Shown here: positions 1 to 40,360 of the stretch, one piece after another
How the letters are laid out: each line of letters begins with the position of its first letter
How positions within the stretch are numbered: the stretch's first letter is position 1
Assembly: GCA_964348685.1 (NCBI GenBank)
Contig: CAYGDM010000001.1
Span: 1 to 40,360, forward strand
DNA: 40,360 nt
Reading direction: 5' to 3'
From: an uncultured Candidatus Peribacteria bacterium
GTDB lineage: Bacteria > Patescibacteriota > Gracilibacteria > Peribacterales > Peribacteraceae
Made by a program: the position numbers and the translations under genes
The notes under the pieces: generated by a model
What the model was told of the DNA's origin: nothing
The model's database searches: none
What the model saw: the letters and a program-made list of their open reading frames with translations, nothing else

Positions 1-59
1 GTGGCAAAGTGTGTTCAGTCCATTCACATCACTGCCCACGTAATCGAGAGAGAAAAACT

Positions 60-395
60 ATGTTGATGTACATCGAACAATTCCACAACAGCCGCAACGC
101 CACCGTGCACCTCGTCGGCACCGATGACCGAAAGGACGGCATCTCCGGGCCGCACGATGACGAACTCACGCGGAGGAACGGGCCTACATACGTGGCTTTC
201 GACGAACGGTACGAGGATGGCGCGCGGCAAACGCTCAACGCCCTCCTCGGAATCCCCGCGTTCCGCACGGTGCTCGAAGCGATGTTGAACGACGCGATAG
301 ACCTCTATCACGACGGCAAGCAAAACGCGACGAACATCGAGCGGGAACAACGCGACCGCGCCCGAAGGCTGCGTAGGAAATCCCAACAATTCTGA
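60..395 (+). CDS. hypothetical protein (111 aa from ATG 60; track ORF begins at GTG 9)
   Basis: Only coherent + strand ORF here. Its Arg-rich C-terminal tail matches no family I recognise. The start codon is uncertain. Confidence 0.35.
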   Translation: MLMYIEQFHNSRNATVHLVGTDDRKDGISGPHDDELTRRNGPTYVAFDERYEDGARQTLNALLGIPAFRTVLEAMLNDAIDLYHDGKQNATNIEREQRDRARRLRRKSQQF

Positions 396-499
396 CTACG
401 TCAGACGCCTCACCAGCCGAAGCGGTGCGACCAAATCACGTCGTAAAACTGTGTCGTAATTCCGGGGGGTAGCTCCCCGGCGCGTCACGAGCGGCCACC

Positions 500-823
500 G
501 TGGAACCTGTTTCGAACACCAACCATAGGGAATCTAACGTGCTTATTATCAGAACCATCAACAACTCCCGCCGCGAAACCAAGGCAACAATCACCATTGT
601 ATTACACGACGACATCGACAGGGCGAGGGAGAGTCTTCGATATAAAAATCTAACCATCCTCAATTACGAAATTGTGAACACGGACACGTTGCAAGAAAAC
701 GATGCGGACCCGGACGTTCGGCTCGCATTCAAAAAATTATCGTCCTGGGCCGAATTCGAATGCTTCCGTCTCGCACTCGAACTGTGCATCCAAGCGACAC
801 TCTCATTCGATCTGAAACCATGA
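500..823 (+). CDS. hypothetical small protein (107 aa; alternative GTG start at 539 preceded by AGGGA 7 nt upstream)
   Basis: ORF followed 12 nt later by a clean intrinsic terminator on the same strand. Lower GC than its neighbours (hand counts 45% at 601-660, 50% at 661-720). No recognisable motif. Confidence 0.45.
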   Translation: MEPVSNTNHRESNVLIIRTINNSRRETKATITIVLHDDIDRARESLRYKNLTILNYEIVNTDTLQENDADPDVRLAFKKLSSWAEFECFRLALELCIQATLSFDLKP

Positions 824-834
824 AAGGAGACCTT

Positions 835-862
835 ACCCCTGTCGGCAACAGCAGGGGTTTTT
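835..862 (+). terminator. rho-independent terminator
   Basis: Stem ACCCCTG (835-841) pairs with CAGGGGT (852-858) around a 10-nt loop. A T run (858-862) follows directly. Confidence 0.55.
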
Positions 863-863
863 C

Positions 864-1823
864 TTATGCCACCGATAGCAACAACGCCTTCGCCTCCTGC
901 AATTTCTCGACGCGCACCAGTTTGCTGCGCAAATCCGACGCGCCGTCGAACCCCTTCACGTAGCTGCTCAGATGCCGGCGCATTTCGAGCATCCCGAGGC
1001 GCTCGCCTTTGATCGCAACCGAGAGTTCGCAGTGCTCGAGAATCATCGGGAGTTTTTCCGCGTAGGTCTTCGGGACCTGCGGCGCGGCCTTGCCCGCGAA
1101 GGCATCGCAGATTTCCGCCATCACCCACGGGTTGCCGAACGTCCCGCGGCCGACCATCACGCCATCGAGGTTGCCGATCTTGTCGAGCGCGTCCTGCGCA
1201 CTGTTCACATCGCCGTTGCCGATCACCGGCACCTTCACGGCCTTCTTGAGCTCGTAGATTTGGCTCCAGTCGGCCTTTCCCGTGAATTTGTCGCAGTAGC
1301 GGCGGCCATGGATCGCGAACGCGTCGGCACCCGCTTCTTCAAGCCCTTTGCAAAAAGCGATGAGCGTGTCGGCCGTGTCCCACCCCAGGCGCGTCTTCAC
1401 CGAGACCGGGATCTTCACCGCCTTCTTCGTGGCGTGCACGAGTTCGGCCGCGAGCTTCGGGTTCTTGATGAGCGCCGCACCGTGGCAGCTCGAGACAACC
1501 TTCGCCGCAGGACAGCCCATGTTGATGTCGATGCCGTCGGCGCCGATGTCCTCGATGATCTTCGCCGCCGCGAGGAAATGCTCCGGCGTATCACCGAAAA
1601 TCTGCACGATGAACGGCCGCTCGATCGACGCGTCGAACGAGAGCATCTCCATCGTACGCTTCGCGCCGTACGCGAGGGCATCCGAACTGAGGAATTCCGT
1701 CACGACGATCACCCCCGGCGCGATCTTCTTGATGAGCTGCCGGTACGACGCGTCCGTCACGCCGGCCATCGGGGCGAGCGCGACCATGGGACGGGCCGCT
1801 GTTTCCCAGGTGAAATTGGTCAT
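864..1823 (-). CDS. dus: tRNA-dihydrouridine synthase (Dus family, FMN TIM barrel)
   Basis: Family hallmarks in the translation: LAPMAGVTD, GIDINMGCP (catalytic Cys), PVSVKTRLGW, AFAIHGR. Starts at ATG 1823. Confidence 0.9.
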   Translation of the reverse strand: MTNFTWETAARPMVALAPMAGVTDASYRQLIKKIAPGVIVVTEFLSSDALAYGAKRTMEMLSFDASIERPFIVQIFGDTPEHFLAAAKIIEDIGADGIDINMGCPAAKVVSSCHGAALIKNPKLAAELVHATKKAVKIPVSVKTRLGWDTADTLIAFCKGLEEAGADAFAIHGRRYCDKFTGKADWSQIYELKKAVKVPVIGNGDVNSAQDALDKIGNLDGVMVGRGTFGNPWVMAEICDAFAGKAAPQVPKTYAEKLPMILEHCELSVAIKGERLGMLEMRRHLSSYVKGFDGASDLRSKLVRVEKLQEAKALLLSVA

Positions 1824-1911
1824 ATATCTACACCACAGAATAGCGTGGTTGCGAGCCGAAACGAAGTGGCTCCAGTAGCGGGCATCCTACGCGTCCAGCC
1901 ACACTGTGGCC

Positions 1912-2259
1912 ATGCGTTTCGCCGCCCTTCTCTTCATCGCCCTTCTGCCCGCTTCGGCCTCGGCCCAGCAGTTCGGCGTCATCATGAGTGACCTTACGGG
2001 CTGCGATTTCGTCACGGGCAAGCTCGATGCTGCGTGCATCCCCGTGTTCATCGGCCACCTCGTGCAGCTCATCATGGCATTGGTCGGCACGATCTTCGTC
2101 ATCAACGTCATGATCGGCGGCTACCAGTATGCGATCGGAACGCTCGACGGCGACCAGGGCAAGGGAAAAGACCGCATTTACTGGTCTATCATCGGACTCA
2201 TCGTCACGTCGTGCGCGTACCTGATCCTCGATCTCGTCCTCACGGTCATCGGACTCTGA
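1912..2259 (+). CDS. TrbC/VirB2-like type IV secretion pilin-like small membrane protein (ATG 1912; track start GTG 1906)
   Basis: Signal peptide MRFAALLFIALLPASASA|QQ, then two long hydrophobic helices separated by a short charged loop (DGDQGKGKDR). At about 115 aa this is the VirB2/TrbC layout. Confidence 0.6.
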   Translation: MRFAALLFIALLPASASAQQFGVIMSDLTGCDFVTGKLDAACIPVFIGHLVQLIMALVGTIFVINVMIGGYQYAIGTLDGDQGKGKDRIYWSIIGLIVTSCAYLILDLVLTVIGL

Positions 2260-2284
2260 TCCGACGATCCCCCCTTACTCTCTT

Positions 2285-3553
2285 ATGGCTCAACGCAAAA
2301 AGTCCGACGAAGCATTTACGTCGTTTCGGGTACTGGGTAAAAAAGCCCAAGACCTGATCCAGCGCGCATCGAGCGAGCTGCAGAAACGGAGGAAGAAAGA
2401 AGAAACGAGCGACGCTCCCGCGGGCGCGGACAACGATTCGTCACAAATCCTCACCGTCGCGTTCTCGCCGTGGTCGATCCTACAAGCAACGCTCGTCGTC
2501 GTGGCGGTCGCGCTCGGGCTTGTGCTGCTCGTGTGGCTGCGCAACGTCATCATCTTGCTCCTCCTCGGCTTCTTCGTTGCCGCCGTCATCGATCCGGGCA
2601 TCCGCATGATGGAACGGTGGAACATCCCGCGGGGCATCGGCATCCTTATCCACTACGTGTTCGCACTGCTCGTGTTCGTATTCCTGATGATCTCGCTCAT
2701 TCCGATCATCGCCGAACAGCTCCAACAGATCGCGTTCCTCATCAACACGCAGGTGAACCTCTTCCTCGCGAACCCGGACTTCAGCTGGCTACCGCTCGTC
2801 TCGGCCGATGTGCAGGCGCAATTGGCCGACGTGGTGCAAGCGACGCTCCGCAACCTGTCGATCAACAGCTTCACCGAAGCGCTCCAGAGCCTGGGCGACA
2901 ACATGTCGTCCGTGGGCGTCGGCAGCGTACTCTTCGTCACGAGCTTGGCCGGTTCCGTCGCAGGCTTCTTCGCGCAGCTCATCATCGTCCTCGTTCTTGC
3001 GTTCTTCATCCAGATGGAGCGCGAACACATCCGCCAGTGGGTGCGCGGCTTCCTCGGCACGCGCGGCCGCCTGTACTTGGACGACAAAACAGAAGCCGTC
3101 CACCACAAGATCGGCCAATGGGCGCGTGGCCAGCTGCTCCTTGGCTTCTGCATCGGCCTCCTTGTGTACATCGCGCTCCTCATCCTCGGCATGGAGGAAT
3201 ATGCCGCCACGCTCGCGGTGCTCGCGGGCTTCACCGAGTTCATCCCCTACATCGGTCCGTTCATCGCGGCGATCCCGGCCGTCCTCATCGGCGTCACGAC
3301 CGGCGGTTTCATGTGGGCGTTCTGGATCGCGGTCGTCTACTACGCCATTCAGTGGTGCGAAAATAACCTCCTCGTCCCGCTCATCATGCGCCGCGCCGTG
3401 GGCCTTTCGCCGATCGCAATCATCTTCGCGATGCTCTCCGGCCTCAGCTTCCCGCAAATCATCCACCCGATCCTCGGCCTGCTCCTCGCGGTACCCGTCA
3501 CGACGATCGTCACGATCTTCCTCGAAGACTGGCGCAAGAGAACGAGGCTTTGA
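2285..3553 (+). CDS. AI-2E family transporter (PerM/YhhT, UPF0118)
   Basis: Polytopic membrane protein. The C-terminal half carries the family signature stretch LAGFTEFIPYIGPFIAAIPAVLIG. Confidence 0.85.
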   Translation: MAQRKKSDEAFTSFRVLGKKAQDLIQRASSELQKRRKKEETSDAPAGADNDSSQILTVAFSPWSILQATLVVVAVALGLVLLVWLRNVIILLLLGFFVAAVIDPGIRMMERWNIPRGIGILIHYVFALLVFVFLMISLIPIIAEQLQQIAFLINTQVNLFLANPDFSWLPLVSADVQAQLADVVQATLRNLSINSFTEALQSLGDNMSSVGVGSVLFVTSLAGSVAGFFAQLIIVLVLAFFIQMEREHIRQWVRGFLGTRGRLYLDDKTEAVHHKIGQWARGQLLLGFCIGLLVYIALLILGMEEYAATLAVLAGFTEFIPYIGPFIAAIPAVLIGVTTGGFMWAFWIAVVYYAIQWCENNLLVPLIMRRAVGLSPIAIIFAMLSGLSFPQIIHPILGLLLAVPVTTIVTIFLEDWRKRTRL

Positions 3554-3584
3554 GATAGGTAAAACTAGTTTTCCACAGTGTTAC

Positions 3585-3619
3585 GCCACGCTTCATTCAA
3601 CGTGGCCAGGATTATTTTT
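3585..3619 (+). terminator. weak candidate terminator after the AI-2E gene
   Basis: Stem GCCACG (3585-3590) pairs with CGTGGC (3601-3606). A T-rich stretch ATTATTTTT follows. The stem is short. Confidence 0.3.
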
Positions 3620-3724
3620 GTACAATTTTTGTGCTCGTCATACAATACAAGACATGCAAACGAGGGCTCCTGTCACTCGTCCAACACACACTTCCCTGAT
3701 ATACTTTCCGGAACATTCGACAAA

Positions 3725-3751
3725 TTATCACTCTCCATGCTAGAGTGATAG
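3725..3751 (+). promoter_or_regulatory. CIRCE-like inverted repeat (HrcA-operator type) upstream of clpC
   Basis: TTATCACTC-N9-GAGTGATAG compared with the CIRCE consensus TTAGCACTC-N9-GAGTGCTAA. The N9 spacing is exact. It overlaps a possible TGCTAGAGT extended -10 (3738-3746) and lies 35 nt before ATG 3786. Confidence 0.55.
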
Positions 3752-3785
3752 CTGCGAACAGTTCCCCCTTATTCCTATCCGTCTT

Positions 3786-6377
3786 ATGCAACCCTTCGAC
3801 CGATTCACTCCGAACGCCAAACTCGCGCTGCAGATCGCCGAACAGGAGGCGAAGACGATGCAGAGCCAGTACATCGGCACCGAGCATCTCCTGCTCGGCC
3901 TCCTCTCGATCCCGAAGTCGCTCGCGTTCTCCATCTTCACCGGAGCCGGCGTGACGCTCGAAAACGTCCGCATTCTCCTGAAGGCGAGCAAGCTCTCGGC
4001 GCTCGAAGGCAAGCACGTGAAGCACGGCCTCTCGACGTTCCTCCACACGGTCATCGAGCAGGCAGTCGTCACCGCGCATAAGTTCCGCCATGCGAACGTG
4101 GGCACGGAGCATCTCCTCTATGCGCTCGTCTCGAGTGGCAAGAGCGGCGCGACCGTGATCCTCGAGAGCATGCAGGTCGACCCCGACGCCCTGAAGGTGC
4201 ACGTCGAAGAAATGTTCGGCCAAATCAGCACGTTCCGCCAGCAGAACAAGAGCGTCGAACAGTCGCTCGAGGCATTCTTCCAAGGGCTTCAGGGAGCCAT
4301 TTCCGGCATGCAGCCCGGCACGACCGGCGGCGAACCGGAAGGCCTGAAGAAGCGCCGCGCCGAGGGAAACAGCAAGACACCCGCGCTCGACTACTTCACC
4401 GACGACCTCGTGTCGAAAGCGAAGGAAGGAAAGATCGACCCGATCATAGGGCGCGATCCGGAGATCGAACGCGTCATCCACATCCTGAACCGCAAGACGA
4501 AGAACAACCCCGTGCTCATCGGCGAACCGGGCGTGGGTAAGACGGCGATCGTCGAAGGTCTCGCACAGCGCATCGCGACGGGCAAAGTCCCCGACTCGCT
4601 CAAGAACAAGACGGTGCTGGTCTTGAATCTCAGCTCGGTCGTGGCCGGCACGAAGTATCGTGGCGAATTCGAACAACGCTTCGACGACATCCTGAAGGAA
4701 GCCGCCGCGAGCGACCGGAACGTCATCCTCTTCATCGACGAATTACACACGGTCGTCGGCGCGGGCTCCGCGGAAGGATCGCTTGATGCAGCAAATATCT
4801 TGAAGCCCGCGCTCTCGCGCTCGGGCATCCAGGTCATCGGCGCCACAACGCTCGACGAGTACCGCACGATCGAAAAGGACCGCGCACTCGAGCGCCGCTT
4901 CCAGCAGATCCAAGTCGGCGAACCGACGATCGAAGACACGATCGAAATCCTCCGCGGGCTCAAGGGTTCGTTCGAGCACTTCCATCACCTCTCGATCTCT
5001 GATGAAGCACTCGAAGCGTCCGTCAGGTTGAGCAAGCGCTACATCACCGAGCGCTTCCTGCCCGACAAGGCGATCGACGTGCTCGATGAAACGATGGCCG
5101 GCAAGAGCCTGCAGCACGCCCGCGTGACGCCGGAGCTCGACCAGGTCGAGCAGAAACTCCAGCAGATCGCGGTGAAGCAGCAGGACGCCGTGAAGGACCA
5201 GAAGTACCACGCTGCGCTGAAGCTGAAGCAGGAGCAGCAGGAGCTGAAGGAAAAGCGCGATCGTCTCTTGGCCAACGCCGACGGCGACGTACGGACCCCC
5301 GTCTCGATCGACGCCGACGACATCGCCACGGTGATCGCCCGCATGACGGGCGTGCCGGTCCAAAAGCTCCTCAAGCCCGAGCAGAAGCGCCTCGCGAACC
5401 TCGAGCTCCACCTCAAGCAGCACGTCATCGGCCAGGACGACGCGATCAAGAAAGTCGCCCGCGCCATCCGCCGCTCCAGGGTCGGCATCGGCGACACGAA
5501 GCGCCCGATCGGCTCGTTCCTCTTCCTCGGACCCACCGGCGTCGGCAAGACCGAACTCGTCCGCACGCTCGCGCGCGAGGTCTTCCACCGCGAAGACGCG
5601 CTCATCAAAATCGACATGTCGGAGTTCATGGAACGCCACAACGTCTCGCGCCTCACGGGCACGACGGCGGGCTACGTGGGCTACGAGGAAGGTGGCCAGC
5701 TGACCGAAGCAGTCCGCCGCAAGCCGTACAGCGTCGTCCTCTTCGACGAAGTGGAGAAGGCCCACCCCGAATTCTTCAACGTCCTCCTCCAGATTTTGGA
5801 AGACGGCACGCTGACGGACGGAGCAGGCAAACAAGTCGACTTCAGGAACACCATCATCGTGATGACCTCTAACCTCGGCGCCGACGTGCTGACGAAGCAG
5901 GCGGCGAAGATCGGCTTCAAGACCGCGGACGAAGCAGTCGCCGAAGAAGAAGCATACGAAGCCAAACGCGAAGAAGTCCTCAAGACCTTGAAGGACAACC
6001 TGCGCCCGGAGTTCCTCAACCGTATCGACCACATCATCGTCTTCAACGCGCTGAACCAGCAGCACATTCGCAAGATCGTCGGCGTGCACCTTGAGGAACT
6101 TGAAAAGCGCCTCAAAGCGCAAGGCTACGACATCACGGTCGACGCGAAAGCCGTGAACCTCCTCGCCGAGAAGGGCTTCGACCCGGCGTACGGCGCGCGC
6201 CCCGTGCGTCGCATCATCCAGGAACGCATCGAAGACGAACTCGCCGAGCAGATCCTCAAGGGCATGTTCAAGCCCGGGGACCTCATCGAAGTCATCGCAA
6301 AGAACGACAACGACCTGGAATTCCTCCACGGCGAAAGGGCAAAGAAACAGCAGAAAGAGGCGGTTTCCGTGGCCTAA
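3786..6377 (+). CDS. clpC: ATP-dependent Clp protease ATP-binding subunit ClpC
   Basis: Two Clp_N repeats at the N-terminus. Walker A motifs GEPGVGKT and GPTGVGKT. A short UVR-like linker rather than the long ClpB M-domain. IGF loop (AAKIGFKT) for ClpP docking. Confidence 0.95.
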   Translation: MQPFDRFTPNAKLALQIAEQEAKTMQSQYIGTEHLLLGLLSIPKSLAFSIFTGAGVTLENVRILLKASKLSALEGKHVKHGLSTFLHTVIEQAVVTAHKFRHANVGTEHLLYALVSSGKSGATVILESMQVDPDALKVHVEEMFGQISTFRQQNKSVEQSLEAFFQGLQGAISGMQPGTTGGEPEGLKKRRAEGNSKTPALDYFTDDLVSKAKEGKIDPIIGRDPEIERVIHILNRKTKNNPVLIGEPGVGKTAIVEGLAQRIATGKVPDSLKNKTVLVLNLSSVVAGTKYRGEFEQRFDDILKEAAASDRNVILFIDELHTVVGAGSAEGSLDAANILKPALSRSGIQVIGATTLDEYRTIEKDRALERRFQQIQVGEPTIEDTIEILRGLKGSFEHFHHLSISDEALEASVRLSKRYITERFLPDKAIDVLDETMAGKSLQHARVTPELDQVEQKLQQIAVKQQDAVKDQKYHAALKLKQEQQELKEKRDRLLANADGDVRTPVSIDADDIATVIARMTGVPVQKLLKPEQKRLANLELHLKQHVIGQDDAIKKVARAIRRSRVGIGDTKRPIGSFLFLGPTGVGKTELVRTLAREVFHREDALIKIDMSEFMERHNVSRLTGTTAGYVGYEEGGQLTEAVRRKPYSVVLFDEVEKAHPEFFNVLLQILEDGTLTDGAGKQVDFRNTIIVMTSNLGADVLTKQAAKIGFKTADEAVAEEEAYEAKREEVLKTLKDNLRPEFLNRIDHIIVFNALNQQHIRKIVGVHLEELEKRLKAQGYDITVDAKAVNLLAEKGFDPAYGARPVRRIIQERIEDELAEQILKGMFKPGDLIEVIAKNDNDLEFLHGERAKKQQKEAVSVA

Positions 6378-6379
6378 AG

Positions 6380-6413
6380 GGTGTAGGGGCATAGCATGCT
6401 ATGCCCCTACACC
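6380..6413 (+). terminator. perfect 34-nt palindrome/hairpin 3 nt after the clpC stop (no U-tract)
   Basis: GGTGTAGGGGCATAGCA|TGCTATGCCCCTACACC has 17-nt perfectly complementary arms. It is followed by ATCCATATGGG, not a T run. Confidence 0.5.
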
Positions 6414-6440
6414 ATCCATATGGGAAAAATCCCCGTTTTC

Positions 6441-6449
6441 TGCTATAAT
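6441..6449 (+). promoter_or_regulatory. extended -10 promoter element TGCTATAAT
   Basis: Exact TGnTATAAT 27 nt upstream of ATG 6476. The same 9-mer recurs at 16560, 23443 and 29164 (minus strand). Confidence 0.5.
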
Positions 6450-6475
6450 TAAACGAAACCCCCACATAAAAACCA

Positions 6476-7126
6476 ATGCCCATCGAACCCGTCAAAATCC
6501 CGCAAAACGTCTACATCGAGGACCGCATCGTCGGTCCCCTGACGCTCCGCCAGATCATCATCTCGATGCTCGGCATCGGTTTCAGCTACGCCATCTGGGC
6601 GAGCATCGCGAAGGTCCAGGGGACCGTGCCACTCCCCCTTACGATCATCGTGTGGATTCCCGGCGCGCTCGCGGTCATCTTCTCGTTCGTGAAGATCAAC
6701 GACCTCTCGCTTGCGCATCTGTTGTTACTGCTGCTCGAACGCATGAACAAACCACAGACGCGCATCTACGGCCCGCGCCGCGGCCTCGCGGTGAGCTCAC
6801 GCAGTTTCAACGTCCCGACGGCGAACTCGAAGAAAGTCCTCGCGCAGAAACCGCAGGCCGAAGGCGAGATCGGCAAACTCAGCGCGTTCCTCGACCATGA
6901 AGGTGTCCGCCCCGCGAGCCACGACGAGCAGGAAACCCCGGACGCGCTCCCGCTTGAAGAAACCCTCATCGAACCGACGCAAGGATCGAACGTCCCGGTC
7001 CGCCCGGTGCAGAAAGGACGCATCACCGTCAGCCCGCTCCTCCAGGCAAACATCGAAGACCTTGAGGGAACGGACGGCCAAAAAGTGTTCCACGACATCT
7101 TCCACCCGCCAGCCTCCCATGCCTGA
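6476..7126 (+). CDS. PrgI family / VirB3-like membrane protein
   Basis: N-terminal VYIEDRIVGPLTLRQ followed by two TM helices, which is the PrgI (VirB3-like) layout. The C-terminal half is disordered and Pro/Glu-rich. The stop overlaps the next ATG (ATGCCTGA). Confidence 0.65.
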   Translation: MPIEPVKIPQNVYIEDRIVGPLTLRQIIISMLGIGFSYAIWASIAKVQGTVPLPLTIIVWIPGALAVIFSFVKINDLSLAHLLLLLLERMNKPQTRIYGPRRGLAVSSRSFNVPTANSKKVLAQKPQAEGEIGKLSAFLDHEGVRPASHDEQETPDALPLEETLIEPTQGSNVPVRPVQKGRITVSPLLQANIEDLEGTDGQKVFHDIFHPPASHA

Positions 7127-7826
7127 AAAAAATTCCGTACAGGCCCGCAAACGCCAGTCGCTCGCAACCACGCAGCGATTCCTCCCGATCGCCGAGATCC
7201 GGGGCAACGCGATGATGCTGAAAAACGGCGGCCTGCGCGCGGTGCTCGAAGTCGAGGCGCTGAACTTCAACCTCAAGAGCGAGACCGAACAGCAAGGTAT
7301 CGTGTCCGGCTACGGATCGTTCGTGAACTCGCTCAACTTCCCGATCCAGATCTCGATCCGCTCGACGAAGACGAACATCGATGAATACCTCAAGAAGGTG
7401 AAGGAATCGGGCAGCAAACAAAAGAGCCAGCTCCTGCGCGACCAGACCGACTCGTACGTCGCGTTCATGCAGAAGCTGATCGAAGTGGCCGACATCATGG
7501 AGAAACGCTTCTACGTCGTGATCCCACTCGACCACAGCGTCCGCAAGAAGACGATCGTTGAACAGTTCCTCGACTGGATGCACCTGGACGACACGCTCGG
7601 CAAAGCGACGACCCGCAATCGCGAATTCCCGGGGCTCATCAAGCAGCTCAACGAACGTTGCGAGCTCGTGCTCTCCGGCCTCACCAACATCGGCCTCCAC
7701 GCCAAGCGCCTCGACACGCGCGAACTCATCGAGTTGATGTACAAGGTCTACAACCCCAAAACGTCGCAGACAGAGAAGATTCCGGCGGACCTCGATTCGC
7801 TGAAGACCGAGAAAGCGACGCTGTAA
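7119..7826 (+). CDS. VirB4 (PrgJ/TcpF-type) N-terminal-domain-like protein with no ATPase domain (235 aa)
   Basis: QRFLPIAEIRGNAMMLKNGGLRAVLEVEALNFNLKSETEQQGIVSGYGSFVNSLNFPIQI matches the N-terminal pattern of Gram-positive-type VirB4 ATPases. No Walker A is present. The ORF stops at TAA 7824-7826 and the rpsA promoter follows. The track ORF start at 6897 is an out-of-context extension. Confidence 0.55.
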   Translation: MPEKNSVQARKRQSLATTQRFLPIAEIRGNAMMLKNGGLRAVLEVEALNFNLKSETEQQGIVSGYGSFVNSLNFPIQISIRSTKTNIDEYLKKVKESGSKQKSQLLRDQTDSYVAFMQKLIEVADIMEKRFYVVIPLDHSVRKKTIVEQFLDWMHLDDTLGKATTRNREFPGLIKQLNERCELVLSGLTNIGLHAKRLDTRELIELMYKVYNPKTSQTEKIPADLDSLKTEKATL

Positions 7827-7833
7827 GGACAAT

Positions 7834-7862
7834 TTGACTATTTCGCCCATGATCCGTAGATT
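7834..7862 (+). promoter_or_regulatory. sigma70-type promoter of rpsA (TTGACT-17 nt-TAGATT)
   Basis: -35 TTGACT at 7834-7839, a 17-nt spacer, and -10 TAGATT at 7857-7862. Confidence 0.55.
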
Positions 7863-7933
7863 AGGCGGGCTTTCGAGTTGCTCGTGCGAGAACTCGATTC
7901 CCCTTACTTCTCCCCTCGCACCCCAGTTTTTTT

Positions 7934-9142
7934 ATGGCAAAAGCCTCAACCGCGGCACAGACCGCAATGATGGAAGAACTCATGAAATCGTCCCCCCCGG
8001 TGTTCCGCCCCCGTCCGGGCGAGCTCGTGGAGGGTAGTGTCGTGTACAAAGGAAAGAACAAGATCTTGATCGACCTCAACGGCGTCACGACGGGCATCAT
8101 CGCCGGTCGCGAACTCCGCGACTCGTTCAACACGTTCCGCGAACTCCAGGAAGGAATGGACGTCGCCGCGCTCGTGCTCGAAGAAGAGAACGACGAGGGA
8201 CTCGTCGTCTTGTCGCTCCGCATGGCCAGCCAGAAGAAGGCCTGGGAACGCTTCCACACACTGACGGACCAGGACGAAACGATGAAGTTTACCGCCCAGG
8301 AAGCCAACAAGGGCGGCCTCATCGCGAACATCGACGGCATCCGCGCCTTCCTCCCGGTTTCGCAGCTCTCCCCGCTCAACTACCCGCGCGTGAACAACGC
8401 CGACGCCGGCGAGATCATCAACCGCCTCGGCAAATTCATCGGTCACACGTTCACGGTGAAGATCGTCACGATGGACGAAGAATCAGGCAAGATCGTCGTC
8501 TCGGAGCGCGAAGCGATGAGCGAAGAGCGCGCCAAGGCCCTCGAAGGATTGAAGATCGGCGAAGAGAAGGACGGCTTGGTGTCGGGCCTCGTGAAGTTCG
8601 GTTTGTTCGTGACGTTCGAAGGCCTCGAAGGACTCGTGCACATCTCCGAGATCGCCTGGGGCCACGTGAAGAACCCGGCCGAGCACGCCAAGATGGGCGA
8701 CAAGGTCCGCGTGAAGGTCATCGGCATCGACGGCGACAAGCTCTCGCTCTCCATGAAACAGCTGACCAAGGACCCATGGGAGGAGGTCGCGGAACGCTAC
8801 CCGGTGGGCAAGAAGGTCTCCGGCAGCATCGTCCGCTTCGCCGACTACGGCGCGTTCGTCCGCCTCGAGAAGGACATCAACGGACTCGTGCACCTCTCCG
8901 AGATCGCGCACCACAAGGTGACCGATCCGTCCGAGGCCCTCACGATCGGCCAGAAGATCGACGCGCAGGTCATCAACATCGACGTCGACGAGCGACGGAT
9001 CGGCCTCTCGATCAAGGCTCTCCAGCCGATCGACGAAGCGACCCTCAAGCGCATCCAGGCCGAACAGGCCGAGGAAGACGCGAAGAAGGACGCCGAACCG
9101 AAGGAAGAGAAGAAAGATGAAGAGGAAGCCACGGAAGCCTGA
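7934..9142 (+). CDS. rpsA: 30S ribosomal protein S1 (four S1/OB repeats, Lys/Glu-rich tail)
   Basis: Repeated S1 motifs, e.g. GLVSGLVKFGLFVTFEGLEGLVHISEI and VSGSIVRFADYGAFVRLEKDINGLVHLSEI. Confidence 0.95.
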   Translation: MAKASTAAQTAMMEELMKSSPPVFRPRPGELVEGSVVYKGKNKILIDLNGVTTGIIAGRELRDSFNTFRELQEGMDVAALVLEEENDEGLVVLSLRMASQKKAWERFHTLTDQDETMKFTAQEANKGGLIANIDGIRAFLPVSQLSPLNYPRVNNADAGEIINRLGKFIGHTFTVKIVTMDEESGKIVVSEREAMSEERAKALEGLKIGEEKDGLVSGLVKFGLFVTFEGLEGLVHISEIAWGHVKNPAEHAKMGDKVRVKVIGIDGDKLSLSMKQLTKDPWEEVAERYPVGKKVSGSIVRFADYGAFVRLEKDINGLVHLSEIAHHKVTDPSEALTIGQKIDAQVINIDVDERRIGLSIKALQPIDEATLKRIQAEQAEEDAKKDAEPKEEKKDEEEATEA

Positions 9143-9160
9143 TCCCCTCTCGATTCTCAG

Positions 9161-9189
9161 AAAACGCCCTGGCCATCCGGGGCGTTTTT
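9161..9189 (+). terminator. rho-independent terminator after rpsA
   Basis: AAAACGCCCTGG-CCAT-CCGGGGCGTTTTT forms a GC-rich stem. It has an A-tract on the 5' side and T5 on the 3' side. Confidence 0.7.
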
Positions 9190-9203
9190 CGTAGTATCCA
9201 TCC

Positions 9204-9869
9204 ATGGGGAAAAAGGCACTCATCTTCGACTTCGACGGCGTGGTGATCGACAGCGAACGCTACTGGCCCGACATCGGCAGGCGCATCTTCACGCGGATCT
9301 CCGGCGCGCCGTTTACCGACGCGGTGCGCCGCACATTCACGGGGCACAGCTTGCCCAACTGCCACGACATCATGGTGCGCGAATATGGCTTGTCCATGCC
9401 CTATGCCGAGTATGAACAGGTCGTGACAACATGCGCGCGCGAGATCTACGACACGGTCGTCCAGCCGATGCCTTCGGTCGCGGCGTTCATTGAATTGGTG
9501 CATGCACGCCGCATGGCGACGGCTATCGCGTCGTCGAATAAGCGCGATTTCGTCGTGAACACCGCGCGACGCTTGGACCTGGAGAAATACTTCCCGATCA
9601 TCGTGACCGGCGATGACGTACCGCACGGCCGAGCGAAACCTCAACCCGACATTTATGTACTGGCAGCGAAGCGACTGGGCATGGCGGCAGTGGAATGCAT
9701 CGCCATCGAAGATTCACCCACGGGCATCAAAGCAGCCAAAGCCGCCGGCATGCACTGCATCGCGCTGCATTCCGACCACAATGGGGAACACGACCTCTCG
9801 CAGGCGGATACGCACATCAGTCACTTCGACGAACTCACCGACGAGCGGCTCGCGTCACTCCTGGGGTAA
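9204..9869 (+). CDS. HAD-superfamily hydrolase (beta-phosphoglucomutase-like subfamily IA)
   Basis: Motif I LIFDFDGVVID, the conserved Lys region GRAKPQPD, and motif IV AIEDSPTGIKAAKAAG. Confidence 0.85.
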   Translation: MGKKALIFDFDGVVIDSERYWPDIGRRIFTRISGAPFTDAVRRTFTGHSLPNCHDIMVREYGLSMPYAEYEQVVTTCAREIYDTVVQPMPSVAAFIELVHARRMATAIASSNKRDFVVNTARRLDLEKYFPIIVTGDDVPHGRAKPQPDIYVLAAKRLGMAAVECIAIEDSPTGIKAAKAAGMHCIALHSDHNGEHDLSQADTHISHFDELTDERLASLLG

Positions 9870-10187
9870 CGCTTTCTGGCTCAAAAAATGCAGGTGGATA
9901 TACGGCACTTCCTGGCCACCCTCTTTGCCGACGTTGAACTGCAGCTTATAGCCGTCGATCCCCTTTTCCGCAGCGAAGAGCCTGGCGGATTCGATGAGCA
10001 GCGCGGGAATGTGGGACGTGTCGGCGTCGACGTGCGCGACCGATTGGAGGAACTGTTTCGGGACGAAGAGCACATGCGTGGGCGCCTGCGGATGGATGTC
10101 CTTGAACGCGATGACTGCGTCGTCTTCGAACACGATGCCCGCCGGGATCTCGCGGTCGATGATTCGGTGGAAGATAGTCTTTTCCAT
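9855..10187 (-). CDS. HIT family protein (Hint-like nucleotide hydrolase)
   Basis: MEKTIFHRIIDREIPA N-terminus and GQEVPYIHLHFL triad region. The first His of the triad is Tyr here. The 3' end overlaps the HAD gene by 15 nt in convergent orientation. Confidence 0.85.
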   Translation of the reverse strand: MEKTIFHRIIDREIPAGIVFEDDAVIAFKDIHPQAPTHVLFVPKQFLQSVAHVDADTSHIPALLIESARLFAAEKGIDGYKLQFNVGKEGGQEVPYIHLHFLSQKALPQE

Positions 10188-10212
10188 GCGCTCCAGTATA
10201 CACTCAGAATCG

Positions 10213-11460
10213 ATGACGCAGCGCGGATTCCTCTACTCATCGGGCGTGACGTACCTCGGAACGATCGGATCAGTCCTCTGCTTGGCGGGGTTCTACGGCA
10301 TATCGTTGCGCGTCGGCACGGAAGCGTTCGGTGCACTGCAATCGACCCTCTCGGCCATGTTCCTGCTCCTTGCGGGGCGCAGCGCGGCGGCCAGTTACGT
10401 CGTGATCCATGCAGCCGGCGATGAACGTCGCCTCGCGGGGGTCGCGAAACGCGGCACATTCCTCGCTAGTCTCGTCGGCCTCGGCATCGCGGGCCTGTTC
10501 GCGATCCTTGCACCCTTCCTGCGCGATTTCTTGCACCTTGAATCATCATTTTCCTTCGTGCTCATCGGCATCGCGGCAATTCCGGGCATGTTCGCGTCGG
10601 CAGGTGAAGGTATCTTGAACGTGCAAAAACGCTTCGCTGCGCTCGCCGTCAGCTCCGTCCTCGTGCCGCTCACGAATTTCCTCTTGGCGATCTTCCTCCT
10701 GCGCGACGGAATGAGCGGCATGGACGCCGGCCTGATCGTGCTCGGCAGCCAGTCGATCAGCTGTCTCAACTTCCTGATGGTCGACTGGACGTCACTTCGT
10801 GGGGGAAAGCCCTTCACGGAGCACGCATCGTCGCTCGCGGAAATCGGCACGCTCATGGCTGCGAGCCTCCTGCTCGGATTATCGCTGCGCATGGATATCC
10901 TTTGGGCGCGGCATCTGTTGCCCGAAGCCAAGGCCGGTTCCTATGCCGTGGCGGCGATGATCGCAGTCGTGCTCTATATCATTACGAGCGGCGCCGCCCG
11001 TGTCACGACGGTATCGCTACGTTCGGGAGGAGGCATACGAGTCATCGGCGCCTCGTATGCGCTCATTGTAGGAACGGCCGCCGTACTCGCGGGAGCATTC
11101 GCCGTGATCGGCCAACCCACGCTGCACATACTCGCCGGACGCGAGATCCCGATCGACTGGCCCGTCCTTCTCCCTCTCTTCATCGCGCTCACGTGCTACT
11201 CGACCATCATGTTCGATTTCTCGTGTCTGAACGTCGTCACGAAGCGAGTACACCTCGGCTTCGCCGTCATTCTCGTCGTCACGCAGGCCACTGCGCTCAC
11301 GGTGTTCGGCATGGATGCGCTCACCATCGCCTGGAGTCAGTGCGTGGTGATGGCAACGCTCGCGATCATCTTCGCCCTCTCGCTCATCCGAGCCGCACGC
11401 TCCATGCAGTCTGGGCCCGTTACGCACCCCGCAGAGCCCCATCTGGCAACGCAGGGATAA
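10213..11460 (+). CDS. polytopic membrane protein, MOP/Wzx-type polysaccharide flippase-like (415 aa)
   Basis: About 12 hydrophobic segments with a general Wzx/polysaccharide-biosynthesis-protein look. Start set at ATG 10213, because the track start at 9994 would run antisense through the HIT gene. Confidence 0.5.
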   Translation: MTQRGFLYSSGVTYLGTIGSVLCLAGFYGISLRVGTEAFGALQSTLSAMFLLLAGRSAAASYVVIHAAGDERRLAGVAKRGTFLASLVGLGIAGLFAILAPFLRDFLHLESSFSFVLIGIAAIPGMFASAGEGILNVQKRFAALAVSSVLVPLTNFLLAIFLLRDGMSGMDAGLIVLGSQSISCLNFLMVDWTSLRGGKPFTEHASSLAEIGTLMAASLLLGLSLRMDILWARHLLPEAKAGSYAVAAMIAVVLYIITSGAARVTTVSLRSGGGIRVIGASYALIVGTAAVLAGAFAVIGQPTLHILAGREIPIDWPVLLPLFIALTCYSTIMFDFSCLNVVTKRVHLGFAVILVVTQATALTVFGMDALTIAWSQCVVMATLAIIFALSLIRAARSMQSGPVTHPAEPHLATQG

Positions 11461-11507
11461 TGGCCTAAAACATTGATTTTTGGCCAAAAAAGGAGGATAA
11501 TAGGCAT

Positions 11508-11999
11508 GTGAATCCCTCATCTCCAGAGAAGGGTCTCCACACTCCATCGAGTGCGCTCGAAGGGTCGAAAGCCGTGCTCCAACCGAGCAAGGCGGAAGGC
11601 TTAGCAATGCTCGTGGCAGAGATCAACGAACTACCGAGCGAAACGGCCGGCTCGGGCCCCACAAACGACGGTCCCGCCACTGGTTCAGGCACGACAATGA
11701 CAACGACGGGCACACAACAGGGAACGTCCGCCCGCGACCACGCGCTCGCCAATTTGCCCGTGCCCGCGCAAATGCAGAAGAAGCTTGAGGAACACATCCG
11801 CGCCGAAGTGAAGCAACTCCGCAAGCAGACGAAACTCATCATCCGCTCACGCAAGCCCGGCTCCGCCTACGCACTCGCGCAAATGTACGCGAAAATCCGC
11901 CATCTCAACGCACTCCTGGCCGACTTGCTGGAGGCCTCGTACGACGTGCTGAAGAGGCTGTTCGTGAAAGTGTTCATCGATCGACAGCAGATTGGGTAG
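11508..11999 (+). CDS. hypothetical protein (disordered N-terminal half, helical C-terminal half)
   Basis: AAGGAGG at 11490-11496. GTG 11508 overlaps an ATG-TGA start-stop pair (11506-11511). An alternative ATG lies at 11607. No family recognised. Confidence 0.4.
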   Translation: MNPSSPEKGLHTPSSALEGSKAVLQPSKAEGLAMLVAEINELPSETAGSGPTNDGPATGSGTTMTTTGTQQGTSARDHALANLPVPAQMQKKLEEHIRAEVKQLRKQTKLIIRSRKPGSAYALAQMYAKIRHLNALLADLLEASYDVLKRLFVKVFIDRQQIG

Positions 12000-12009
12000 G
12001 CCTCGATAC

Positions 12010-12030
12010 GATTTTTGCACGGCAAAAATC
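12010..12030. terminator. AT-rich hairpin between convergent genes (possible bidirectional terminator)
   Basis: GATTTTTGC-ACG-GCAAAAATC forms a perfect 9-bp stem. Confidence 0.4.
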
Positions 12031-12064
12031 ACTCGGCCTGACAAGCAGCGTACCGAGCCATGAC

Positions 12065-12334
12065 TTATTCTACGTCGATCGCTTTCTTGTCGTGGTCTTT
12101 CTTCCCCGTCTTATCCAGCGCTTCGACGTACTCGAGCACCCACTCGAGGATTTTGTCGGTCATCACAAGCGGCTTCATGATCACGTCTTCCACCTGCTCC
12201 GACACGCTCTGCACGCGCTTCATGATCTTGCGCAGGTCCACGACGATGAACAGCACGTGGTACAGGACCACCACGAGCATAACGGCAACCAGAATGAGGA
12301 GGGCCGTGAGAACGTCATCAGCTGTGAGCATCAT
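12065..12334 (-). CDS. small membrane-anchored protein (N-terminal TM plus charged helix; DUF948-like look)
   Basis: MMLTADDVLTALLILVAVMLVVVLYHVLFIVV is followed by an amphipathic, charged C-terminus. Start taken at ATG 12334, inside the longer track ORF. Confidence 0.5.
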   Translation of the reverse strand: MMLTADDVLTALLILVAVMLVVVLYHVLFIVVDLRKIMKRVQSVSEQVEDVIMKPLVMTDKILEWVLEYVEALDKTGKKDHDKKAIDVE

Positions 12335-12365
12335 ACGGTAGACTACGGTACTGAACGCCACGCAC

Positions 12366-12665
12366 ATGCGCAATCTCCCCCGCAACATCTGGCACCTTCC
12401 GCGCAATACGATCGTGCTGATCGTGCGCGCATACCAGCGGACGCTCTCGCTGGACCACGGCCCGCTGCGGCACCTCTATCCGTACGGCGTCTGTATTCAT
12501 ACACCCACGTGTTCGCAGTACGCGATCGAGACGGTTACGCGGCGCGGCGCGATCGTCGGCTCCGTGCTCGCCCTGGGTAGGGTGCTCACGTGCCACCCGT
12601 GGCGGAAACCGAGCGACGAAAAGGTGCTCCAGGCCATCGATGAGCACTTCCCGAAGAAACCCTGA
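12366..12665 (+). CDS. yidD: membrane protein insertion efficiency factor YidD
   Basis: YQRTLS...C.H.PTCSQYA....R.G...G..L...R...CHP pattern, present as CIHTPTCSQYAIETVTRRGAIVGSVLALGRVLTCHPW. Confidence 0.9.
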   Translation: MRNLPRNIWHLPRNTIVLIVRAYQRTLSLDHGPLRHLYPYGVCIHTPTCSQYAIETVTRRGAIVGSVLALGRVLTCHPWRKPSDEKVLQAIDEHFPKKP

Positions 12666-12701
12666 TCGCGTACCATCACGCGGCGTCCGGTTCACATCTC
12701 C

Positions 12702-12776
12702 GCGGGTATCGTATAACGGCTATTACCCCAGTTTTCCAAACTGGTGACGCGGGTTCGACTCCCGCTACCCGCTCCA
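12702..12776 (+). tRNA. tRNA-Gly (anticodon UCC), CCA encoded
   Basis: Hand-folded cloverleaf. Acceptor stem GCGGGTA/TACCCGC. Anticodon stem CCAGT/ACTGG with loop TTTCCAA (anticodon TCC). T arm GCGGG-TTCGACT-CCCGC. Discriminator T followed by CCA. Confidence 0.9.
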
Positions 12777-12813
12777 CCCCGCTTCGCCCCGGCTGCGGAC
12801 GGAACGACACACA

Positions 12814-12842
12814 GGTCGCCGCACGCAAAAAAAGCGGCGACC
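12814..12842. terminator. perfect 9-bp hairpin between the tRNA and the downstream minus-strand gene
   Basis: GGTCGCCGC-ACGCAAAAAAA-GCGGCGACC. There is no flanking T-tract, and the A7/T7 run sits in the loop. Its function is uncertain. Confidence 0.35.
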
Positions 12843-12887
12843 CATGAAGGGCCGCCGCCAAGATATTTCGAGCAACGTCTTCGCTGC

Positions 12888-13583
12888 TCACTCGACTGAT
12901 TTCTTTTCCCTCCAGACCAACACTCGGTCACCGGGTTGCATGCGGTTGTATCGATGCATGAACTCCAACTTCTTGGTATGCAACAACGCGTTGCATTTTT
13001 CGGTCGTCGCACTTCCGAGCGCGAAGAGCGGAAACGGGGTTTTCCACTCTCTCACTCGGACGAGGTCATAGAAATACGCTTGCGAGTACCCCTTCACCCG
13101 CACGATGGTGCACAGCTCCGCCCGGTCGATCACCTGAAGCACTTCCCACACCGCGAATTCCCGTTCGAGAGGAGTGTTTTCCGGGAGATCGCTGGAATGC
13201 TGTAATAAATATCCTCCACAAATGCCGGGCAGTTCGTTGAGGGTCCATTTATCCGACCCGGGAAACTGCGCATTGATCATGTCGATGAACGGCCCCCCTC
13301 GCCGATGCGTCGTTTCGAACGCGCGGCCTGGGGGTTCTTCGACCATATCGAACGGATCCTTCGTGGGACGGAGAAACCGTCGCCGGAAAACCTTCACCAT
13401 CTTCCTGATGAACCTTCTGTCGGCGCAGATTTCCTCCGTGCGCAGATTAGAATACATGCCCGCGTCTTGCAGGGCTTGTGCGAGCAAAATCGCGAATCTC
13501 ATGTAAAGCATCGCGGATTTCGCGTGCGTACAATCGATCTTTTGTCTCTTTTTCTTGGAACTTGAGGCCGTCGTCGCTGTCAT
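12888..13583 (-). CDS. hypothetical protein (231 aa), orphan
   Basis: ATG 13583 is preceded by a strong SD (AAGGAG, plus-strand coordinates 13592-13597, 8-nt spacing). Lower GC (hand counts 48-50%). No motif recognised. Confidence 0.55.
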   Translation of the reverse strand: MTATTASSSKKKRQKIDCTHAKSAMLYMRFAILLAQALQDAGMYSNLRTEEICADRRFIRKMVKVFRRRFLRPTKDPFDMVEEPPGRAFETTHRRGGPFIDMINAQFPGSDKWTLNELPGICGGYLLQHSSDLPENTPLEREFAVWEVLQVIDRAELCTIVRVKGYSQAYFYDLVRVREWKTPFPLFALGSATTEKCNALLHTKKLEFMHRYNRMQPGDRVLVWREKKSVE

Positions 13584-13813
13584 GTGCACGTCTCCTTCCG
13601 AGCTACCCGTTCTACGGTCGAACGAGCCTGTCGGATGCGAGGGTCGTCCCGGATATCGTCGTCCACGCGGACGAACCATAGGGCCGGAGTGTCAAAGAAC
13701 TATGGATACGATAAAACTATTTTCAACTTTTAGCAATTATCGATAAGAGTGCCGAAAGGATGTTCCGCACCGGTCGTCTTCCCGTATGATCGTTTCGCAT
13801 TCCCCCACCTCCC

Positions 13814-14227
13814 ATGACGCAGATCACCGTCGAGACCTCCGTCCACGCCCCGGTCGAGAAAGTATGGGATTGTTGGACGCAGCCGGAACACATCACGCGG
13901 TGGAACGCCGCGTCGGACGATTGGCACACGCCCACTGCCGAAAACGACCTACGCGAAGGGGGGAAATTCGTCAGTCGCATGGAAGCGAAGGATGGCTCGG
14001 TCGGCTTCGATTTCGGCGGCACATACACGACGGTCGTCGAACACAAGCAGATCGATTACACGATGGACGACGGCCGCACGGTGAGCGTCCTGTTCGACGG
14101 CCATGGCGACCACACGCACATCACCGAAGTGTTCGACCCGGAATTGGAGAACGCGCCCGACATGCAGCGCCAGGGCTGGCAATCCATCATGGATAACTTC
14201 AAGAAGTACGTCGAATCCAAGGCGTGA
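13814..14227 (+). CDS. SRPBCC/AHSA1-family protein
   Basis: SVHAPVEKVWDCWTQPEHITRW at the N-terminus and QGWQSIMDNFKKYVE at the C-terminus are typical of the Aha1/BPI-like SRPBCC family. Confidence 0.85.
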   Translation: MTQITVETSVHAPVEKVWDCWTQPEHITRWNAASDDWHTPTAENDLREGGKFVSRMEAKDGSVGFDFGGTYTTVVEHKQIDYTMDDGRTVSVLFDGHGDHTHITEVFDPELENAPDMQRQGWQSIMDNFKKYVESKA

Positions 14228-14655
14228 AGACCATGCGCATCTACTTCGGAGGATCCATCAGGGGCGGCACGCACGATCGCGAACTGTATCTGCGACTTAT
14301 CGAAGTGCTGCAAGGGTACGGCGACGTGCTCACGGAACACATTTTCCACGAGAACGCCGACAGACACCTCGACCCGGCGACGCTAGAGCGATCAATCTAC
14401 GAGCAGGACATGGAGTGGCTCACCGCGGCCGATGTCGTGGTCGCGGAAGTGACTGGCGTCAGCCTCGGCGTGGGCTACGAGATCGGCCAAGCGGACGCCA
14501 TGGGCAAGCGCGTGCTCTGCCTCTACCGCGAGCAAGAGGGGCGCATGCTCTCAGCCATGTTGCTCGGCAACCCGAAGCTCACGGTTCGTGCCTACCGCGA
14601 TACCGAGACCCTCGCGGACGCGAAGGCGATCTTCGACGAATTCTTTCACGGCTAA
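14224..14655 (+). CDS. DNPH1/Rcl-like 2'-deoxynucleoside 5'-phosphate N-hydrolase (nucleoside 2-deoxyribosyltransferase fold)
   Basis: IYFGGSIRGG...VLTEHI...EQDMEWLTAADVVVAEVTGVSLGVGYEIG....KRVLCLYR...GRMLSAML closely tracks the DNPH1 motifs as I recall them. The GTG start overlaps the upstream stop (GTGA). An alternative ATG lies at 14233. Confidence 0.8.
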   Translation: MKTMRIYFGGSIRGGTHDRELYLRLIEVLQGYGDVLTEHIFHENADRHLDPATLERSIYEQDMEWLTAADVVVAEVTGVSLGVGYEIGQADAMGKRVLCLYREQEGRMLSAMLLGNPKLTVRAYRDTETLADAKAIFDEFFHG

Positions 14656-14698
14656 GGGTTAACACAGCGGCCGGGACAGACGCCGAATGTGGCTGCGA

Positions 14699-15070
14699 CT
14701 ACAGATCCACGAAGGCCTCGAAGCCCCCGACGGCCGCGCGTTGCATCTCGAACGGCATCTCGAAATCCTTCGTATCGGCGTACGCTTTGTCCATCGCGGC
14801 ATGCACTTTCTTGTTCACAGCGTCGCGGTGCTTCCGTGATTTGTAGACCACGTACGAGAAGACGACGATCTCGTCCTTTTTCGCTTTCACCATCGTGGGA
14901 AACGGCAAGTTGCCCCATTTCTTGGCGACGCCCAGGTCCTCCCCGATCGCCTCGACGTAGTTGAGCGCGCCGCACTTCATCCAGATCTTTCCGCCCTCCT
15001 TGGCCATTTTCTTGTAGGCGGGAAGGTTCTTCTTGGGCATCGCGATGACGAATCCGTCGATGTAGGACAT
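14699..15070 (-). CDS. DUF1428 family protein
   Basis: MSYIDGFVIAMPKKNLPAYKKMA...WMKCGALNYVE matches the DUF1428 pattern as I recall it. Last gene of the ArsR operon. Confidence 0.75.
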   Translation of the reverse strand: MSYIDGFVIAMPKKNLPAYKKMAKEGGKIWMKCGALNYVEAIGEDLGVAKKWGNLPFPTMVKAKKDEIVVFSYVVYKSRKHRDAVNKKVHAAMDKAYADTKDFEMPFEMQRAAVGGFEAFVDL

Positions 15071-15088
15071 ATGGATGAGGAGAAAGAA

Positions 15089-15553
15089 TTAAAGGTTCGA
15101 TACGTAGTCTGCCAGACGGCCGAGGGTTTGTTCACCCCCTTCGATGGCGCCGACTTCCTCGACCTGCTTCACCATCTCTACGAGGGTCGGGAAGACCATC
15201 TTCAACGTGACGAGTGTCGCGTCACCATCGTCCGAAAGGGTGATGGACGCCTGGAACGGCGGCTCGTCGGTCGTGGGGTCCGAATGGTCGTACGCGATGT
15301 GCTCGAGCAGAACGACATCGGTGTACGCCATGAGGTTTTCGTAGTCCGTGCCGTCGGGACCGTGCATCGTGTACGTCCACGAGCCGCCAATGCGGAAATC
15401 CATCGAATGCGTCTCGTTGCGGAAGCCGTCCGGACCCCACCAAAGATCGAGTTGAGCGGGGTTGGTGAGGGCTTTCCAGACGACCTCGCGCGGCGCGGCG
15501 ACCGTGCGGGTGATGATGAGGGAACGCTCGGCGTCGTTACGGATGGAAGGCAT
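15089..15553 (-). CDS. SRPBCC/AHSA1-family protein
   Basis: RTVAAPREVVWKALTNPAQLDLWWGP and ...GGSWTYTMHGPDG... are characteristic of the family. Confidence 0.85.
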   Translation of the reverse strand: MPSIRNDAERSLIITRTVAAPREVVWKALTNPAQLDLWWGPDGFRNETHSMDFRIGGSWTYTMHGPDGTDYENLMAYTDVVLLEHIAYDHSDPTTDEPPFQASITLSDDGDATLVTLKMVFPTLVEMVKQVEEVGAIEGGEQTLGRLADYVSNL

Positions 15554-15589
15554 GAATGAGAGTGGGGAATGTAGAGAAGAGAGCGCAGA

Positions 15590-16072
15590 TCAGAGGATCT
15601 TCGCGAACTTATCGAGCGACGACGACCAGCCTGCCTCGGCGTTTTCCGCCATTTCAACGGAGTGTCCTTCGTGGTGCACCGTGAGCTTCGTCTTTCCCTC
15701 GCCGGCGTCCTCGAACGTGATCGTGACCTTCATCTTTTCGGGCCACTCGCCGGGCATGCCGATCGTCGAAGGATCGATCCAGTTGCCGTTCTCGTCGCAG
15801 AAATAATCGGTCGCGACGATTTTCTCCATCGGAACGACTTCCACGTACTCGCCGCCGCTGTACGTGACCTTATCCCATTCGGACCCCGGAGGGCCCTGCA
15901 TGGCGTAGACGAATTTGCCGCCGGTCCGCAGGTCCTGCTGCACGCTCGGCGCGCTGAACCCTTCGGGGCCCCACCATTTCTTGATGTCGTCGGGATTGGT
16001 CCACGCTTCCCACACGCGCTCGCGGGGGGCGTCGAGGGTGCGGACGATGTGGACGTCTTTGGTCGTGGCCAT
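15590..16072 (-). CDS. SRPBCC/AHSA1-family protein
   Basis: RTLDAPRERVWEAWTNPDDIKKWWGP. ATG 16072 is chosen as the start. The alternative GTG at 16123 would overlap the ArsR stop (GTGA). Confidence 0.8.
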   Translation of the reverse strand: MATTKDVHIVRTLDAPRERVWEAWTNPDDIKKWWGPEGFSAPSVQQDLRTGGKFVYAMQGPPGSEWDKVTYSGGEYVEVVPMEKIVATDYFCDENGNWIDPSTIGMPGEWPEKMKVTITFEDAGEGKTKLTVHHEGHSVEMAENAEAGWSSSLDKFAKIL

Positions 16073-16119
16073 AGGAAGAGGGGGAAAGAAAAAGACGAAA
16101 GGGGTGACGGCTGCTCGGG

Positions 16120-16467
16120 TCACTTCTGACCGCGGTTGCCGGGAAGGAACGACAGGAATTTCTCGAGACGATCCAAGCGATCGTTCCAGAGTTTTTCGTA
16201 TTCCTTAAGATAGCTCGACGCTTCCTCAAAGGCGAACGGGGAAATGCTCACGAAGTACTGCTTGCCGACGCGCGTCTTCGTGACGAACTTCGCTTTTTCG
16301 AGCACGCGAATATGCTTCGAGATCGCCGCGAGTGACATGCCGTACGGTTTGGCAATCTCCCCGATCGACATCTGCGTCGTCGAGCCGCGGCGCAGGATGT
16401 CGCGCCTCGTCGGGTCGGCCAGTGCACCGAACACGGCGTCGAGTTCGTCGGAAGAACATTTAACCAT
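16120..16467 (-). CDS. ArsR/SmtB family transcriptional regulator
   Basis: Winged-helix signature FGALADPTRRDILRR...IGEIAKPYGMSLAAISKHIRVLEKAKFV. Confidence 0.9.
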   Translation of the reverse strand: MVKCSSDELDAVFGALADPTRRDILRRGSTTQMSIGEIAKPYGMSLAAISKHIRVLEKAKFVTKTRVGKQYFVSISPFAFEEASSYLKEYEKLWNDRLDRLEKFLSFLPGNRGQK

Positions 16468-16473
16468 ATGGTT
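16462..16473. promoter_or_regulatory. 12-bp perfect palindrome AACCATATGGTT spanning the ArsR start codon (candidate operator)
   Basis: Perfect dyad centred on the start codon. A TATCAT -10-like hexamer lies on the minus strand at 16476-16481. Confidence 0.3.
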
Positions 16474-16559
16474 TAATGATATTCGAACAGGGATAGGCAG
16501 TCAAGAATGCGCTCCCCTTTCGGTTTTCACGGCATCATATGGGAGCGATGCACGTTTTA

Positions 16560-16568
16560 TGCTATAAT
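16560..16568 (+). promoter_or_regulatory. extended -10 TGCTATAAT, 6 nt before ATG 16575 (leaderless geometry)
   Basis: Exact TGnTATAAT. The A of the ATG is the 7th nt after the hexamer. Confidence 0.55.
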
Positions 16569-16574
16569 GATCCG

Positions 16575-17270
16575 ATGTCCGAAACGCAGCATCCGCAGGC
16601 CCACGAATCCCTCTCGCATGAACACGTCGAGAGGATCTACGCGTTCATGCGCGCGCACCGCACAGCGCTCGAGCCGCTCATCGGCGGAAAACTGCTCGAC
16701 GACACCGGAGATAAAAGCGCACCCGCAGGCAGGGGGTGGAGAAACGTCGTCGAGCACTGCATCGACGTCGGCCGCGCGATTGATCTCGTTGCCGAACTAC
16801 TCGGCCTACCGGACGAAGAACGAGAAGCGATCGTGAATGTCGGTCTCGTCCACGACTGGAACAAGCGCCTGACGAAAGACGGCGGAACGTTCAATAACGA
16901 TGAACGTGAATTTGCCGAAACCTATGCGAAACGGTTCCTCAACGAACACGATCCGAAGGGGCATCTCTTGAACGCGACCGAACCCGCCGGCTTGCCGCGG
17001 CTGGAAGGCCTGGACGCCACAATCGGCGAACACCTCGTGCACCTCATCGACCTCAGCTCGATGGCGCACGGCATCGCGACGCCCGAAGACCGCATCGCGG
17101 ACCTGCGCGAACGGCACAAAGGCGCCGAAGGCGAAACGGACGAGTTCTGGGAACGCAAACTCGCGCTCGCGCTAGAGGAAGAACGCAACATCCTCGGCTT
17201 ACTCCGCGAGAACGGAGCCTCAATCCCGGACGGCGCACGACTCCGCGATGTGATTCGCGCGCGTCTGTAG
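16575..17270 (+). CDS. HD-domain-like phosphohydrolase (putative)
   Basis: NVVEHCIDVGRAI....EEREAIVNVGLVHDWNK gives an H...HD arrangement. The rest is not recognisable. Confidence 0.5.
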   Translation: MSETQHPQAHESLSHEHVERIYAFMRAHRTALEPLIGGKLLDDTGDKSAPAGRGWRNVVEHCIDVGRAIDLVAELLGLPDEEREAIVNVGLVHDWNKRLTKDGGTFNNDEREFAETYAKRFLNEHDPKGHLLNATEPAGLPRLEGLDATIGEHLVHLIDLSSMAHGIATPEDRIADLRERHKGAEGETDEFWERKLALALEEERNILGLLRENGASIPDGARLRDVIRARL

Positions 17271-17283
17271 TACACTCAGGACC

Positions 17284-18288
17284 ATGTCGTTCTGGAAGCT
17301 TTTTCACGAAAGCATCGCCGAGTGGAAACGCGACAATGCCGGGCAGCTCGCCGCGTCGACGGCGTACTACACCGTCTTCTCGATCGCCCCGCTCCTCATC
17401 CTCGTCATTTCCCTGGTCGGCCTGCTACTGGAAGAGGCCGAGGTCGAAGCGTATCTACTGCAGGAGATGCAGGCGCTCGTCGGCGAACAGGGCATGGGCG
17501 CGATCGCTTCGATGCTCGACGCCGCGGAACGCAGCCCTCATTCCACGACGACGTCCGTCGTAGGATTGGCCATCCTCATCTTCGGCGCGAGCGGGCTCAT
17601 GGCATCGCTCCAGAACTCGTTCAACCACATCTGGAAGATCGAGACCCATCCGCACGTGAACACGATTCTCGTCCTCTTCCTCAAGCGCCTCTTCTCGCTC
17701 GGAATGATCCTGACGCTCGGGTTCCTGCTGCTCGTCTCGCTCGTGCTCTCCGCGGTCGTGAGCATCACGGTCGAATTCGTCTCGAACCAGATCCCGACCA
17801 TCGCCATCCTGCTTCCTGTAGCGCACGTGCTGCTTTCGTTCCTCGCCATCACACTCCTCTTCGCCGTGTTCTTCAAATTCCTGCCCGACATCAAAATCCC
17901 CTGGAAAGCCGTGGCGCCCGGTGCCGCACTCACCGCGTTGCTCTTCACGCTCGGCAAGGTGATCCTCGGCACCCTGCTCGGCCAATGGGACTTCACCTCG
18001 GCCTACGGCGTCGCGGGGTCGATCGTCGTCCTCCTTCTCTGGATCAACTACTCGGCACAAGCGATGTTCCTCGGTGCGGAATTTACGAAAGTCTACGCGC
18101 GCGATGCGGGCATGATGGTCTCGCCGCGCTCGTACGCCCAGTTCCGCGGTACGGCGGCTGTAGGCCAGGCACGCCGCAGAATCCTCTGGGGAGCGGCGAC
18201 CGGCATCGCGATGCTCGTCCCGAAAATCGGGTTCACCTTCGCGGTGTGGAAGAATGTCAGGAAAGTGAAGAAGTGGATGAGGCGGTAG
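17284..18288 (+). CDS. YihY/BrkB (ribonuclease BN-like) family membrane protein
   Basis: N-terminal DNAGQLAASTAYYTVFSIAPLLILV followed by about 6 TM helices and ...INYSAQAMFLGAEFTKVY. Confidence 0.85.
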   Translation: MSFWKLFHESIAEWKRDNAGQLAASTAYYTVFSIAPLLILVISLVGLLLEEAEVEAYLLQEMQALVGEQGMGAIASMLDAAERSPHSTTTSVVGLAILIFGASGLMASLQNSFNHIWKIETHPHVNTILVLFLKRLFSLGMILTLGFLLLVSLVLSAVVSITVEFVSNQIPTIAILLPVAHVLLSFLAITLLFAVFFKFLPDIKIPWKAVAPGAALTALLFTLGKVILGTLLGQWDFTSAYGVAGSIVVLLLWINYSAQAMFLGAEFTKVYARDAGMMVSPRSYAQFRGTAAVGQARRRILWGAATGIAMLVPKIGFTFAVWKNVRKVKKWMRR

Positions 18289-18348
18289 TTTCGGCCTTCA
18301 CGGGTGATGCCAATACACGTGTGCTAAGTGGATAAAATGGCCTGAATA

Positions 18349-18357
18349 TGCTATGAT
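18349..18357 (+). promoter_or_regulatory. extended -10 TGCTATGAT, 6 nt before ATG 18364 (leaderless geometry)
   Basis: TGnTATGAT followed by GATCGC and then the ATG. Confidence 0.5.
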
Positions 18358-18363
18358 GATCGC

Positions 18364-20154
18364 ATGTTCCCCCGTTGGAACGAACACACACGCAAACGGC
18401 TCATTCGGATCTGGCGATCTACGGTTTTCATCCAACTGATCGCCCTCTTCATCTTCGTGCCGTCGGTCATCCGGTGGTACAAGGACATCGGCCCCCTGCC
18501 GGAATTGCTCGCACACTACAGCTTCGCGATGTTCGGATGGTTACTTCTCGGCGCTGCCATTTCTCATGTCCATGCGCGCGCCGCCGTCGCGATGGCCATG
18601 ACGCTGTCCTACACCGTTGAAGCATTCCTATGCGCATATGAATTAAAAGCGGGCTTCGCACCGAGCATGCACTTCATACTCGATTCCCACTCCGCGGCGA
18701 TACCGGCGGCGATCGCCGTTCTCGGAATGCCGAAAATGATCCTAGTCTTCGTGGCACTCTCTACGATCGCCCTCTGGTCATTGGCACTGTTCCGCGCCGC
18801 GTTGCGGCGAGCGAACGAATTCAACCGTGTGCGGCGCGGTAGAGTGATGGTCACGACCATCGCATGCGCAGCTATCGGTATCACGCTCATATTCGCCTTT
18901 GGTCGCGTGCCGGAACGCATGACGAACGACATTCAATTGAACAATATCCGACGTGATATCCCGATGATATTTCCAGAAAATGGCGGTTTTTCCACCAAGA
19001 GTGACGACAACGTCTTCATCGTGCAGCTTGAATCAGTGAATGCATTGGCGTTGGAAGGAACTCTTGATGGAGCCACGCCGGACGCGACGTTCCGGAGAAC
19101 AATTGCCCCAGTACTCTCGTCACTCACCGAGCGAGGCGTGTTCTTCCCACTTTTCTGGGGCAACGCCATGATGACGAACCGCGCGCAGGAATCGATCCTC
19201 TGCAGGGTTGTGCGGAACGTCCAGGTAGCCATATCGTTCGAGCTGGAAAACCTGATAGGTACGTGCCTCCCCCACGCGTTCGAACGATCGGGCTACGACG
19301 CGTTCGCGTACCGGTCGGATGACTTGGAATTTTCGAACCAAGGAGCGTTCCTCTTCAGGACCGGTTTCGAGGCAGTTCACAATCAAGACATCGGGCGACC
19401 CGATGACGTCTTTGGTAGTTTTGGATACGACGACTGCACGTTCTATGCGCGCTCGTTCGAACACCTGCGATCGGTCTCGACGGAGAGGAGTAAGACGTTC
19501 GTCTATGTCGAAGTCGTCTCCAACCACTATCCCTTCAGATACGAAACAAAAGCCCGAAGCAAGCCATTCCCCCACCCTTCCACATTCCGTGAGAATCTGT
19601 TGAATTCGATCGCCGCACAAGACGAATGCCTCGGCGTGTTTATGGAGGGGTACGACGCATTCGCCCCTGAGAGCTCGCACCTTTTCATCATGCCGGATCA
19701 CTCTTGGCCGTCCGGATACAACGGCTCCACGTTCAACTCGACGGGTGCGTCGCCGGAAAACTTCCTCGTGAACCTTCTCTACGTGCCGCCGGCGGGCAGG
19801 GCCGGCTACGACAGGGGCTCCATCGCTGAGGAGCGCTTCTCGCAAACCGATATCATGGGAACAATCTTCGACCTGCTGAACGGAACCTCGTCTGCGCAAT
19901 CGTTCGCATGGCGGCTGCGCGGGGAAACGAAGCCTTCGGACTACGAAAACTGCCACGTTCTGACACAGCCGTACGACAACGGAAACGTCGTCGTGGTTAG
20001 GGGGAACGAATATTTCCTCTACAAACTTGTCGATCGCACGATCACCCTCGTGGATTTAGCACATGATCTTAGGGGAGATTCCCCCTCGATTGTCGAGCAA
20101 AACGTTAATTTCACGACATTCTGGGAAAAGTACGGCTGCGAAAAGTACCGGTAA
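18364..20154 (+). CDS. LTA-synthase-like / sulfatase-fold (alkaline phosphatase superfamily) membrane protein
   Basis: About 5 N-terminal TM helices. The extracytoplasmic domain carries VFIVQLESVNA (metal/nucleophile region) and VEVVSNHYPF. Confidence 0.75.
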   Translation: MFPRWNEHTRKRLIRIWRSTVFIQLIALFIFVPSVIRWYKDIGPLPELLAHYSFAMFGWLLLGAAISHVHARAAVAMAMTLSYTVEAFLCAYELKAGFAPSMHFILDSHSAAIPAAIAVLGMPKMILVFVALSTIALWSLALFRAALRRANEFNRVRRGRVMVTTIACAAIGITLIFAFGRVPERMTNDIQLNNIRRDIPMIFPENGGFSTKSDDNVFIVQLESVNALALEGTLDGATPDATFRRTIAPVLSSLTERGVFFPLFWGNAMMTNRAQESILCRVVRNVQVAISFELENLIGTCLPHAFERSGYDAFAYRSDDLEFSNQGAFLFRTGFEAVHNQDIGRPDDVFGSFGYDDCTFYARSFEHLRSVSTERSKTFVYVEVVSNHYPFRYETKARSKPFPHPSTFRENLLNSIAAQDECLGVFMEGYDAFAPESSHLFIMPDHSWPSGYNGSTFNSTGASPENFLVNLLYVPPAGRAGYDRGSIAEERFSQTDIMGTIFDLLNGTSSAQSFAWRLRGETKPSDYENCHVLTQPYDNGNVVVVRGNEYFLYKLVDRTITLVDLAHDLRGDSPSIVEQNVNFTTFWEKYGCEKYR

Positions 20155-20192
20155 TCGTCCCTCTACACCGACTCCTGTACCATGGCTTCGCC

Positions 20193-21083
20193 ATGCTCGA
20201 ACTGCAACGAAAGCTCCTCGGGGACCGCATACGCAACGAAGCCTTCCATGCGGCATTGAAAAATGCGATTTCGCCCGGAAAAAGCATCGTGCTCGACGTC
20301 GGTTCGGGCACGGGCTTCCTCAGTTTCCTCGCCGAGCAATTGGGCGCGAAGGAATGCTGGCTCGTGGAGAGCGGCGACGTCGGAGCGTTGGCAGAGGTGC
20401 TCGCAAAGAACAACGGCATGAAACGTTGCCAGTTCGTGCACGCACATTCCGGCGATGTCCCTCTGCCGACAGCGGACGTTATCGTGTCGGAAACGCTCGG
20501 AAACTACGCGCTGGAGGAGGGTATCATCAGTACGATGAACGGCGCACGGGAATACCTGAAAAAAGGAGGCTCGTTGATCCCCTCCTCTCTCATACAATTC
20601 GCGTGCCCCGTCACATCGCCCCGAATCCAGGAAGAGATCGATGTGTGGGGCGTCGGCTACGGGCTCGATTTCGAAGCCGCACGGCGCATCAGCCTGCAAA
20701 ACATGTACGTGAAAAAGATGAAAAAAACCGACCTACTCGATGGCGGAAAAGCCGCGAAGGCATGGGATAACATCGACTTCACCGCCGAAAATTCTGACGT
20801 ACGCGACGCGGCGATTGAATGGACGATGGACACCGAAACGACGGTATACGGGATCGCGCTGTGGTGGGAAACAACCCTGGCAAAGGGGGTAACGCTCTCG
20901 ACGTCTCCACTCGCCCCCCCTACGCACTGGGAGCACATATACCTGCCGCTCTTCGAACCCATCCAGTGCACGAAGGGGCCTCTGCGGCTGTCACTTCATT
21001 CGGATACGTCGCCCGACGTGGGCATTCGACTCCGATGGGAAATCAACGGCCAGTCCCTCGACACCCAGGCCGGACTACTCTGA
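20193..21083 (+). CDS. protein arginine N-methyltransferase (PRMT)-like class I SAM methyltransferase
   Basis: ML.D..RN.AF..A.. N-terminus. Motif I VLDVGSGTGFLSFLAEQLGA. Double-E loop SETLGNYALEEG. THW loop PPTHWEHIYLPL. The C-terminal part has a beta-barrel-like character. Confidence 0.7.
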   Translation: MLELQRKLLGDRIRNEAFHAALKNAISPGKSIVLDVGSGTGFLSFLAEQLGAKECWLVESGDVGALAEVLAKNNGMKRCQFVHAHSGDVPLPTADVIVSETLGNYALEEGIISTMNGAREYLKKGGSLIPSSLIQFACPVTSPRIQEEIDVWGVGYGLDFEAARRISLQNMYVKKMKKTDLLDGGKAAKAWDNIDFTAENSDVRDAAIEWTMDTETTVYGIALWWETTLAKGVTLSTSPLAPPTHWEHIYLPLFEPIQCTKGPLRLSLHSDTSPDVGIRLRWEINGQSLDTQAGLL

Positions 21084-21172
21084 TGACGACAAGAAACCGC
21101 TGGCACCGTTCGATGGAACAATATGCACGAAACAGCGAGGCGAATGGGGGGGTATAAAAAAGGGCTTTTTTC

Positions 21173-21181
21173 TGATATAAT
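21173..21181 (+). promoter_or_regulatory. extended -10 TGATATAAT, 11 nt before ATG 21193
   Basis: TGnTATAAT preceded by G7, A6 and T6 tracts (21146-21171). Confidence 0.45.
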
Positions 21182-21192
21182 AGAGGGAAACC

Positions 21193-22029
21193 ATGACACC
21201 CGCCCCCAAGCGTCGGCTGAAGATTCTTGAGGCAGCTTCATACCTGCGCGAAAGGATGTGGAGTAGGGATTTCAGCGACTCACGGCGGACGACCTCTTCC
21301 GAAAAGACGCAGGGCATCAGCGTGGTCATCCCCGCGCACAACGAAGAACGCTACATCAAGGATTGTGTGCTCTCGATCGCTGCGCTGAAGGATCCCGCGA
21401 TACATGAGATCATCGTCGTCGACAACGCCAGCACAGACCGAACGGCGGAGATCGCTCGCTCCGTTCCCGGCGTCACAGTCGTGCGCGAGCCGCACAAAGG
21501 GATAACGTGGGCAAGGCAAAAAGGATTAGATATAGCCACCGGCGATCTGTACGCCGCCATCGACGCAGATGTGCGTATATCGCCACAGTGGCTAGCGACT
21601 GTGAAGCGCCGCTTCCAGGATCCGAACATCGTATCGCTGTCGGGCCCCTACGGTTATTACGACCTCACGCGGTGGAAAAATTTCATCATCCGCTTCTTGC
21701 TGCAGCTCATCCTTGCGGAGCAGCGGATCATGGGAAAGCACACAGAACTCATTCGAGGCGGGAACACGGTCTATCGCATGCCCGCCCTTCGGGCCGCAGG
21801 CGGCTTTAACACGGACATCCTTTTCTACGGAGAAGACGTCGACACCTTCATGCGTATCCGGAAGTTTGGAAAAACGGCGTACGACCCGCGAATGTCAGCA
21901 CTATCTTCGGGACGGCGTTTCAACGCCGAGGGGTTTTGGAAAATGCTCTTCATCTACCGCGTCAACTCGGTATGGCAGCACTTGTTCGCCAAGCCGCTGT
22001 TGCACATCACCGAGCACGACTGGCGATAA
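21193..22029 (+). CDS. glycosyltransferase family 2
   Basis: ISVVIPAHNEERYI, IIVVDNASTDRT and AAIDADV (DxD) in a GT-A fold. Confidence 0.85.
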   Translation: MTPAPKRRLKILEAASYLRERMWSRDFSDSRRTTSSEKTQGISVVIPAHNEERYIKDCVLSIAALKDPAIHEIIVVDNASTDRTAEIARSVPGVTVVREPHKGITWARQKGLDIATGDLYAAIDADVRISPQWLATVKRRFQDPNIVSLSGPYGYYDLTRWKNFIIRFLLQLILAEQRIMGKHTELIRGGNTVYRMPALRAAGGFNTDILFYGEDVDTFMRIRKFGKTAYDPRMSALSSGRRFNAEGFWKMLFIYRVNSVWQHLFAKPLLHITEHDWR

Positions 22030-22043
22030 TCGCTTTTCGGCCC

Positions 22044-23378
22044 TCACGGCAACGGCACTGCGCGCCATAATTGCCCTTGCTGCGCCTGCGGCAGAAGATT
22101 AGCGTCACCCTCGCTGTCGCGATCGCGATCATACGAAGCGAACATCGTTCCCGCATACAGGTAACCATCACGGCCCTGCTGCCACGCGACCGGAAGATCG
22201 AGATGACCGAGGTGCTGGTCCGAGATCACCGCGCCCGTCGCGCTGATCTCCACGCCGCGGACGAACCCGAGGTAAAAATCACCGTAGAGCATTTTACCCG
22301 TCAAAAATCCGTTGTAGCGGTCCTGCTCCCCCGGGCGGTATTCAATGCCGACCCACGCGGACCGAAATGAGGACCCTTCCTTTGCCAATGGATCGGCGAG
22401 GATGAATGCGTGCGTCGCCGACATGTCCCATTGTCGCACGGGCGCCGTGAACGTCGCGCAGCTGCCCGTGCGGCACAACGGCCCGTCGCTCATCGGCCAT
22501 CCGAAATTCTGACCGGGCTTCGTCACCACGTTCACCTCTTCGTATGACGTCGACCGAGCATCAGCCACCCAATAGCGACCCTTTTCATCGAATGCACCAC
22601 GCCAGGGATTACGCAATCCATACGCATAGACGAGCCCGCTGCGCTGCGGATCGTTAGGGAATGCGTTGCCTTCCACGAGGCCGTACCCGCTCACGTTCGC
22701 CTTCTTCAGCGGGGCAAAACGCACGACCTTCCCCAATTCGTTCGTAAGATCCTGAGCGTTCACATCACGATGACGCTCACCGATGTTCGCCCACATCGCT
22801 CCGTCGGGTCCGAATGCGATCGTCCCGATGGAGTGCTGGGGAGTGTCCGCCTTCGGATCGCCAACCGCGAGCACGTTCGCCGCCGTGTACAGCGTCTCGC
22901 CGAAATCGACGCTCGACATCGTGTACCGCTTGACGACGTTATACTGCGCATCGATGCAGTAGCCGACGTAGAAAAGACGGTTCGAAACAAAATCTGGATC
23001 GAGGATGATCGAACTGGCTGCACAATCGCCCCCGACGAACACGGCAGGAATCTGGAACGAATCGATCATGACCGCACGGTTCGCTTCCAAGCGGAAGTGG
23101 CCCACTTTCCCGTAGCGGTTCAGCGCGAGGAACTCATCGGAATTCGGGAGAAACGCGAAACTCGTGAGAACGGGAAACTCCCCTCCTTCGAGCGGAATGG
23201 GCTCGAAGCCGATGCGCGTCGGATCGCCACCGAAACGAATGGGCGGCAACGGAGCGAGCTGCACGACCGCGCCCGTAGCGGCGAGCGGCGTCACGTCGAC
23301 GTCCTGCTCGCCGTCCGACGCGAAGCAGCCGACCAGAAGGACGGACAGGGCGAGCGGCGCGAATCGAACACGGACCAT
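22044..23378 (-). CDS. PQQ-dependent sugar (glucose/sorbosone) dehydrogenase-like beta-propeller lipoprotein
   Basis: Lipobox LLVGC after the signal sequence. YAYGLRNPWRGAFD and GQNFGWP are typical of the soluble aldose sugar dehydrogenase family. Confidence 0.8.
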   Translation of the reverse strand: MVRVRFAPLALSVLLVGCFASDGEQDVDVTPLAATGAVVQLAPLPPIRFGGDPTRIGFEPIPLEGGEFPVLTSFAFLPNSDEFLALNRYGKVGHFRLEANRAVMIDSFQIPAVFVGGDCAASSIILDPDFVSNRLFYVGYCIDAQYNVVKRYTMSSVDFGETLYTAANVLAVGDPKADTPQHSIGTIAFGPDGAMWANIGERHRDVNAQDLTNELGKVVRFAPLKKANVSGYGLVEGNAFPNDPQRSGLVYAYGLRNPWRGAFDEKGRYWVADARSTSYEEVNVVTKPGQNFGWPMSDGPLCRTGSCATFTAPVRQWDMSATHAFILADPLAKEGSSFRSAWVGIEYRPGEQDRYNGFLTGKMLYGDFYLGFVRGVEISATGAVISDQHLGHLDLPVAWQQGRDGYLYAGTMFASYDRDRDSEGDANLLPQAQQGQLWRAVPLP

Positions 23379-23442
23379 GCGAAAAGCATGCCAGACGCCG
23401 ACTACGCCCGCTCAAACAAACATGGCTGGGCACAGCAAAAAA

Positions 23443-23451
23443 TGCTATAAT
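23443..23451 (+). promoter_or_regulatory. extended -10 TGCTATAAT upstream of the phosphorylase gene
   Basis: Exact 9-mer 18 nt before ATG 23470. The leader has no SD. Confidence 0.5.
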
Positions 23452-23469
23452 CAAGACCACACACATCCT

Positions 23470-25128
23470 ATGACTCGCACCCTCGACGTCGCGTACTTCT
23501 CGATGGAAATTGGTCTCTCGGAACGTCTTCCGACGTTTGCCGGCGGTCTCGGCATGCTCGCGGCGGACCTCATGCGGTCATGCGCCGACCTTGGTACGAA
23601 CGCAGCCTGCGTCACGATGCGCTGGCAACACGGATATCAACGGCAAACGCTGAACGGCGACGGCACGGTGCGTCACGAAGAGTATGCGTGGGACCCGGCA
23701 GCCGAAGGACTGACGCCGTTGAACGAACACGTAATCGTGCACATCGAAGGGAGAGCGGTCCACGTGGGATGCTGGATGCTGGAATTGCACGGCGCGAAGG
23801 GCGTCTTACCGGTGTATTTCCTCGATACCGACCTTCCTGTGAACCGCCCGGAGGATCGCGAAATCACGCGCAACCTCTACGGCGGCGACCAGGCGATGCG
23901 CATCAAACAGGAAGCGATCCTCGGTATCGGCGGTATCCGTTTGCTCCGGGCACTCGGCATCGCCGAGGTCGGCACGTACCACATGAACGAAGGACACTGC
24001 GCCTTCCTGACGCTCGAGCTACTCAAGGAGCGCAGCTTCAACGACGATGCCGTCCGGCAGTCCTGCGCTTTCACGACGCACACGCCGGTCGCAGCCGGCC
24101 ACGACGTATTCCCCTACGACCTCGCTGGAAAGATCCTCGGCGACATGCTGCCATGGCACATCAAGAAACTCGCGGGCGAGGATGCGCTCTCGATGACGCT
24201 CCTCGCGATGAACCTGAGCCACTACACCTGCGGCGTCTCGAAGCTTCACGGAGGCGTCGCACGCGCGATGCTCGGCAACGGTGCCATCGACCACATCACC
24301 AACGGCATCCACCACCCGACCTGGGCCAGCCCAGAGATGCACACGCTCTTCGACGCGCACATCCCCGGATGGGAAGCGCGGCCGGAGCTCCTCGCCCACG
24401 CGCACGTCCTGCCCGACGACGACCTGCTGAAGGCGCATAAAGCAGCGAAATTACGGCTTATCGAAGCCATTCGCGAGCGTACCGGGCGCACACTCGATCC
24501 AAGCAAACTCATCGCGGTCGAAGCCCGACGCATCGTCCCCTACAAACAGCACGAACTTCTCTATGCCGACGAAATGCGGCTCCGCCAGGTGGGAGACGAC
24601 AAGCTGCAGATCGTCCACAGCGGCAACTCGTTCCCCGGCGACGTGTACTCCGGCGGCGTGATCGCGCACCTGCACGACATCGGCAACCGCTTCGGTTCGA
24701 CGCTGCCCGTGGTCTATGTGCCTCACTACGATCCTACATTCGCAAAGCTCCTCGTGGCGGGCGCGGACGTCTGGCTCAACACGCCCATGCGCCTCAAAGA
24801 AGCATCGGGCACGTCGGGCATGAAAGCCGCGCTCAACGGCACGGTGAACGTCTCGACGCTCGACGGCTGGTGGGCGGAGGCCTATGCGCAAGACCCGGAA
24901 TCAGGCTGGCGCATCGGACCGGAGCGCGAAGTCGCCGACAACGATGAGATGCGGAAACTCGACGCGGAAGACCTCTACACGCAGCTCGAGCTCGAAGTGT
25001 TCCCCTGCTTCGCGGATCCCGCAAAATGGGCAGACCGCATGAAGCGCTCGATCACGCTCGCGGCGACGTTCAACACGCACCGTTGCATCGGGGAATATGA
25101 GGAGAAGGCGTGGCATACGGCACGCTGA
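23470..25128 (+). CDS. glgP: alpha-glucan (glycogen/maltodextrin) phosphorylase, short GT35 type
   Basis: VAYFSMEIGL, GGLGMLAAD and the PLP-lysine motif EASGTSGMKAALNG. The track ORF start at 23164 is a spurious upstream extension. Confidence 0.9.
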   Translation: MTRTLDVAYFSMEIGLSERLPTFAGGLGMLAADLMRSCADLGTNAACVTMRWQHGYQRQTLNGDGTVRHEEYAWDPAAEGLTPLNEHVIVHIEGRAVHVGCWMLELHGAKGVLPVYFLDTDLPVNRPEDREITRNLYGGDQAMRIKQEAILGIGGIRLLRALGIAEVGTYHMNEGHCAFLTLELLKERSFNDDAVRQSCAFTTHTPVAAGHDVFPYDLAGKILGDMLPWHIKKLAGEDALSMTLLAMNLSHYTCGVSKLHGGVARAMLGNGAIDHITNGIHHPTWASPEMHTLFDAHIPGWEARPELLAHAHVLPDDDLLKAHKAAKLRLIEAIRERTGRTLDPSKLIAVEARRIVPYKQHELLYADEMRLRQVGDDKLQIVHSGNSFPGDVYSGGVIAHLHDIGNRFGSTLPVVYVPHYDPTFAKLLVAGADVWLNTPMRLKEASGTSGMKAALNGTVNVSTLDGWWAEAYAQDPESGWRIGPEREVADNDEMRKLDAEDLYTQLELEVFPCFADPAKWADRMKRSITLAATFNTHRCIGEYEEKAWHTAR

Positions 25129-26868
25129 TTATCGCTCTCGCGGTGTTTGCAATTCCTCGTAAATCGTTTGAGGCTTCCACGAAGCGCTCGGATTCAACGA
25201 CGGAATCTTCATGGGATCGTATCCCAGCGAAACGGCTTGGTCGCGCAGCACGTGTTCGCGCAGTTTGTAATAGCGAAGAAACGTCGTCTCTTGGACCAAT
25301 TCGTAATAATGCTTGAACTCCGGCATGGCCTCCATTTCAAGCATAATCCGGAAAATCTTCGTAGTATTCACGTTCGCTCCTCTCTGGTCAGGCAGCGCAT
25401 GGCGAACGATCACCCAGCGAGCAAAGAGCCACGGCTCGCGCACCGCTTGGTCGAAATACCGATAATTTCCTTCGTATACGAACGCAGGAAGCGGAACAGT
25501 GGAACGGAGCATGCGTTCTTCGCTGTAAAAGCGCGTGAACAGCACGCGACCGCCATCGTAATCCGACAGCCAGTCACTGCTGCTCGTACCAGGATCGCTG
25601 GAGAATGCGGCAAACGCCTGCTCATCGTGCCGGATAACGACGAAGTTATTGTCGAACAGCACCATCGACAGGTGCCATACGGCGGCAAGAACGACGGCAG
25701 GTATGACGAGCACGACCGTCACCGCCCGAAGCGCGCGCCAGCGCATGAGCGCATCGATCGCGAGGACAATGGAGACGATTGATGCTCCTACCCACGTCAA
25801 TGCAAAACGGGCGTTATAGAAAAGTCCGTACGGATCCCCTTCGTTGCCAATCCGCGGCAATTCGGGCACCGAGATGCTGCTTCGACCGAGCATCATCGTA
25901 AGGAGCATGAACAGTGCAGGTGAAAACAAGAACAGCACAATGACGACCTCGGTCCACTGTCGACGCACCACCAACACTATCGGTATCGCGGCTGCAAATG
26001 CCGCGATCAACCATTGACCGTGAATATGCACGGAAGCGAGATACAACCTTTGAAGACTATAGAGCAGTACATCAAACGAGAAGCGCGAGGGGCGGAGCGA
26101 GCTCGCGGTCTCGCCGATCCGCTCCGTACCGAGCGAGAGGAAAGCAAGCGGAGACCCTGCGTAGACCGTGCTATAGAGTACGATGAAGAGAGTTCCAAGC
26201 AACGCAACGAAAGAAAATGTGAGAACTATCGCCTGCAGTTGCGCCCACAACATCTTTAACGACCAACAGCGAATCACCACGAAACAGATCGACAACGGAA
26301 TGAGCGTGAAACCTTCGAAACGTGCCAATGACGCAAGTGACACGAAAATACCGAACAATGACAGGTCCAGAAGCGACAACGTCCGTGACCACCGAAGCGC
26401 GAAATACGCGACGCCGGATACCATAACGATGAGCGGCAATTCCGCCATGACGGACGACGCGAAGTACTGGACGAACGGATGGATGAGGAAAAGAACGGGT
26501 GCGAGCAGCGAGGTTCGGGCGGACACGCCGCACTCTCTGCACGTACCGTACAAAAAATGAGCACCCAGGAGGAGGAGCGGGAGCATTGTGATGAATGCTC
26601 CGGCGACAAGCAAAACCGAATGCGGCAGCAGGATGATCGCGGGTAGGAGCAGCACGTGCAGAAGCGGCGGCCAGAAGCCTAACTGGCTGATGCCCGGGGT
26701 GAGGCTATAGACCATTTGAATAGACTGCAGCAGGTGCGATTTCGCGTCGGTAAAGGCATTCACGAATCCATGCGACTGCAGGTAAGCGAAGAACAACGCA
26801 GACACGATGGCAGCTGCGCCGTAGAGCAGCGTAGGAAGGGCCGATGGATGACGCCTGAAGAACATCAT
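25129..26868 (-). CDS. GT-C-fold (ArnT/PMT, GT39-like) polytopic membrane glycosyltransferase-like protein
   Basis: About 11-13 TM helices with an Asp in the first external loop (FTDAKSHL) and a soluble C-terminal domain of about 170 aa. The ATG overlaps the stop of the upstream GT2 fusion (ATGA). The family call is by architecture only. Confidence 0.5.
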   Translation of the reverse strand: MMFFRRHPSALPTLLYGAAAIVSALFFAYLQSHGFVNAFTDAKSHLLQSIQMVYSLTPGISQLGFWPPLLHVLLLPAIILLPHSVLLVAGAFITMLPLLLLGAHFLYGTCRECGVSARTSLLAPVLFLIHPFVQYFASSVMAELPLIVMVSGVAYFALRWSRTLSLLDLSLFGIFVSLASLARFEGFTLIPLSICFVVIRCWSLKMLWAQLQAIVLTFSFVALLGTLFIVLYSTVYAGSPLAFLSLGTERIGETASSLRPSRFSFDVLLYSLQRLYLASVHIHGQWLIAAFAAAIPIVLVVRRQWTEVVIVLFLFSPALFMLLTMMLGRSSISVPELPRIGNEGDPYGLFYNARFALTWVGASIVSIVLAIDALMRWRALRAVTVVLVIPAVVLAAVWHLSMVLFDNNFVVIRHDEQAFAAFSSDPGTSSSDWLSDYDGGRVLFTRFYSEERMLRSTVPLPAFVYEGNYRYFDQAVREPWLFARWVIVRHALPDQRGANVNTTKIFRIMLEMEAMPEFKHYYELVQETTFLRYYKLREHVLRDQAVSLGYDPMKIPSLNPSASWKPQTIYEELQTPRER

Positions 26869-29153
26869 GCCGAGGGCGGTATGGGCGTCGCAGAAACAAT
26901 GCTCATAACCGGATGATTCGTCTTATCCCACGTGGATTCTTGACGGAAGAACCGCAGGATAGAGCGAAGTGTTGCGTAGCTGAGGAATAGCCAGTAAATA
27001 GGCGAGAACAGAGCAAGGCCCACGAACGAATAATACTTTCGGTAGTAAAGACCGAGAAAATTGAAATATGTGAACATGAGGTTCGCGAGGAAGAATGACA
27101 TCACCGATAAATAGAGCAGGATATCGGTGAAGATCGTCTGCATGATGGGGTCGTTCGTCGCGTACCAGAAAAACAACATCATCCACTGCACGAGGTTCAA
27201 ACCATTGAGGAACACTCCTCCGGGAACGTGGAACATGAACATAAGCACGTTACGAAGTCCGCCGAGGTCCTTCCAGAGGAGTGCAGGGAAGCGCAGATTC
27301 ACCATGGACGTCTGCACGAACCCCTGCATCCAGCGAGTACGCTGTTTGATCCAGTCACCAAGCCTGGTGGTCGACTGCTCCCATGAAGCCGAATCGAGCA
27401 CTGAGGCGTTCTTGTACCCGTTGCGGAACATGCGGATGCCGATGTCACAATCTTCCGCGAGGTTGTATGCATCCCATCCACCGACCTTGATGAGTTGCTC
27501 GCGACGGAAATACACGCTGTGGCCGGAAATCGGCGTGGGCGATTTTACCGTGGCGAGGCCCGGCAGGAAAAAGTTGTAGAAGAATGCGAACTCCGCGGTA
27601 TACATCTTCGTGAGCCAATTGGTACTGGCGTTGTACACGTCGATGCGGCAATGCACGTAATCGAGGTGGGGGCTGTACTTGAACGCCGCCATGGCCTTCA
27701 TGAACTGGTCTGTCTCGGGAAGCGTCTCCGCGTCAAAAATCACCAGGAATTCCCCCTTCGTTTCGCGCAACGCCACGTTGAGCGCCTTCGGTTTCGTCTT
27801 CGGCTGCACGTCAGGCGAGACGAGCCCTTTGAAGTACGCGGGCTTTTTTATCTGGGTAAATGCGTTGATCGTGTCGTCGTCACCGGATTCGAAAATGAAT
27901 ATCAGATCTAGTTTGTCCGCCGGGTAATCCATGTCAGCCATGCGCTGACACAGCTGCGGCAACACCTCTTTTTCTTTGTACACCGGAAGAATCACCGAAA
28001 TAACCGGAAGATCTTTCTTGTCCTCATCCGACAATCCTTTGGGCGGCTGCGGCGGCAAACGGAACGTGATCGACACGACGTATACCTTGAAAAGGATCAG
28101 CGCGAACTGGATGATCGCAATGTGGAAGAACATCGACCACGCGAAGCTCTTTCCTGTAAGCTCATTGATAAGCCAAAAGTACCCGATGACAAAGAAAAAC
28201 GCATAAAATATTAGGAAATACACCTCGCGCGTAAGGTGCCCCTTCGCGCTTTGCTCTGGCGCGAGAAAGAGGTAGTCGTTGATGTTCGTAAAACCGGCCT
28301 CGAAGTATTCCTGTGGCTGCGGGGGGTAGAGGAACGGAAAAATGATGCGAGCAACGTGCGCGACATTAAGAGAAATAATGCTCAATGCGAGCGACGTGCG
28401 CGATGAGACTGACCCCCACACGCCGTGATGGAACATCGACCGCGTGTACGCCACTTTCATCGACGCGATCGTCCATCCGACGCGACGCGCGTGATAGAGC
28501 AGGATGGAATCGAAACCAAGGCGATGATCGAACTCCGGATCGAAACGCAGCGAATCGAGTAATGTGCGCCGGAACATTTTCAGACCCGATCGCACGTCGG
28601 CATCGACCGACAGCAAGATATGACCGAAAATCCACCGATAGAACGAACTGAAAATTTTGTACGCGAGAAACGGATACGCGGCGCGATTTGCAACGACGAT
28701 CTGCGCTTCGTCGAGCCGTGCAATCATCGCCCGAAACGCGTCGGGAGGACACCGCAGGTCCGCGTCGATCACCACGACGATGCCGCCCGTCGATTGATCC
28801 AACCCTTCTTTGATCGACATCGTGCGCCCCTTCACCCCCTGGTTGCGCACGTACCGCACGGGTACCGCTGCCGAAGCTGATCGAACGAAATCTTCCGTGC
28901 CGTCGCGGGAACGATCATCGACCACGAGAATTTCATACTCATACCCGCTGCCGTTCAACGCTACGGCGATGCGATCGAAGCATCCCGATAAAAAGCGTCG
29001 GTCATTGTGCACCGGTACGATGACACTAACCAACGTCGCACTCGCACGCGCGACGGCCTCCGCGTACTCCGAAATCGTCAATTCATCCGCACGATCAGCC
29101 ACAGCCGTTATTGCCGGATGCTGACTATCGTCCATGGAGGAATCGGCAGGCAT
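26865..29153 (-). CDS. two-domain GT2 fusion: GtrB/DPM1-like polyprenyl-phosphate glycosyltransferase domain plus membrane-embedded processive synthase-like GT2 domain
   Basis: N-terminal domain: VSVIVPVHNDRRFL, ILVVDDRSRDGT, VVIDADL, SGLKMFRR. C-terminal domain: ISVILPVYKEKEVL, FLVIFDAETLPE, NLAEDCDIGIRM, KQRTRWMQGF (QxxRW). The C-terminal domain is flanked by multiple TM helices. Confidence 0.8.
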   Translation of the reverse strand: MPADSSMDDSQHPAITAVADRADELTISEYAEAVARASATLVSVIVPVHNDRRFLSGCFDRIAVALNGSGYEYEILVVDDRSRDGTEDFVRSASAAVPVRYVRNQGVKGRTMSIKEGLDQSTGGIVVVIDADLRCPPDAFRAMIARLDEAQIVVANRAAYPFLAYKIFSSFYRWIFGHILLSVDADVRSGLKMFRRTLLDSLRFDPEFDHRLGFDSILLYHARRVGWTIASMKVAYTRSMFHHGVWGSVSSRTSLALSIISLNVAHVARIIFPFLYPPQPQEYFEAGFTNINDYLFLAPEQSAKGHLTREVYFLIFYAFFFVIGYFWLINELTGKSFAWSMFFHIAIIQFALILFKVYVVSITFRLPPQPPKGLSDEDKKDLPVISVILPVYKEKEVLPQLCQRMADMDYPADKLDLIFIFESGDDDTINAFTQIKKPAYFKGLVSPDVQPKTKPKALNVALRETKGEFLVIFDAETLPETDQFMKAMAAFKYSPHLDYVHCRIDVYNASTNWLTKMYTAEFAFFYNFFLPGLATVKSPTPISGHSVYFRREQLIKVGGWDAYNLAEDCDIGIRMFRNGYKNASVLDSASWEQSTTRLGDWIKQRTRWMQGFVQTSMVNLRFPALLWKDLGGLRNVLMFMFHVPGGVFLNGLNLVQWMMLFFWYATNDPIMQTIFTDILLYLSVMSFFLANLMFTYFNFLGLYYRKYYSFVGLALFSPIYWLFLSYATLRSILRFFRQESTWDKTNHPVMSIVSATPIPPSA

Positions 29154-29163
29154 AAATCCTTTT

Positions 29164-29172
29164 ATTATAGCA
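29164..29172 (-). promoter_or_regulatory. extended -10 TGCTATAAT (minus strand) for the GT2-fusion operon
   Basis: The reverse complement of ATTATAGCA is TGCTATAAT, 10 nt before ATG 29153. Confidence 0.5.
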
Positions 29173-29238
29173 GAAATTCAACCTTCTTCACAGCATCGAA
29201 TCACGATACGATTGGATATGGCGCCTATGCTGAAATTA

Positions 29239-29247
29239 TGGTACAAT
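29239..29247 (+). promoter_or_regulatory. extended -10 TGGTACAAT, 6 nt before ATG 29254 (leaderless geometry)
   Basis: TGnTACAAT followed by CATGAG and then the in-frame ATG 29254. Confidence 0.5.
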
Positions 29248-29253
29248 CATGAG

Positions 29254-32200
29254 ATGCGTCGACATCTTCGAGCACTGGCTCTCATCGCCGTCATCGGCTG
29301 CTCGCTAGTGCTGTATCGCGAGTGGGTGATGCGCAGCTCGCCGCCAATATTCTTGCCGCTGGGATTCTTCGAAAACGCGTCGAACATACACTCCCCCGAA
29401 GACGAAGCACGGGATCCGCGCGCATGGATAGACCCTCTTTCGTCGCTCGTCGTAGACGACGCCACGTTCATCCGCCTCACGCAGCACCTACGCGCCGACG
29501 AACGCACAACGGGAATTCTCGTAACGGGCGCGACGTTCGGTGGAATCGCAGCGGCCTTGTCCGCAGCGGAAGACGGCGTCCCGACCATACTCGTGACGGA
29601 ACGCGATTGGACCGCCGACATGCGGGCGGCGGCGGGACGCTTCCTTGCCCAAAAAACACTGCCCGATACGCCCGGCAGCGAGATCGAATCGTCACTGCGC
29701 GCCGCCGTAGGCGCGAACGGCACGCCGGCATCTGTCACCGCATTCTTCAAGCAGCGGGCGGCTTCCGCTCCGCTCTTAGATATCATGGAACACTACGTCA
29801 TCCTGGCGTTCGGGCGCTCGGAAGACGGCGCATTGAACCGAGCCTTGCTTCGTCACGCTGACGGAAGCGGCGAAACAATCGTGCAGTTTGAGTATGTGAT
29901 CGACGGCACGCTCGAGGGTTCAACACTCGCCAGCGCCGGGGCGCCGACGCGCGCAAGTTGGGATGCATCAATCGACGGCATAGACGTCGGCTCGTTGCCG
30001 ACACGGGCACTGTCCGCGTTGACGGAAGGATACACAATGAGTGGATACTCGATTCCCGGGCTAGGAAAGCGCATTGAAAACGGCACCGCGCAACTAGGCG
30101 TCATCGATCGTGGATTTAACGGTACGTTCGTGCCCATCGACGATGCGGATGACTGCTGGGAAAAAGACGGACGGGCCCCCCTCATCTCCACGGGAACGGT
30201 CCTGCGAACGAAAACCGTCGGGTGCACCGCCCGCATGCGGGTCGAATCGAACTTCGAAGATACCGTTGAATTGTTCCTTCTCAACCACGGAGACGACGGC
30301 ATGTCGGCGACCATCGCACTCGGAACGAATACGCTCCTATCGATTGACGCGCGGTTCGATCCAGCCGAAACATTCGTCCGATTGGGAGCTTTCCCCGTGG
30401 GACCGCAATCGCCCCTCGCCATCGAGCTGACGAGCGTCCTACCGACGAACCGCCTCGAAGGTATTGTCGCGCGCAAACTAAACACAGGCTCGGCCGGCGT
30501 GCATGCGACAACCGTCGGAAACGAACCTGCGGCGTTCATGACGAACGACTGGCGCAATACCACTTACGACATCTACATGACGACCGACAGCGTCGTCGGC
30601 ATTCCGCTAATCCTCATCGACGAACAACCATTCGAAACCACCCCTATCGGCCGAGGCACATACGCGGTACGAAACGTGTCACTCGGAAGCGCGGAACACA
30701 CGATGCGCATTCCTGATGGAGACGGAGTGCAGCGCATCTCCGCCATTCCCGTGCAACCGGTCGTAGCTGCCATACCGTTGACGATACTCTCGAGGAGCGA
30801 GGCAGAACCCTCCTGGACGTTCACGCCCACGAAAGACGGCACGGCCCTCCTTACGATACCCGCGCGCGCATGTGAAACGCGCTGCGTGCTCACCGTGCGC
30901 GTGATCGATTCATCGATACCGGAATTCCAAATCGAACGAACACCCGGTGAGGAACTGGTCGCGCAGACGATACCAGTAGACATGATCCGCCTTCGAGCTG
31001 GTACGACATATGCGATTCTGACGGACGCCGGGTACAACAGAATCACTCCGCCCGTCGTATCCATGATCGATAACGACGCGACGCTCTATGCCTCCGACAA
31101 CGGCAGCGCGACCGTTACGCCGTCGCGCGAAGGACTCTTATACGATATTTGGATTCGCTCTGTTCGATCGCCTCGAACCAGCGTTTCGGCAGACGGATAT
31201 GAGAGAGAAATTGCGTCGTCCGCTGATTGGCAATACGCCATCACGGAGCCTCTTTCTCTGAAAGGAGTCACCGCTCTCGCGGGCGGGAGAGTCGAAATAC
31301 TCGCCCTTCCGAACGTAACCGTCGACACCTATCACCTTCCGGTCTATCAACCGCAATCGATCGAACCTCCTCTCGTCAACCCTCTACCCGGCAGGTATCA
31401 AGTCGTCAGCTACGGCATCGACAATCCGACGGCCATCATCGCGGACAACGCGAAAGGAACGGTGCAAACACTATCTTTCACGGGCAATAACGGCTCCTAC
31501 CACGCCGAACAAACATATCTGCATTCTTCGCCCGCCCGGCTCTCGCTGTCGTCTCCATGGCCACAGCGACTCGTGCTCTACGAGCGCATCGCTAAACCGT
31601 TGGATGCCTCGGTGCCGATCCGCGATGCGACGATAGTCGCGCTCAACCGACAACGGTCGTCAGACGAATGGGACGAAGAGAAAGGATCGTTGATGTTCGA
31701 ACCGCGCGCACACGGCATCGGGCCCGTCACCATTGGCACAATGCATTCCCCCTCCGTCGACACTCGCGTAAGGGCAGCCACGGAAGACGCGTTTTTCCTC
31801 ATGCGCATGGGAAAAACAAATATCGACATTCCCGGCAAGAGCTGTGCCTTTTCCAAGAACCCGCGGTGCGACATGCGACGTTTCGTGCGCAACCCCGCCA
31901 TCTTCGGAACGAATGATAGCCTCGCGTCGCCCACGTTCTACACGGAGGGCAGACGGCTGATCGGCGCCGACACACTTACCACGACGGGCGCCTACGCCCT
32001 GCGGCGACAGTGCTCCTCGTGCCTCATGACATGCCTGCCAGCCACGTCGAGCGGATCAACGTGCGTCATGACGTCGGATCTCACAGTGCCGCAGGGAACG
32101 ATTCTAACTATTCGAGGCGCGCCCGGTGTTCCGTCAATAAGTTCTCCGCAGGAGATTGCCCAACATACGCTTCCGTCTCTCTTCAAATTAATGCGCCGAG

Positions 32201-32874
32201 ACGAATTACTCGAAGAGAAACCGACCTACTTGGAACATCATCCCCCATTGCGCGACATCTCACTCACGCTTGGCATGCTCATGCCGGCACAGCGACTAAA
32301 CATCCTCGCGGGTTCGACGACAGTCAGTACGACCGCGACGGCCGCGAAAAGCCTACGCCTTCCCACGACCGAACTTGCCATCGGCAGCGCCGCGGGGCAT
32401 GCCGCCGCGTTTTCGCTACGCGAAGAGCACTCCCCTTTGTGGCTCATCATGGAATCGCCCGACGCCTATGCGCGGCTGCAGCGATACCTCGTCGAGAAAG
32501 GCGCACGCGTACTTCCAGTGCACGGCACCGATGAGTTCTCAATGAAAGCCGTGCAGCGCAGGATCCTCGACGGCGACGAGACACTCTCGCCGCGATGGAC
32601 CGGCGACGGCGTGACATTCGTATCGTCGTCGTTCACGGCGGACGAACAAGCCCTCGTGTTCGGCGACGAAAACGTGCGAACGGTGAAGGACGCCCTCGAG
32701 CGATTGCCAGGTTCGCCCGAACAAAAAACGCCTGCGAACCTCTTCCGATTCGGCATGGAGAACGGCTTCTTGAACAAAAAAATGCTGAATCTCACCCTCG
32801 ACGAAATCATGAACATCCCGCTCGACGAGGAACTCCTCCTTGCGGCCGATTACCTGCTGCGCATGCAACCGTAA
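29254..32874 (+). CDS. 1206-aa membrane-anchored protein with split FAD-dependent-oxidoreductase (PF12831-like) motifs around a large insert of unknown function
   Basis: N-terminal TM LRALALIAVIGCSLVLY. Rossmann-like GILVTGATFGGIAAALSAAEDGVPTILVTE (nt 29512-29601). FEYVIDGTLEGSTLASAGAP (nt 29887-29946). EGRRLIGADTLTTTG (from nt 31945). NILAGSTTVS....ELAIGSAAGHAAAFSL (around nt 32371). Start chosen at 29254 because of the promoter geometry; the track ORF starts at 29134. Confidence 0.6.
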   Translation: MRRHLRALALIAVIGCSLVLYREWVMRSSPPIFLPLGFFENASNIHSPEDEARDPRAWIDPLSSLVVDDATFIRLTQHLRADERTTGILVTGATFGGIAAALSAAEDGVPTILVTERDWTADMRAAAGRFLAQKTLPDTPGSEIESSLRAAVGANGTPASVTAFFKQRAASAPLLDIMEHYVILAFGRSEDGALNRALLRHADGSGETIVQFEYVIDGTLEGSTLASAGAPTRASWDASIDGIDVGSLPTRALSALTEGYTMSGYSIPGLGKRIENGTAQLGVIDRGFNGTFVPIDDADDCWEKDGRAPLISTGTVLRTKTVGCTARMRVESNFEDTVELFLLNHGDDGMSATIALGTNTLLSIDARFDPAETFVRLGAFPVGPQSPLAIELTSVLPTNRLEGIVARKLNTGSAGVHATTVGNEPAAFMTNDWRNTTYDIYMTTDSVVGIPLILIDEQPFETTPIGRGTYAVRNVSLGSAEHTMRIPDGDGVQRISAIPVQPVVAAIPLTILSRSEAEPSWTFTPTKDGTALLTIPARACETRCVLTVRVIDSSIPEFQIERTPGEELVAQTIPVDMIRLRAGTTYAILTDAGYNRITPPVVSMIDNDATLYASDNGSATVTPSREGLLYDIWIRSVRSPRTSVSADGYEREIASSADWQYAITEPLSLKGVTALAGGRVEILALPNVTVDTYHLPVYQPQSIEPPLVNPLPGRYQVVSYGIDNPTAIIADNAKGTVQTLSFTGNNGSYHAEQTYLHSSPARLSLSSPWPQRLVLYERIAKPLDASVPIRDATIVALNRQRSSDEWDEEKGSLMFEPRAHGIGPVTIGTMHSPSVDTRVRAATEDAFFLMRMGKTNIDIPGKSCAFSKNPRCDMRRFVRNPAIFGTNDSLASPTFYTEGRRLIGADTLTTTGAYALRRQCSSCLMTCLPATSSGSTCVMTSDLTVPQGTILTIRGAPGVPSISSPQEIAQHTLPSLFKLMRRDELLEEKPTYLEHHPPLRDISLTLGMLMPAQRLNILAGSTTVSTTATAAKSLRLPTTELAIGSAAGHAAAFSLREEHSPLWLIMESPDAYARLQRYLVEKGARVLPVHGTDEFSMKAVQRRILDGDETLSPRWTGDGVTFVSSSFTADEQALVFGDENVRTVKDALERLPGSPEQKTPANLFRFGMENGFLNKKMLNLTLDEIMNIPLDEELLLAADYLLRMQP

Positions 32875-32965
32875 CCGCACCGCAGTACGGATGAAGGGCT
32901 AGAGTGATCACACAACGTATTAAGCATCTGGGAAGTCCAAGGAACTGCCGCAGAATGCATTTTTA

Positions 32966-32974
32966 TGGTATAAT
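32966..32974 (+). promoter_or_regulatory. extended -10 TGGTATAAT for the glucan operon
   Basis: TGnTATAAT 47 nt before ATG 33022. Confidence 0.5.
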
Positions 32975-32981
32975 CAAGAGA

Positions 32982-32999
32982 TTTCTCGACGTCGAGAAA
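32982..32999. promoter_or_regulatory. 18-bp perfect palindrome TTTCTCGACGTCGAGAAA (operator or 5' mRNA hairpin)
   Basis: Perfect dyad starting 8 nt after the -10 hexamer, about +2 to +19 of the predicted transcript. Confidence 0.45.
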
Positions 33000-33021
33000 C
33001 ATCCACACAAACACACGCTCA

Positions 33022-34296
33022 ATGTCCCTGCACACGCTCATGTTCGGATGGGAATATCCCCCGCTCCATACGGGGGGTCTCGGCGTCGCGTGCCAGGGCC
33101 TCGTTCGAGGTCTCACGAAAAATGGCGTGAAGGTCACGCTCGTGCTCCCGATGGATTTGCAGAGCCACCCCGACGCACACATGCTCCGCGGCCCCGCCGA
33201 CGCGACGGGCACGATCGAGCTTGATGAAGCGAGCGTGCGCTTCGTGCAGAGCGGGCTACAACCCTACGAAGGGTTCGCGGACTACGCGCAACGCATGAAC
33301 ATGCTCAGCGCGCAGAACGTCGCCGCGCCCGGTCAGTCGATCGCGGACCTCTACGGCCCCGACCTCGGCGAAGCCGTCTGGCGCTACGCCGAACAGAGCG
33401 TCGCCGTGACGAAGGACCTCCACCCCGACGTGATCCACTGCCACGACTGGATGACCTACGAAGCGGGCATCAGGGCCTCGAAGTACCACCGCGTCCCCCT
33501 CGTCGCGCACATCCACGCCACGGAGCTCGACCGTACGCACATGCAGCCCAACCAGTGGATCGCCGATCAGGAGCGCAACGGTTTCCTGATGGCCGACCGC
33601 ATCGTCGCCGTGAGCAACTACACGAAGAACATCCTCGTGCAGCACTACGGCATCAACCCGCACAAGATCTCGGTCGTCTACAACGGCCACGACGTGCCGG
33701 CCGGCAGCAACCTCCACATGCGCCACAAGAACATCGTCACCGACGCGAAGAAAAAGCGCGCGCCGCTCGTGCTCTTCCTCGGCCGCATGACCACGCAGAA
33801 GAACCCGGTTCTGTTCCTCGAGGTCGCAAAACTCGTGACCGACGCCAAGCCCGACGTGCAGTTCGTTATGGCCGGCGACGGCGGCATGCTCCAGGAGCTC
33901 GTCGACCAGTCGTGTCGCATGGGCCTCGGCGAAAACGTGATCTTCACCGGCAAAGTCGGCAAGCGCGAAGCGGAACAGCTTTACCGCCAAGCGGACTGCT
34001 TCGTGATGCCCTCGGTCAGCGAACCGTTCGGCTTGGTCGCTCTCGAGGCGATCGCTCACGGCACGCCGGTGATCCTCAGCAAGCAGTCCGGTGCCGCCGA
34101 GGTATGCGACCACGCGTTCAAAGTTGACTACTGGGACAAGGCGAAGATGGCCGACTGCATCCTCACAGTCCTCCGCGAGGAACCGCTGGCGCGCCAACTA
34201 CGCTCGGAAGCGCCGAGCATCCTCAAGCGCCTCAACTGGAAAAACCAGGCCGGCGAAGTGGCCTCCCTTTATAAACACATGCTCTCTTCCCTCTAA
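33022..34296 (+). CDS. GT-B glycosyltransferase, glycogen/alpha-glucan synthase-like (GT4/GT5)
   Basis: FGWEYPPLHTGGLGVACQGL at the N-terminus and PSVSEPFGLVALEAIAHGTPVI (E-x7-E) at the C-terminus. Sits within the glucan operon. Confidence 0.8.
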   Translation: MSLHTLMFGWEYPPLHTGGLGVACQGLVRGLTKNGVKVTLVLPMDLQSHPDAHMLRGPADATGTIELDEASVRFVQSGLQPYEGFADYAQRMNMLSAQNVAAPGQSIADLYGPDLGEAVWRYAEQSVAVTKDLHPDVIHCHDWMTYEAGIRASKYHRVPLVAHIHATELDRTHMQPNQWIADQERNGFLMADRIVAVSNYTKNILVQHYGINPHKISVVYNGHDVPAGSNLHMRHKNIVTDAKKKRAPLVLFLGRMTTQKNPVLFLEVAKLVTDAKPDVQFVMAGDGGMLQELVDQSCRMGLGENVIFTGKVGKREAEQLYRQADCFVMPSVSEPFGLVALEAIAHGTPVILSKQSGAAEVCDHAFKVDYWDKAKMADCILTVLREEPLARQLRSEAPSILKRLNWKNQAGEVASLYKHMLSSL

Positions 34297-34300
34297 TCGT

Positions 34301-35587
34301 ATGGCTCAGCGCGTTTGCTTCTACTTCCAAGTCCACCAGCCATACCGGCTGAAGGACCTGCGATACACCGACGTCGGCACCGACGCGCAGTACTTCGACG
34401 AAGAAAAAAACAGGGCGATCTTCCGGAAGGTATCCGAAAAGTGCTACCTGCCGACGAACGCGACGATGCTGAAGATGCTCAAAGAAAACCCAGGCTTCCA
34501 CGTGTCATACTCGCTCTCAGGCGTGTTCCTCGACCAGTGCATCGAATACGGACCGGACGTGCTGCGCTCGTTCCAGGAGCTGGCCGAGACAGGCCAGGTC
34601 GAGTTCCTCGCTGAGACCTACTACCACTCGCTGTGCAGCATCAAATCGCTCGGCGAATTCTGCGAACAAGTCACGAAGCACTCGCGCATGATCCAGAAAC
34701 TCTTCGGCCAGACGCCGACCGTCTTCCGCAACACCGAGCTTATCTTCAACAACGAGATCGCCCAGGTCGCCCGCCTCATGGGCTTCGAAGGCATCGTGAC
34801 CGAAGGCACCGACCGCCACCTCGCCGGCCGCACGCCGAACGTCCCCCACCGCACGCCGACCTTCCGCCTGCCCCGCGCGGCCGAAGCCGTCATCGCGAAG
34901 AAGCGCCCCCACGCGAAAGCCGCACGCACGATCGACGTGCTCCTGAAGAACTACAAACTCAGCGACGACGTCGCCTTCCGTTTCTCGGATAAAAACTGGT
35001 CCTGCCACCCGTTGCACTCCGACACCTACGCCAACTGGGTGATCGACACCCCTGGCCACAGCGTGAACCTCTTCATGGACTACGAAACCTTTGGCGAACA
35101 CCAGTGGGCCGACACGGGCATCTTCCAATTCCTCGCGTCGCTCCCCCATCAGTTCGCAGCCCGCGGCATCCGCGCCTGCACGCCGAGCCAGGTGATCGAA
35201 GAGTGGGACGCCGTGCATCCAACCTACGACGTGCACAACACAATTTCGTGGGCCGATACCGAACGCGACCTCTCGGCCTGGCAAGGAAACGTGATCCAGA
35301 ACGCATCGCTCGAGGCTATCTACAACATCGAAAAAGCCGTGAAGGCCACGAAAGACGCAAGCCTCATCGACACGTGGCGCAAGCTCCAGACCTCGGACCA
35401 CTTCTACTACATGTGCACGAAGTACTGGGCCGACGGCGACGTGCACAAGTACTTCAGCCCGTACGACTCGCCCTACGAAGCATACCGCCGCTTCAGCCAT
35501 GCGATGGCCCACCTACGCGCGCAGGTCGCCGCACGCGACGCCGGCAAGAAATCCCGCCGCATCAACCATTCATCCCCCACCGTCTAA
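34301..35587 (+). CDS. glycoside hydrolase family 57 (alpha-amylase / glucan-branching type)
   Basis: FYFQVHQPYRL and FMDYETFGEH regions are typical of GH57. ATG 34301 lies 4 nt after the upstream stop. The track start at 34091 is a spurious extension. Confidence 0.85.
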   Translation: MAQRVCFYFQVHQPYRLKDLRYTDVGTDAQYFDEEKNRAIFRKVSEKCYLPTNATMLKMLKENPGFHVSYSLSGVFLDQCIEYGPDVLRSFQELAETGQVEFLAETYYHSLCSIKSLGEFCEQVTKHSRMIQKLFGQTPTVFRNTELIFNNEIAQVARLMGFEGIVTEGTDRHLAGRTPNVPHRTPTFRLPRAAEAVIAKKRPHAKAARTIDVLLKNYKLSDDVAFRFSDKNWSCHPLHSDTYANWVIDTPGHSVNLFMDYETFGEHQWADTGIFQFLASLPHQFAARGIRACTPSQVIEEWDAVHPTYDVHNTISWADTERDLSAWQGNVIQNASLEAIYNIEKAVKATKDASLIDTWRKLQTSDHFYYMCTKYWADGDVHKYFSPYDSPYEAYRRFSHAMAHLRAQVAARDAGKKSRRINHSSPTV

Positions 35588-37629
35588 TGCCTCGCTCCCT
35601 CATGCTCGGCAACGGCTCGCTGCTCGCGACGTTCGATGCGCGGCTCCAGATGCGCGACCTCTACTTCCCGTACGTCGGAAAAGAAGACCACACGACGTTC
35701 GGCAAGGTGCACCGCATCGGCGCCTTCGTGGAAGGCCGCGGCTTCGCATGGTTCGACGACCCCTCGTGGCAGATCGAACCCGGCTACAAACTCGAAACGA
35801 TCGTCGGTCAGTCGAAGCTCCATAACGACCACCTCGGCATCGCGATCGATCTGGAAGACGCCGTACACCCGGTGCACAACGTCCTCATCCGCCGGTTCAC
35901 CATCCGCTCGCTCGACCAGGAAAAGAAAGTCGTGAAGATGTTTTTCAACCACGACCTCTACATCTACGGCGACAAACAAAAAGACACAGCCTTCTACGAG
36001 CCCTACACCAACAGCGTCATCCACTACCGCGACGAGCGGTACTTCCTGATCGGCGGCGACACCACCGCGCCGCAAGAATGCGCAGTCGGACACCGCGGCT
36101 CGCCGTTCGACTCGGTCCTCCACAGCAAGTCGAAGACCACGAGCTGCGGCATCTCGTCGTTCACGGTCGGCAAGAGTAACTATCGCGGCCTCGAAGGCAC
36201 CTGGCGTGACGCCGAAGACGGCATCCTCAGCGGCCACCCGATCGAACAGGGATCGGTCGACTCCACGGTCGGCATCCACTCGATCGTCGAACCCGGTGCC
36301 GAAGCCACGGTCACGCTGTGGCTGTGCGTCGGCACGAACCTCGACGAAGTCATCAAGCTCCAAGAATGCGTCGTGGAAGAAACGCCCGAACGGCTGCTCC
36401 GTAACGCCACCAACTACTGGAAGAGCTGGGTGAACAAGCGCCGCATCGACTTCGGATCGCTCGACACCCGCACGATCGAACTCTACAAGCGCAGCCTCCT
36501 CCAAGTGCGCCTCCACGCCGACAACGGCGGCGGCATCTTGGCCGCGGCCGACGCCGATATCATGGCCTTCAACCGCGATACCTACACCTACGTCTGGCCC
36601 CGCGACGGCGCGTTCATCTGCACCGCGCTCGACCGCGCCGGCTACGGCGAAGTGAGCCACCGGTTCTTCGAATTCTGCATCCGCGCCCAAACCGCCGACG
36701 GCTACATGCTCCACAAGTACAACCCGGACGGCTCGGTCGGCTCATCGTGGCACGCATGGTTCAAGAACGGCGAATCACAGCTGCCGATCCAGGAAGACGA
36801 AACCGCGCTCGTGCTCTACGCGATGCAAAAGCACTTCGAACAAGACCAGGACTTCGAATTCCTGCAGCGCTTATATGAATCGTTTGTAAAGAAAGCGGCG
36901 CAGTTCTTGTGCGACTTCCGCGAGGAGGGCACGGGCCTCCCCTTGCCGAGCTACGACCCGTGGGAAGAACAGCGCGGCATCTTCACCTACACGATCGCAA
37001 CGGTCATCGCGGGCCTCCACGCCGCGGCCCAGATGGCCCAGATGCTGGGCCACCATGCCCACTCGGAACGCTACCACCACGTGGCAGACGAGATGAAACA
37101 AGCGCTTTTCTTCCACCTCTACGACGAGAAAGAAGGCCGGTTCCTCAAGAAGATCGTCCGCAAGGACGGCAAGACCATCGAGCGCGACAACACCCCGGAC
37201 GCATCGATCACGGCGCTCTGGAAACTCGGCGTCTTACCCGTCGAAGACCCGCGTGTCGTCTCGACGATGGACGCCCTCGATCGCATGCTCACGGTGAAAA
37301 CGTCCGTCGGCGGCTGGGCCCGCTACACCAACGACACCTACCACTTCCCGGGCCAACCGACGGAAGAAGCCACGGGCAACCCGTGGATCATCACGACGCT
37401 CTGGAAGGCGCAGTGGATCATCGCCCGTGCCCGCACGAAAGACGACCTGACGAAGGCGCGCGCACTCATGGACTGGGTCGTCCGCTCTGCTACATCCACC
37501 GGCATCCTCGCTGAGCAGCTCCACGCCTACACGGGCGAACCGCTCTCGGTGGCGCCGCTCACGTGGAGCCACGCGACCTTCGTCGAGACGGTGCTTCTGT
37601 ACGTGGAGGCCGAAGCGCGTGTAGGATGA
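35587..37629 (+). CDS. glycoside hydrolase family 15 (glucoamylase/glucodextranase-like)
   Basis: YTYVWPRDGAF and SYDPWEEQRG (catalytic WEE region) in an (alpha/alpha)6 catalytic domain after a beta-rich N-domain. The start overlaps the GH57 stop (TAATG). Confidence 0.9.
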   Translation: MPRSLMLGNGSLLATFDARLQMRDLYFPYVGKEDHTTFGKVHRIGAFVEGRGFAWFDDPSWQIEPGYKLETIVGQSKLHNDHLGIAIDLEDAVHPVHNVLIRRFTIRSLDQEKKVVKMFFNHDLYIYGDKQKDTAFYEPYTNSVIHYRDERYFLIGGDTTAPQECAVGHRGSPFDSVLHSKSKTTSCGISSFTVGKSNYRGLEGTWRDAEDGILSGHPIEQGSVDSTVGIHSIVEPGAEATVTLWLCVGTNLDEVIKLQECVVEETPERLLRNATNYWKSWVNKRRIDFGSLDTRTIELYKRSLLQVRLHADNGGGILAAADADIMAFNRDTYTYVWPRDGAFICTALDRAGYGEVSHRFFEFCIRAQTADGYMLHKYNPDGSVGSSWHAWFKNGESQLPIQEDETALVLYAMQKHFEQDQDFEFLQRLYESFVKKAAQFLCDFREEGTGLPLPSYDPWEEQRGIFTYTIATVIAGLHAAAQMAQMLGHHAHSERYHHVADEMKQALFFHLYDEKEGRFLKKIVRKDGKTIERDNTPDASITALWKLGVLPVEDPRVVSTMDALDRMLTVKTSVGGWARYTNDTYHFPGQPTEEATGNPWIITTLWKAQWIIARARTKDDLTKARALMDWVVRSATSTGILAEQLHAYTGEPLSVAPLTWSHATFVETVLLYVEAEARVG

Positions 37630-38426
37630 CACCCGTGCACTCCGCGCGGTTCCTCATCGGTGCGACGCTCATCTGCCTCCCCCTCCTTTGCTCCGCCCAG
37701 GACACGGGCAGCGGCGACGTGGTGACGGGTTCGGGTGAAACGACCATGACGGTCGGGGGACGTCTCGCTCTTTTAGCCGAAGGCGGCATGTTTCCGGAGC
37801 GATTTACGATGAAAGACACCGTTCGTTCGGCATGGACCGCTGAGGTGAAGCGCTATGCGGAACGCTCGACCGAACTACGCATCCGCTGCAACGAAGAGAT
37901 CCGCAAGGCCAACCGCGACACGATCGCAAGCAAGGCGTCGCAGTGCCTCCGCAGCGACCTTCTTCTTGAAATCGGACACCGGCGCAAGCAGCACGACAAC
38001 ATCGCGGCCACGCCGGGCATCACCTATCTGCCGGACGAATCTATCAATGCATGGATCGATGCGGCAACGTCGATCATCGACGGCGTGGATGCGGGCGTGT
38101 TCACAAACGTGGACATGATGAAAGAAGCGAAGCGCAACCTGCACGAAACGTACCGCATGCCGATGCTGACCGACATCAGCATGTCGCGCCTCGACAGCCT
38201 TGGCGCCATCATCCGCTCGTTTGCGTTCGTCGTGCAGAGCGTGGAACAGGAATGGAGCGAAGAGGATCTCAGATCGATCGTCGCATGCCTCGAAGAAGCT
38301 GCTGCTCGGCAAAACATGTCGATGGTTGAGCCCACATCGGTGACGTCGGTCGCGATCAGGGTGCGCTCGACGCTCTCCGCGGTGCGCACGTGCGCCGATC
38401 TGATCGAAGACCTCGCGAAGGCCTGA
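37626..38426 (+). CDS. secreted hypothetical protein (266 aa, helical)
   Basis: Signal peptide MTPVHSARFLIGATLICLPLLCSA|QD. The ATG overlaps the GH15 stop (ATGA). No family recognised. Confidence 0.6.
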   Translation: MTPVHSARFLIGATLICLPLLCSAQDTGSGDVVTGSGETTMTVGGRLALLAEGGMFPERFTMKDTVRSAWTAEVKRYAERSTELRIRCNEEIRKANRDTIASKASQCLRSDLLLEIGHRRKQHDNIAATPGITYLPDESINAWIDAATSIIDGVDAGVFTNVDMMKEAKRNLHETYRMPMLTDISMSRLDSLGAIIRSFAFVVQSVEQEWSEEDLRSIVACLEEAAARQNMSMVEPTSVTSVAIRVRSTLSAVRTCADLIEDLAKA

Positions 38427-38538
38427 GAGAGGTGTTTGCCATAAATAATTTTTGTTGTATAAAAATATAACTACAACGCATAGAGAAAACAAAAACAACT
38501 GGTTCATCGTGCTCCGACCTCCTACCGTTGTGGGTCCC

Positions 38539-39231
38539 ATGACGCCCCGCTTCCGCCACAAGATCGAGCGCACCCGGAACAAGCATTCCAGGGCCGTGTA
38601 CCAGGGAAATACGATCATTATTCGCCTTGCCCGGAACCTCTCCCGGACGGAGGAACAAGAACATATCCGCAACCTGCTGCGGCGCATGGCGCACCTGATT
38701 TTGCTGGATCGCGAGAAAACGCTCATTGATCCGTTCCGCCCCCTGCTCGACGGCGCGAGCTCGATGAAGCTGAAAGTCGGACGCAAAACCGTGACGTTCT
38801 GGCTGCGACCCGGCGAGAAAACGAAAGCGATGCGCGTGCGCGGAGGATGGAAAGTGTTCGTGAGTCCGGGCATCCGCCGCCGCTCGCTCCATCGCTTCCT
38901 CTGGAAGATAGTCGCGCGCGATGCGGACGCGCATCTCCTCGCGCTACTCAAGAAACTGAACCGCGAAACGTACCGCGCGCGGATCACTGAAATGAAAGTC
39001 CAATTCGCCACGACACAGTGGGGCAGCTGCGCACCGCGCGGACGGATCATGCTCAACACCGCATTAATCTTCCTGCCGCCCCGGCTGCAACGCTACGTCA
39101 TCATCCACGAGCTGGCGCACACACGCCGTGCCGACCACTCCGCCGCGTACTGGCGCGAGGTGGAAGCGATGCTCCCGGGCTACAACGCGGACTACCGCGA
39201 CCTCCAGAACTATCGGCTTCCGACGCCGTAA
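38539..39231 (+). CDS. YgjP-like (DUF45, M48-like) zinc metallopeptidase
   Basis: QWGSCAPRGRIMLN and the zinc motif VIIHELAHTRRADHS are typical of the family. Start set at ATG 38539. Confidence 0.8.
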   Translation: MTPRFRHKIERTRNKHSRAVYQGNTIIIRLARNLSRTEEQEHIRNLLRRMAHLILLDREKTLIDPFRPLLDGASSMKLKVGRKTVTFWLRPGEKTKAMRVRGGWKVFVSPGIRRRSLHRFLWKIVARDADAHLLALLKKLNRETYRARITEMKVQFATTQWGSCAPRGRIMLNTALIFLPPRLQRYVIIHELAHTRRADHSAAYWREVEAMLPGYNADYRDLQNYRLPTP

Positions 39232-39235
39232 GAAG

Positions 39236-39433
39236 ATGCCTCCCCGTGAGTCTGCTACTATCGAAGGCAGCCTCTTTCTCCCCCCTCCCATGAAAACAAC
39301 GACCACCTGGTTCGGCGACGGCGATGACGACGAGGAAGAATCAAAGGGTGGCCCAGAAGCCGGCAACTACGAACCGCCGAAAGACATGCCCATCCCCGGT
39401 GAAACGGAGGGATTGGATAACAGCAAGCAATAG
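39236..39433 (+). CDS. possible small acidic protein (65 aa; alternative ATG at 39290 gives 47 aa)
   Basis: Short ORF with a DGDDDEEE acidic run. There is no SD and no homology I can recognise. It may not be a real gene. Confidence 0.25.
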   Translation: MPPRESATIEGSLFLPPPMKTTTTWFGDGDDDEEESKGGPEAGNYEPPKDMPIPGETEGLDNSKQ

Positions 39434-39468
39434 TCCGGCTTCACTCTGAGCTTCGCCGAGACTCGTCC

Positions 39469-40023
39469 TTACTTCGTGTCGTGCCGCGTCGGCGGATTTT
39501 CAAGCTGATCCATGCGGCGCTGCATGCGCTCAGCCGCTGCTTTGATCAAATCGACGCGATTGTTGCCTTCCTTAACCGCCTGCTCACAGAGGGCCTGGAA
39601 ACCCGGCAAAAGGAAGTCGAGATCACGCGGACACTGACCATTGCGCTCGGCACGGCGAAGAACGCTCTTCTGGTAGCCACTGAGCTGTTCGAGCGTCGCG
39701 CTGACCACCTCATCGGCGGCGTCCTTCATCTCTTCAACCGGAAGCCAATAGGTCTTCAGGGCGTCGTAGTCGTTCGGATCCGGGCACGCATTCGTTTCCC
39801 CGGCGGCTTCGCGCTGCGCGCAGTCGCGGAGGATCGACCATCGCAGGCGACGGAGCTTCGACTGATCCTCACGGTCTTCGTATGCGTTCCTGATCGCTTC
39901 CGCGGTCACGTTGCCTTCCAGCGGAACGTCGAACGACGTCGGCGTCACGATCGGGAACATCGCCATGAGGGCGAAGAGTCCGCCGAGGACGTACTCACGC
40001 TGTGAAAATTTGTAGTGCATCAT
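39469..40023 (-). CDS. hypothetical membrane-anchored/secreted helical protein (184 aa)
   Basis: N-terminal hydrophobic segment LGGLFALMAMFPIV, then a charged helical region with 4 Cys. Same strand as trpS and 50 nt downstream of it. Confidence 0.55.
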   Translation of the reverse strand: MMHYKFSQREYVLGGLFALMAMFPIVTPTSFDVPLEGNVTAEAIRNAYEDREDQSKLRRLRWSILRDCAQREAAGETNACPDPNDYDALKTYWLPVEEMKDAADEVVSATLEQLSGYQKSVLRRAERNGQCPRDLDFLLPGFQALCEQAVKEGNNRVDLIKAAAERMQRRMDQLENPPTRHDTK

Positions 40024-40073
40024 ACGACTGGGAGGAATGTGTGTATTCCCCTCAGTATACCGGAAACGGCCTT

Positions 40074-40360
40074 TTACCGCAATCCCACTGCCTTCCGCAC
40101 TTTCTCCATGGTTGGTTGGGCCACGGACTTCGCCTTGGCGGCACCATCGGCCAAAACGGCCGCAACATCGTCGTTGGACAGTTTCTCCCGCTTCTCGCGC
40201 ATCGGCCGGACGAAATCGAGATATGCCTCCAAAAGACGCTTCTTGGCGTCACCGTATGCGATGCCATTGCGATAATCGTCGGCGAGGGCCTTCGCCTCTG
40301 CCGGGCTGAGGAGTAGCTGGTGGATCTTGTAGACCGTGCAGGTATCAGGGTCCTTCGGTT
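40074..40360 (-). CDS. trpS: tryptophan--tRNA ligase, C-terminal fragment (5' part lies beyond the window)
   Basis: My own translation of the minus strand in the frame missing from the track (no start codon in the window): ..DPDTCTVYKIHQLLLSPAEAKALADDYRNGIAYGDAKKRLLEAYLDFVRPMREKREKLSNDDVAAVLADGAAKAKSVAQPTMEKVRKAVGLR*. This matches the TrpRS C-terminal pattern (Y..G..YG..K..L......P.R........V..VL..GA.KA...A......V..A.GL). Confidence 0.8.
   Translation of the reverse strand, partial: PKDPDTCTVYKIHQLLLSPAEAKALADDYRNGIAYGDAKKRLLEAYLDFVRPMREKREKLSNDDVAAVLADGAAKAKSVAQPTMEKVRKAVGLR

Follow-up and report, generated by a model that had tools for sequence, protein, structure and literature searches.

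Three-component systems for extracytoplasmic glycosylation include GtrA/GtrB/GtrC and ArnC/ArnEF/ArnT and, further, CsbB/GtcA/YfhO and GacI/K/L; to our knowledge none of the known systems decorates a synthase-dependent polymer. The synthase-dependent machines most similar to the locus described here are BcsA/B/Z, PgaCD/IcaAD and the class I hyaluronan synthase. Like the Gtr and Arn systems, the locus pairs a GT2 domain, apparently of the DPMS/GtrB/ArnC clade, with a GT-C-fold enzyme, and like the synthase-dependent machines it has D, DxD/E, ED and QxxRW motifs with interface and flanking membrane helices. Unlike the three-component systems, its putative lipid-sugar synthase is an anchorless domain fused to a polymer synthase, the GT-C protein tracks the synthase and not the GT2, and no flippase gene adjoins the cassette in the window. 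Unlike the synthase-dependent machines, the window lacks PilZ, BcsB, PgaD or an outer export partner, the constant partner is the GT-C protein, and a further GT2 stands at the N-terminus. We propose a two-gene surface-glycan module in which a polymer would be exported and then modified outside the cell from a lipid-linked sugar, a reading that we give an even chance of being correct.

The window, by which we mean the whole 40,360-nucleotide stretch of DNA analysed, probably derives from Candidatus Peribacteria, a CPR host. Two minus-strand open reading frames, of 762 and 579 residues, form the pair.

26865..29153, minus strand: gene for the 762-residue fusion (DPMS/GtrB-like GT2, linker, membrane processive-synthase-type GT2)
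26865..26868, minus strand: ATGA stop/start overlap joining both genes (sequence gcATGATGttc)
25129..26868, minus strand: gene for the 579-residue GT-C-fold membrane protein (AlphaFold and Foldseek, invariant columns, PF13231 in relatives)

The stop codon of the first gene (TGA) shares bases with the start codon of the second (ATG). An identical 4-nt overlap is found in the relative L081, and in L082 a 25-nt gap replaces it. The initial annotation had described a DPM1/GtrB-like GT2 fused to a processive-synthase-type GT2 and coupled to a GT-C protein. Both reading frames and the ATGA overlap are borne out by the sequence, all the motifs that it quoted are present (VVDDRS at 77–82, DADLRC at 130–135, FDAE at 473–476, AED at 566–568 and QRTRW at 604–608), and the families assigned by eye are upheld by Pfam, profile-versus-PDB and Foldseek searches. 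The observation as a whole is confirmed as real; the interpretation placed on it is partly supported. The block is, as claimed, low in GC (54.5% versus 59.5% for the rest of the window) and no other 4-kb stretch lies lower, but not to the extent of the 42–52% quoted, figures that describe single 60-nt lines.

29154..29253, no strand: divergent intergenic region, 100 bp (sequence)
29254..32874, plus strand: divergent protein of about 1206 residues with a FAD_oxidored domain (Pfam PF12831, 3e-16)

A promoter belonging to the operon had been proposed here and is not upheld. The motif TGCTATAAT at 29164–29172 (minus strand), 10 nt upstream of the fusion ATG, has no -35 element and was not called in a sigma-70 scan, whose total matches were no higher than in shuffled sequence. 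The divergent protein begins with a hydrophobic anchor (MRRHLRALALIAVIG...). Its longest open reading frame starts at 29134 and runs into the fusion gene; the in-frame ATG at 29254 suits the homologues of 1208–1229 residues. The gene occupies the same position in L001, L081, L082 and L083, and every Peribacteria relative examined shows it in synteny with the cassette; protein identities are 36–82%.

Pfam separates two GT2 domains in the 762-residue protein, PF00535 at 43–161 and PF13641/PF13632 at 384–693. The AlphaFold model has a pLDDT of 86 and a pTM of 0.75, and full-length homologues reach down to 26% identity.

28425..29036, minus strand: N-terminal GT-A domain, residues 40–243, polyprenyl-phosphate glycosyltransferase type (profile against the PDB, residue table)
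28230..28424, minus strand: helix 244–271 and conserved cytoplasmic linker 272–308 (alignment, HMM coverage, helix/hydropathy analysis)
26865..28229, minus strand: synthase module, residues 309–762 (Pfam PF13641/PF13632, invariant columns, Foldseek)

The best matches of an N-domain profile to the PDB are the three solved polyprenyl-phosphate glycosyltransferases, PfDPMS (3.4e-42), ArnC (4.4e-34) and GtrB (1.2e-31). The PfDPMS match spans 4–234 of 271 positions and takes in the acceptor half; the next, chondroitin synthase at 1e-26, is confined to the N-terminal, nucleotide-binding half. With residue roles taken from PfDPMS (PMC5526996), Asp79, Asp80, Asp130-Ala-Asp132, Arg157, Ser169 and Arg238 are kept, the last three corresponding to Arg117, Ser135 and Arg202 of PfDPMS, while Gln93, His94 and Arg131 are replaced by Arg134, Cys135 and Tyr165. 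The initial annotation needs correction on this point: one acceptor Arg is lost, as is the metal-coordinating Gln, the window having DADLRC for the usual DADLQH/D. Judged by its sequence, the domain, which is read as cytoplasmic, belongs to the DPMS/GtrB/ArnC clade.

The Gln of the DADLQ signature is missing across the Peribacteria clade, and the fusion contains no membrane anchor or GtrA-like domain belonging to the N-domain. Both observations would suit a standard cytoplasmic transferase contributing a second sugar to the growing chain, which would make the protein a two-site heteropolymer synthase like the chondroitin, class II hyaluronan and heparosan synthases. Long CPR forms carry a third domain, GT4, and Foldseek matches K4CP chondroitin polymerase and PmHS2 heparosan synthase, which also have two GT-A domains per chain, across both domains (E 1e-14 to 1e-10). 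However, K4CP and PmHS2 are soluble or peripheral and both of their domains extend one chain, whereas the second domain here is predicted to be membrane-embedded and the first to be of a lipid-phosphate acceptor clade. The profile strongly favours DPMS, ArnC and GtrB along the whole domain, the interface-helix acceptor site included; the equivalents of Arg117 and Ser135 persist in 30 and 29, respectively, of the 36 sequences, and the unfused counterpart in Clostridium drakei is a canonical DPMS that carries a GtrA_DPMS_TM domain. We regard a heteropolymer synthase as very unlikely.

The linker (consensus FPFLYPP...EYF.AGFTN.NDYLFL..QSAKGH.TRE, residues 272–308) also begins the synthase-only homologues, for which HMM coverage starts at about 250–300. 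Within the synthase module the GT-A domain comprises 384–611, and K452-N459, D474-A-E476, E567-D568 and Q604-R-T-R-W608 are invariant in 36 homologues. Five long predicted helices (309–333, 337–365, 644–666, 678–704 and 713–737) flank it and are read as membrane-spanning; only 309–333, 337–365 and 678–704 pass the hydropathy cut-off, so that a closed export channel is not demonstrated. Foldseek matches BcsA at 7e-16 and the Chlorella virus hyaluronan synthase with a TM-score of 0.54 (target-length normalised). The best NCBIfam match, PgaC_IcaA, scores 118.8 bits against a cutoff of 422, and none of the equivalog cutoffs is reached, by a wide margin. These comparisons identify the C-terminal module as a predicted membrane synthase of the BcsA/HAS/PgaC type with its catalytic motif set intact.

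The initial annotation knew of no described system with this fusion. Such fusions are not rare: of the 80 best genome loci 58 have one, most of them in Patescibacteria, where the fusion is widespread, but only generic annotations exist and we found no paper that describes them; the pairing with a GT-C protein is common in CPR bacteria and uncharacterised. Of 79 loci, 25 have the GT-C gene directly downstream of the synthase and a further 21 have it within 10 kb. The pair is found no less often when the fused domain is missing: of 11 loci whose synthase lacks the N-terminal GT2, nine have the GT-C gene adjacent, and no DPMS-like gene was seen near these pairs. The conserved core is accordingly synthase plus GT-C, the latter not obviously dependent on the fused domain, and sequence comparison indicates that this pair is conserved across many lineages. 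L056 has a tandem duplicate, [fusion][GT-C][fusion][GT-C], and in C. drakei the GT-C protein, the DPMS-like GT2, the MshEN-synthase and BcsB each have their own gene within one operon. Near some loci, sortase and Mur-ligase-like genes were identified by eye on the basis of cluster representatives.

The 579-residue protein has roughly 11–13 membrane-spanning helices in the model, followed by a 173-residue C-terminal soluble domain (pLDDT 86.5, pTM 0.87). Searches of Pfam, NCBIfam and the PDB with its sequence gave no match, so the class cannot be confirmed from its own sequence; PF13231 is matched in 17 of 22 relatives. GT-C glycosyltransferases make up 46 of the 47 top Foldseek matches in the PDB (STT3, DPY19, ALG9, Pmt4, ArnT, AftB, PglB and Emb), and a GPI-transamidase subunit (8imx_U, 7w72_U, 7wld_U) accounts for matches outside the class. 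The model thereby confirms a predicted GT-C fold, as had been claimed. Asp41 (codon 26746–26748) and His45 in the first outer loop, a WPPLL motif that follows and Arg183/Glu185 are invariant across sequences only 26–30% identical. Such invariance is typical of active GT-C enzymes. It argues against a non-catalytic role in which the protein would complete or guide the export channel in the manner of BcsB or PgaD, as does the presence of both BcsB and GT-C in C. drakei. Such a role would agree with the pairing of GT-C and synthase whether or not the N-domain is present, with the three of five synthase helices above the cut-off and with a window protein under the Pfam threshold; we consider it highly improbable.

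The best structural matches are oligosaccharyltransferases, with STT3 at 6e-6. This would fit a lipid-primed synthase, in which the polyprenyl-phosphate sugar made by the N-domain acts as primer, the polymer grows on the lipid and crosses, and the GT-C protein moves the whole chain to wall, lipid or protein. The fusion would place the lipid-sugar product beside the synthase active site, and a window with neither BcsB, PgaD nor an outer export partner is compatible with such a route. The TM-scores to STT3, ArnT (0.51/0.54) and DPY19 are, however, all about 0.5 and single out no GT-C subclass, the synthase-only pairs have no priming domain, and we know of no monophosphate-linked polymer donor for any GT-C. 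Lipid priming therefore appears distinctly unlikely, and transfer of a single lipid-linked sugar remains our preferred reading.

25115..28229, no strand: swapped cassette, GT-C plus synthase module (blastn HSPs, sliding identity, amino-acid identities)

Comparison with the near-identical relatives L082 and L083 shows flanks that are 95–97% identical in DNA and no blastn match within 25115–28229. Sliding identity is 42–64% inside the cassette versus 89–100% in the flanks, and amino-acid identities to a near-identical relative are 31.9% for GT-C, 55.8% for the fusion and 95–99.6% for neighbouring genes. The right breakpoint falls at the N-domain/synthase boundary (308/309): synthase module and GT-C are replaced jointly and the N-domain is not. 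On these alignments the pair was exchanged between strains as a unit, the behaviour that a variable surface-sugar locus should show. Relative to L081 the GT-C protein is the most variable part (53% identity versus 93% for the synthase module). That disparity would be understandable if two independent pathways lay side by side, the N-domain and GT-C serving PMT/ArnT-like glycosylation of proteins, lipids or cell-wall polymers and the synthase an unrelated exopolysaccharide; the match of the GT-C family to PF13231 (PMT_2, protein O-mannosyltransferase-type) and the sortase and Mur-ligase-like genes point the same way. Joint replacement, tandem duplication of the cassette, adjacency even without the N-domain, and the GT-C::GH8 fusions and GH6 neighbour that connect GT-C to polysaccharide all oppose it, and we judge it unlikely.

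One function for both genes is instead suggested by the ATGA overlap, the adjacency, the L056 tandem, the C. drakei operon and the joint replacement, together with a MatE-like, flippase-type region placed between synthase and GT4 in the long CPR forms. This is where a flippase would be expected; in a characterised three-component pentofuranose system the third component is a MATE flippase (PMC11127046).

9994..11460, plus strand: candidate Wzx/MOP-type flippase (JGI homologue names, similarity to the MatE-like region)

This candidate, probably of about 415 residues with a start near 10.2 kb, lies 15 kb from the cassette. It has no Pfam match, its homologues carry the JGI name 'O-antigen/teichoic acid export membrane protein', and over 251 residues it aligns at 26% identity (E 3e-10) with the MatE-like central region of the long CPR fusions; we link it to the cassette tentatively. 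In the proposed module the synthase would build a glycan from nucleotide sugar and thread it across the membrane, and at the membrane face the N-terminal domain would attach a sugar to polyprenyl phosphate. Flipping of this lipid-linked sugar may fall to a MOP/Wzx-type protein or to membrane helices of the enzyme itself, and the GT-C protein beside the synthase would then transfer the sugar to the emerging polymer outside the cell, giving a decorated, strain-variable surface polysaccharide. The combination of polymer synthase, lipid-linked sugar supply and outside transferase, already suggested in the initial annotation, gains comparative support and is in part supported. By analogy the polymer is probably β-linked, and most likely β-1,4-linked in the closest clade, where GH8 is fused to GT-C or directly follows it and GH6 is nearby (L003–L007, L013–L014); GH8 and GH6 genes are absent from the window, for which the polymer type is an extrapolation from these relatives. 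Microgenomates-type lineages may use another, N-acetylated chemistry, to judge by CE4 deacetylases at 21 of their loci.

A large GT-C-like 'PTPS-related' membrane protein belongs to the XrtG system too. The XrtG-associated GT2 (TIGR03111) is the second-best NCBIfam match of the synthase module (4.9e-28), but at 98 bits it falls well under the cutoff of 364, and no exosortase was seen. The GH8 accessory in relatives resembles BcsZ of the cellulose machine, and the C. drakei relative shares BcsB and a c-di-GMP-binding-type MshEN domain with the synthase-dependent machines. The PDB matches also include the E. coli cellulose synthase:pEtN-transferase complex (BcsA-Bct-G3, 9fmv). BcsG is an alkaline-phosphatase-fold transferase using phosphatidylethanolamine, unlike a GT-C enzyme using a polyprenyl-phosphate sugar, but the pEtN-cellulose BcsA–BcsG pair, taken only as a working analogy, offers the same arrangement, a synthase-docked membrane enzyme by which the nascent polymer is modified on the outer side.

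Both open reading frames of the two-gene block are present as the initial annotation described them:

26865..29153, minus strand, fusion gene, open reading frame of 762 aa
25129..26868, minus strand, GT-C gene, open reading frame of 579 aa

The stop/start overlap reported between them is likewise found: at the junction, gcATGATGttc, the TGA of the fusion gene overlaps the ATG of the GT-C gene. The motifs quoted for the fusion were all located, namely VVDDRS (residues 77–82), DADLRC (130–135), FDAE (473–476), AED (566–568) and QRTRW (604–608). The block was also said to be low in GC. It is the lowest 4 kb stretch of the window, with 54.5% against 59.5% for the remainder, but the values of 42–52% that had been quoted describe single 60 nt lines and not the block. 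GC3 is 0.67–0.70 here and 0.78–0.87 in most of the other genes checked. The proposal that the operon has its own promoter, TGCTATAAT, is not supported. This sequence occurs at 29164–29172 on the minus strand, just 10 nt upstream of the fusion ATG, but is without a −35 element, and the promoter scan called no sigma-70 promoter there. Promoter-like and terminator-like sites are no more numerous than in shuffled sequence.

An assembly or frameshift artefact that fused two genes is ruled out, since 58 of the 80 best genome loci share the architecture and, among 150 cluster representatives listed, at least 23 match a junction query (aa 150–420) across both sides. The feature is real, well supported and built from known enzyme families. 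More than 575 relatives of the fusion were returned by a scan that used one genome per species. Architectures were counted in 79 loci whose synthase gene could be scored (78 of the 80 genome loci kept, plus the window): 27 have the N-domain and the synthase, 31 have the same with a C-terminal extension, 11 have the synthase only and ten carry other N-terminal extensions, for example MshEN. The hosts are mostly Patescibacteria, comprising Peribacteria (the closest), Saccharibacteria and Doudna-, Levy-, Roizman-, Woese-, Gottesman- and Moranbacteria, and synthase-only forms occur also in Chloroflexi, Aquificota and Clostridium drakei. Many MAGs titled 'uncultured Gammaproteobacteria', 'Pseudomonadales' or 'Bdellovibrionales' (L010, L012, L013, L017, L020–L025 and others) carry the CPR-type fusion and neighbourhoods; such titles may be unreliable. 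The initial annotation knew of no system with this fusion. A full-text literature search turned up neither the fusion nor any synthase–GT-C system (PMC13390465 proved irrelevant), but the fusion is widespread and not peculiar to the window.

The next gene downstream, on the same strand, encodes the GT-C protein in 11 loci with N-domain and synthase, nine of the 11 synthase-only loci and five loci with other extensions; in 21 further loci the GT-C gene is within 10 kb. Since it adjoins the synthase even where the N-domain is missing, the conserved core is the synthase plus the GT-C protein, and the N-domain is an addition. One locus (L056) has tandem cassettes in the order fusion, GT-C, fusion, GT-C. 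In Clostridium drakei SL1 (locus L079, 6448–13717) four genes on the same strand encode a GT-C protein (PMT_2), a DPMS-like GT2 with GtrA_DPMS_TM, an MshEN-synthase and BcsB. This run is an unfused version linking all three enzyme types; C. drakei is culturable, and the logic of synthase, GT-C and lipid-linked sugar could be tested genetically there. That the locus holds two independent pathways, merely co-located, is a reading we consider unlikely.

Giant single-chain enzymes of about 1100–1620 aa were noted in Microgenomates-type genomes (L019, L021, L026, L032 and others, 31 of the 79 loci). Of those scanned, the longest three (L019, L021 and L032; about 1570–1620 aa) consist of a DPMS-like GT2, a synthase GT2, a membrane region of about 450 aa and a GT4.

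Pfam identifies two separate GT2 domains in the fusion, at 43–161 and 384–693. The first matches PF00535 (1e-33), and the AlphaFold model has a GT-A β/α domain at 41–240. A profile of the N-domain (residues 36–310, built from 15 homologues) was run against the PDB. Ranked first, with the acceptor half included, were the solved polyprenyl-phosphate glycosyltransferase families: P. furiosus DPMS (3.4e-42; positions 4–234 of 271), ArnC (4.4e-34) and GtrB (1.2e-31). The next match, chondroitin synthase (1e-26), is confined to the nucleotide-binding half, and the remaining GT2 enzymes match at 1e-26 or weaker, mostly over the N-terminal half alone. Polyprenyl-phosphate glycosyltransferases are the closest solved relatives across the whole catalytic domain, which bears out the GtrB/DPM1-like assignment made earlier.

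The catalytic aspartates of the N-domain are well conserved among 36 sequences (D79 in 35, D80 in 32, D130 in 35 and D132 in 32). The structure of P. furiosus DPMS served as the reference for active-site residues; in the DADLQ(H/D/N) signature the Gln coordinates the metal (PMC5526996). The window protein keeps D79/D80, D130xD132, R157 (equivalent to R117), S169 (S135) and R238 (R202), and has Arg for Gln93, Cys for His94 and Tyr for Arg131. It departs from the signature, reading D130-A-D-L-R134-C135. The metal-binding position is Gln in ten of the 36 homologues and Arg in 17, the latter being the Peribacteria clade. At the acceptor-phosphate site R157 is kept in 30 of 36 and S169 in 29 of 36, and the equivalent of R131, Tyr165, is Tyr in 18 of 36. 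Interface helices are present in the model at 163–180 and 244–271. Neither the model nor hydropathy reveals a membrane anchor belonging to the N-domain itself, be it a hairpin of the GtrB/ArnC type or the GtrA-like four-helix domain of type III DPMS; helices 309–365 were counted with the synthase module, as the synthase-only homologues begin immediately ahead of them. Judged by its residues, the N-domain looks functional, yet non-canonical. An alternative role as a second chain-extending site strikes us as improbable.

The synthase module had been assigned to the processive-synthase type of GT2, and this is upheld by the full motif set and by a fold like those of solved synthases. D425, D474-A-E476, E567-D568, Q604, R605, R607 and W608 do not vary among 36 sequences with identities as low as 26%. 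The AlphaFold model of the fusion (pLDDT 86, pTM 0.75) places five long helices around the synthase GT-A domain, 309–333 and 337–365 before it and 644–666, 678–704 and 713–737 after it; by a simple hydropathy cut-off, three of these (309–333, 337–365 and 678–704) count as membrane-spanning. An interface helix, 598–619, bears QRTRW. Foldseek matched the module to BcsA (7e-16), Chlorella virus HAS (target-normalized TM-score 0.54) and PcManGT (0.69), and hyaluronan synthases were also returned. PgaC has a 2+3 arrangement of helices and is PgaD-dependent, and the five flanking helices of the synthase module resemble that arrangement. No named NCBIfam equivalog was reached (PgaC_IcaA, 118.8 bits against 422.3; CelA, 74.5 against 699; NodC, 53.7 against 550). 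Because every equivalog model falls far below its cutoff, the sugar and the polymer cannot be named from the synthase sequence.

The GT-C protein has no sequence match in Pfam, NCBIfam or the PDB, the last searched with a family profile as well, and its identity was reached solely through structure search and the Pfam matches of its relatives. With the AlphaFold model (pLDDT 86.5, pTM 0.87) as query against the PDB, 46 of the 47 top Foldseek matches are GT-C glycosyltransferases, including STT3, DPY19, ALG9, Pmt4, ArnT (5f15, TM 0.51/0.54), AftB, PglB and Emb; a GPI-transamidase subunit (8imx_U, 7w72_U and 7wld_U) accounts for the matches that are not glycosyltransferases. PF13231 (PMT_2) is matched at E ≤ 0.01 by 17 of 22 GT-C relatives, the window protein itself falling below. 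The predicted structure, the Foldseek result and these relatives together confirm the GT-C-like fold proposed for the downstream protein. All of 22 sequences, some with identities as low as 26%, have Asp41, which lies in the first extracytoplasmic loop, past the first membrane helix (10–32) and at the start of loop helix 40–51. Also invariant are H45, in the same first outer loop, a WPPLL motif and R183/E185. Such invariance argues for an active enzyme over a scaffold, and we regard a non-catalytic GT-C protein as very improbable.

Our best model, to which we give an even chance, is that the synthase module would export a glycan, the N-domain would charge polyprenyl phosphate with a sugar and the GT-C protein would add this lipid-linked sugar, outside the membrane, to the nascent chain. 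Of this, the domain identities and the genetic linkage were observed, and we infer the rest: chemistry, flipping and acceptor. The model is weakened by the synthase-only and GT-C pairs that exist without an N-domain, by the non-canonical DADLR motif, by the lack of a flippase gene adjoining in the window and by a closed export channel that is putative. It is quite unlikely, in our estimation, that the polymer is instead lipid-primed and then transferred en bloc. The same low standing goes to the full form of this idea, a self-priming, lipid-anchored polymer factory in which the lipid sugar made by the N-domain would be elongated and threaded out by the synthase, with the GT-C protein transferring the whole chain to the surface. 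If true, it would constitute a fourth polysaccharide assembly route, in which synthase-dependent and lipid-carrier-dependent logics are merged, and could be the main way for small-genome CPR bacteria to build a strain-variable coat.

Returning to the best model, we looked for a flippase. Pfam identified no GtrA-type flippase in the scanned ORFs of the window, and the GtrA-like domain of C. drakei, used as a phmmer query, had no match in the loci. In one characterized three-component system the remaining component is a MATE flippase (PMC11127046). In CPR forms of about 1570 aa a MatE-like region follows the synthase and is itself followed by the GT4 (in L032, 25.3 bits against a cutoff of 24.9). 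The ORF at 9994–11460 (plus strand) has no Pfam match, and its homologues of about 415 aa carry the JGI name O-antigen/teichoic acid export protein. It matches the MatE-like middle of the CPR GT2–synthase–MOP–GT4 proteins of about 1570 aa at 26% over 251 aa, a weak Wzx-like candidate and, on this resemblance, a possible flippase for the system.

In the closest clade the GT-C protein is joined to, or followed by, a GH8 and a GH6 is nearby, which hints at a β-1,4-glucan-like polymer; 21 Microgenomates-type loci have a CE4 deacetylase instead. Many of the Microgenomates-type giant-enzyme loci contain CE4 deacetylase genes, and genes of the dTDP-rhamnose pathway, assigned by eye from cluster representatives, were noted nearby. 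tblastn found no matches to GH8, GH6 or CE4 in the window, and the polymer type is therefore not readable from it.

The window and its Peribacteria relatives have a common gene order: GH15, GH57, GT4/5, giant FAD protein (divergent), fusion, GT-C, phosphorylase (convergent) and GSDH-like. Compared with the relative L083, protein identity is 95–99.6% for the neighbours, 82.5% for the giant protein, 55.8% for the fusion and 31.9% for the GT-C protein. At the DNA level 22237–25114 is 95% identical and 32903–37344 is 97% identical, 28230–32855 (the N-domain, the intergenic region and the giant gene) is 81.5% identical and for 25115–28229 there is no match. On the right the break coincides with residue 308/309, where N-domain and synthase meet, and on the left with the end of the GT-C gene. 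The synthase module and the GT-C protein have been replaced together between the window and L083. Against a second relative, L081, the identities are 93% for the synthase module, 57% for the N-domain, 53% for the GT-C protein and 45% for the giant protein. These uneven identities mark the locus as a mosaic, a serotype-like hotspot.

The giant protein (29254–32874, plus strand; about 1206 aa) begins MRRHLRAL, with an N-terminal hydrophobic segment, and has a FAD_oxidored domain. The co-occurrence raised in the initial annotation is borne out, its gene being always divergent from the cassette in Peribacteria relatives. It evolves fast (36–82% identity against 95–99% for the flanks), has no sequence match in the PDB and could act on the same glycan, a putative role. 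Taken at its longest, the ORF of this gene would begin at 29134 and share its first 20 nt (29134–29153) with the start of the fusion gene on the opposite strand; homologue lengths of 1208–1229 aa favour the in-frame ATG at 29254.

Further glycan-related content surrounds the cassette. Between conserved genes, 17284–23378 is variable, and the matching region encodes a double GT2 and a UDP-glucose dehydrogenase in L081 and a 217 aa GT2, a polysaccharide pyruvyl transferase and an FrhB-like protein in the relative L082. The features concerned are

18364–20154, window, LtaS/LtaP-like sulfatase-fold membrane protein
21193–22029, window, GT2 of 278 aa
22044–23378, window, minus strand, GSDH-like β-propeller protein near the cassette
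3967–7242, locus L018, GSDH-like β-propeller protein near the cassette
14345–17395, locus L014, GSDH-like β-propeller protein near the cassette

The stand-alone GT2 at 21193–22029 was considered as the real lipid-sugar synthase and rejected, its best PDB matches being generic soluble GT2 enzymes. The GSDH-like protein of L018 has 1092 aa with PKD and PA14 domains and comes directly after the GT-C gene. Genes of α-glucan metabolism flank the cassette (23470–25128 and 33022–37629): a phosphorylase, a GT4/GT5 glycogen-synthase-like gene, GH57 and GH15. The stop codons of the phosphorylase and GT-C genes abut, with zero spacer and no terminator-like site.

CPR bacteria, or Patescibacteria, are mostly uncultured and often live attached to other microbial cells, and little of their surface chemistry has been characterized. 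The module is compact and widespread, being present in many CPR classes and, unfused, in Chloroflexi and a Clostridium, and it pairs a synthase-type polymerase with a GT-C enzyme, for which no precedent was found in the literature. Between Peribacteria strains that are otherwise nearly identical the cassette is exchanged, as capsule and O-antigen loci are elsewhere, and this serotype-like behaviour points to a function in attachment to a host or in escape from phages. With only two genes involved, heterologous expression is feasible and may yield enzymes for decorated β-glycans.

The locus differs from a Bcs-type cellulose synthase operon in that BcsB, PilZ and the GH8 BcsZ are all absent from the window; BcsB is found solely in the C. 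drakei relative and GH8 solely in relatives. Compared with the three-component glycosylation system and the synthase-dependent system, it is best called a variant that merges both, in an arrangement that is uncharacterized but widespread.

What the first reader, a model, noticed from the sequence alone, without database searches (positions are those of the whole stretch)
29254..32874. Giant membrane-anchored protein: an FAD-oxidoreductase fold split by about 650 residues of unknown sequence
The protein starts with a single TM anchor. It then shows a dinucleotide-binding beta-alpha-beta segment (GILVTGATFGGIAAALSAAEDGVPTILVTE, aa 87-116). The glycine pattern GATFGG is atypical compared with GGGxxG. 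The VIDxTxxG..AGA motif (FEYVIDGTLEGSTLASAGAP, aa 212-231) follows. The remaining family motifs (EGRRLIGADTLT; NILAGS...AIGSAAGHAAAFSL) appear only at about aa 898-1055. As I recall, PF12831-type FAD-dependent oxidoreductases are 430-600 aa in total, so roughly 500 or more residues here form an inserted module. The insert is Thr/Ser/Pro/Gly-rich and looks beta-rich, and I recognise no motif in it. The gene is transcribed divergently from the GT2-fusion operon across a 100-bp region holding two back-to-back extended -10 promoters, one of them leaderless. A redox enzyme with a large inserted (possibly glycan-binding) module, tethered at the membrane and co-regulated with a glycan synthase, would be a new type of polysaccharide-modifying component.
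Basis: partly seen in the sequence, partly recalled or inferred. Interest (0 to 1): 0.75.

Follow-up and report, generated by a model that had tools for sequence, protein, structure and literature searches.

The report
Membrane-anchored flavoprotein fold with giant insert
A 1,206-residue envelope protein found only in Peribacteria (uncultured ultra-small bacteria) has a flavoenzyme-type fold split by about 650 residues of beta-sandwich modules seen nowhere else, and it sits beside a cellulose-synthase-like glycan locus; its chemistry is still unknown.

Summary
ORF 29254-32874 encodes a 1,206-aa protein with one N-terminal membrane anchor. Residues 88-238 match the start of Pfam PF12831 (FAD_oxidored) and residues 1005-1062 match its end, each above threshold on its own. 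hhalign against a canonical 554-aa member aligns aa 60-240 and 868-1090. Residues 241-890 match nothing in Pfam or PDB. An exhaustive HMMER scan of 1.84 billion proteins found that region in only 35 proteins; the full-length ones share this architecture, and all sourced members are Peribacteria/Peregrinibacteria. AlphaFold2 with 38 sequences gives a compact model (pLDDT 87.9, pTM 0.85) with a largely beta insert.

- The "atypical" GATFGG motif is a G-x-T variant also present in a canonical, lipoprotein-signal PF12831 member.
- This subfamily has lost the GG motif, so FAD binding is unresolved.
- The apparent fusion to a GT2 enzyme is a frameshift artefact.

Topology signals, conserved cysteine pairs and the fastest divergence in the gene cluster suggest an extracytoplasmic protein. 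The conserved neighbours are a Dol-P-sugar-synthase/BcsA-like GT2 fusion and a GT-C transferase. The most likely role is to bind or modify a surface glycan. This is a new variant of a known kind and of moderate interest.

The parts
29239..29247 (+). Extended -10 promoter element TGGTACAAT. The hexamer ends 6 nt before the ATG, so the mRNA is inferred to be leaderless.
   Evidence: Conserved as TGGTA[C/A]AAT in six loci at 36-83% protein identity. In L008 it contains an in-frame TAA, so it is non-coding. The pattern TGNTANAAT-N6-ATG occurs twice in the window against 0.00 expected by chance.
29164..29172 (-). Extended -10 element TGCTATAAT of the divergent GT2-fusion gene, 10 nt before its ATG (29153).
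   Evidence: The block ...AAATCCTTTTATTATAGCA... is conserved in six loci; sequence read.
29254..32874 (+). CDS of the 1,206-aa protein (stop codon included).
29266..29316 (+). Single N-terminal hydrophobic segment (aa 5-21) after a short MRRH n-region: a signal-anchor.
   Evidence: It is the only plausible TM segment: the other Kyte-Doolittle windows above threshold are the Rossmann beta1-helix (aa 87-105) and a proline-containing stretch (aa 494-513). An N-terminal hydrophobic segment was found in about 33 of the 37 members scanned.
29317..29451 (+). Juxtamembrane segment (aa 22-66) with the invariant YREW...R..PP.F.PLGFFE...W.DP motif. It is specific to this subfamily and is the most conserved part of the protein.
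   Evidence: aa 1-66 (TM plus this segment) show 50-53% mean identity against 24-49% in the other regions.
29452..29973 (+). N-terminal half of the PF12831 flavoprotein-type fold (aa 67-240): beta-alpha-beta with G92-A-T94-F-G96-G97, and the IDGT motif at 216-219.
   Evidence: Pfam 35.8 bits to profile positions 2-163. hhalign 94% to P0048 residues 12-213. PDB profile search and Foldseek hit flavocytochrome c3/SdhA-type FAD domains.
29974..30498 (+). Insert module D1 (aa 241-415), the most conserved part of the insert. Conserved residues: R273, D285, C301, C324 (invariant); D336, E402, N410 (>=90%); N344-H345 (invariant in this subfamily).
   Evidence: Beta strands with pLDDT about 90. No Pfam or P0048 match.
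30499..31593 (+). Insert modules D2-D5 (aa 416-780): all-beta, sandwich-like modules. D2 and D3 are the most variable parts of the protein.
   Evidence: AF2 secondary structure and pLDDT. 24-40% identity. Only marginal internal similarity, D1-D4 and D4-D5 at about 50% hhalign probability. Weak Foldseek resemblance to the CBM-bearing parts of AftD and Paenibacillus xanthan lyase.
31594..31923 (+). Last part of the unmatched region (aa 781-890), mixed alpha/beta, with the invariant C864-x7-C872 pair and R876.
31924..32523 (+). C-terminal half of the PF12831 fold (aa 891-1090): EGRR (898-901), E967, NILAGS strand, R1035, G1044/G1048 and the long helix AIGSAAGHAAAF.
   Evidence: Pfam 30-33 bits to profile positions 348-405. 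hhalign 97% to P0048 residues 379-554.
32011..32064 (+). Four-cysteine loop C920-x2-C923-x3-C927-x9-C937, an insertion relative to canonical PF12831.
   Evidence: One search shows a gap in P0048 here. Spacing varies between subfamilies and the loop is deleted in P0029. It is therefore read as a disulfide-stabilised loop, not a metal centre.
32524..32871 (+). C-terminal alpha/beta extension (aa 1091-1206) beyond the end of canonical PF12831.
   Evidence: P0048 ends at the position aligned to aa 1090. Helices and strands with pLDDT 80-90.
26865..29153 (-). Divergent partner gene: a 762-aa GT2+GT2 fusion. The N domain is Dol-P-Man synthase/ArnC/GtrB-like; the C domain is a BcsA/PgaC-like processive synthase with TM segments.
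   Evidence: Syntenic in all loci.
25129..26868 (-). 579-aa protein with about 11 TM segments, overlapping the GT2 fusion's stop by 4 nt. It is a GT-C (PMT_2/GT39-like) transferase; homologues in other CPR bacteria are fused to a GH8 endoglucanase domain.

Best explanation
The gene encodes a lineage-restricted (Peribacteria/Peregrinibacteria) single-pass envelope protein.

Shown: its core is a PF12831-type (glutathione-reductase-2-class) flavoprotein fold. The two sequence halves of that fold (aa ~67-240 and ~891-1090) are separated by about 650 residues. Those residues form a conserved module D1, four more variable beta-sandwich-like modules, and a short alpha/beta piece. A ~115-aa C-terminal extension follows. 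The whole chain is predicted as one compact particle.

Inferred: the insertion occupies the point where this class of flavoproteins carries its variable substrate/cap domain. D1, together with the conserved core residues (D217/T219, R900/R901, E967, R1035), is therefore likely to form the working site. D2-D5 are likely to form an arm.

Inferred: the N-terminal segment acts as a Sec signal-anchor, so the bulk of the protein lies outside the cytoplasmic membrane and is stabilised by disulfides.

Inferred from conserved gene order only: it acts on, or holds, the surface glycan made next door. A BcsA-like synthase would extrude that glycan, and a polyprenyl-P-sugar synthase plus GT-C pair would decorate it outside the membrane. 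The conserved juxtamembrane motif would dock the protein to that machinery.

Unresolved: whether the core still binds flavin, and hence whether the chemistry is redox. In this subfamily the nucleotide-binding motifs are partly degenerate.
For: Architecture:
- Pfam hits to both ends of PF12831, each above the gathering score on its own.
- hhalign to a canonical member at 94-97% for the two halves and <1% for aa 241-890.
- In the sister subfamily the Pfam coverage is profile 1-180 and 241-415, which places the insertion between profile positions about 180 and 241.
- AF2 with 38 sequences: mean pLDDT 87.9, pTM 0.85.
- Foldseek top hits are FAD enzymes at probability 1.00.

Uniqueness:
- Only 15 word-based homologues in 5.8 billion proteins.
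- Only 35 hits in an exhaustive scan of 1.84 billion proteins with the insert profile; nearly all are 1,000-1,270 aa, and the few shorter ones examined are fragments.
- All named or sourced members are Peribacteria/Peregrinibacteria.

Outside location:
- A short basic n-region followed by one hydrophobic segment.
- 10 of 11 Cys are invariant in the subfamily, and the C301/C324 and C864/C872 pairs are invariant in all 38 members.
- It is the fastest-evolving gene of the syntenic block: 36-42% identity against 70-89% for the cytoplasmic enzymes.
- Canonical relative P0048 carries a lipoprotein signal peptide.
- Peribacteria encode a disulfide-bond formation protein and many large extracellular proteins (PMC4736985).

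Glycan link:
- Invariant synteny with the GT2 fusion and the GT-C gene across 36-83% identity.
- The partners are Dol-P-Man-synthase/BcsA-like and PMT_2-like with GH8 fusions in other CPR bacteria.
- The sister subfamily also sits among 10-11-TM proteins, a pyruvyl transferase, GT2 and NDP-sugar genes.

Enzyme-like constraint:
- Invariant charged residues at PF12831 motif positions (R900, R901) and in D1 (R273, D285) in all 38 members; R1035, E967 and D336 conserved in >=90%.
Against: - No direct evidence of flavin binding. This subfamily lacks the GG motif ('VGGQ' in the sister subfamily, 'LGG' in P0048) and a conserved acidic residue at the end of beta-2.
- A non-covalent flavoprotein exported by Sec would have to acquire FAD outside the cell. 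The twin-arginine is not conserved (MRR/MHR/MLR/MI-), so Tat export is unlikely.
- The positive-inside count is balanced (2/2) in this subfamily.
- No carbohydrate-binding family is detected in the insert.
- Foldseek TM-scores are low (<=0.27), and model coordinates could not be inspected. N/C packing and Cys-Cys distances are therefore unverified.
- The functional link rests on gene order. The gene has its own promoter, and the downstream GT4 gene has another.
Confidence: 0.5

Rival explanations
1. It is a non-catalytic pseudo-flavoenzyme. The Rossmann-type core has lost its cofactor. The protein would be a structural co-subunit of the BcsA-like synthase, analogous to BcsB, that guides or holds the nascent glycan outside the membrane through its beta-sandwich modules.
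For: - Loss of the GG motif and of the acidic residue at the end of beta-2 in this subfamily.
- Export without a Tat motif.
- The juxtamembrane segment is the most conserved part, which suggests docking to a membrane partner.
- The BcsA-like partner is encoded divergently in every locus.
- From my own knowledge: BcsB is likewise built of cofactor-less alpha/beta (flavodoxin-like) domains plus carbohydrate-binding jelly rolls and has a single TM anchor.
Against: - Charged residues at PF12831 motif positions (R900/R901 invariant; E967, R1035, D217 conserved in >=90%) are kept across both subfamilies at about 20% identity, as expected for an active site.
- No sequence match to BcsB or any other family at Pfam E<=1.
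- The sister subfamily is not next to a BcsA-like gene.
Confidence: 0.25
2. It is a surface adhesin or host-attachment protein of an episymbiotic CPR bacterium. The beta-sandwich array would bind another cell's surface, and the position beside the glycan locus would be incidental.
For: - It is the fastest-diverging gene in the block, and the distal modules D2/D3 are only 24-31% identical.
- Peribacteria are reported to encode large extracellular proteins proposed to act in attachment (PMC4736985).
Against: - Strict single-copy synteny and constant length and architecture across the family.
- The conserved enzyme-type core and D1.
- It is not cysteine-rich like the proteins described in that paper (11 Cys in 1,206 aa).
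Confidence: 0.1
3. It is a cytoplasm-facing, membrane-tethered genuine FAD oxidoreductase. The four-cysteine motif would bind a metal or Fe-S centre, and the enzyme would act on a lipid-linked or nucleotide sugar before export.
For: - Cofactor loading is simple in the cytoplasm.
- Peribacter can make FMN and possibly FAD (PMC4736985).
- There is a CxxCxxxC...C motif.
- The positive-inside tally is not decisive.
Against: - The Cys-loop spacing varies (x2-x4 / x3-x4), and the loop is deleted in P0029 and absent from canonical PF12831.
- The other Cys occur in invariant local pairs typical of disulfides.
- The n-region plus h-region looks like a signal-anchor. One sister member has a lipobox-like LLLWGC and the canonical relative has a lipoprotein signal.
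- The divergence rate is that of an exposed protein.
Confidence: 0.1

Closest known systems
Canonical exported PF12831 (FAD_oxidored) proteins of about 450-600 aa with the 'YGGT' motif, e.g. P0048 (554 aa, lipoprotein signal). As far as I could find, these are uncharacterised.
   Same: - Both halves of the fold align (94-97% hhalign).
- The same G-x-T variant of the dinucleotide motif is present.
- The same REaRR/EGRR motif, the 'LTLG...N.L' strand, and the final S-x-R...G-x-AAG-x-AAA helix are present.
- Both carry an N-terminal export-type signal.
   Different: - About 650 aa (241-890) replace the ~190-aa middle of the canonical protein and show no detectable homology to it.
- There is an extra four-Cys loop, an extra ~115-aa C-terminal extension, and a conserved juxtamembrane segment.
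- The GG motif and the D-x-H motif are lost in this subfamily.
Sister subfamily in Peribacter riflensis and other Peregrinibacteria (e.g. ALM09468.1 = P0046, 1,265 aa, annotated 'FAD dependent oxidoreductase').
   Same: The same overall architecture: anchor, split PF12831 fold, homologous insert, C-terminal extension. Residues R273, D285, C301/C324, C864/C872 and R900/R901 are invariant in both.
   Different: - Only about 20% identical.
- Keeps 'VGGQAVESGxSAFD' and 'Y..D.H.F'.
- Lacks the YREW juxtamembrane segment.
- Lies in a different envelope locus with a pyruvyl transferase and other 10-11-TM proteins, with no BcsA-like gene.
Fumarate reductase / succinate dehydrogenase flavoprotein class (flavocytochrome c3, SdhA; PF00890).
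   Same: These are the best structural and profile matches for the N-terminal Rossmann part. The FAD domain is discontinuous, with a cap domain inserted in the middle (domain layout from my own knowledge).
   Different: Only about 200 residues superpose (TM <=0.27). Covalent-flavin and active-site His/Arg equivalence could not be established. Their cap domains are about 100-150 aa, not 650.
BcsB, the periplasmic partner of the cellulose synthase BcsA (analogy only).
   Same: A single-pass, extracytoplasmic protein encoded beside a BcsA-type GT2. It combines cofactor-less nucleotide-binding-like alpha/beta folds with beta-sandwich carbohydrate-binding modules (my own knowledge). The partner here is BcsA-like.
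   Different: No sequence or fold match was found. BcsB's anchor is C-terminal and its alpha/beta domains are flavodoxin-like. BcsB is co-operonic, whereas this gene is divergent with its own promoter.
LSD1/KDM1A, whose amine-oxidase domain is split by the Tower insertion (architectural precedent, my own knowledge).
   Same: A GR2-class FAD fold interrupted by a large inserted module that provides a binding platform.
   Different: The Tower is about 100 aa of coiled coil in a eukaryotic nuclear enzyme. The protein here carries a 650-aa beta array in a bacterial envelope protein.

Membership tests
Pfam PF12831 FAD_oxidored | Sequence score above the curated gathering threshold (27 bits) | tested here: met
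   60.2 bits for the whole protein. The N piece scores 35.8 bits and the C piece 30.4-33 bits on their own. All 38 family members hit the family.
Pfam PF12831 FAD_oxidored | Colinear match to both the N-terminal and the C-terminal parts of the family profile | tested here: met
   aa 88-238 match profile 2-163 and aa 1005-1062 match profile 348-405. hhalign to canonical P0048: aa 60-240 with residues 12-213, and aa 868-1090 with residues 379-554.
Pfam PF12831 FAD_oxidored | Family-type middle region (profile positions about 164-348) | tested here: not met
   aa 241-890 have no Pfam hit at E<=10 and <1% hhalign probability to P0048's middle.
FAD-binding GR2-class flavoproteins | GxGxxG dinucleotide-binding motif | tested here: inconclusive
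   The motif is G92-A-T94-F-G96-G97, with the second Gly replaced by an invariant Thr (Ser in part of the sister subfamily). Canonical PF12831 P0048 has the same change (GGTSSA). From my own knowledge, NADH oxidase/peroxidase-type flavoproteins bind FAD with G-x-S/T-x-x-G, so the variant does not exclude FAD.
FAD-binding GR2-class flavoproteins | GG motif shortly after beta-2 and an acidic residue at the end of beta-2 | tested here: not met
   The window subfamily has 'ERDWTADMRAAAG' where the sister subfamily has 'VGGQAVESG' and P0048 has 'HLGGLTSSG'. The residue after beta-2 varies (E/S/R/P/G/A/D).
FAD-binding GR2-class flavoproteins | Bound flavin cofactor | not testable with these tools
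   This needs a spectrum or mass spectrometry of purified protein, or cofactor-aware modelling.
FAD-binding GR2-class flavoproteins | N- and C-terminal segments pack into one nucleotide-binding domain | tested here: inconclusive
   The model is compact and high-confidence (pTM 0.85), and the secondary-structure order is as in the family. Contacts could not be read, and Foldseek aligns only about 200 residues.
Tat-exported flavoproteins | Conserved twin-arginine S/T-R-R-x-F-L-K signal | tested here: not met
   Only M1 and R3 are invariant. Position 2 is R/H/L/I/P, and there is no F-L-K.
Carbohydrate-binding modules (Pfam CBM families) | Profile match of the insert to a CBM family | tested here: not met
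   No family at E<=10 for the insert, and none in any of 38 members at E<=0.1. There is only a weak fold resemblance to the CBM-bearing AftD and xanthan lyase.
BcsB (PF03170) cellulose synthase subunit | Sequence match to the BcsB family | tested here: not met
   PF12831 is the only Pfam hit at E<=1.
Fe-S / zinc cysteine-cluster proteins | Fixed Cys spacing conserved in all members | tested here: not met
   The spacing is C-x2-C-x3-C-x9-C here, C-x4-C-x4-C-x9-C in P0025 and C-x2-C-x4-C-x9-C in P0027. The loop is deleted in P0029 and absent from P0048.

The most novel reading that the evidence does not exclude
A flavoenzyme fold is exported by the Sec route, locked by disulfides, and equipped with a 650-residue beta-sandwich arm. 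It works outside the cell of a CPR bacterium on a nascent cellulose-like surface glycan. Either it uses a flavin acquired outside the cell, or it has converted the flavin pocket into a new cofactor-free catalytic or glycan-threading site. That would be a new class of extracytoplasmic polysaccharide-processing component. It would also give a functional lead for the large, uncharacterised group of exported 'GGT-type' PF12831 proteins.
Probability: 0.2. Interest if true: 0.7.

Novelty: new variant of a known kind. Interest (0 to 1): 0.5.

Why it matters
CPR bacteria depend on their envelope for an attached, symbiotic life, yet most of their large envelope proteins have no assignable fold or partner. 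This protein has three useful handles:
- a recognisable enzyme-type core;
- an insert found nowhere else among 1.84 billion representative proteins;
- a fixed genomic partnership with a BcsA-like synthase, a polyprenyl-P-sugar synthase and a GT-C transferase.

That makes it a concrete, testable entry point into how Peribacteria build or remodel a surface glycan.

It also raises a wider question. At least one canonical member of PF12831 carries an export signal and the same G-x-T motif (from memory, such exported members are common), and no solved structure or described function turned up in the searches run here. Showing whether such exported proteins hold flavin at all would matter beyond this lineage.

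If the protein is simply a scaffold or an adhesin, the finding is a well-described but ordinary lineage-specific envelope protein.

Tried and rejected
1. The 1,485-aa 'BIG+GT2 fusion' (P0015) first looked like proof of a functional and topological link. It is identical to P0010 up to about aa 900, then turns into Arg-rich out-of-frame text that runs into the next gene. It is a 1-nt frameshift artefact and was rejected.
2. PDB sequence searches with the protein, the family profile and canonical P0048 found only the generic Rossmann N-terminus or nothing.
3. Foldseek on both models gave FAD enzymes plus generic multi-beta-sandwich proteins (AftD, xanthan lyase, Cry toxins) at low TM. It could not identify the insert modules or show N/C packing. 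Model coordinates are not exposed.
4. The first AF2 run with 15 sequences was poor (pLDDT 64.6, C-terminal region <50). Adding the sister subfamily fixed this.
5. Pfam on the insert alone and on all 38 members found nothing beyond FAD-type families. NCBIfam gave only a sub-threshold UbiH hit at the Rossmann motif.
6. An internal-repeat test of D1-D5 gave only marginal similarities of about 50% probability.
7. The Fe-S/zinc reading of CxxCxxxC...C was rejected because the spacing varies and the loop is deleted in one member.
8. A Tat signal was rejected.
9. The sigma-70 consensus scanner missed both promoters because they lack a -35 element. Conservation across loci was used instead.
10. Literature searches for PF12831, FAD_oxidored and 'xanthan lyase + FAD-dependent oxidoreductase' found no characterised close relative.
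11. An exact look-up of the window's own protein found no record in the contig index.

Full report
**Observation.** The window (59% G+C) carries an ORF at 29134-32874 on the + strand. The motif TGGTACAAT, whose hexamer ends 6 nt before it, is conserved at the DNA level in six related loci. In L008 it reads TGG-TAA in frame, so the upstream stretch cannot be coding. The product is 1,206 aa, with one N-terminal membrane-type hydrophobic segment (aa 5-21).

**Is it a split PF12831 fold?** Yes.
- The whole protein hits only PF12831 (E 2.9e-16).
- Scanned as separate pieces, aa 88-238 match profile positions 2-163 (35.8 bits) and aa 1005-1062 match positions 348-405 of 416 (30-33 bits). Both exceed the 27-bit gathering score. 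The 651-aa middle piece hits nothing at E<=10.
- A profile of the family aligned to a canonical full-length PF12831 protein (P0048, 554 aa, PF12831 1-416 at E 6e-108) pairs aa 868-1090 with P0048 379-554 at 97%.
- In piecewise tests, aa 60-240 pair with P0048 12-213 (94%) and aa 891-1060 with 402-528 (96.6%). The six pieces covering aa 241-890 each give <1%.
The NILAGS...AIGSAAGHAAAF stretch is the family's terminal strand-helix.
- In the sister subfamily the Pfam coverage is profile 1-180 and 241-415. This puts the insertion between profile positions about 180 and 241.
- From general knowledge of glutathione-reductase-2-class flavoproteins, this is where the variable substrate/cap domain is inserted into a naturally discontinuous FAD domain. 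The right description is therefore an extreme expansion or replacement of that region.

**How unusual is the insert?**
- A word-indexed search of 5.8 billion proteins found 15 homologues. All but two (a partial protein and a frameshifted one) are about 1,210-1,250 aa and align over the full length.
- An exhaustive HMMER search of 1.84 billion representatives with a profile of aa 240-1000 found only 35 proteins. 34 of them have E<=1e-10, nearly all are 1,000-1,270 aa with the same layout, the few shorter ones examined are fragments, and nothing else was found.
- Genome records name the carriers as Candidatus Peribacteria/Peribacteraceae. The more distant subfamily (about 20% identity) is from Peribacter riflensis and other Peregrinibacteria, where it is annotated 'FAD dependent oxidoreductase' or hypothetical.
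- None of the 38 members has any Pfam domain in the insert.

**Structure.**
- With 15 sequences AlphaFold2 gave a poor model (pLDDT 64.6; aa 778-1046 below 50).
- Adding the distant subfamily (38 sequences) gave mean pLDDT 87.9 and pTM 0.85. The chain is thus predicted as one compact, well-defined particle.
- The order of elements is: Rossmann beta-alpha-beta and beta-meander (aa ~82-217); a long, almost purely beta region (aa ~280-776) that I divide into modules D1-D5; a mixed alpha/beta region; the terminal strand plus long helix (aa 1017-1058); and an extra alpha/beta C-terminal extension.
- Foldseek against the PDB returns FAD enzymes (flavocytochrome c3, SdhA/FrdA, aromatic hydroxylases) at probability 1.00. 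Only about 200 residues align (TM <=0.27). It also returns generic multi-sandwich proteins such as the CBM-bearing AftD and Paenibacillus xanthan lyase.
- Coordinates are not exposed. I could not directly verify that the N and C halves pack together or that the cysteines pair. This is the main gap.

**Cofactor question.**
- The 'atypical' GATFGG aligns to GxGxxG as G-x-T-x-x-G. The Thr is invariant in this subfamily and is Ser or Thr in the sister subfamily.
- The canonical P0048 has the same change (YGGTSSA) together with a lipoprotein signal peptide (LLFFGC). It is therefore not a peculiarity of this protein, and may be a trait of an exported branch of PF12831.
- From my own knowledge, NADH oxidase/peroxidase-type enzymes bind FAD with G-x-S/T-x-x-G, so the variant alone does not exclude flavin.
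- However, the window's subfamily has also lost the GG motif ('VGGQAVESG' in the sister subfamily, 'HLGG' in P0048). It has no conserved acidic residue at the end of beta-2 and lacks the 'D-x-H' motif.
- Against simple decay, charged residues at family motif positions (R900, R901) and in D1 (R273, D285) are invariant in all 38 sequences, and R1035, E967, D217 and D336 are conserved in at least 90%.
- FAD binding is therefore unresolved. An active or ligand-binding site is likely retained.

**Topology.** I judge an outside location about 80% likely.
- For:
  - A short basic n-region plus one hydrophobic stretch, the classic signal-anchor layout.
  - Ten of eleven cysteines are invariant, and six of them sit in three close pairs (301/324, 540/544, 864/872). 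Two of these pairs are invariant across both subfamilies.
  - The remaining four-Cys loop has variable spacing, is deleted in P0029 and is absent from canonical PF12831. It is read as a disulfide loop, not a metal site.
  - One sister member has a lipobox-like LLLWGC.
  - Peribacteria encode a disulfide-bond formation protein and many large extracellular proteins (PMC4736985).
  - The gene is the fastest-evolving in its syntenic block: 36-42% identity, against 80-89% for GT4/GH57/GH15, 70-73% for the GT2 fusion and 42-53% for the multi-TM protein.
- Against:
  - The positive-inside count is balanced in this subfamily because of the conserved YREW..R motif.
  - There is no conserved twin-arginine, so a folded, flavin-loaded protein could not use Tat.

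**Conservation within the protein.** The TM plus juxtamembrane segment (50-53%), D1 (49%) and the C-terminal core (44-46%) are the most conserved parts. D2 and D3 are the least conserved (24-31%).

**Neighbourhood.**
- The 100-bp divergent region holds TGCTATAAT, 10 nt before the GT2-fusion ATG, and TGGTACAAT, whose hexamer ends 6 nt before this gene's ATG. Both are conserved in six loci.
- The pattern TGNTANAAT-N6-ATG occurs twice in the window against 0.00 expected.
- GT4 downstream has its own TGGTATAAT about 48 nt upstream of its start. This gene is therefore probably monocistronic, and co-regulation is only suggested by promoter proximity.
- The partner operon encodes a 762-aa fusion. Its N domain resembles Dol-P-Man synthase, ArnC and GtrB. 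Its C domain resembles BcsA.
- Overlapping the fusion by 4 nt is a 579-aa protein with about 11 TM segments. Its homologues carry PMT_2 (GT-C/GT39). In other CPR phyla they are fused to a GH8 endoglucanase, the BcsZ family.
- This trio is the signature of a polymer extruded through the membrane and glycosylated outside from a polyprenyl-P-sugar (inference from known systems).
- The block GT2-GT2-GSDH-phosphorylase-GT-C-GT2 fusion || this gene-(GT2)-GT4-GH57-GH15 is syntenic down to 36% identity of this protein.
- The sister subfamily sits in a different envelope locus with other 10-11-TM proteins, a pyruvyl transferase, GT2 and NDP-sugar enzymes.

**A false lead.** P0015 appeared to be a natural fusion of this protein with the downstream GT2, which would have been strong evidence. 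It is a frameshift: identical to P0010 up to about aa 900, then Arg-rich out-of-frame text that reads into the next gene.

**Mechanism.**
- My preferred reading (0.5) is a Sec-inserted, disulfide-stabilised, membrane-tethered ectoprotein. Its PF12831 core plus D1 form a working site. D2-D5 form an arm. The juxtamembrane motif docks it to the synthase/GT-C machinery, and it binds or modifies the nascent surface glycan. Only the architecture, the restricted distribution and the synteny are shown; location, partner and substrate are inferred.
- The chief rival (0.25) is that the core is cofactor-less and the protein is a BcsB-like structural co-subunit.
- Lesser rivals are an adhesin (0.1) and a cytoplasm-facing true flavoenzyme (0.1).

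**Comparison and novelty.**
- It passes the sequence tests for PF12831 membership.
- It fails the family-type middle region and, in this subfamily, the GG motif.
- It has no detectable membership in BcsB, CBM, Tat-substrate or Fe-S families.
- I found no paper describing this family or a characterised close relative.
- It is a new variant of a known kind: a known fold class with an unprecedented 650-residue, lineage-restricted insert and an envelope context.
- Interest is moderate (0.5). The architecture and the 'exported flavoprotein fold' puzzle are real and testable, but function is inferred from gene order, and lineage-specific giant envelope proteins are common in CPR genomes.

Noticed in passing
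L004:10001-14458 and L005:4923-9380 (protein P0015): The database's 1,485-aa 'FAD_oxidored + GT2' protein is a 1-nt frameshift product, not a natural fusion. It matches P0010 to about aa 900, then reads Arg-rich out-of-frame text into the downstream 274-aa GT2 gene. The same product appears in two assemblies.
   Followed up: yes
window 25129-26868 (-): A 579-aa protein with about 11 TM segments and no Pfam hit of its own. Its homologues carry PMT_2 (GT-C/GT39). In Saccharibacteria and other CPR bacteria they are about 930 aa and fused to a GH8 (BcsZ-type endoglucanase) domain. This GT-C + GH8 fusion is worth its own look.
   Followed up: partly
window 26865-29153 (-): A single polypeptide fuses a polyprenyl-phosphate-sugar synthase-like GT2 (Dol-P-Man synthase/ArnC/GtrB-like, aa ~40-200) to a BcsA/PgaC-like processive GT2 with TM segments (aa ~310-700). 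It is 70-94% conserved in all related loci.
   Followed up: partly
window 32875-33021, compared with L001:13633-14457 and L003:13734-14558: Most relatives have a 274-aa GT2 gene directly after the big gene. It is absent here and in the 83%-identical relative L006. The 147-bp gap instead holds a TGGTATAAT element (32966-32974) upstream of GT4.
   Followed up: partly
window 20193-21083 (+): A 296-aa methyltransferase matches the PRMT oligomerisation domains (PRMT_C E 1.9e-8, PRMT5_C E 2.9e-7). It is a protein-arginine-methyltransferase-like enzyme in a CPR bacterium.
   Followed up: no
window 16560-16577 (+): A second exact TGNTANAAT-N6-ATG (TGCTATAATGATCCGATG) implies another leaderless gene starting at 16575. 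That is 36 nt inside the longest ORF call (16539-17270, weak HD-domain hit).
   Followed up: no
window 18364-20154 (+): A 596-aa sulfatase-family (PF00884) protein, possibly an LtaS/phosphoglycerol-transferase-type envelope enzyme, lies upstream of the glycan cluster.
   Followed up: no
window 23164-25128, 34091-35587, 35104-37629 (+): The longest-ORF calls for the phosphorylase, GH57 and GH15 genes overlap their neighbours by 100-480 nt. Gene calls in relatives are shorter for GH57 and GH15 (459 and 682 aa in L001) and for the phosphorylase in L003 (550 aa), so the true starts are probably later.
   Followed up: partly
window 37563-38426 (+) and 22044-23378 (-): An unannotated 287-aa protein with a signal-peptide-like N-terminus, and the GSDH-like beta-propeller, are also fast-evolving (41-55% identity against 80-89% for cytoplasmic neighbours). 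This fits further exposed envelope components in the same block.
   Followed up: partly
L009:5497-9945 and 16510-20612; L010 and L011 equivalents: The sister subfamily's loci contain conserved, unannotated large proteins (847-849 aa with one TM; 885-971 aa with 9-10 TM; 444-461 aa with one TM) beside an 811-aa pyruvyl-transferase protein. This looks like a second, uncharacterised envelope-glycan system in Peribacter.
   Followed up: partly
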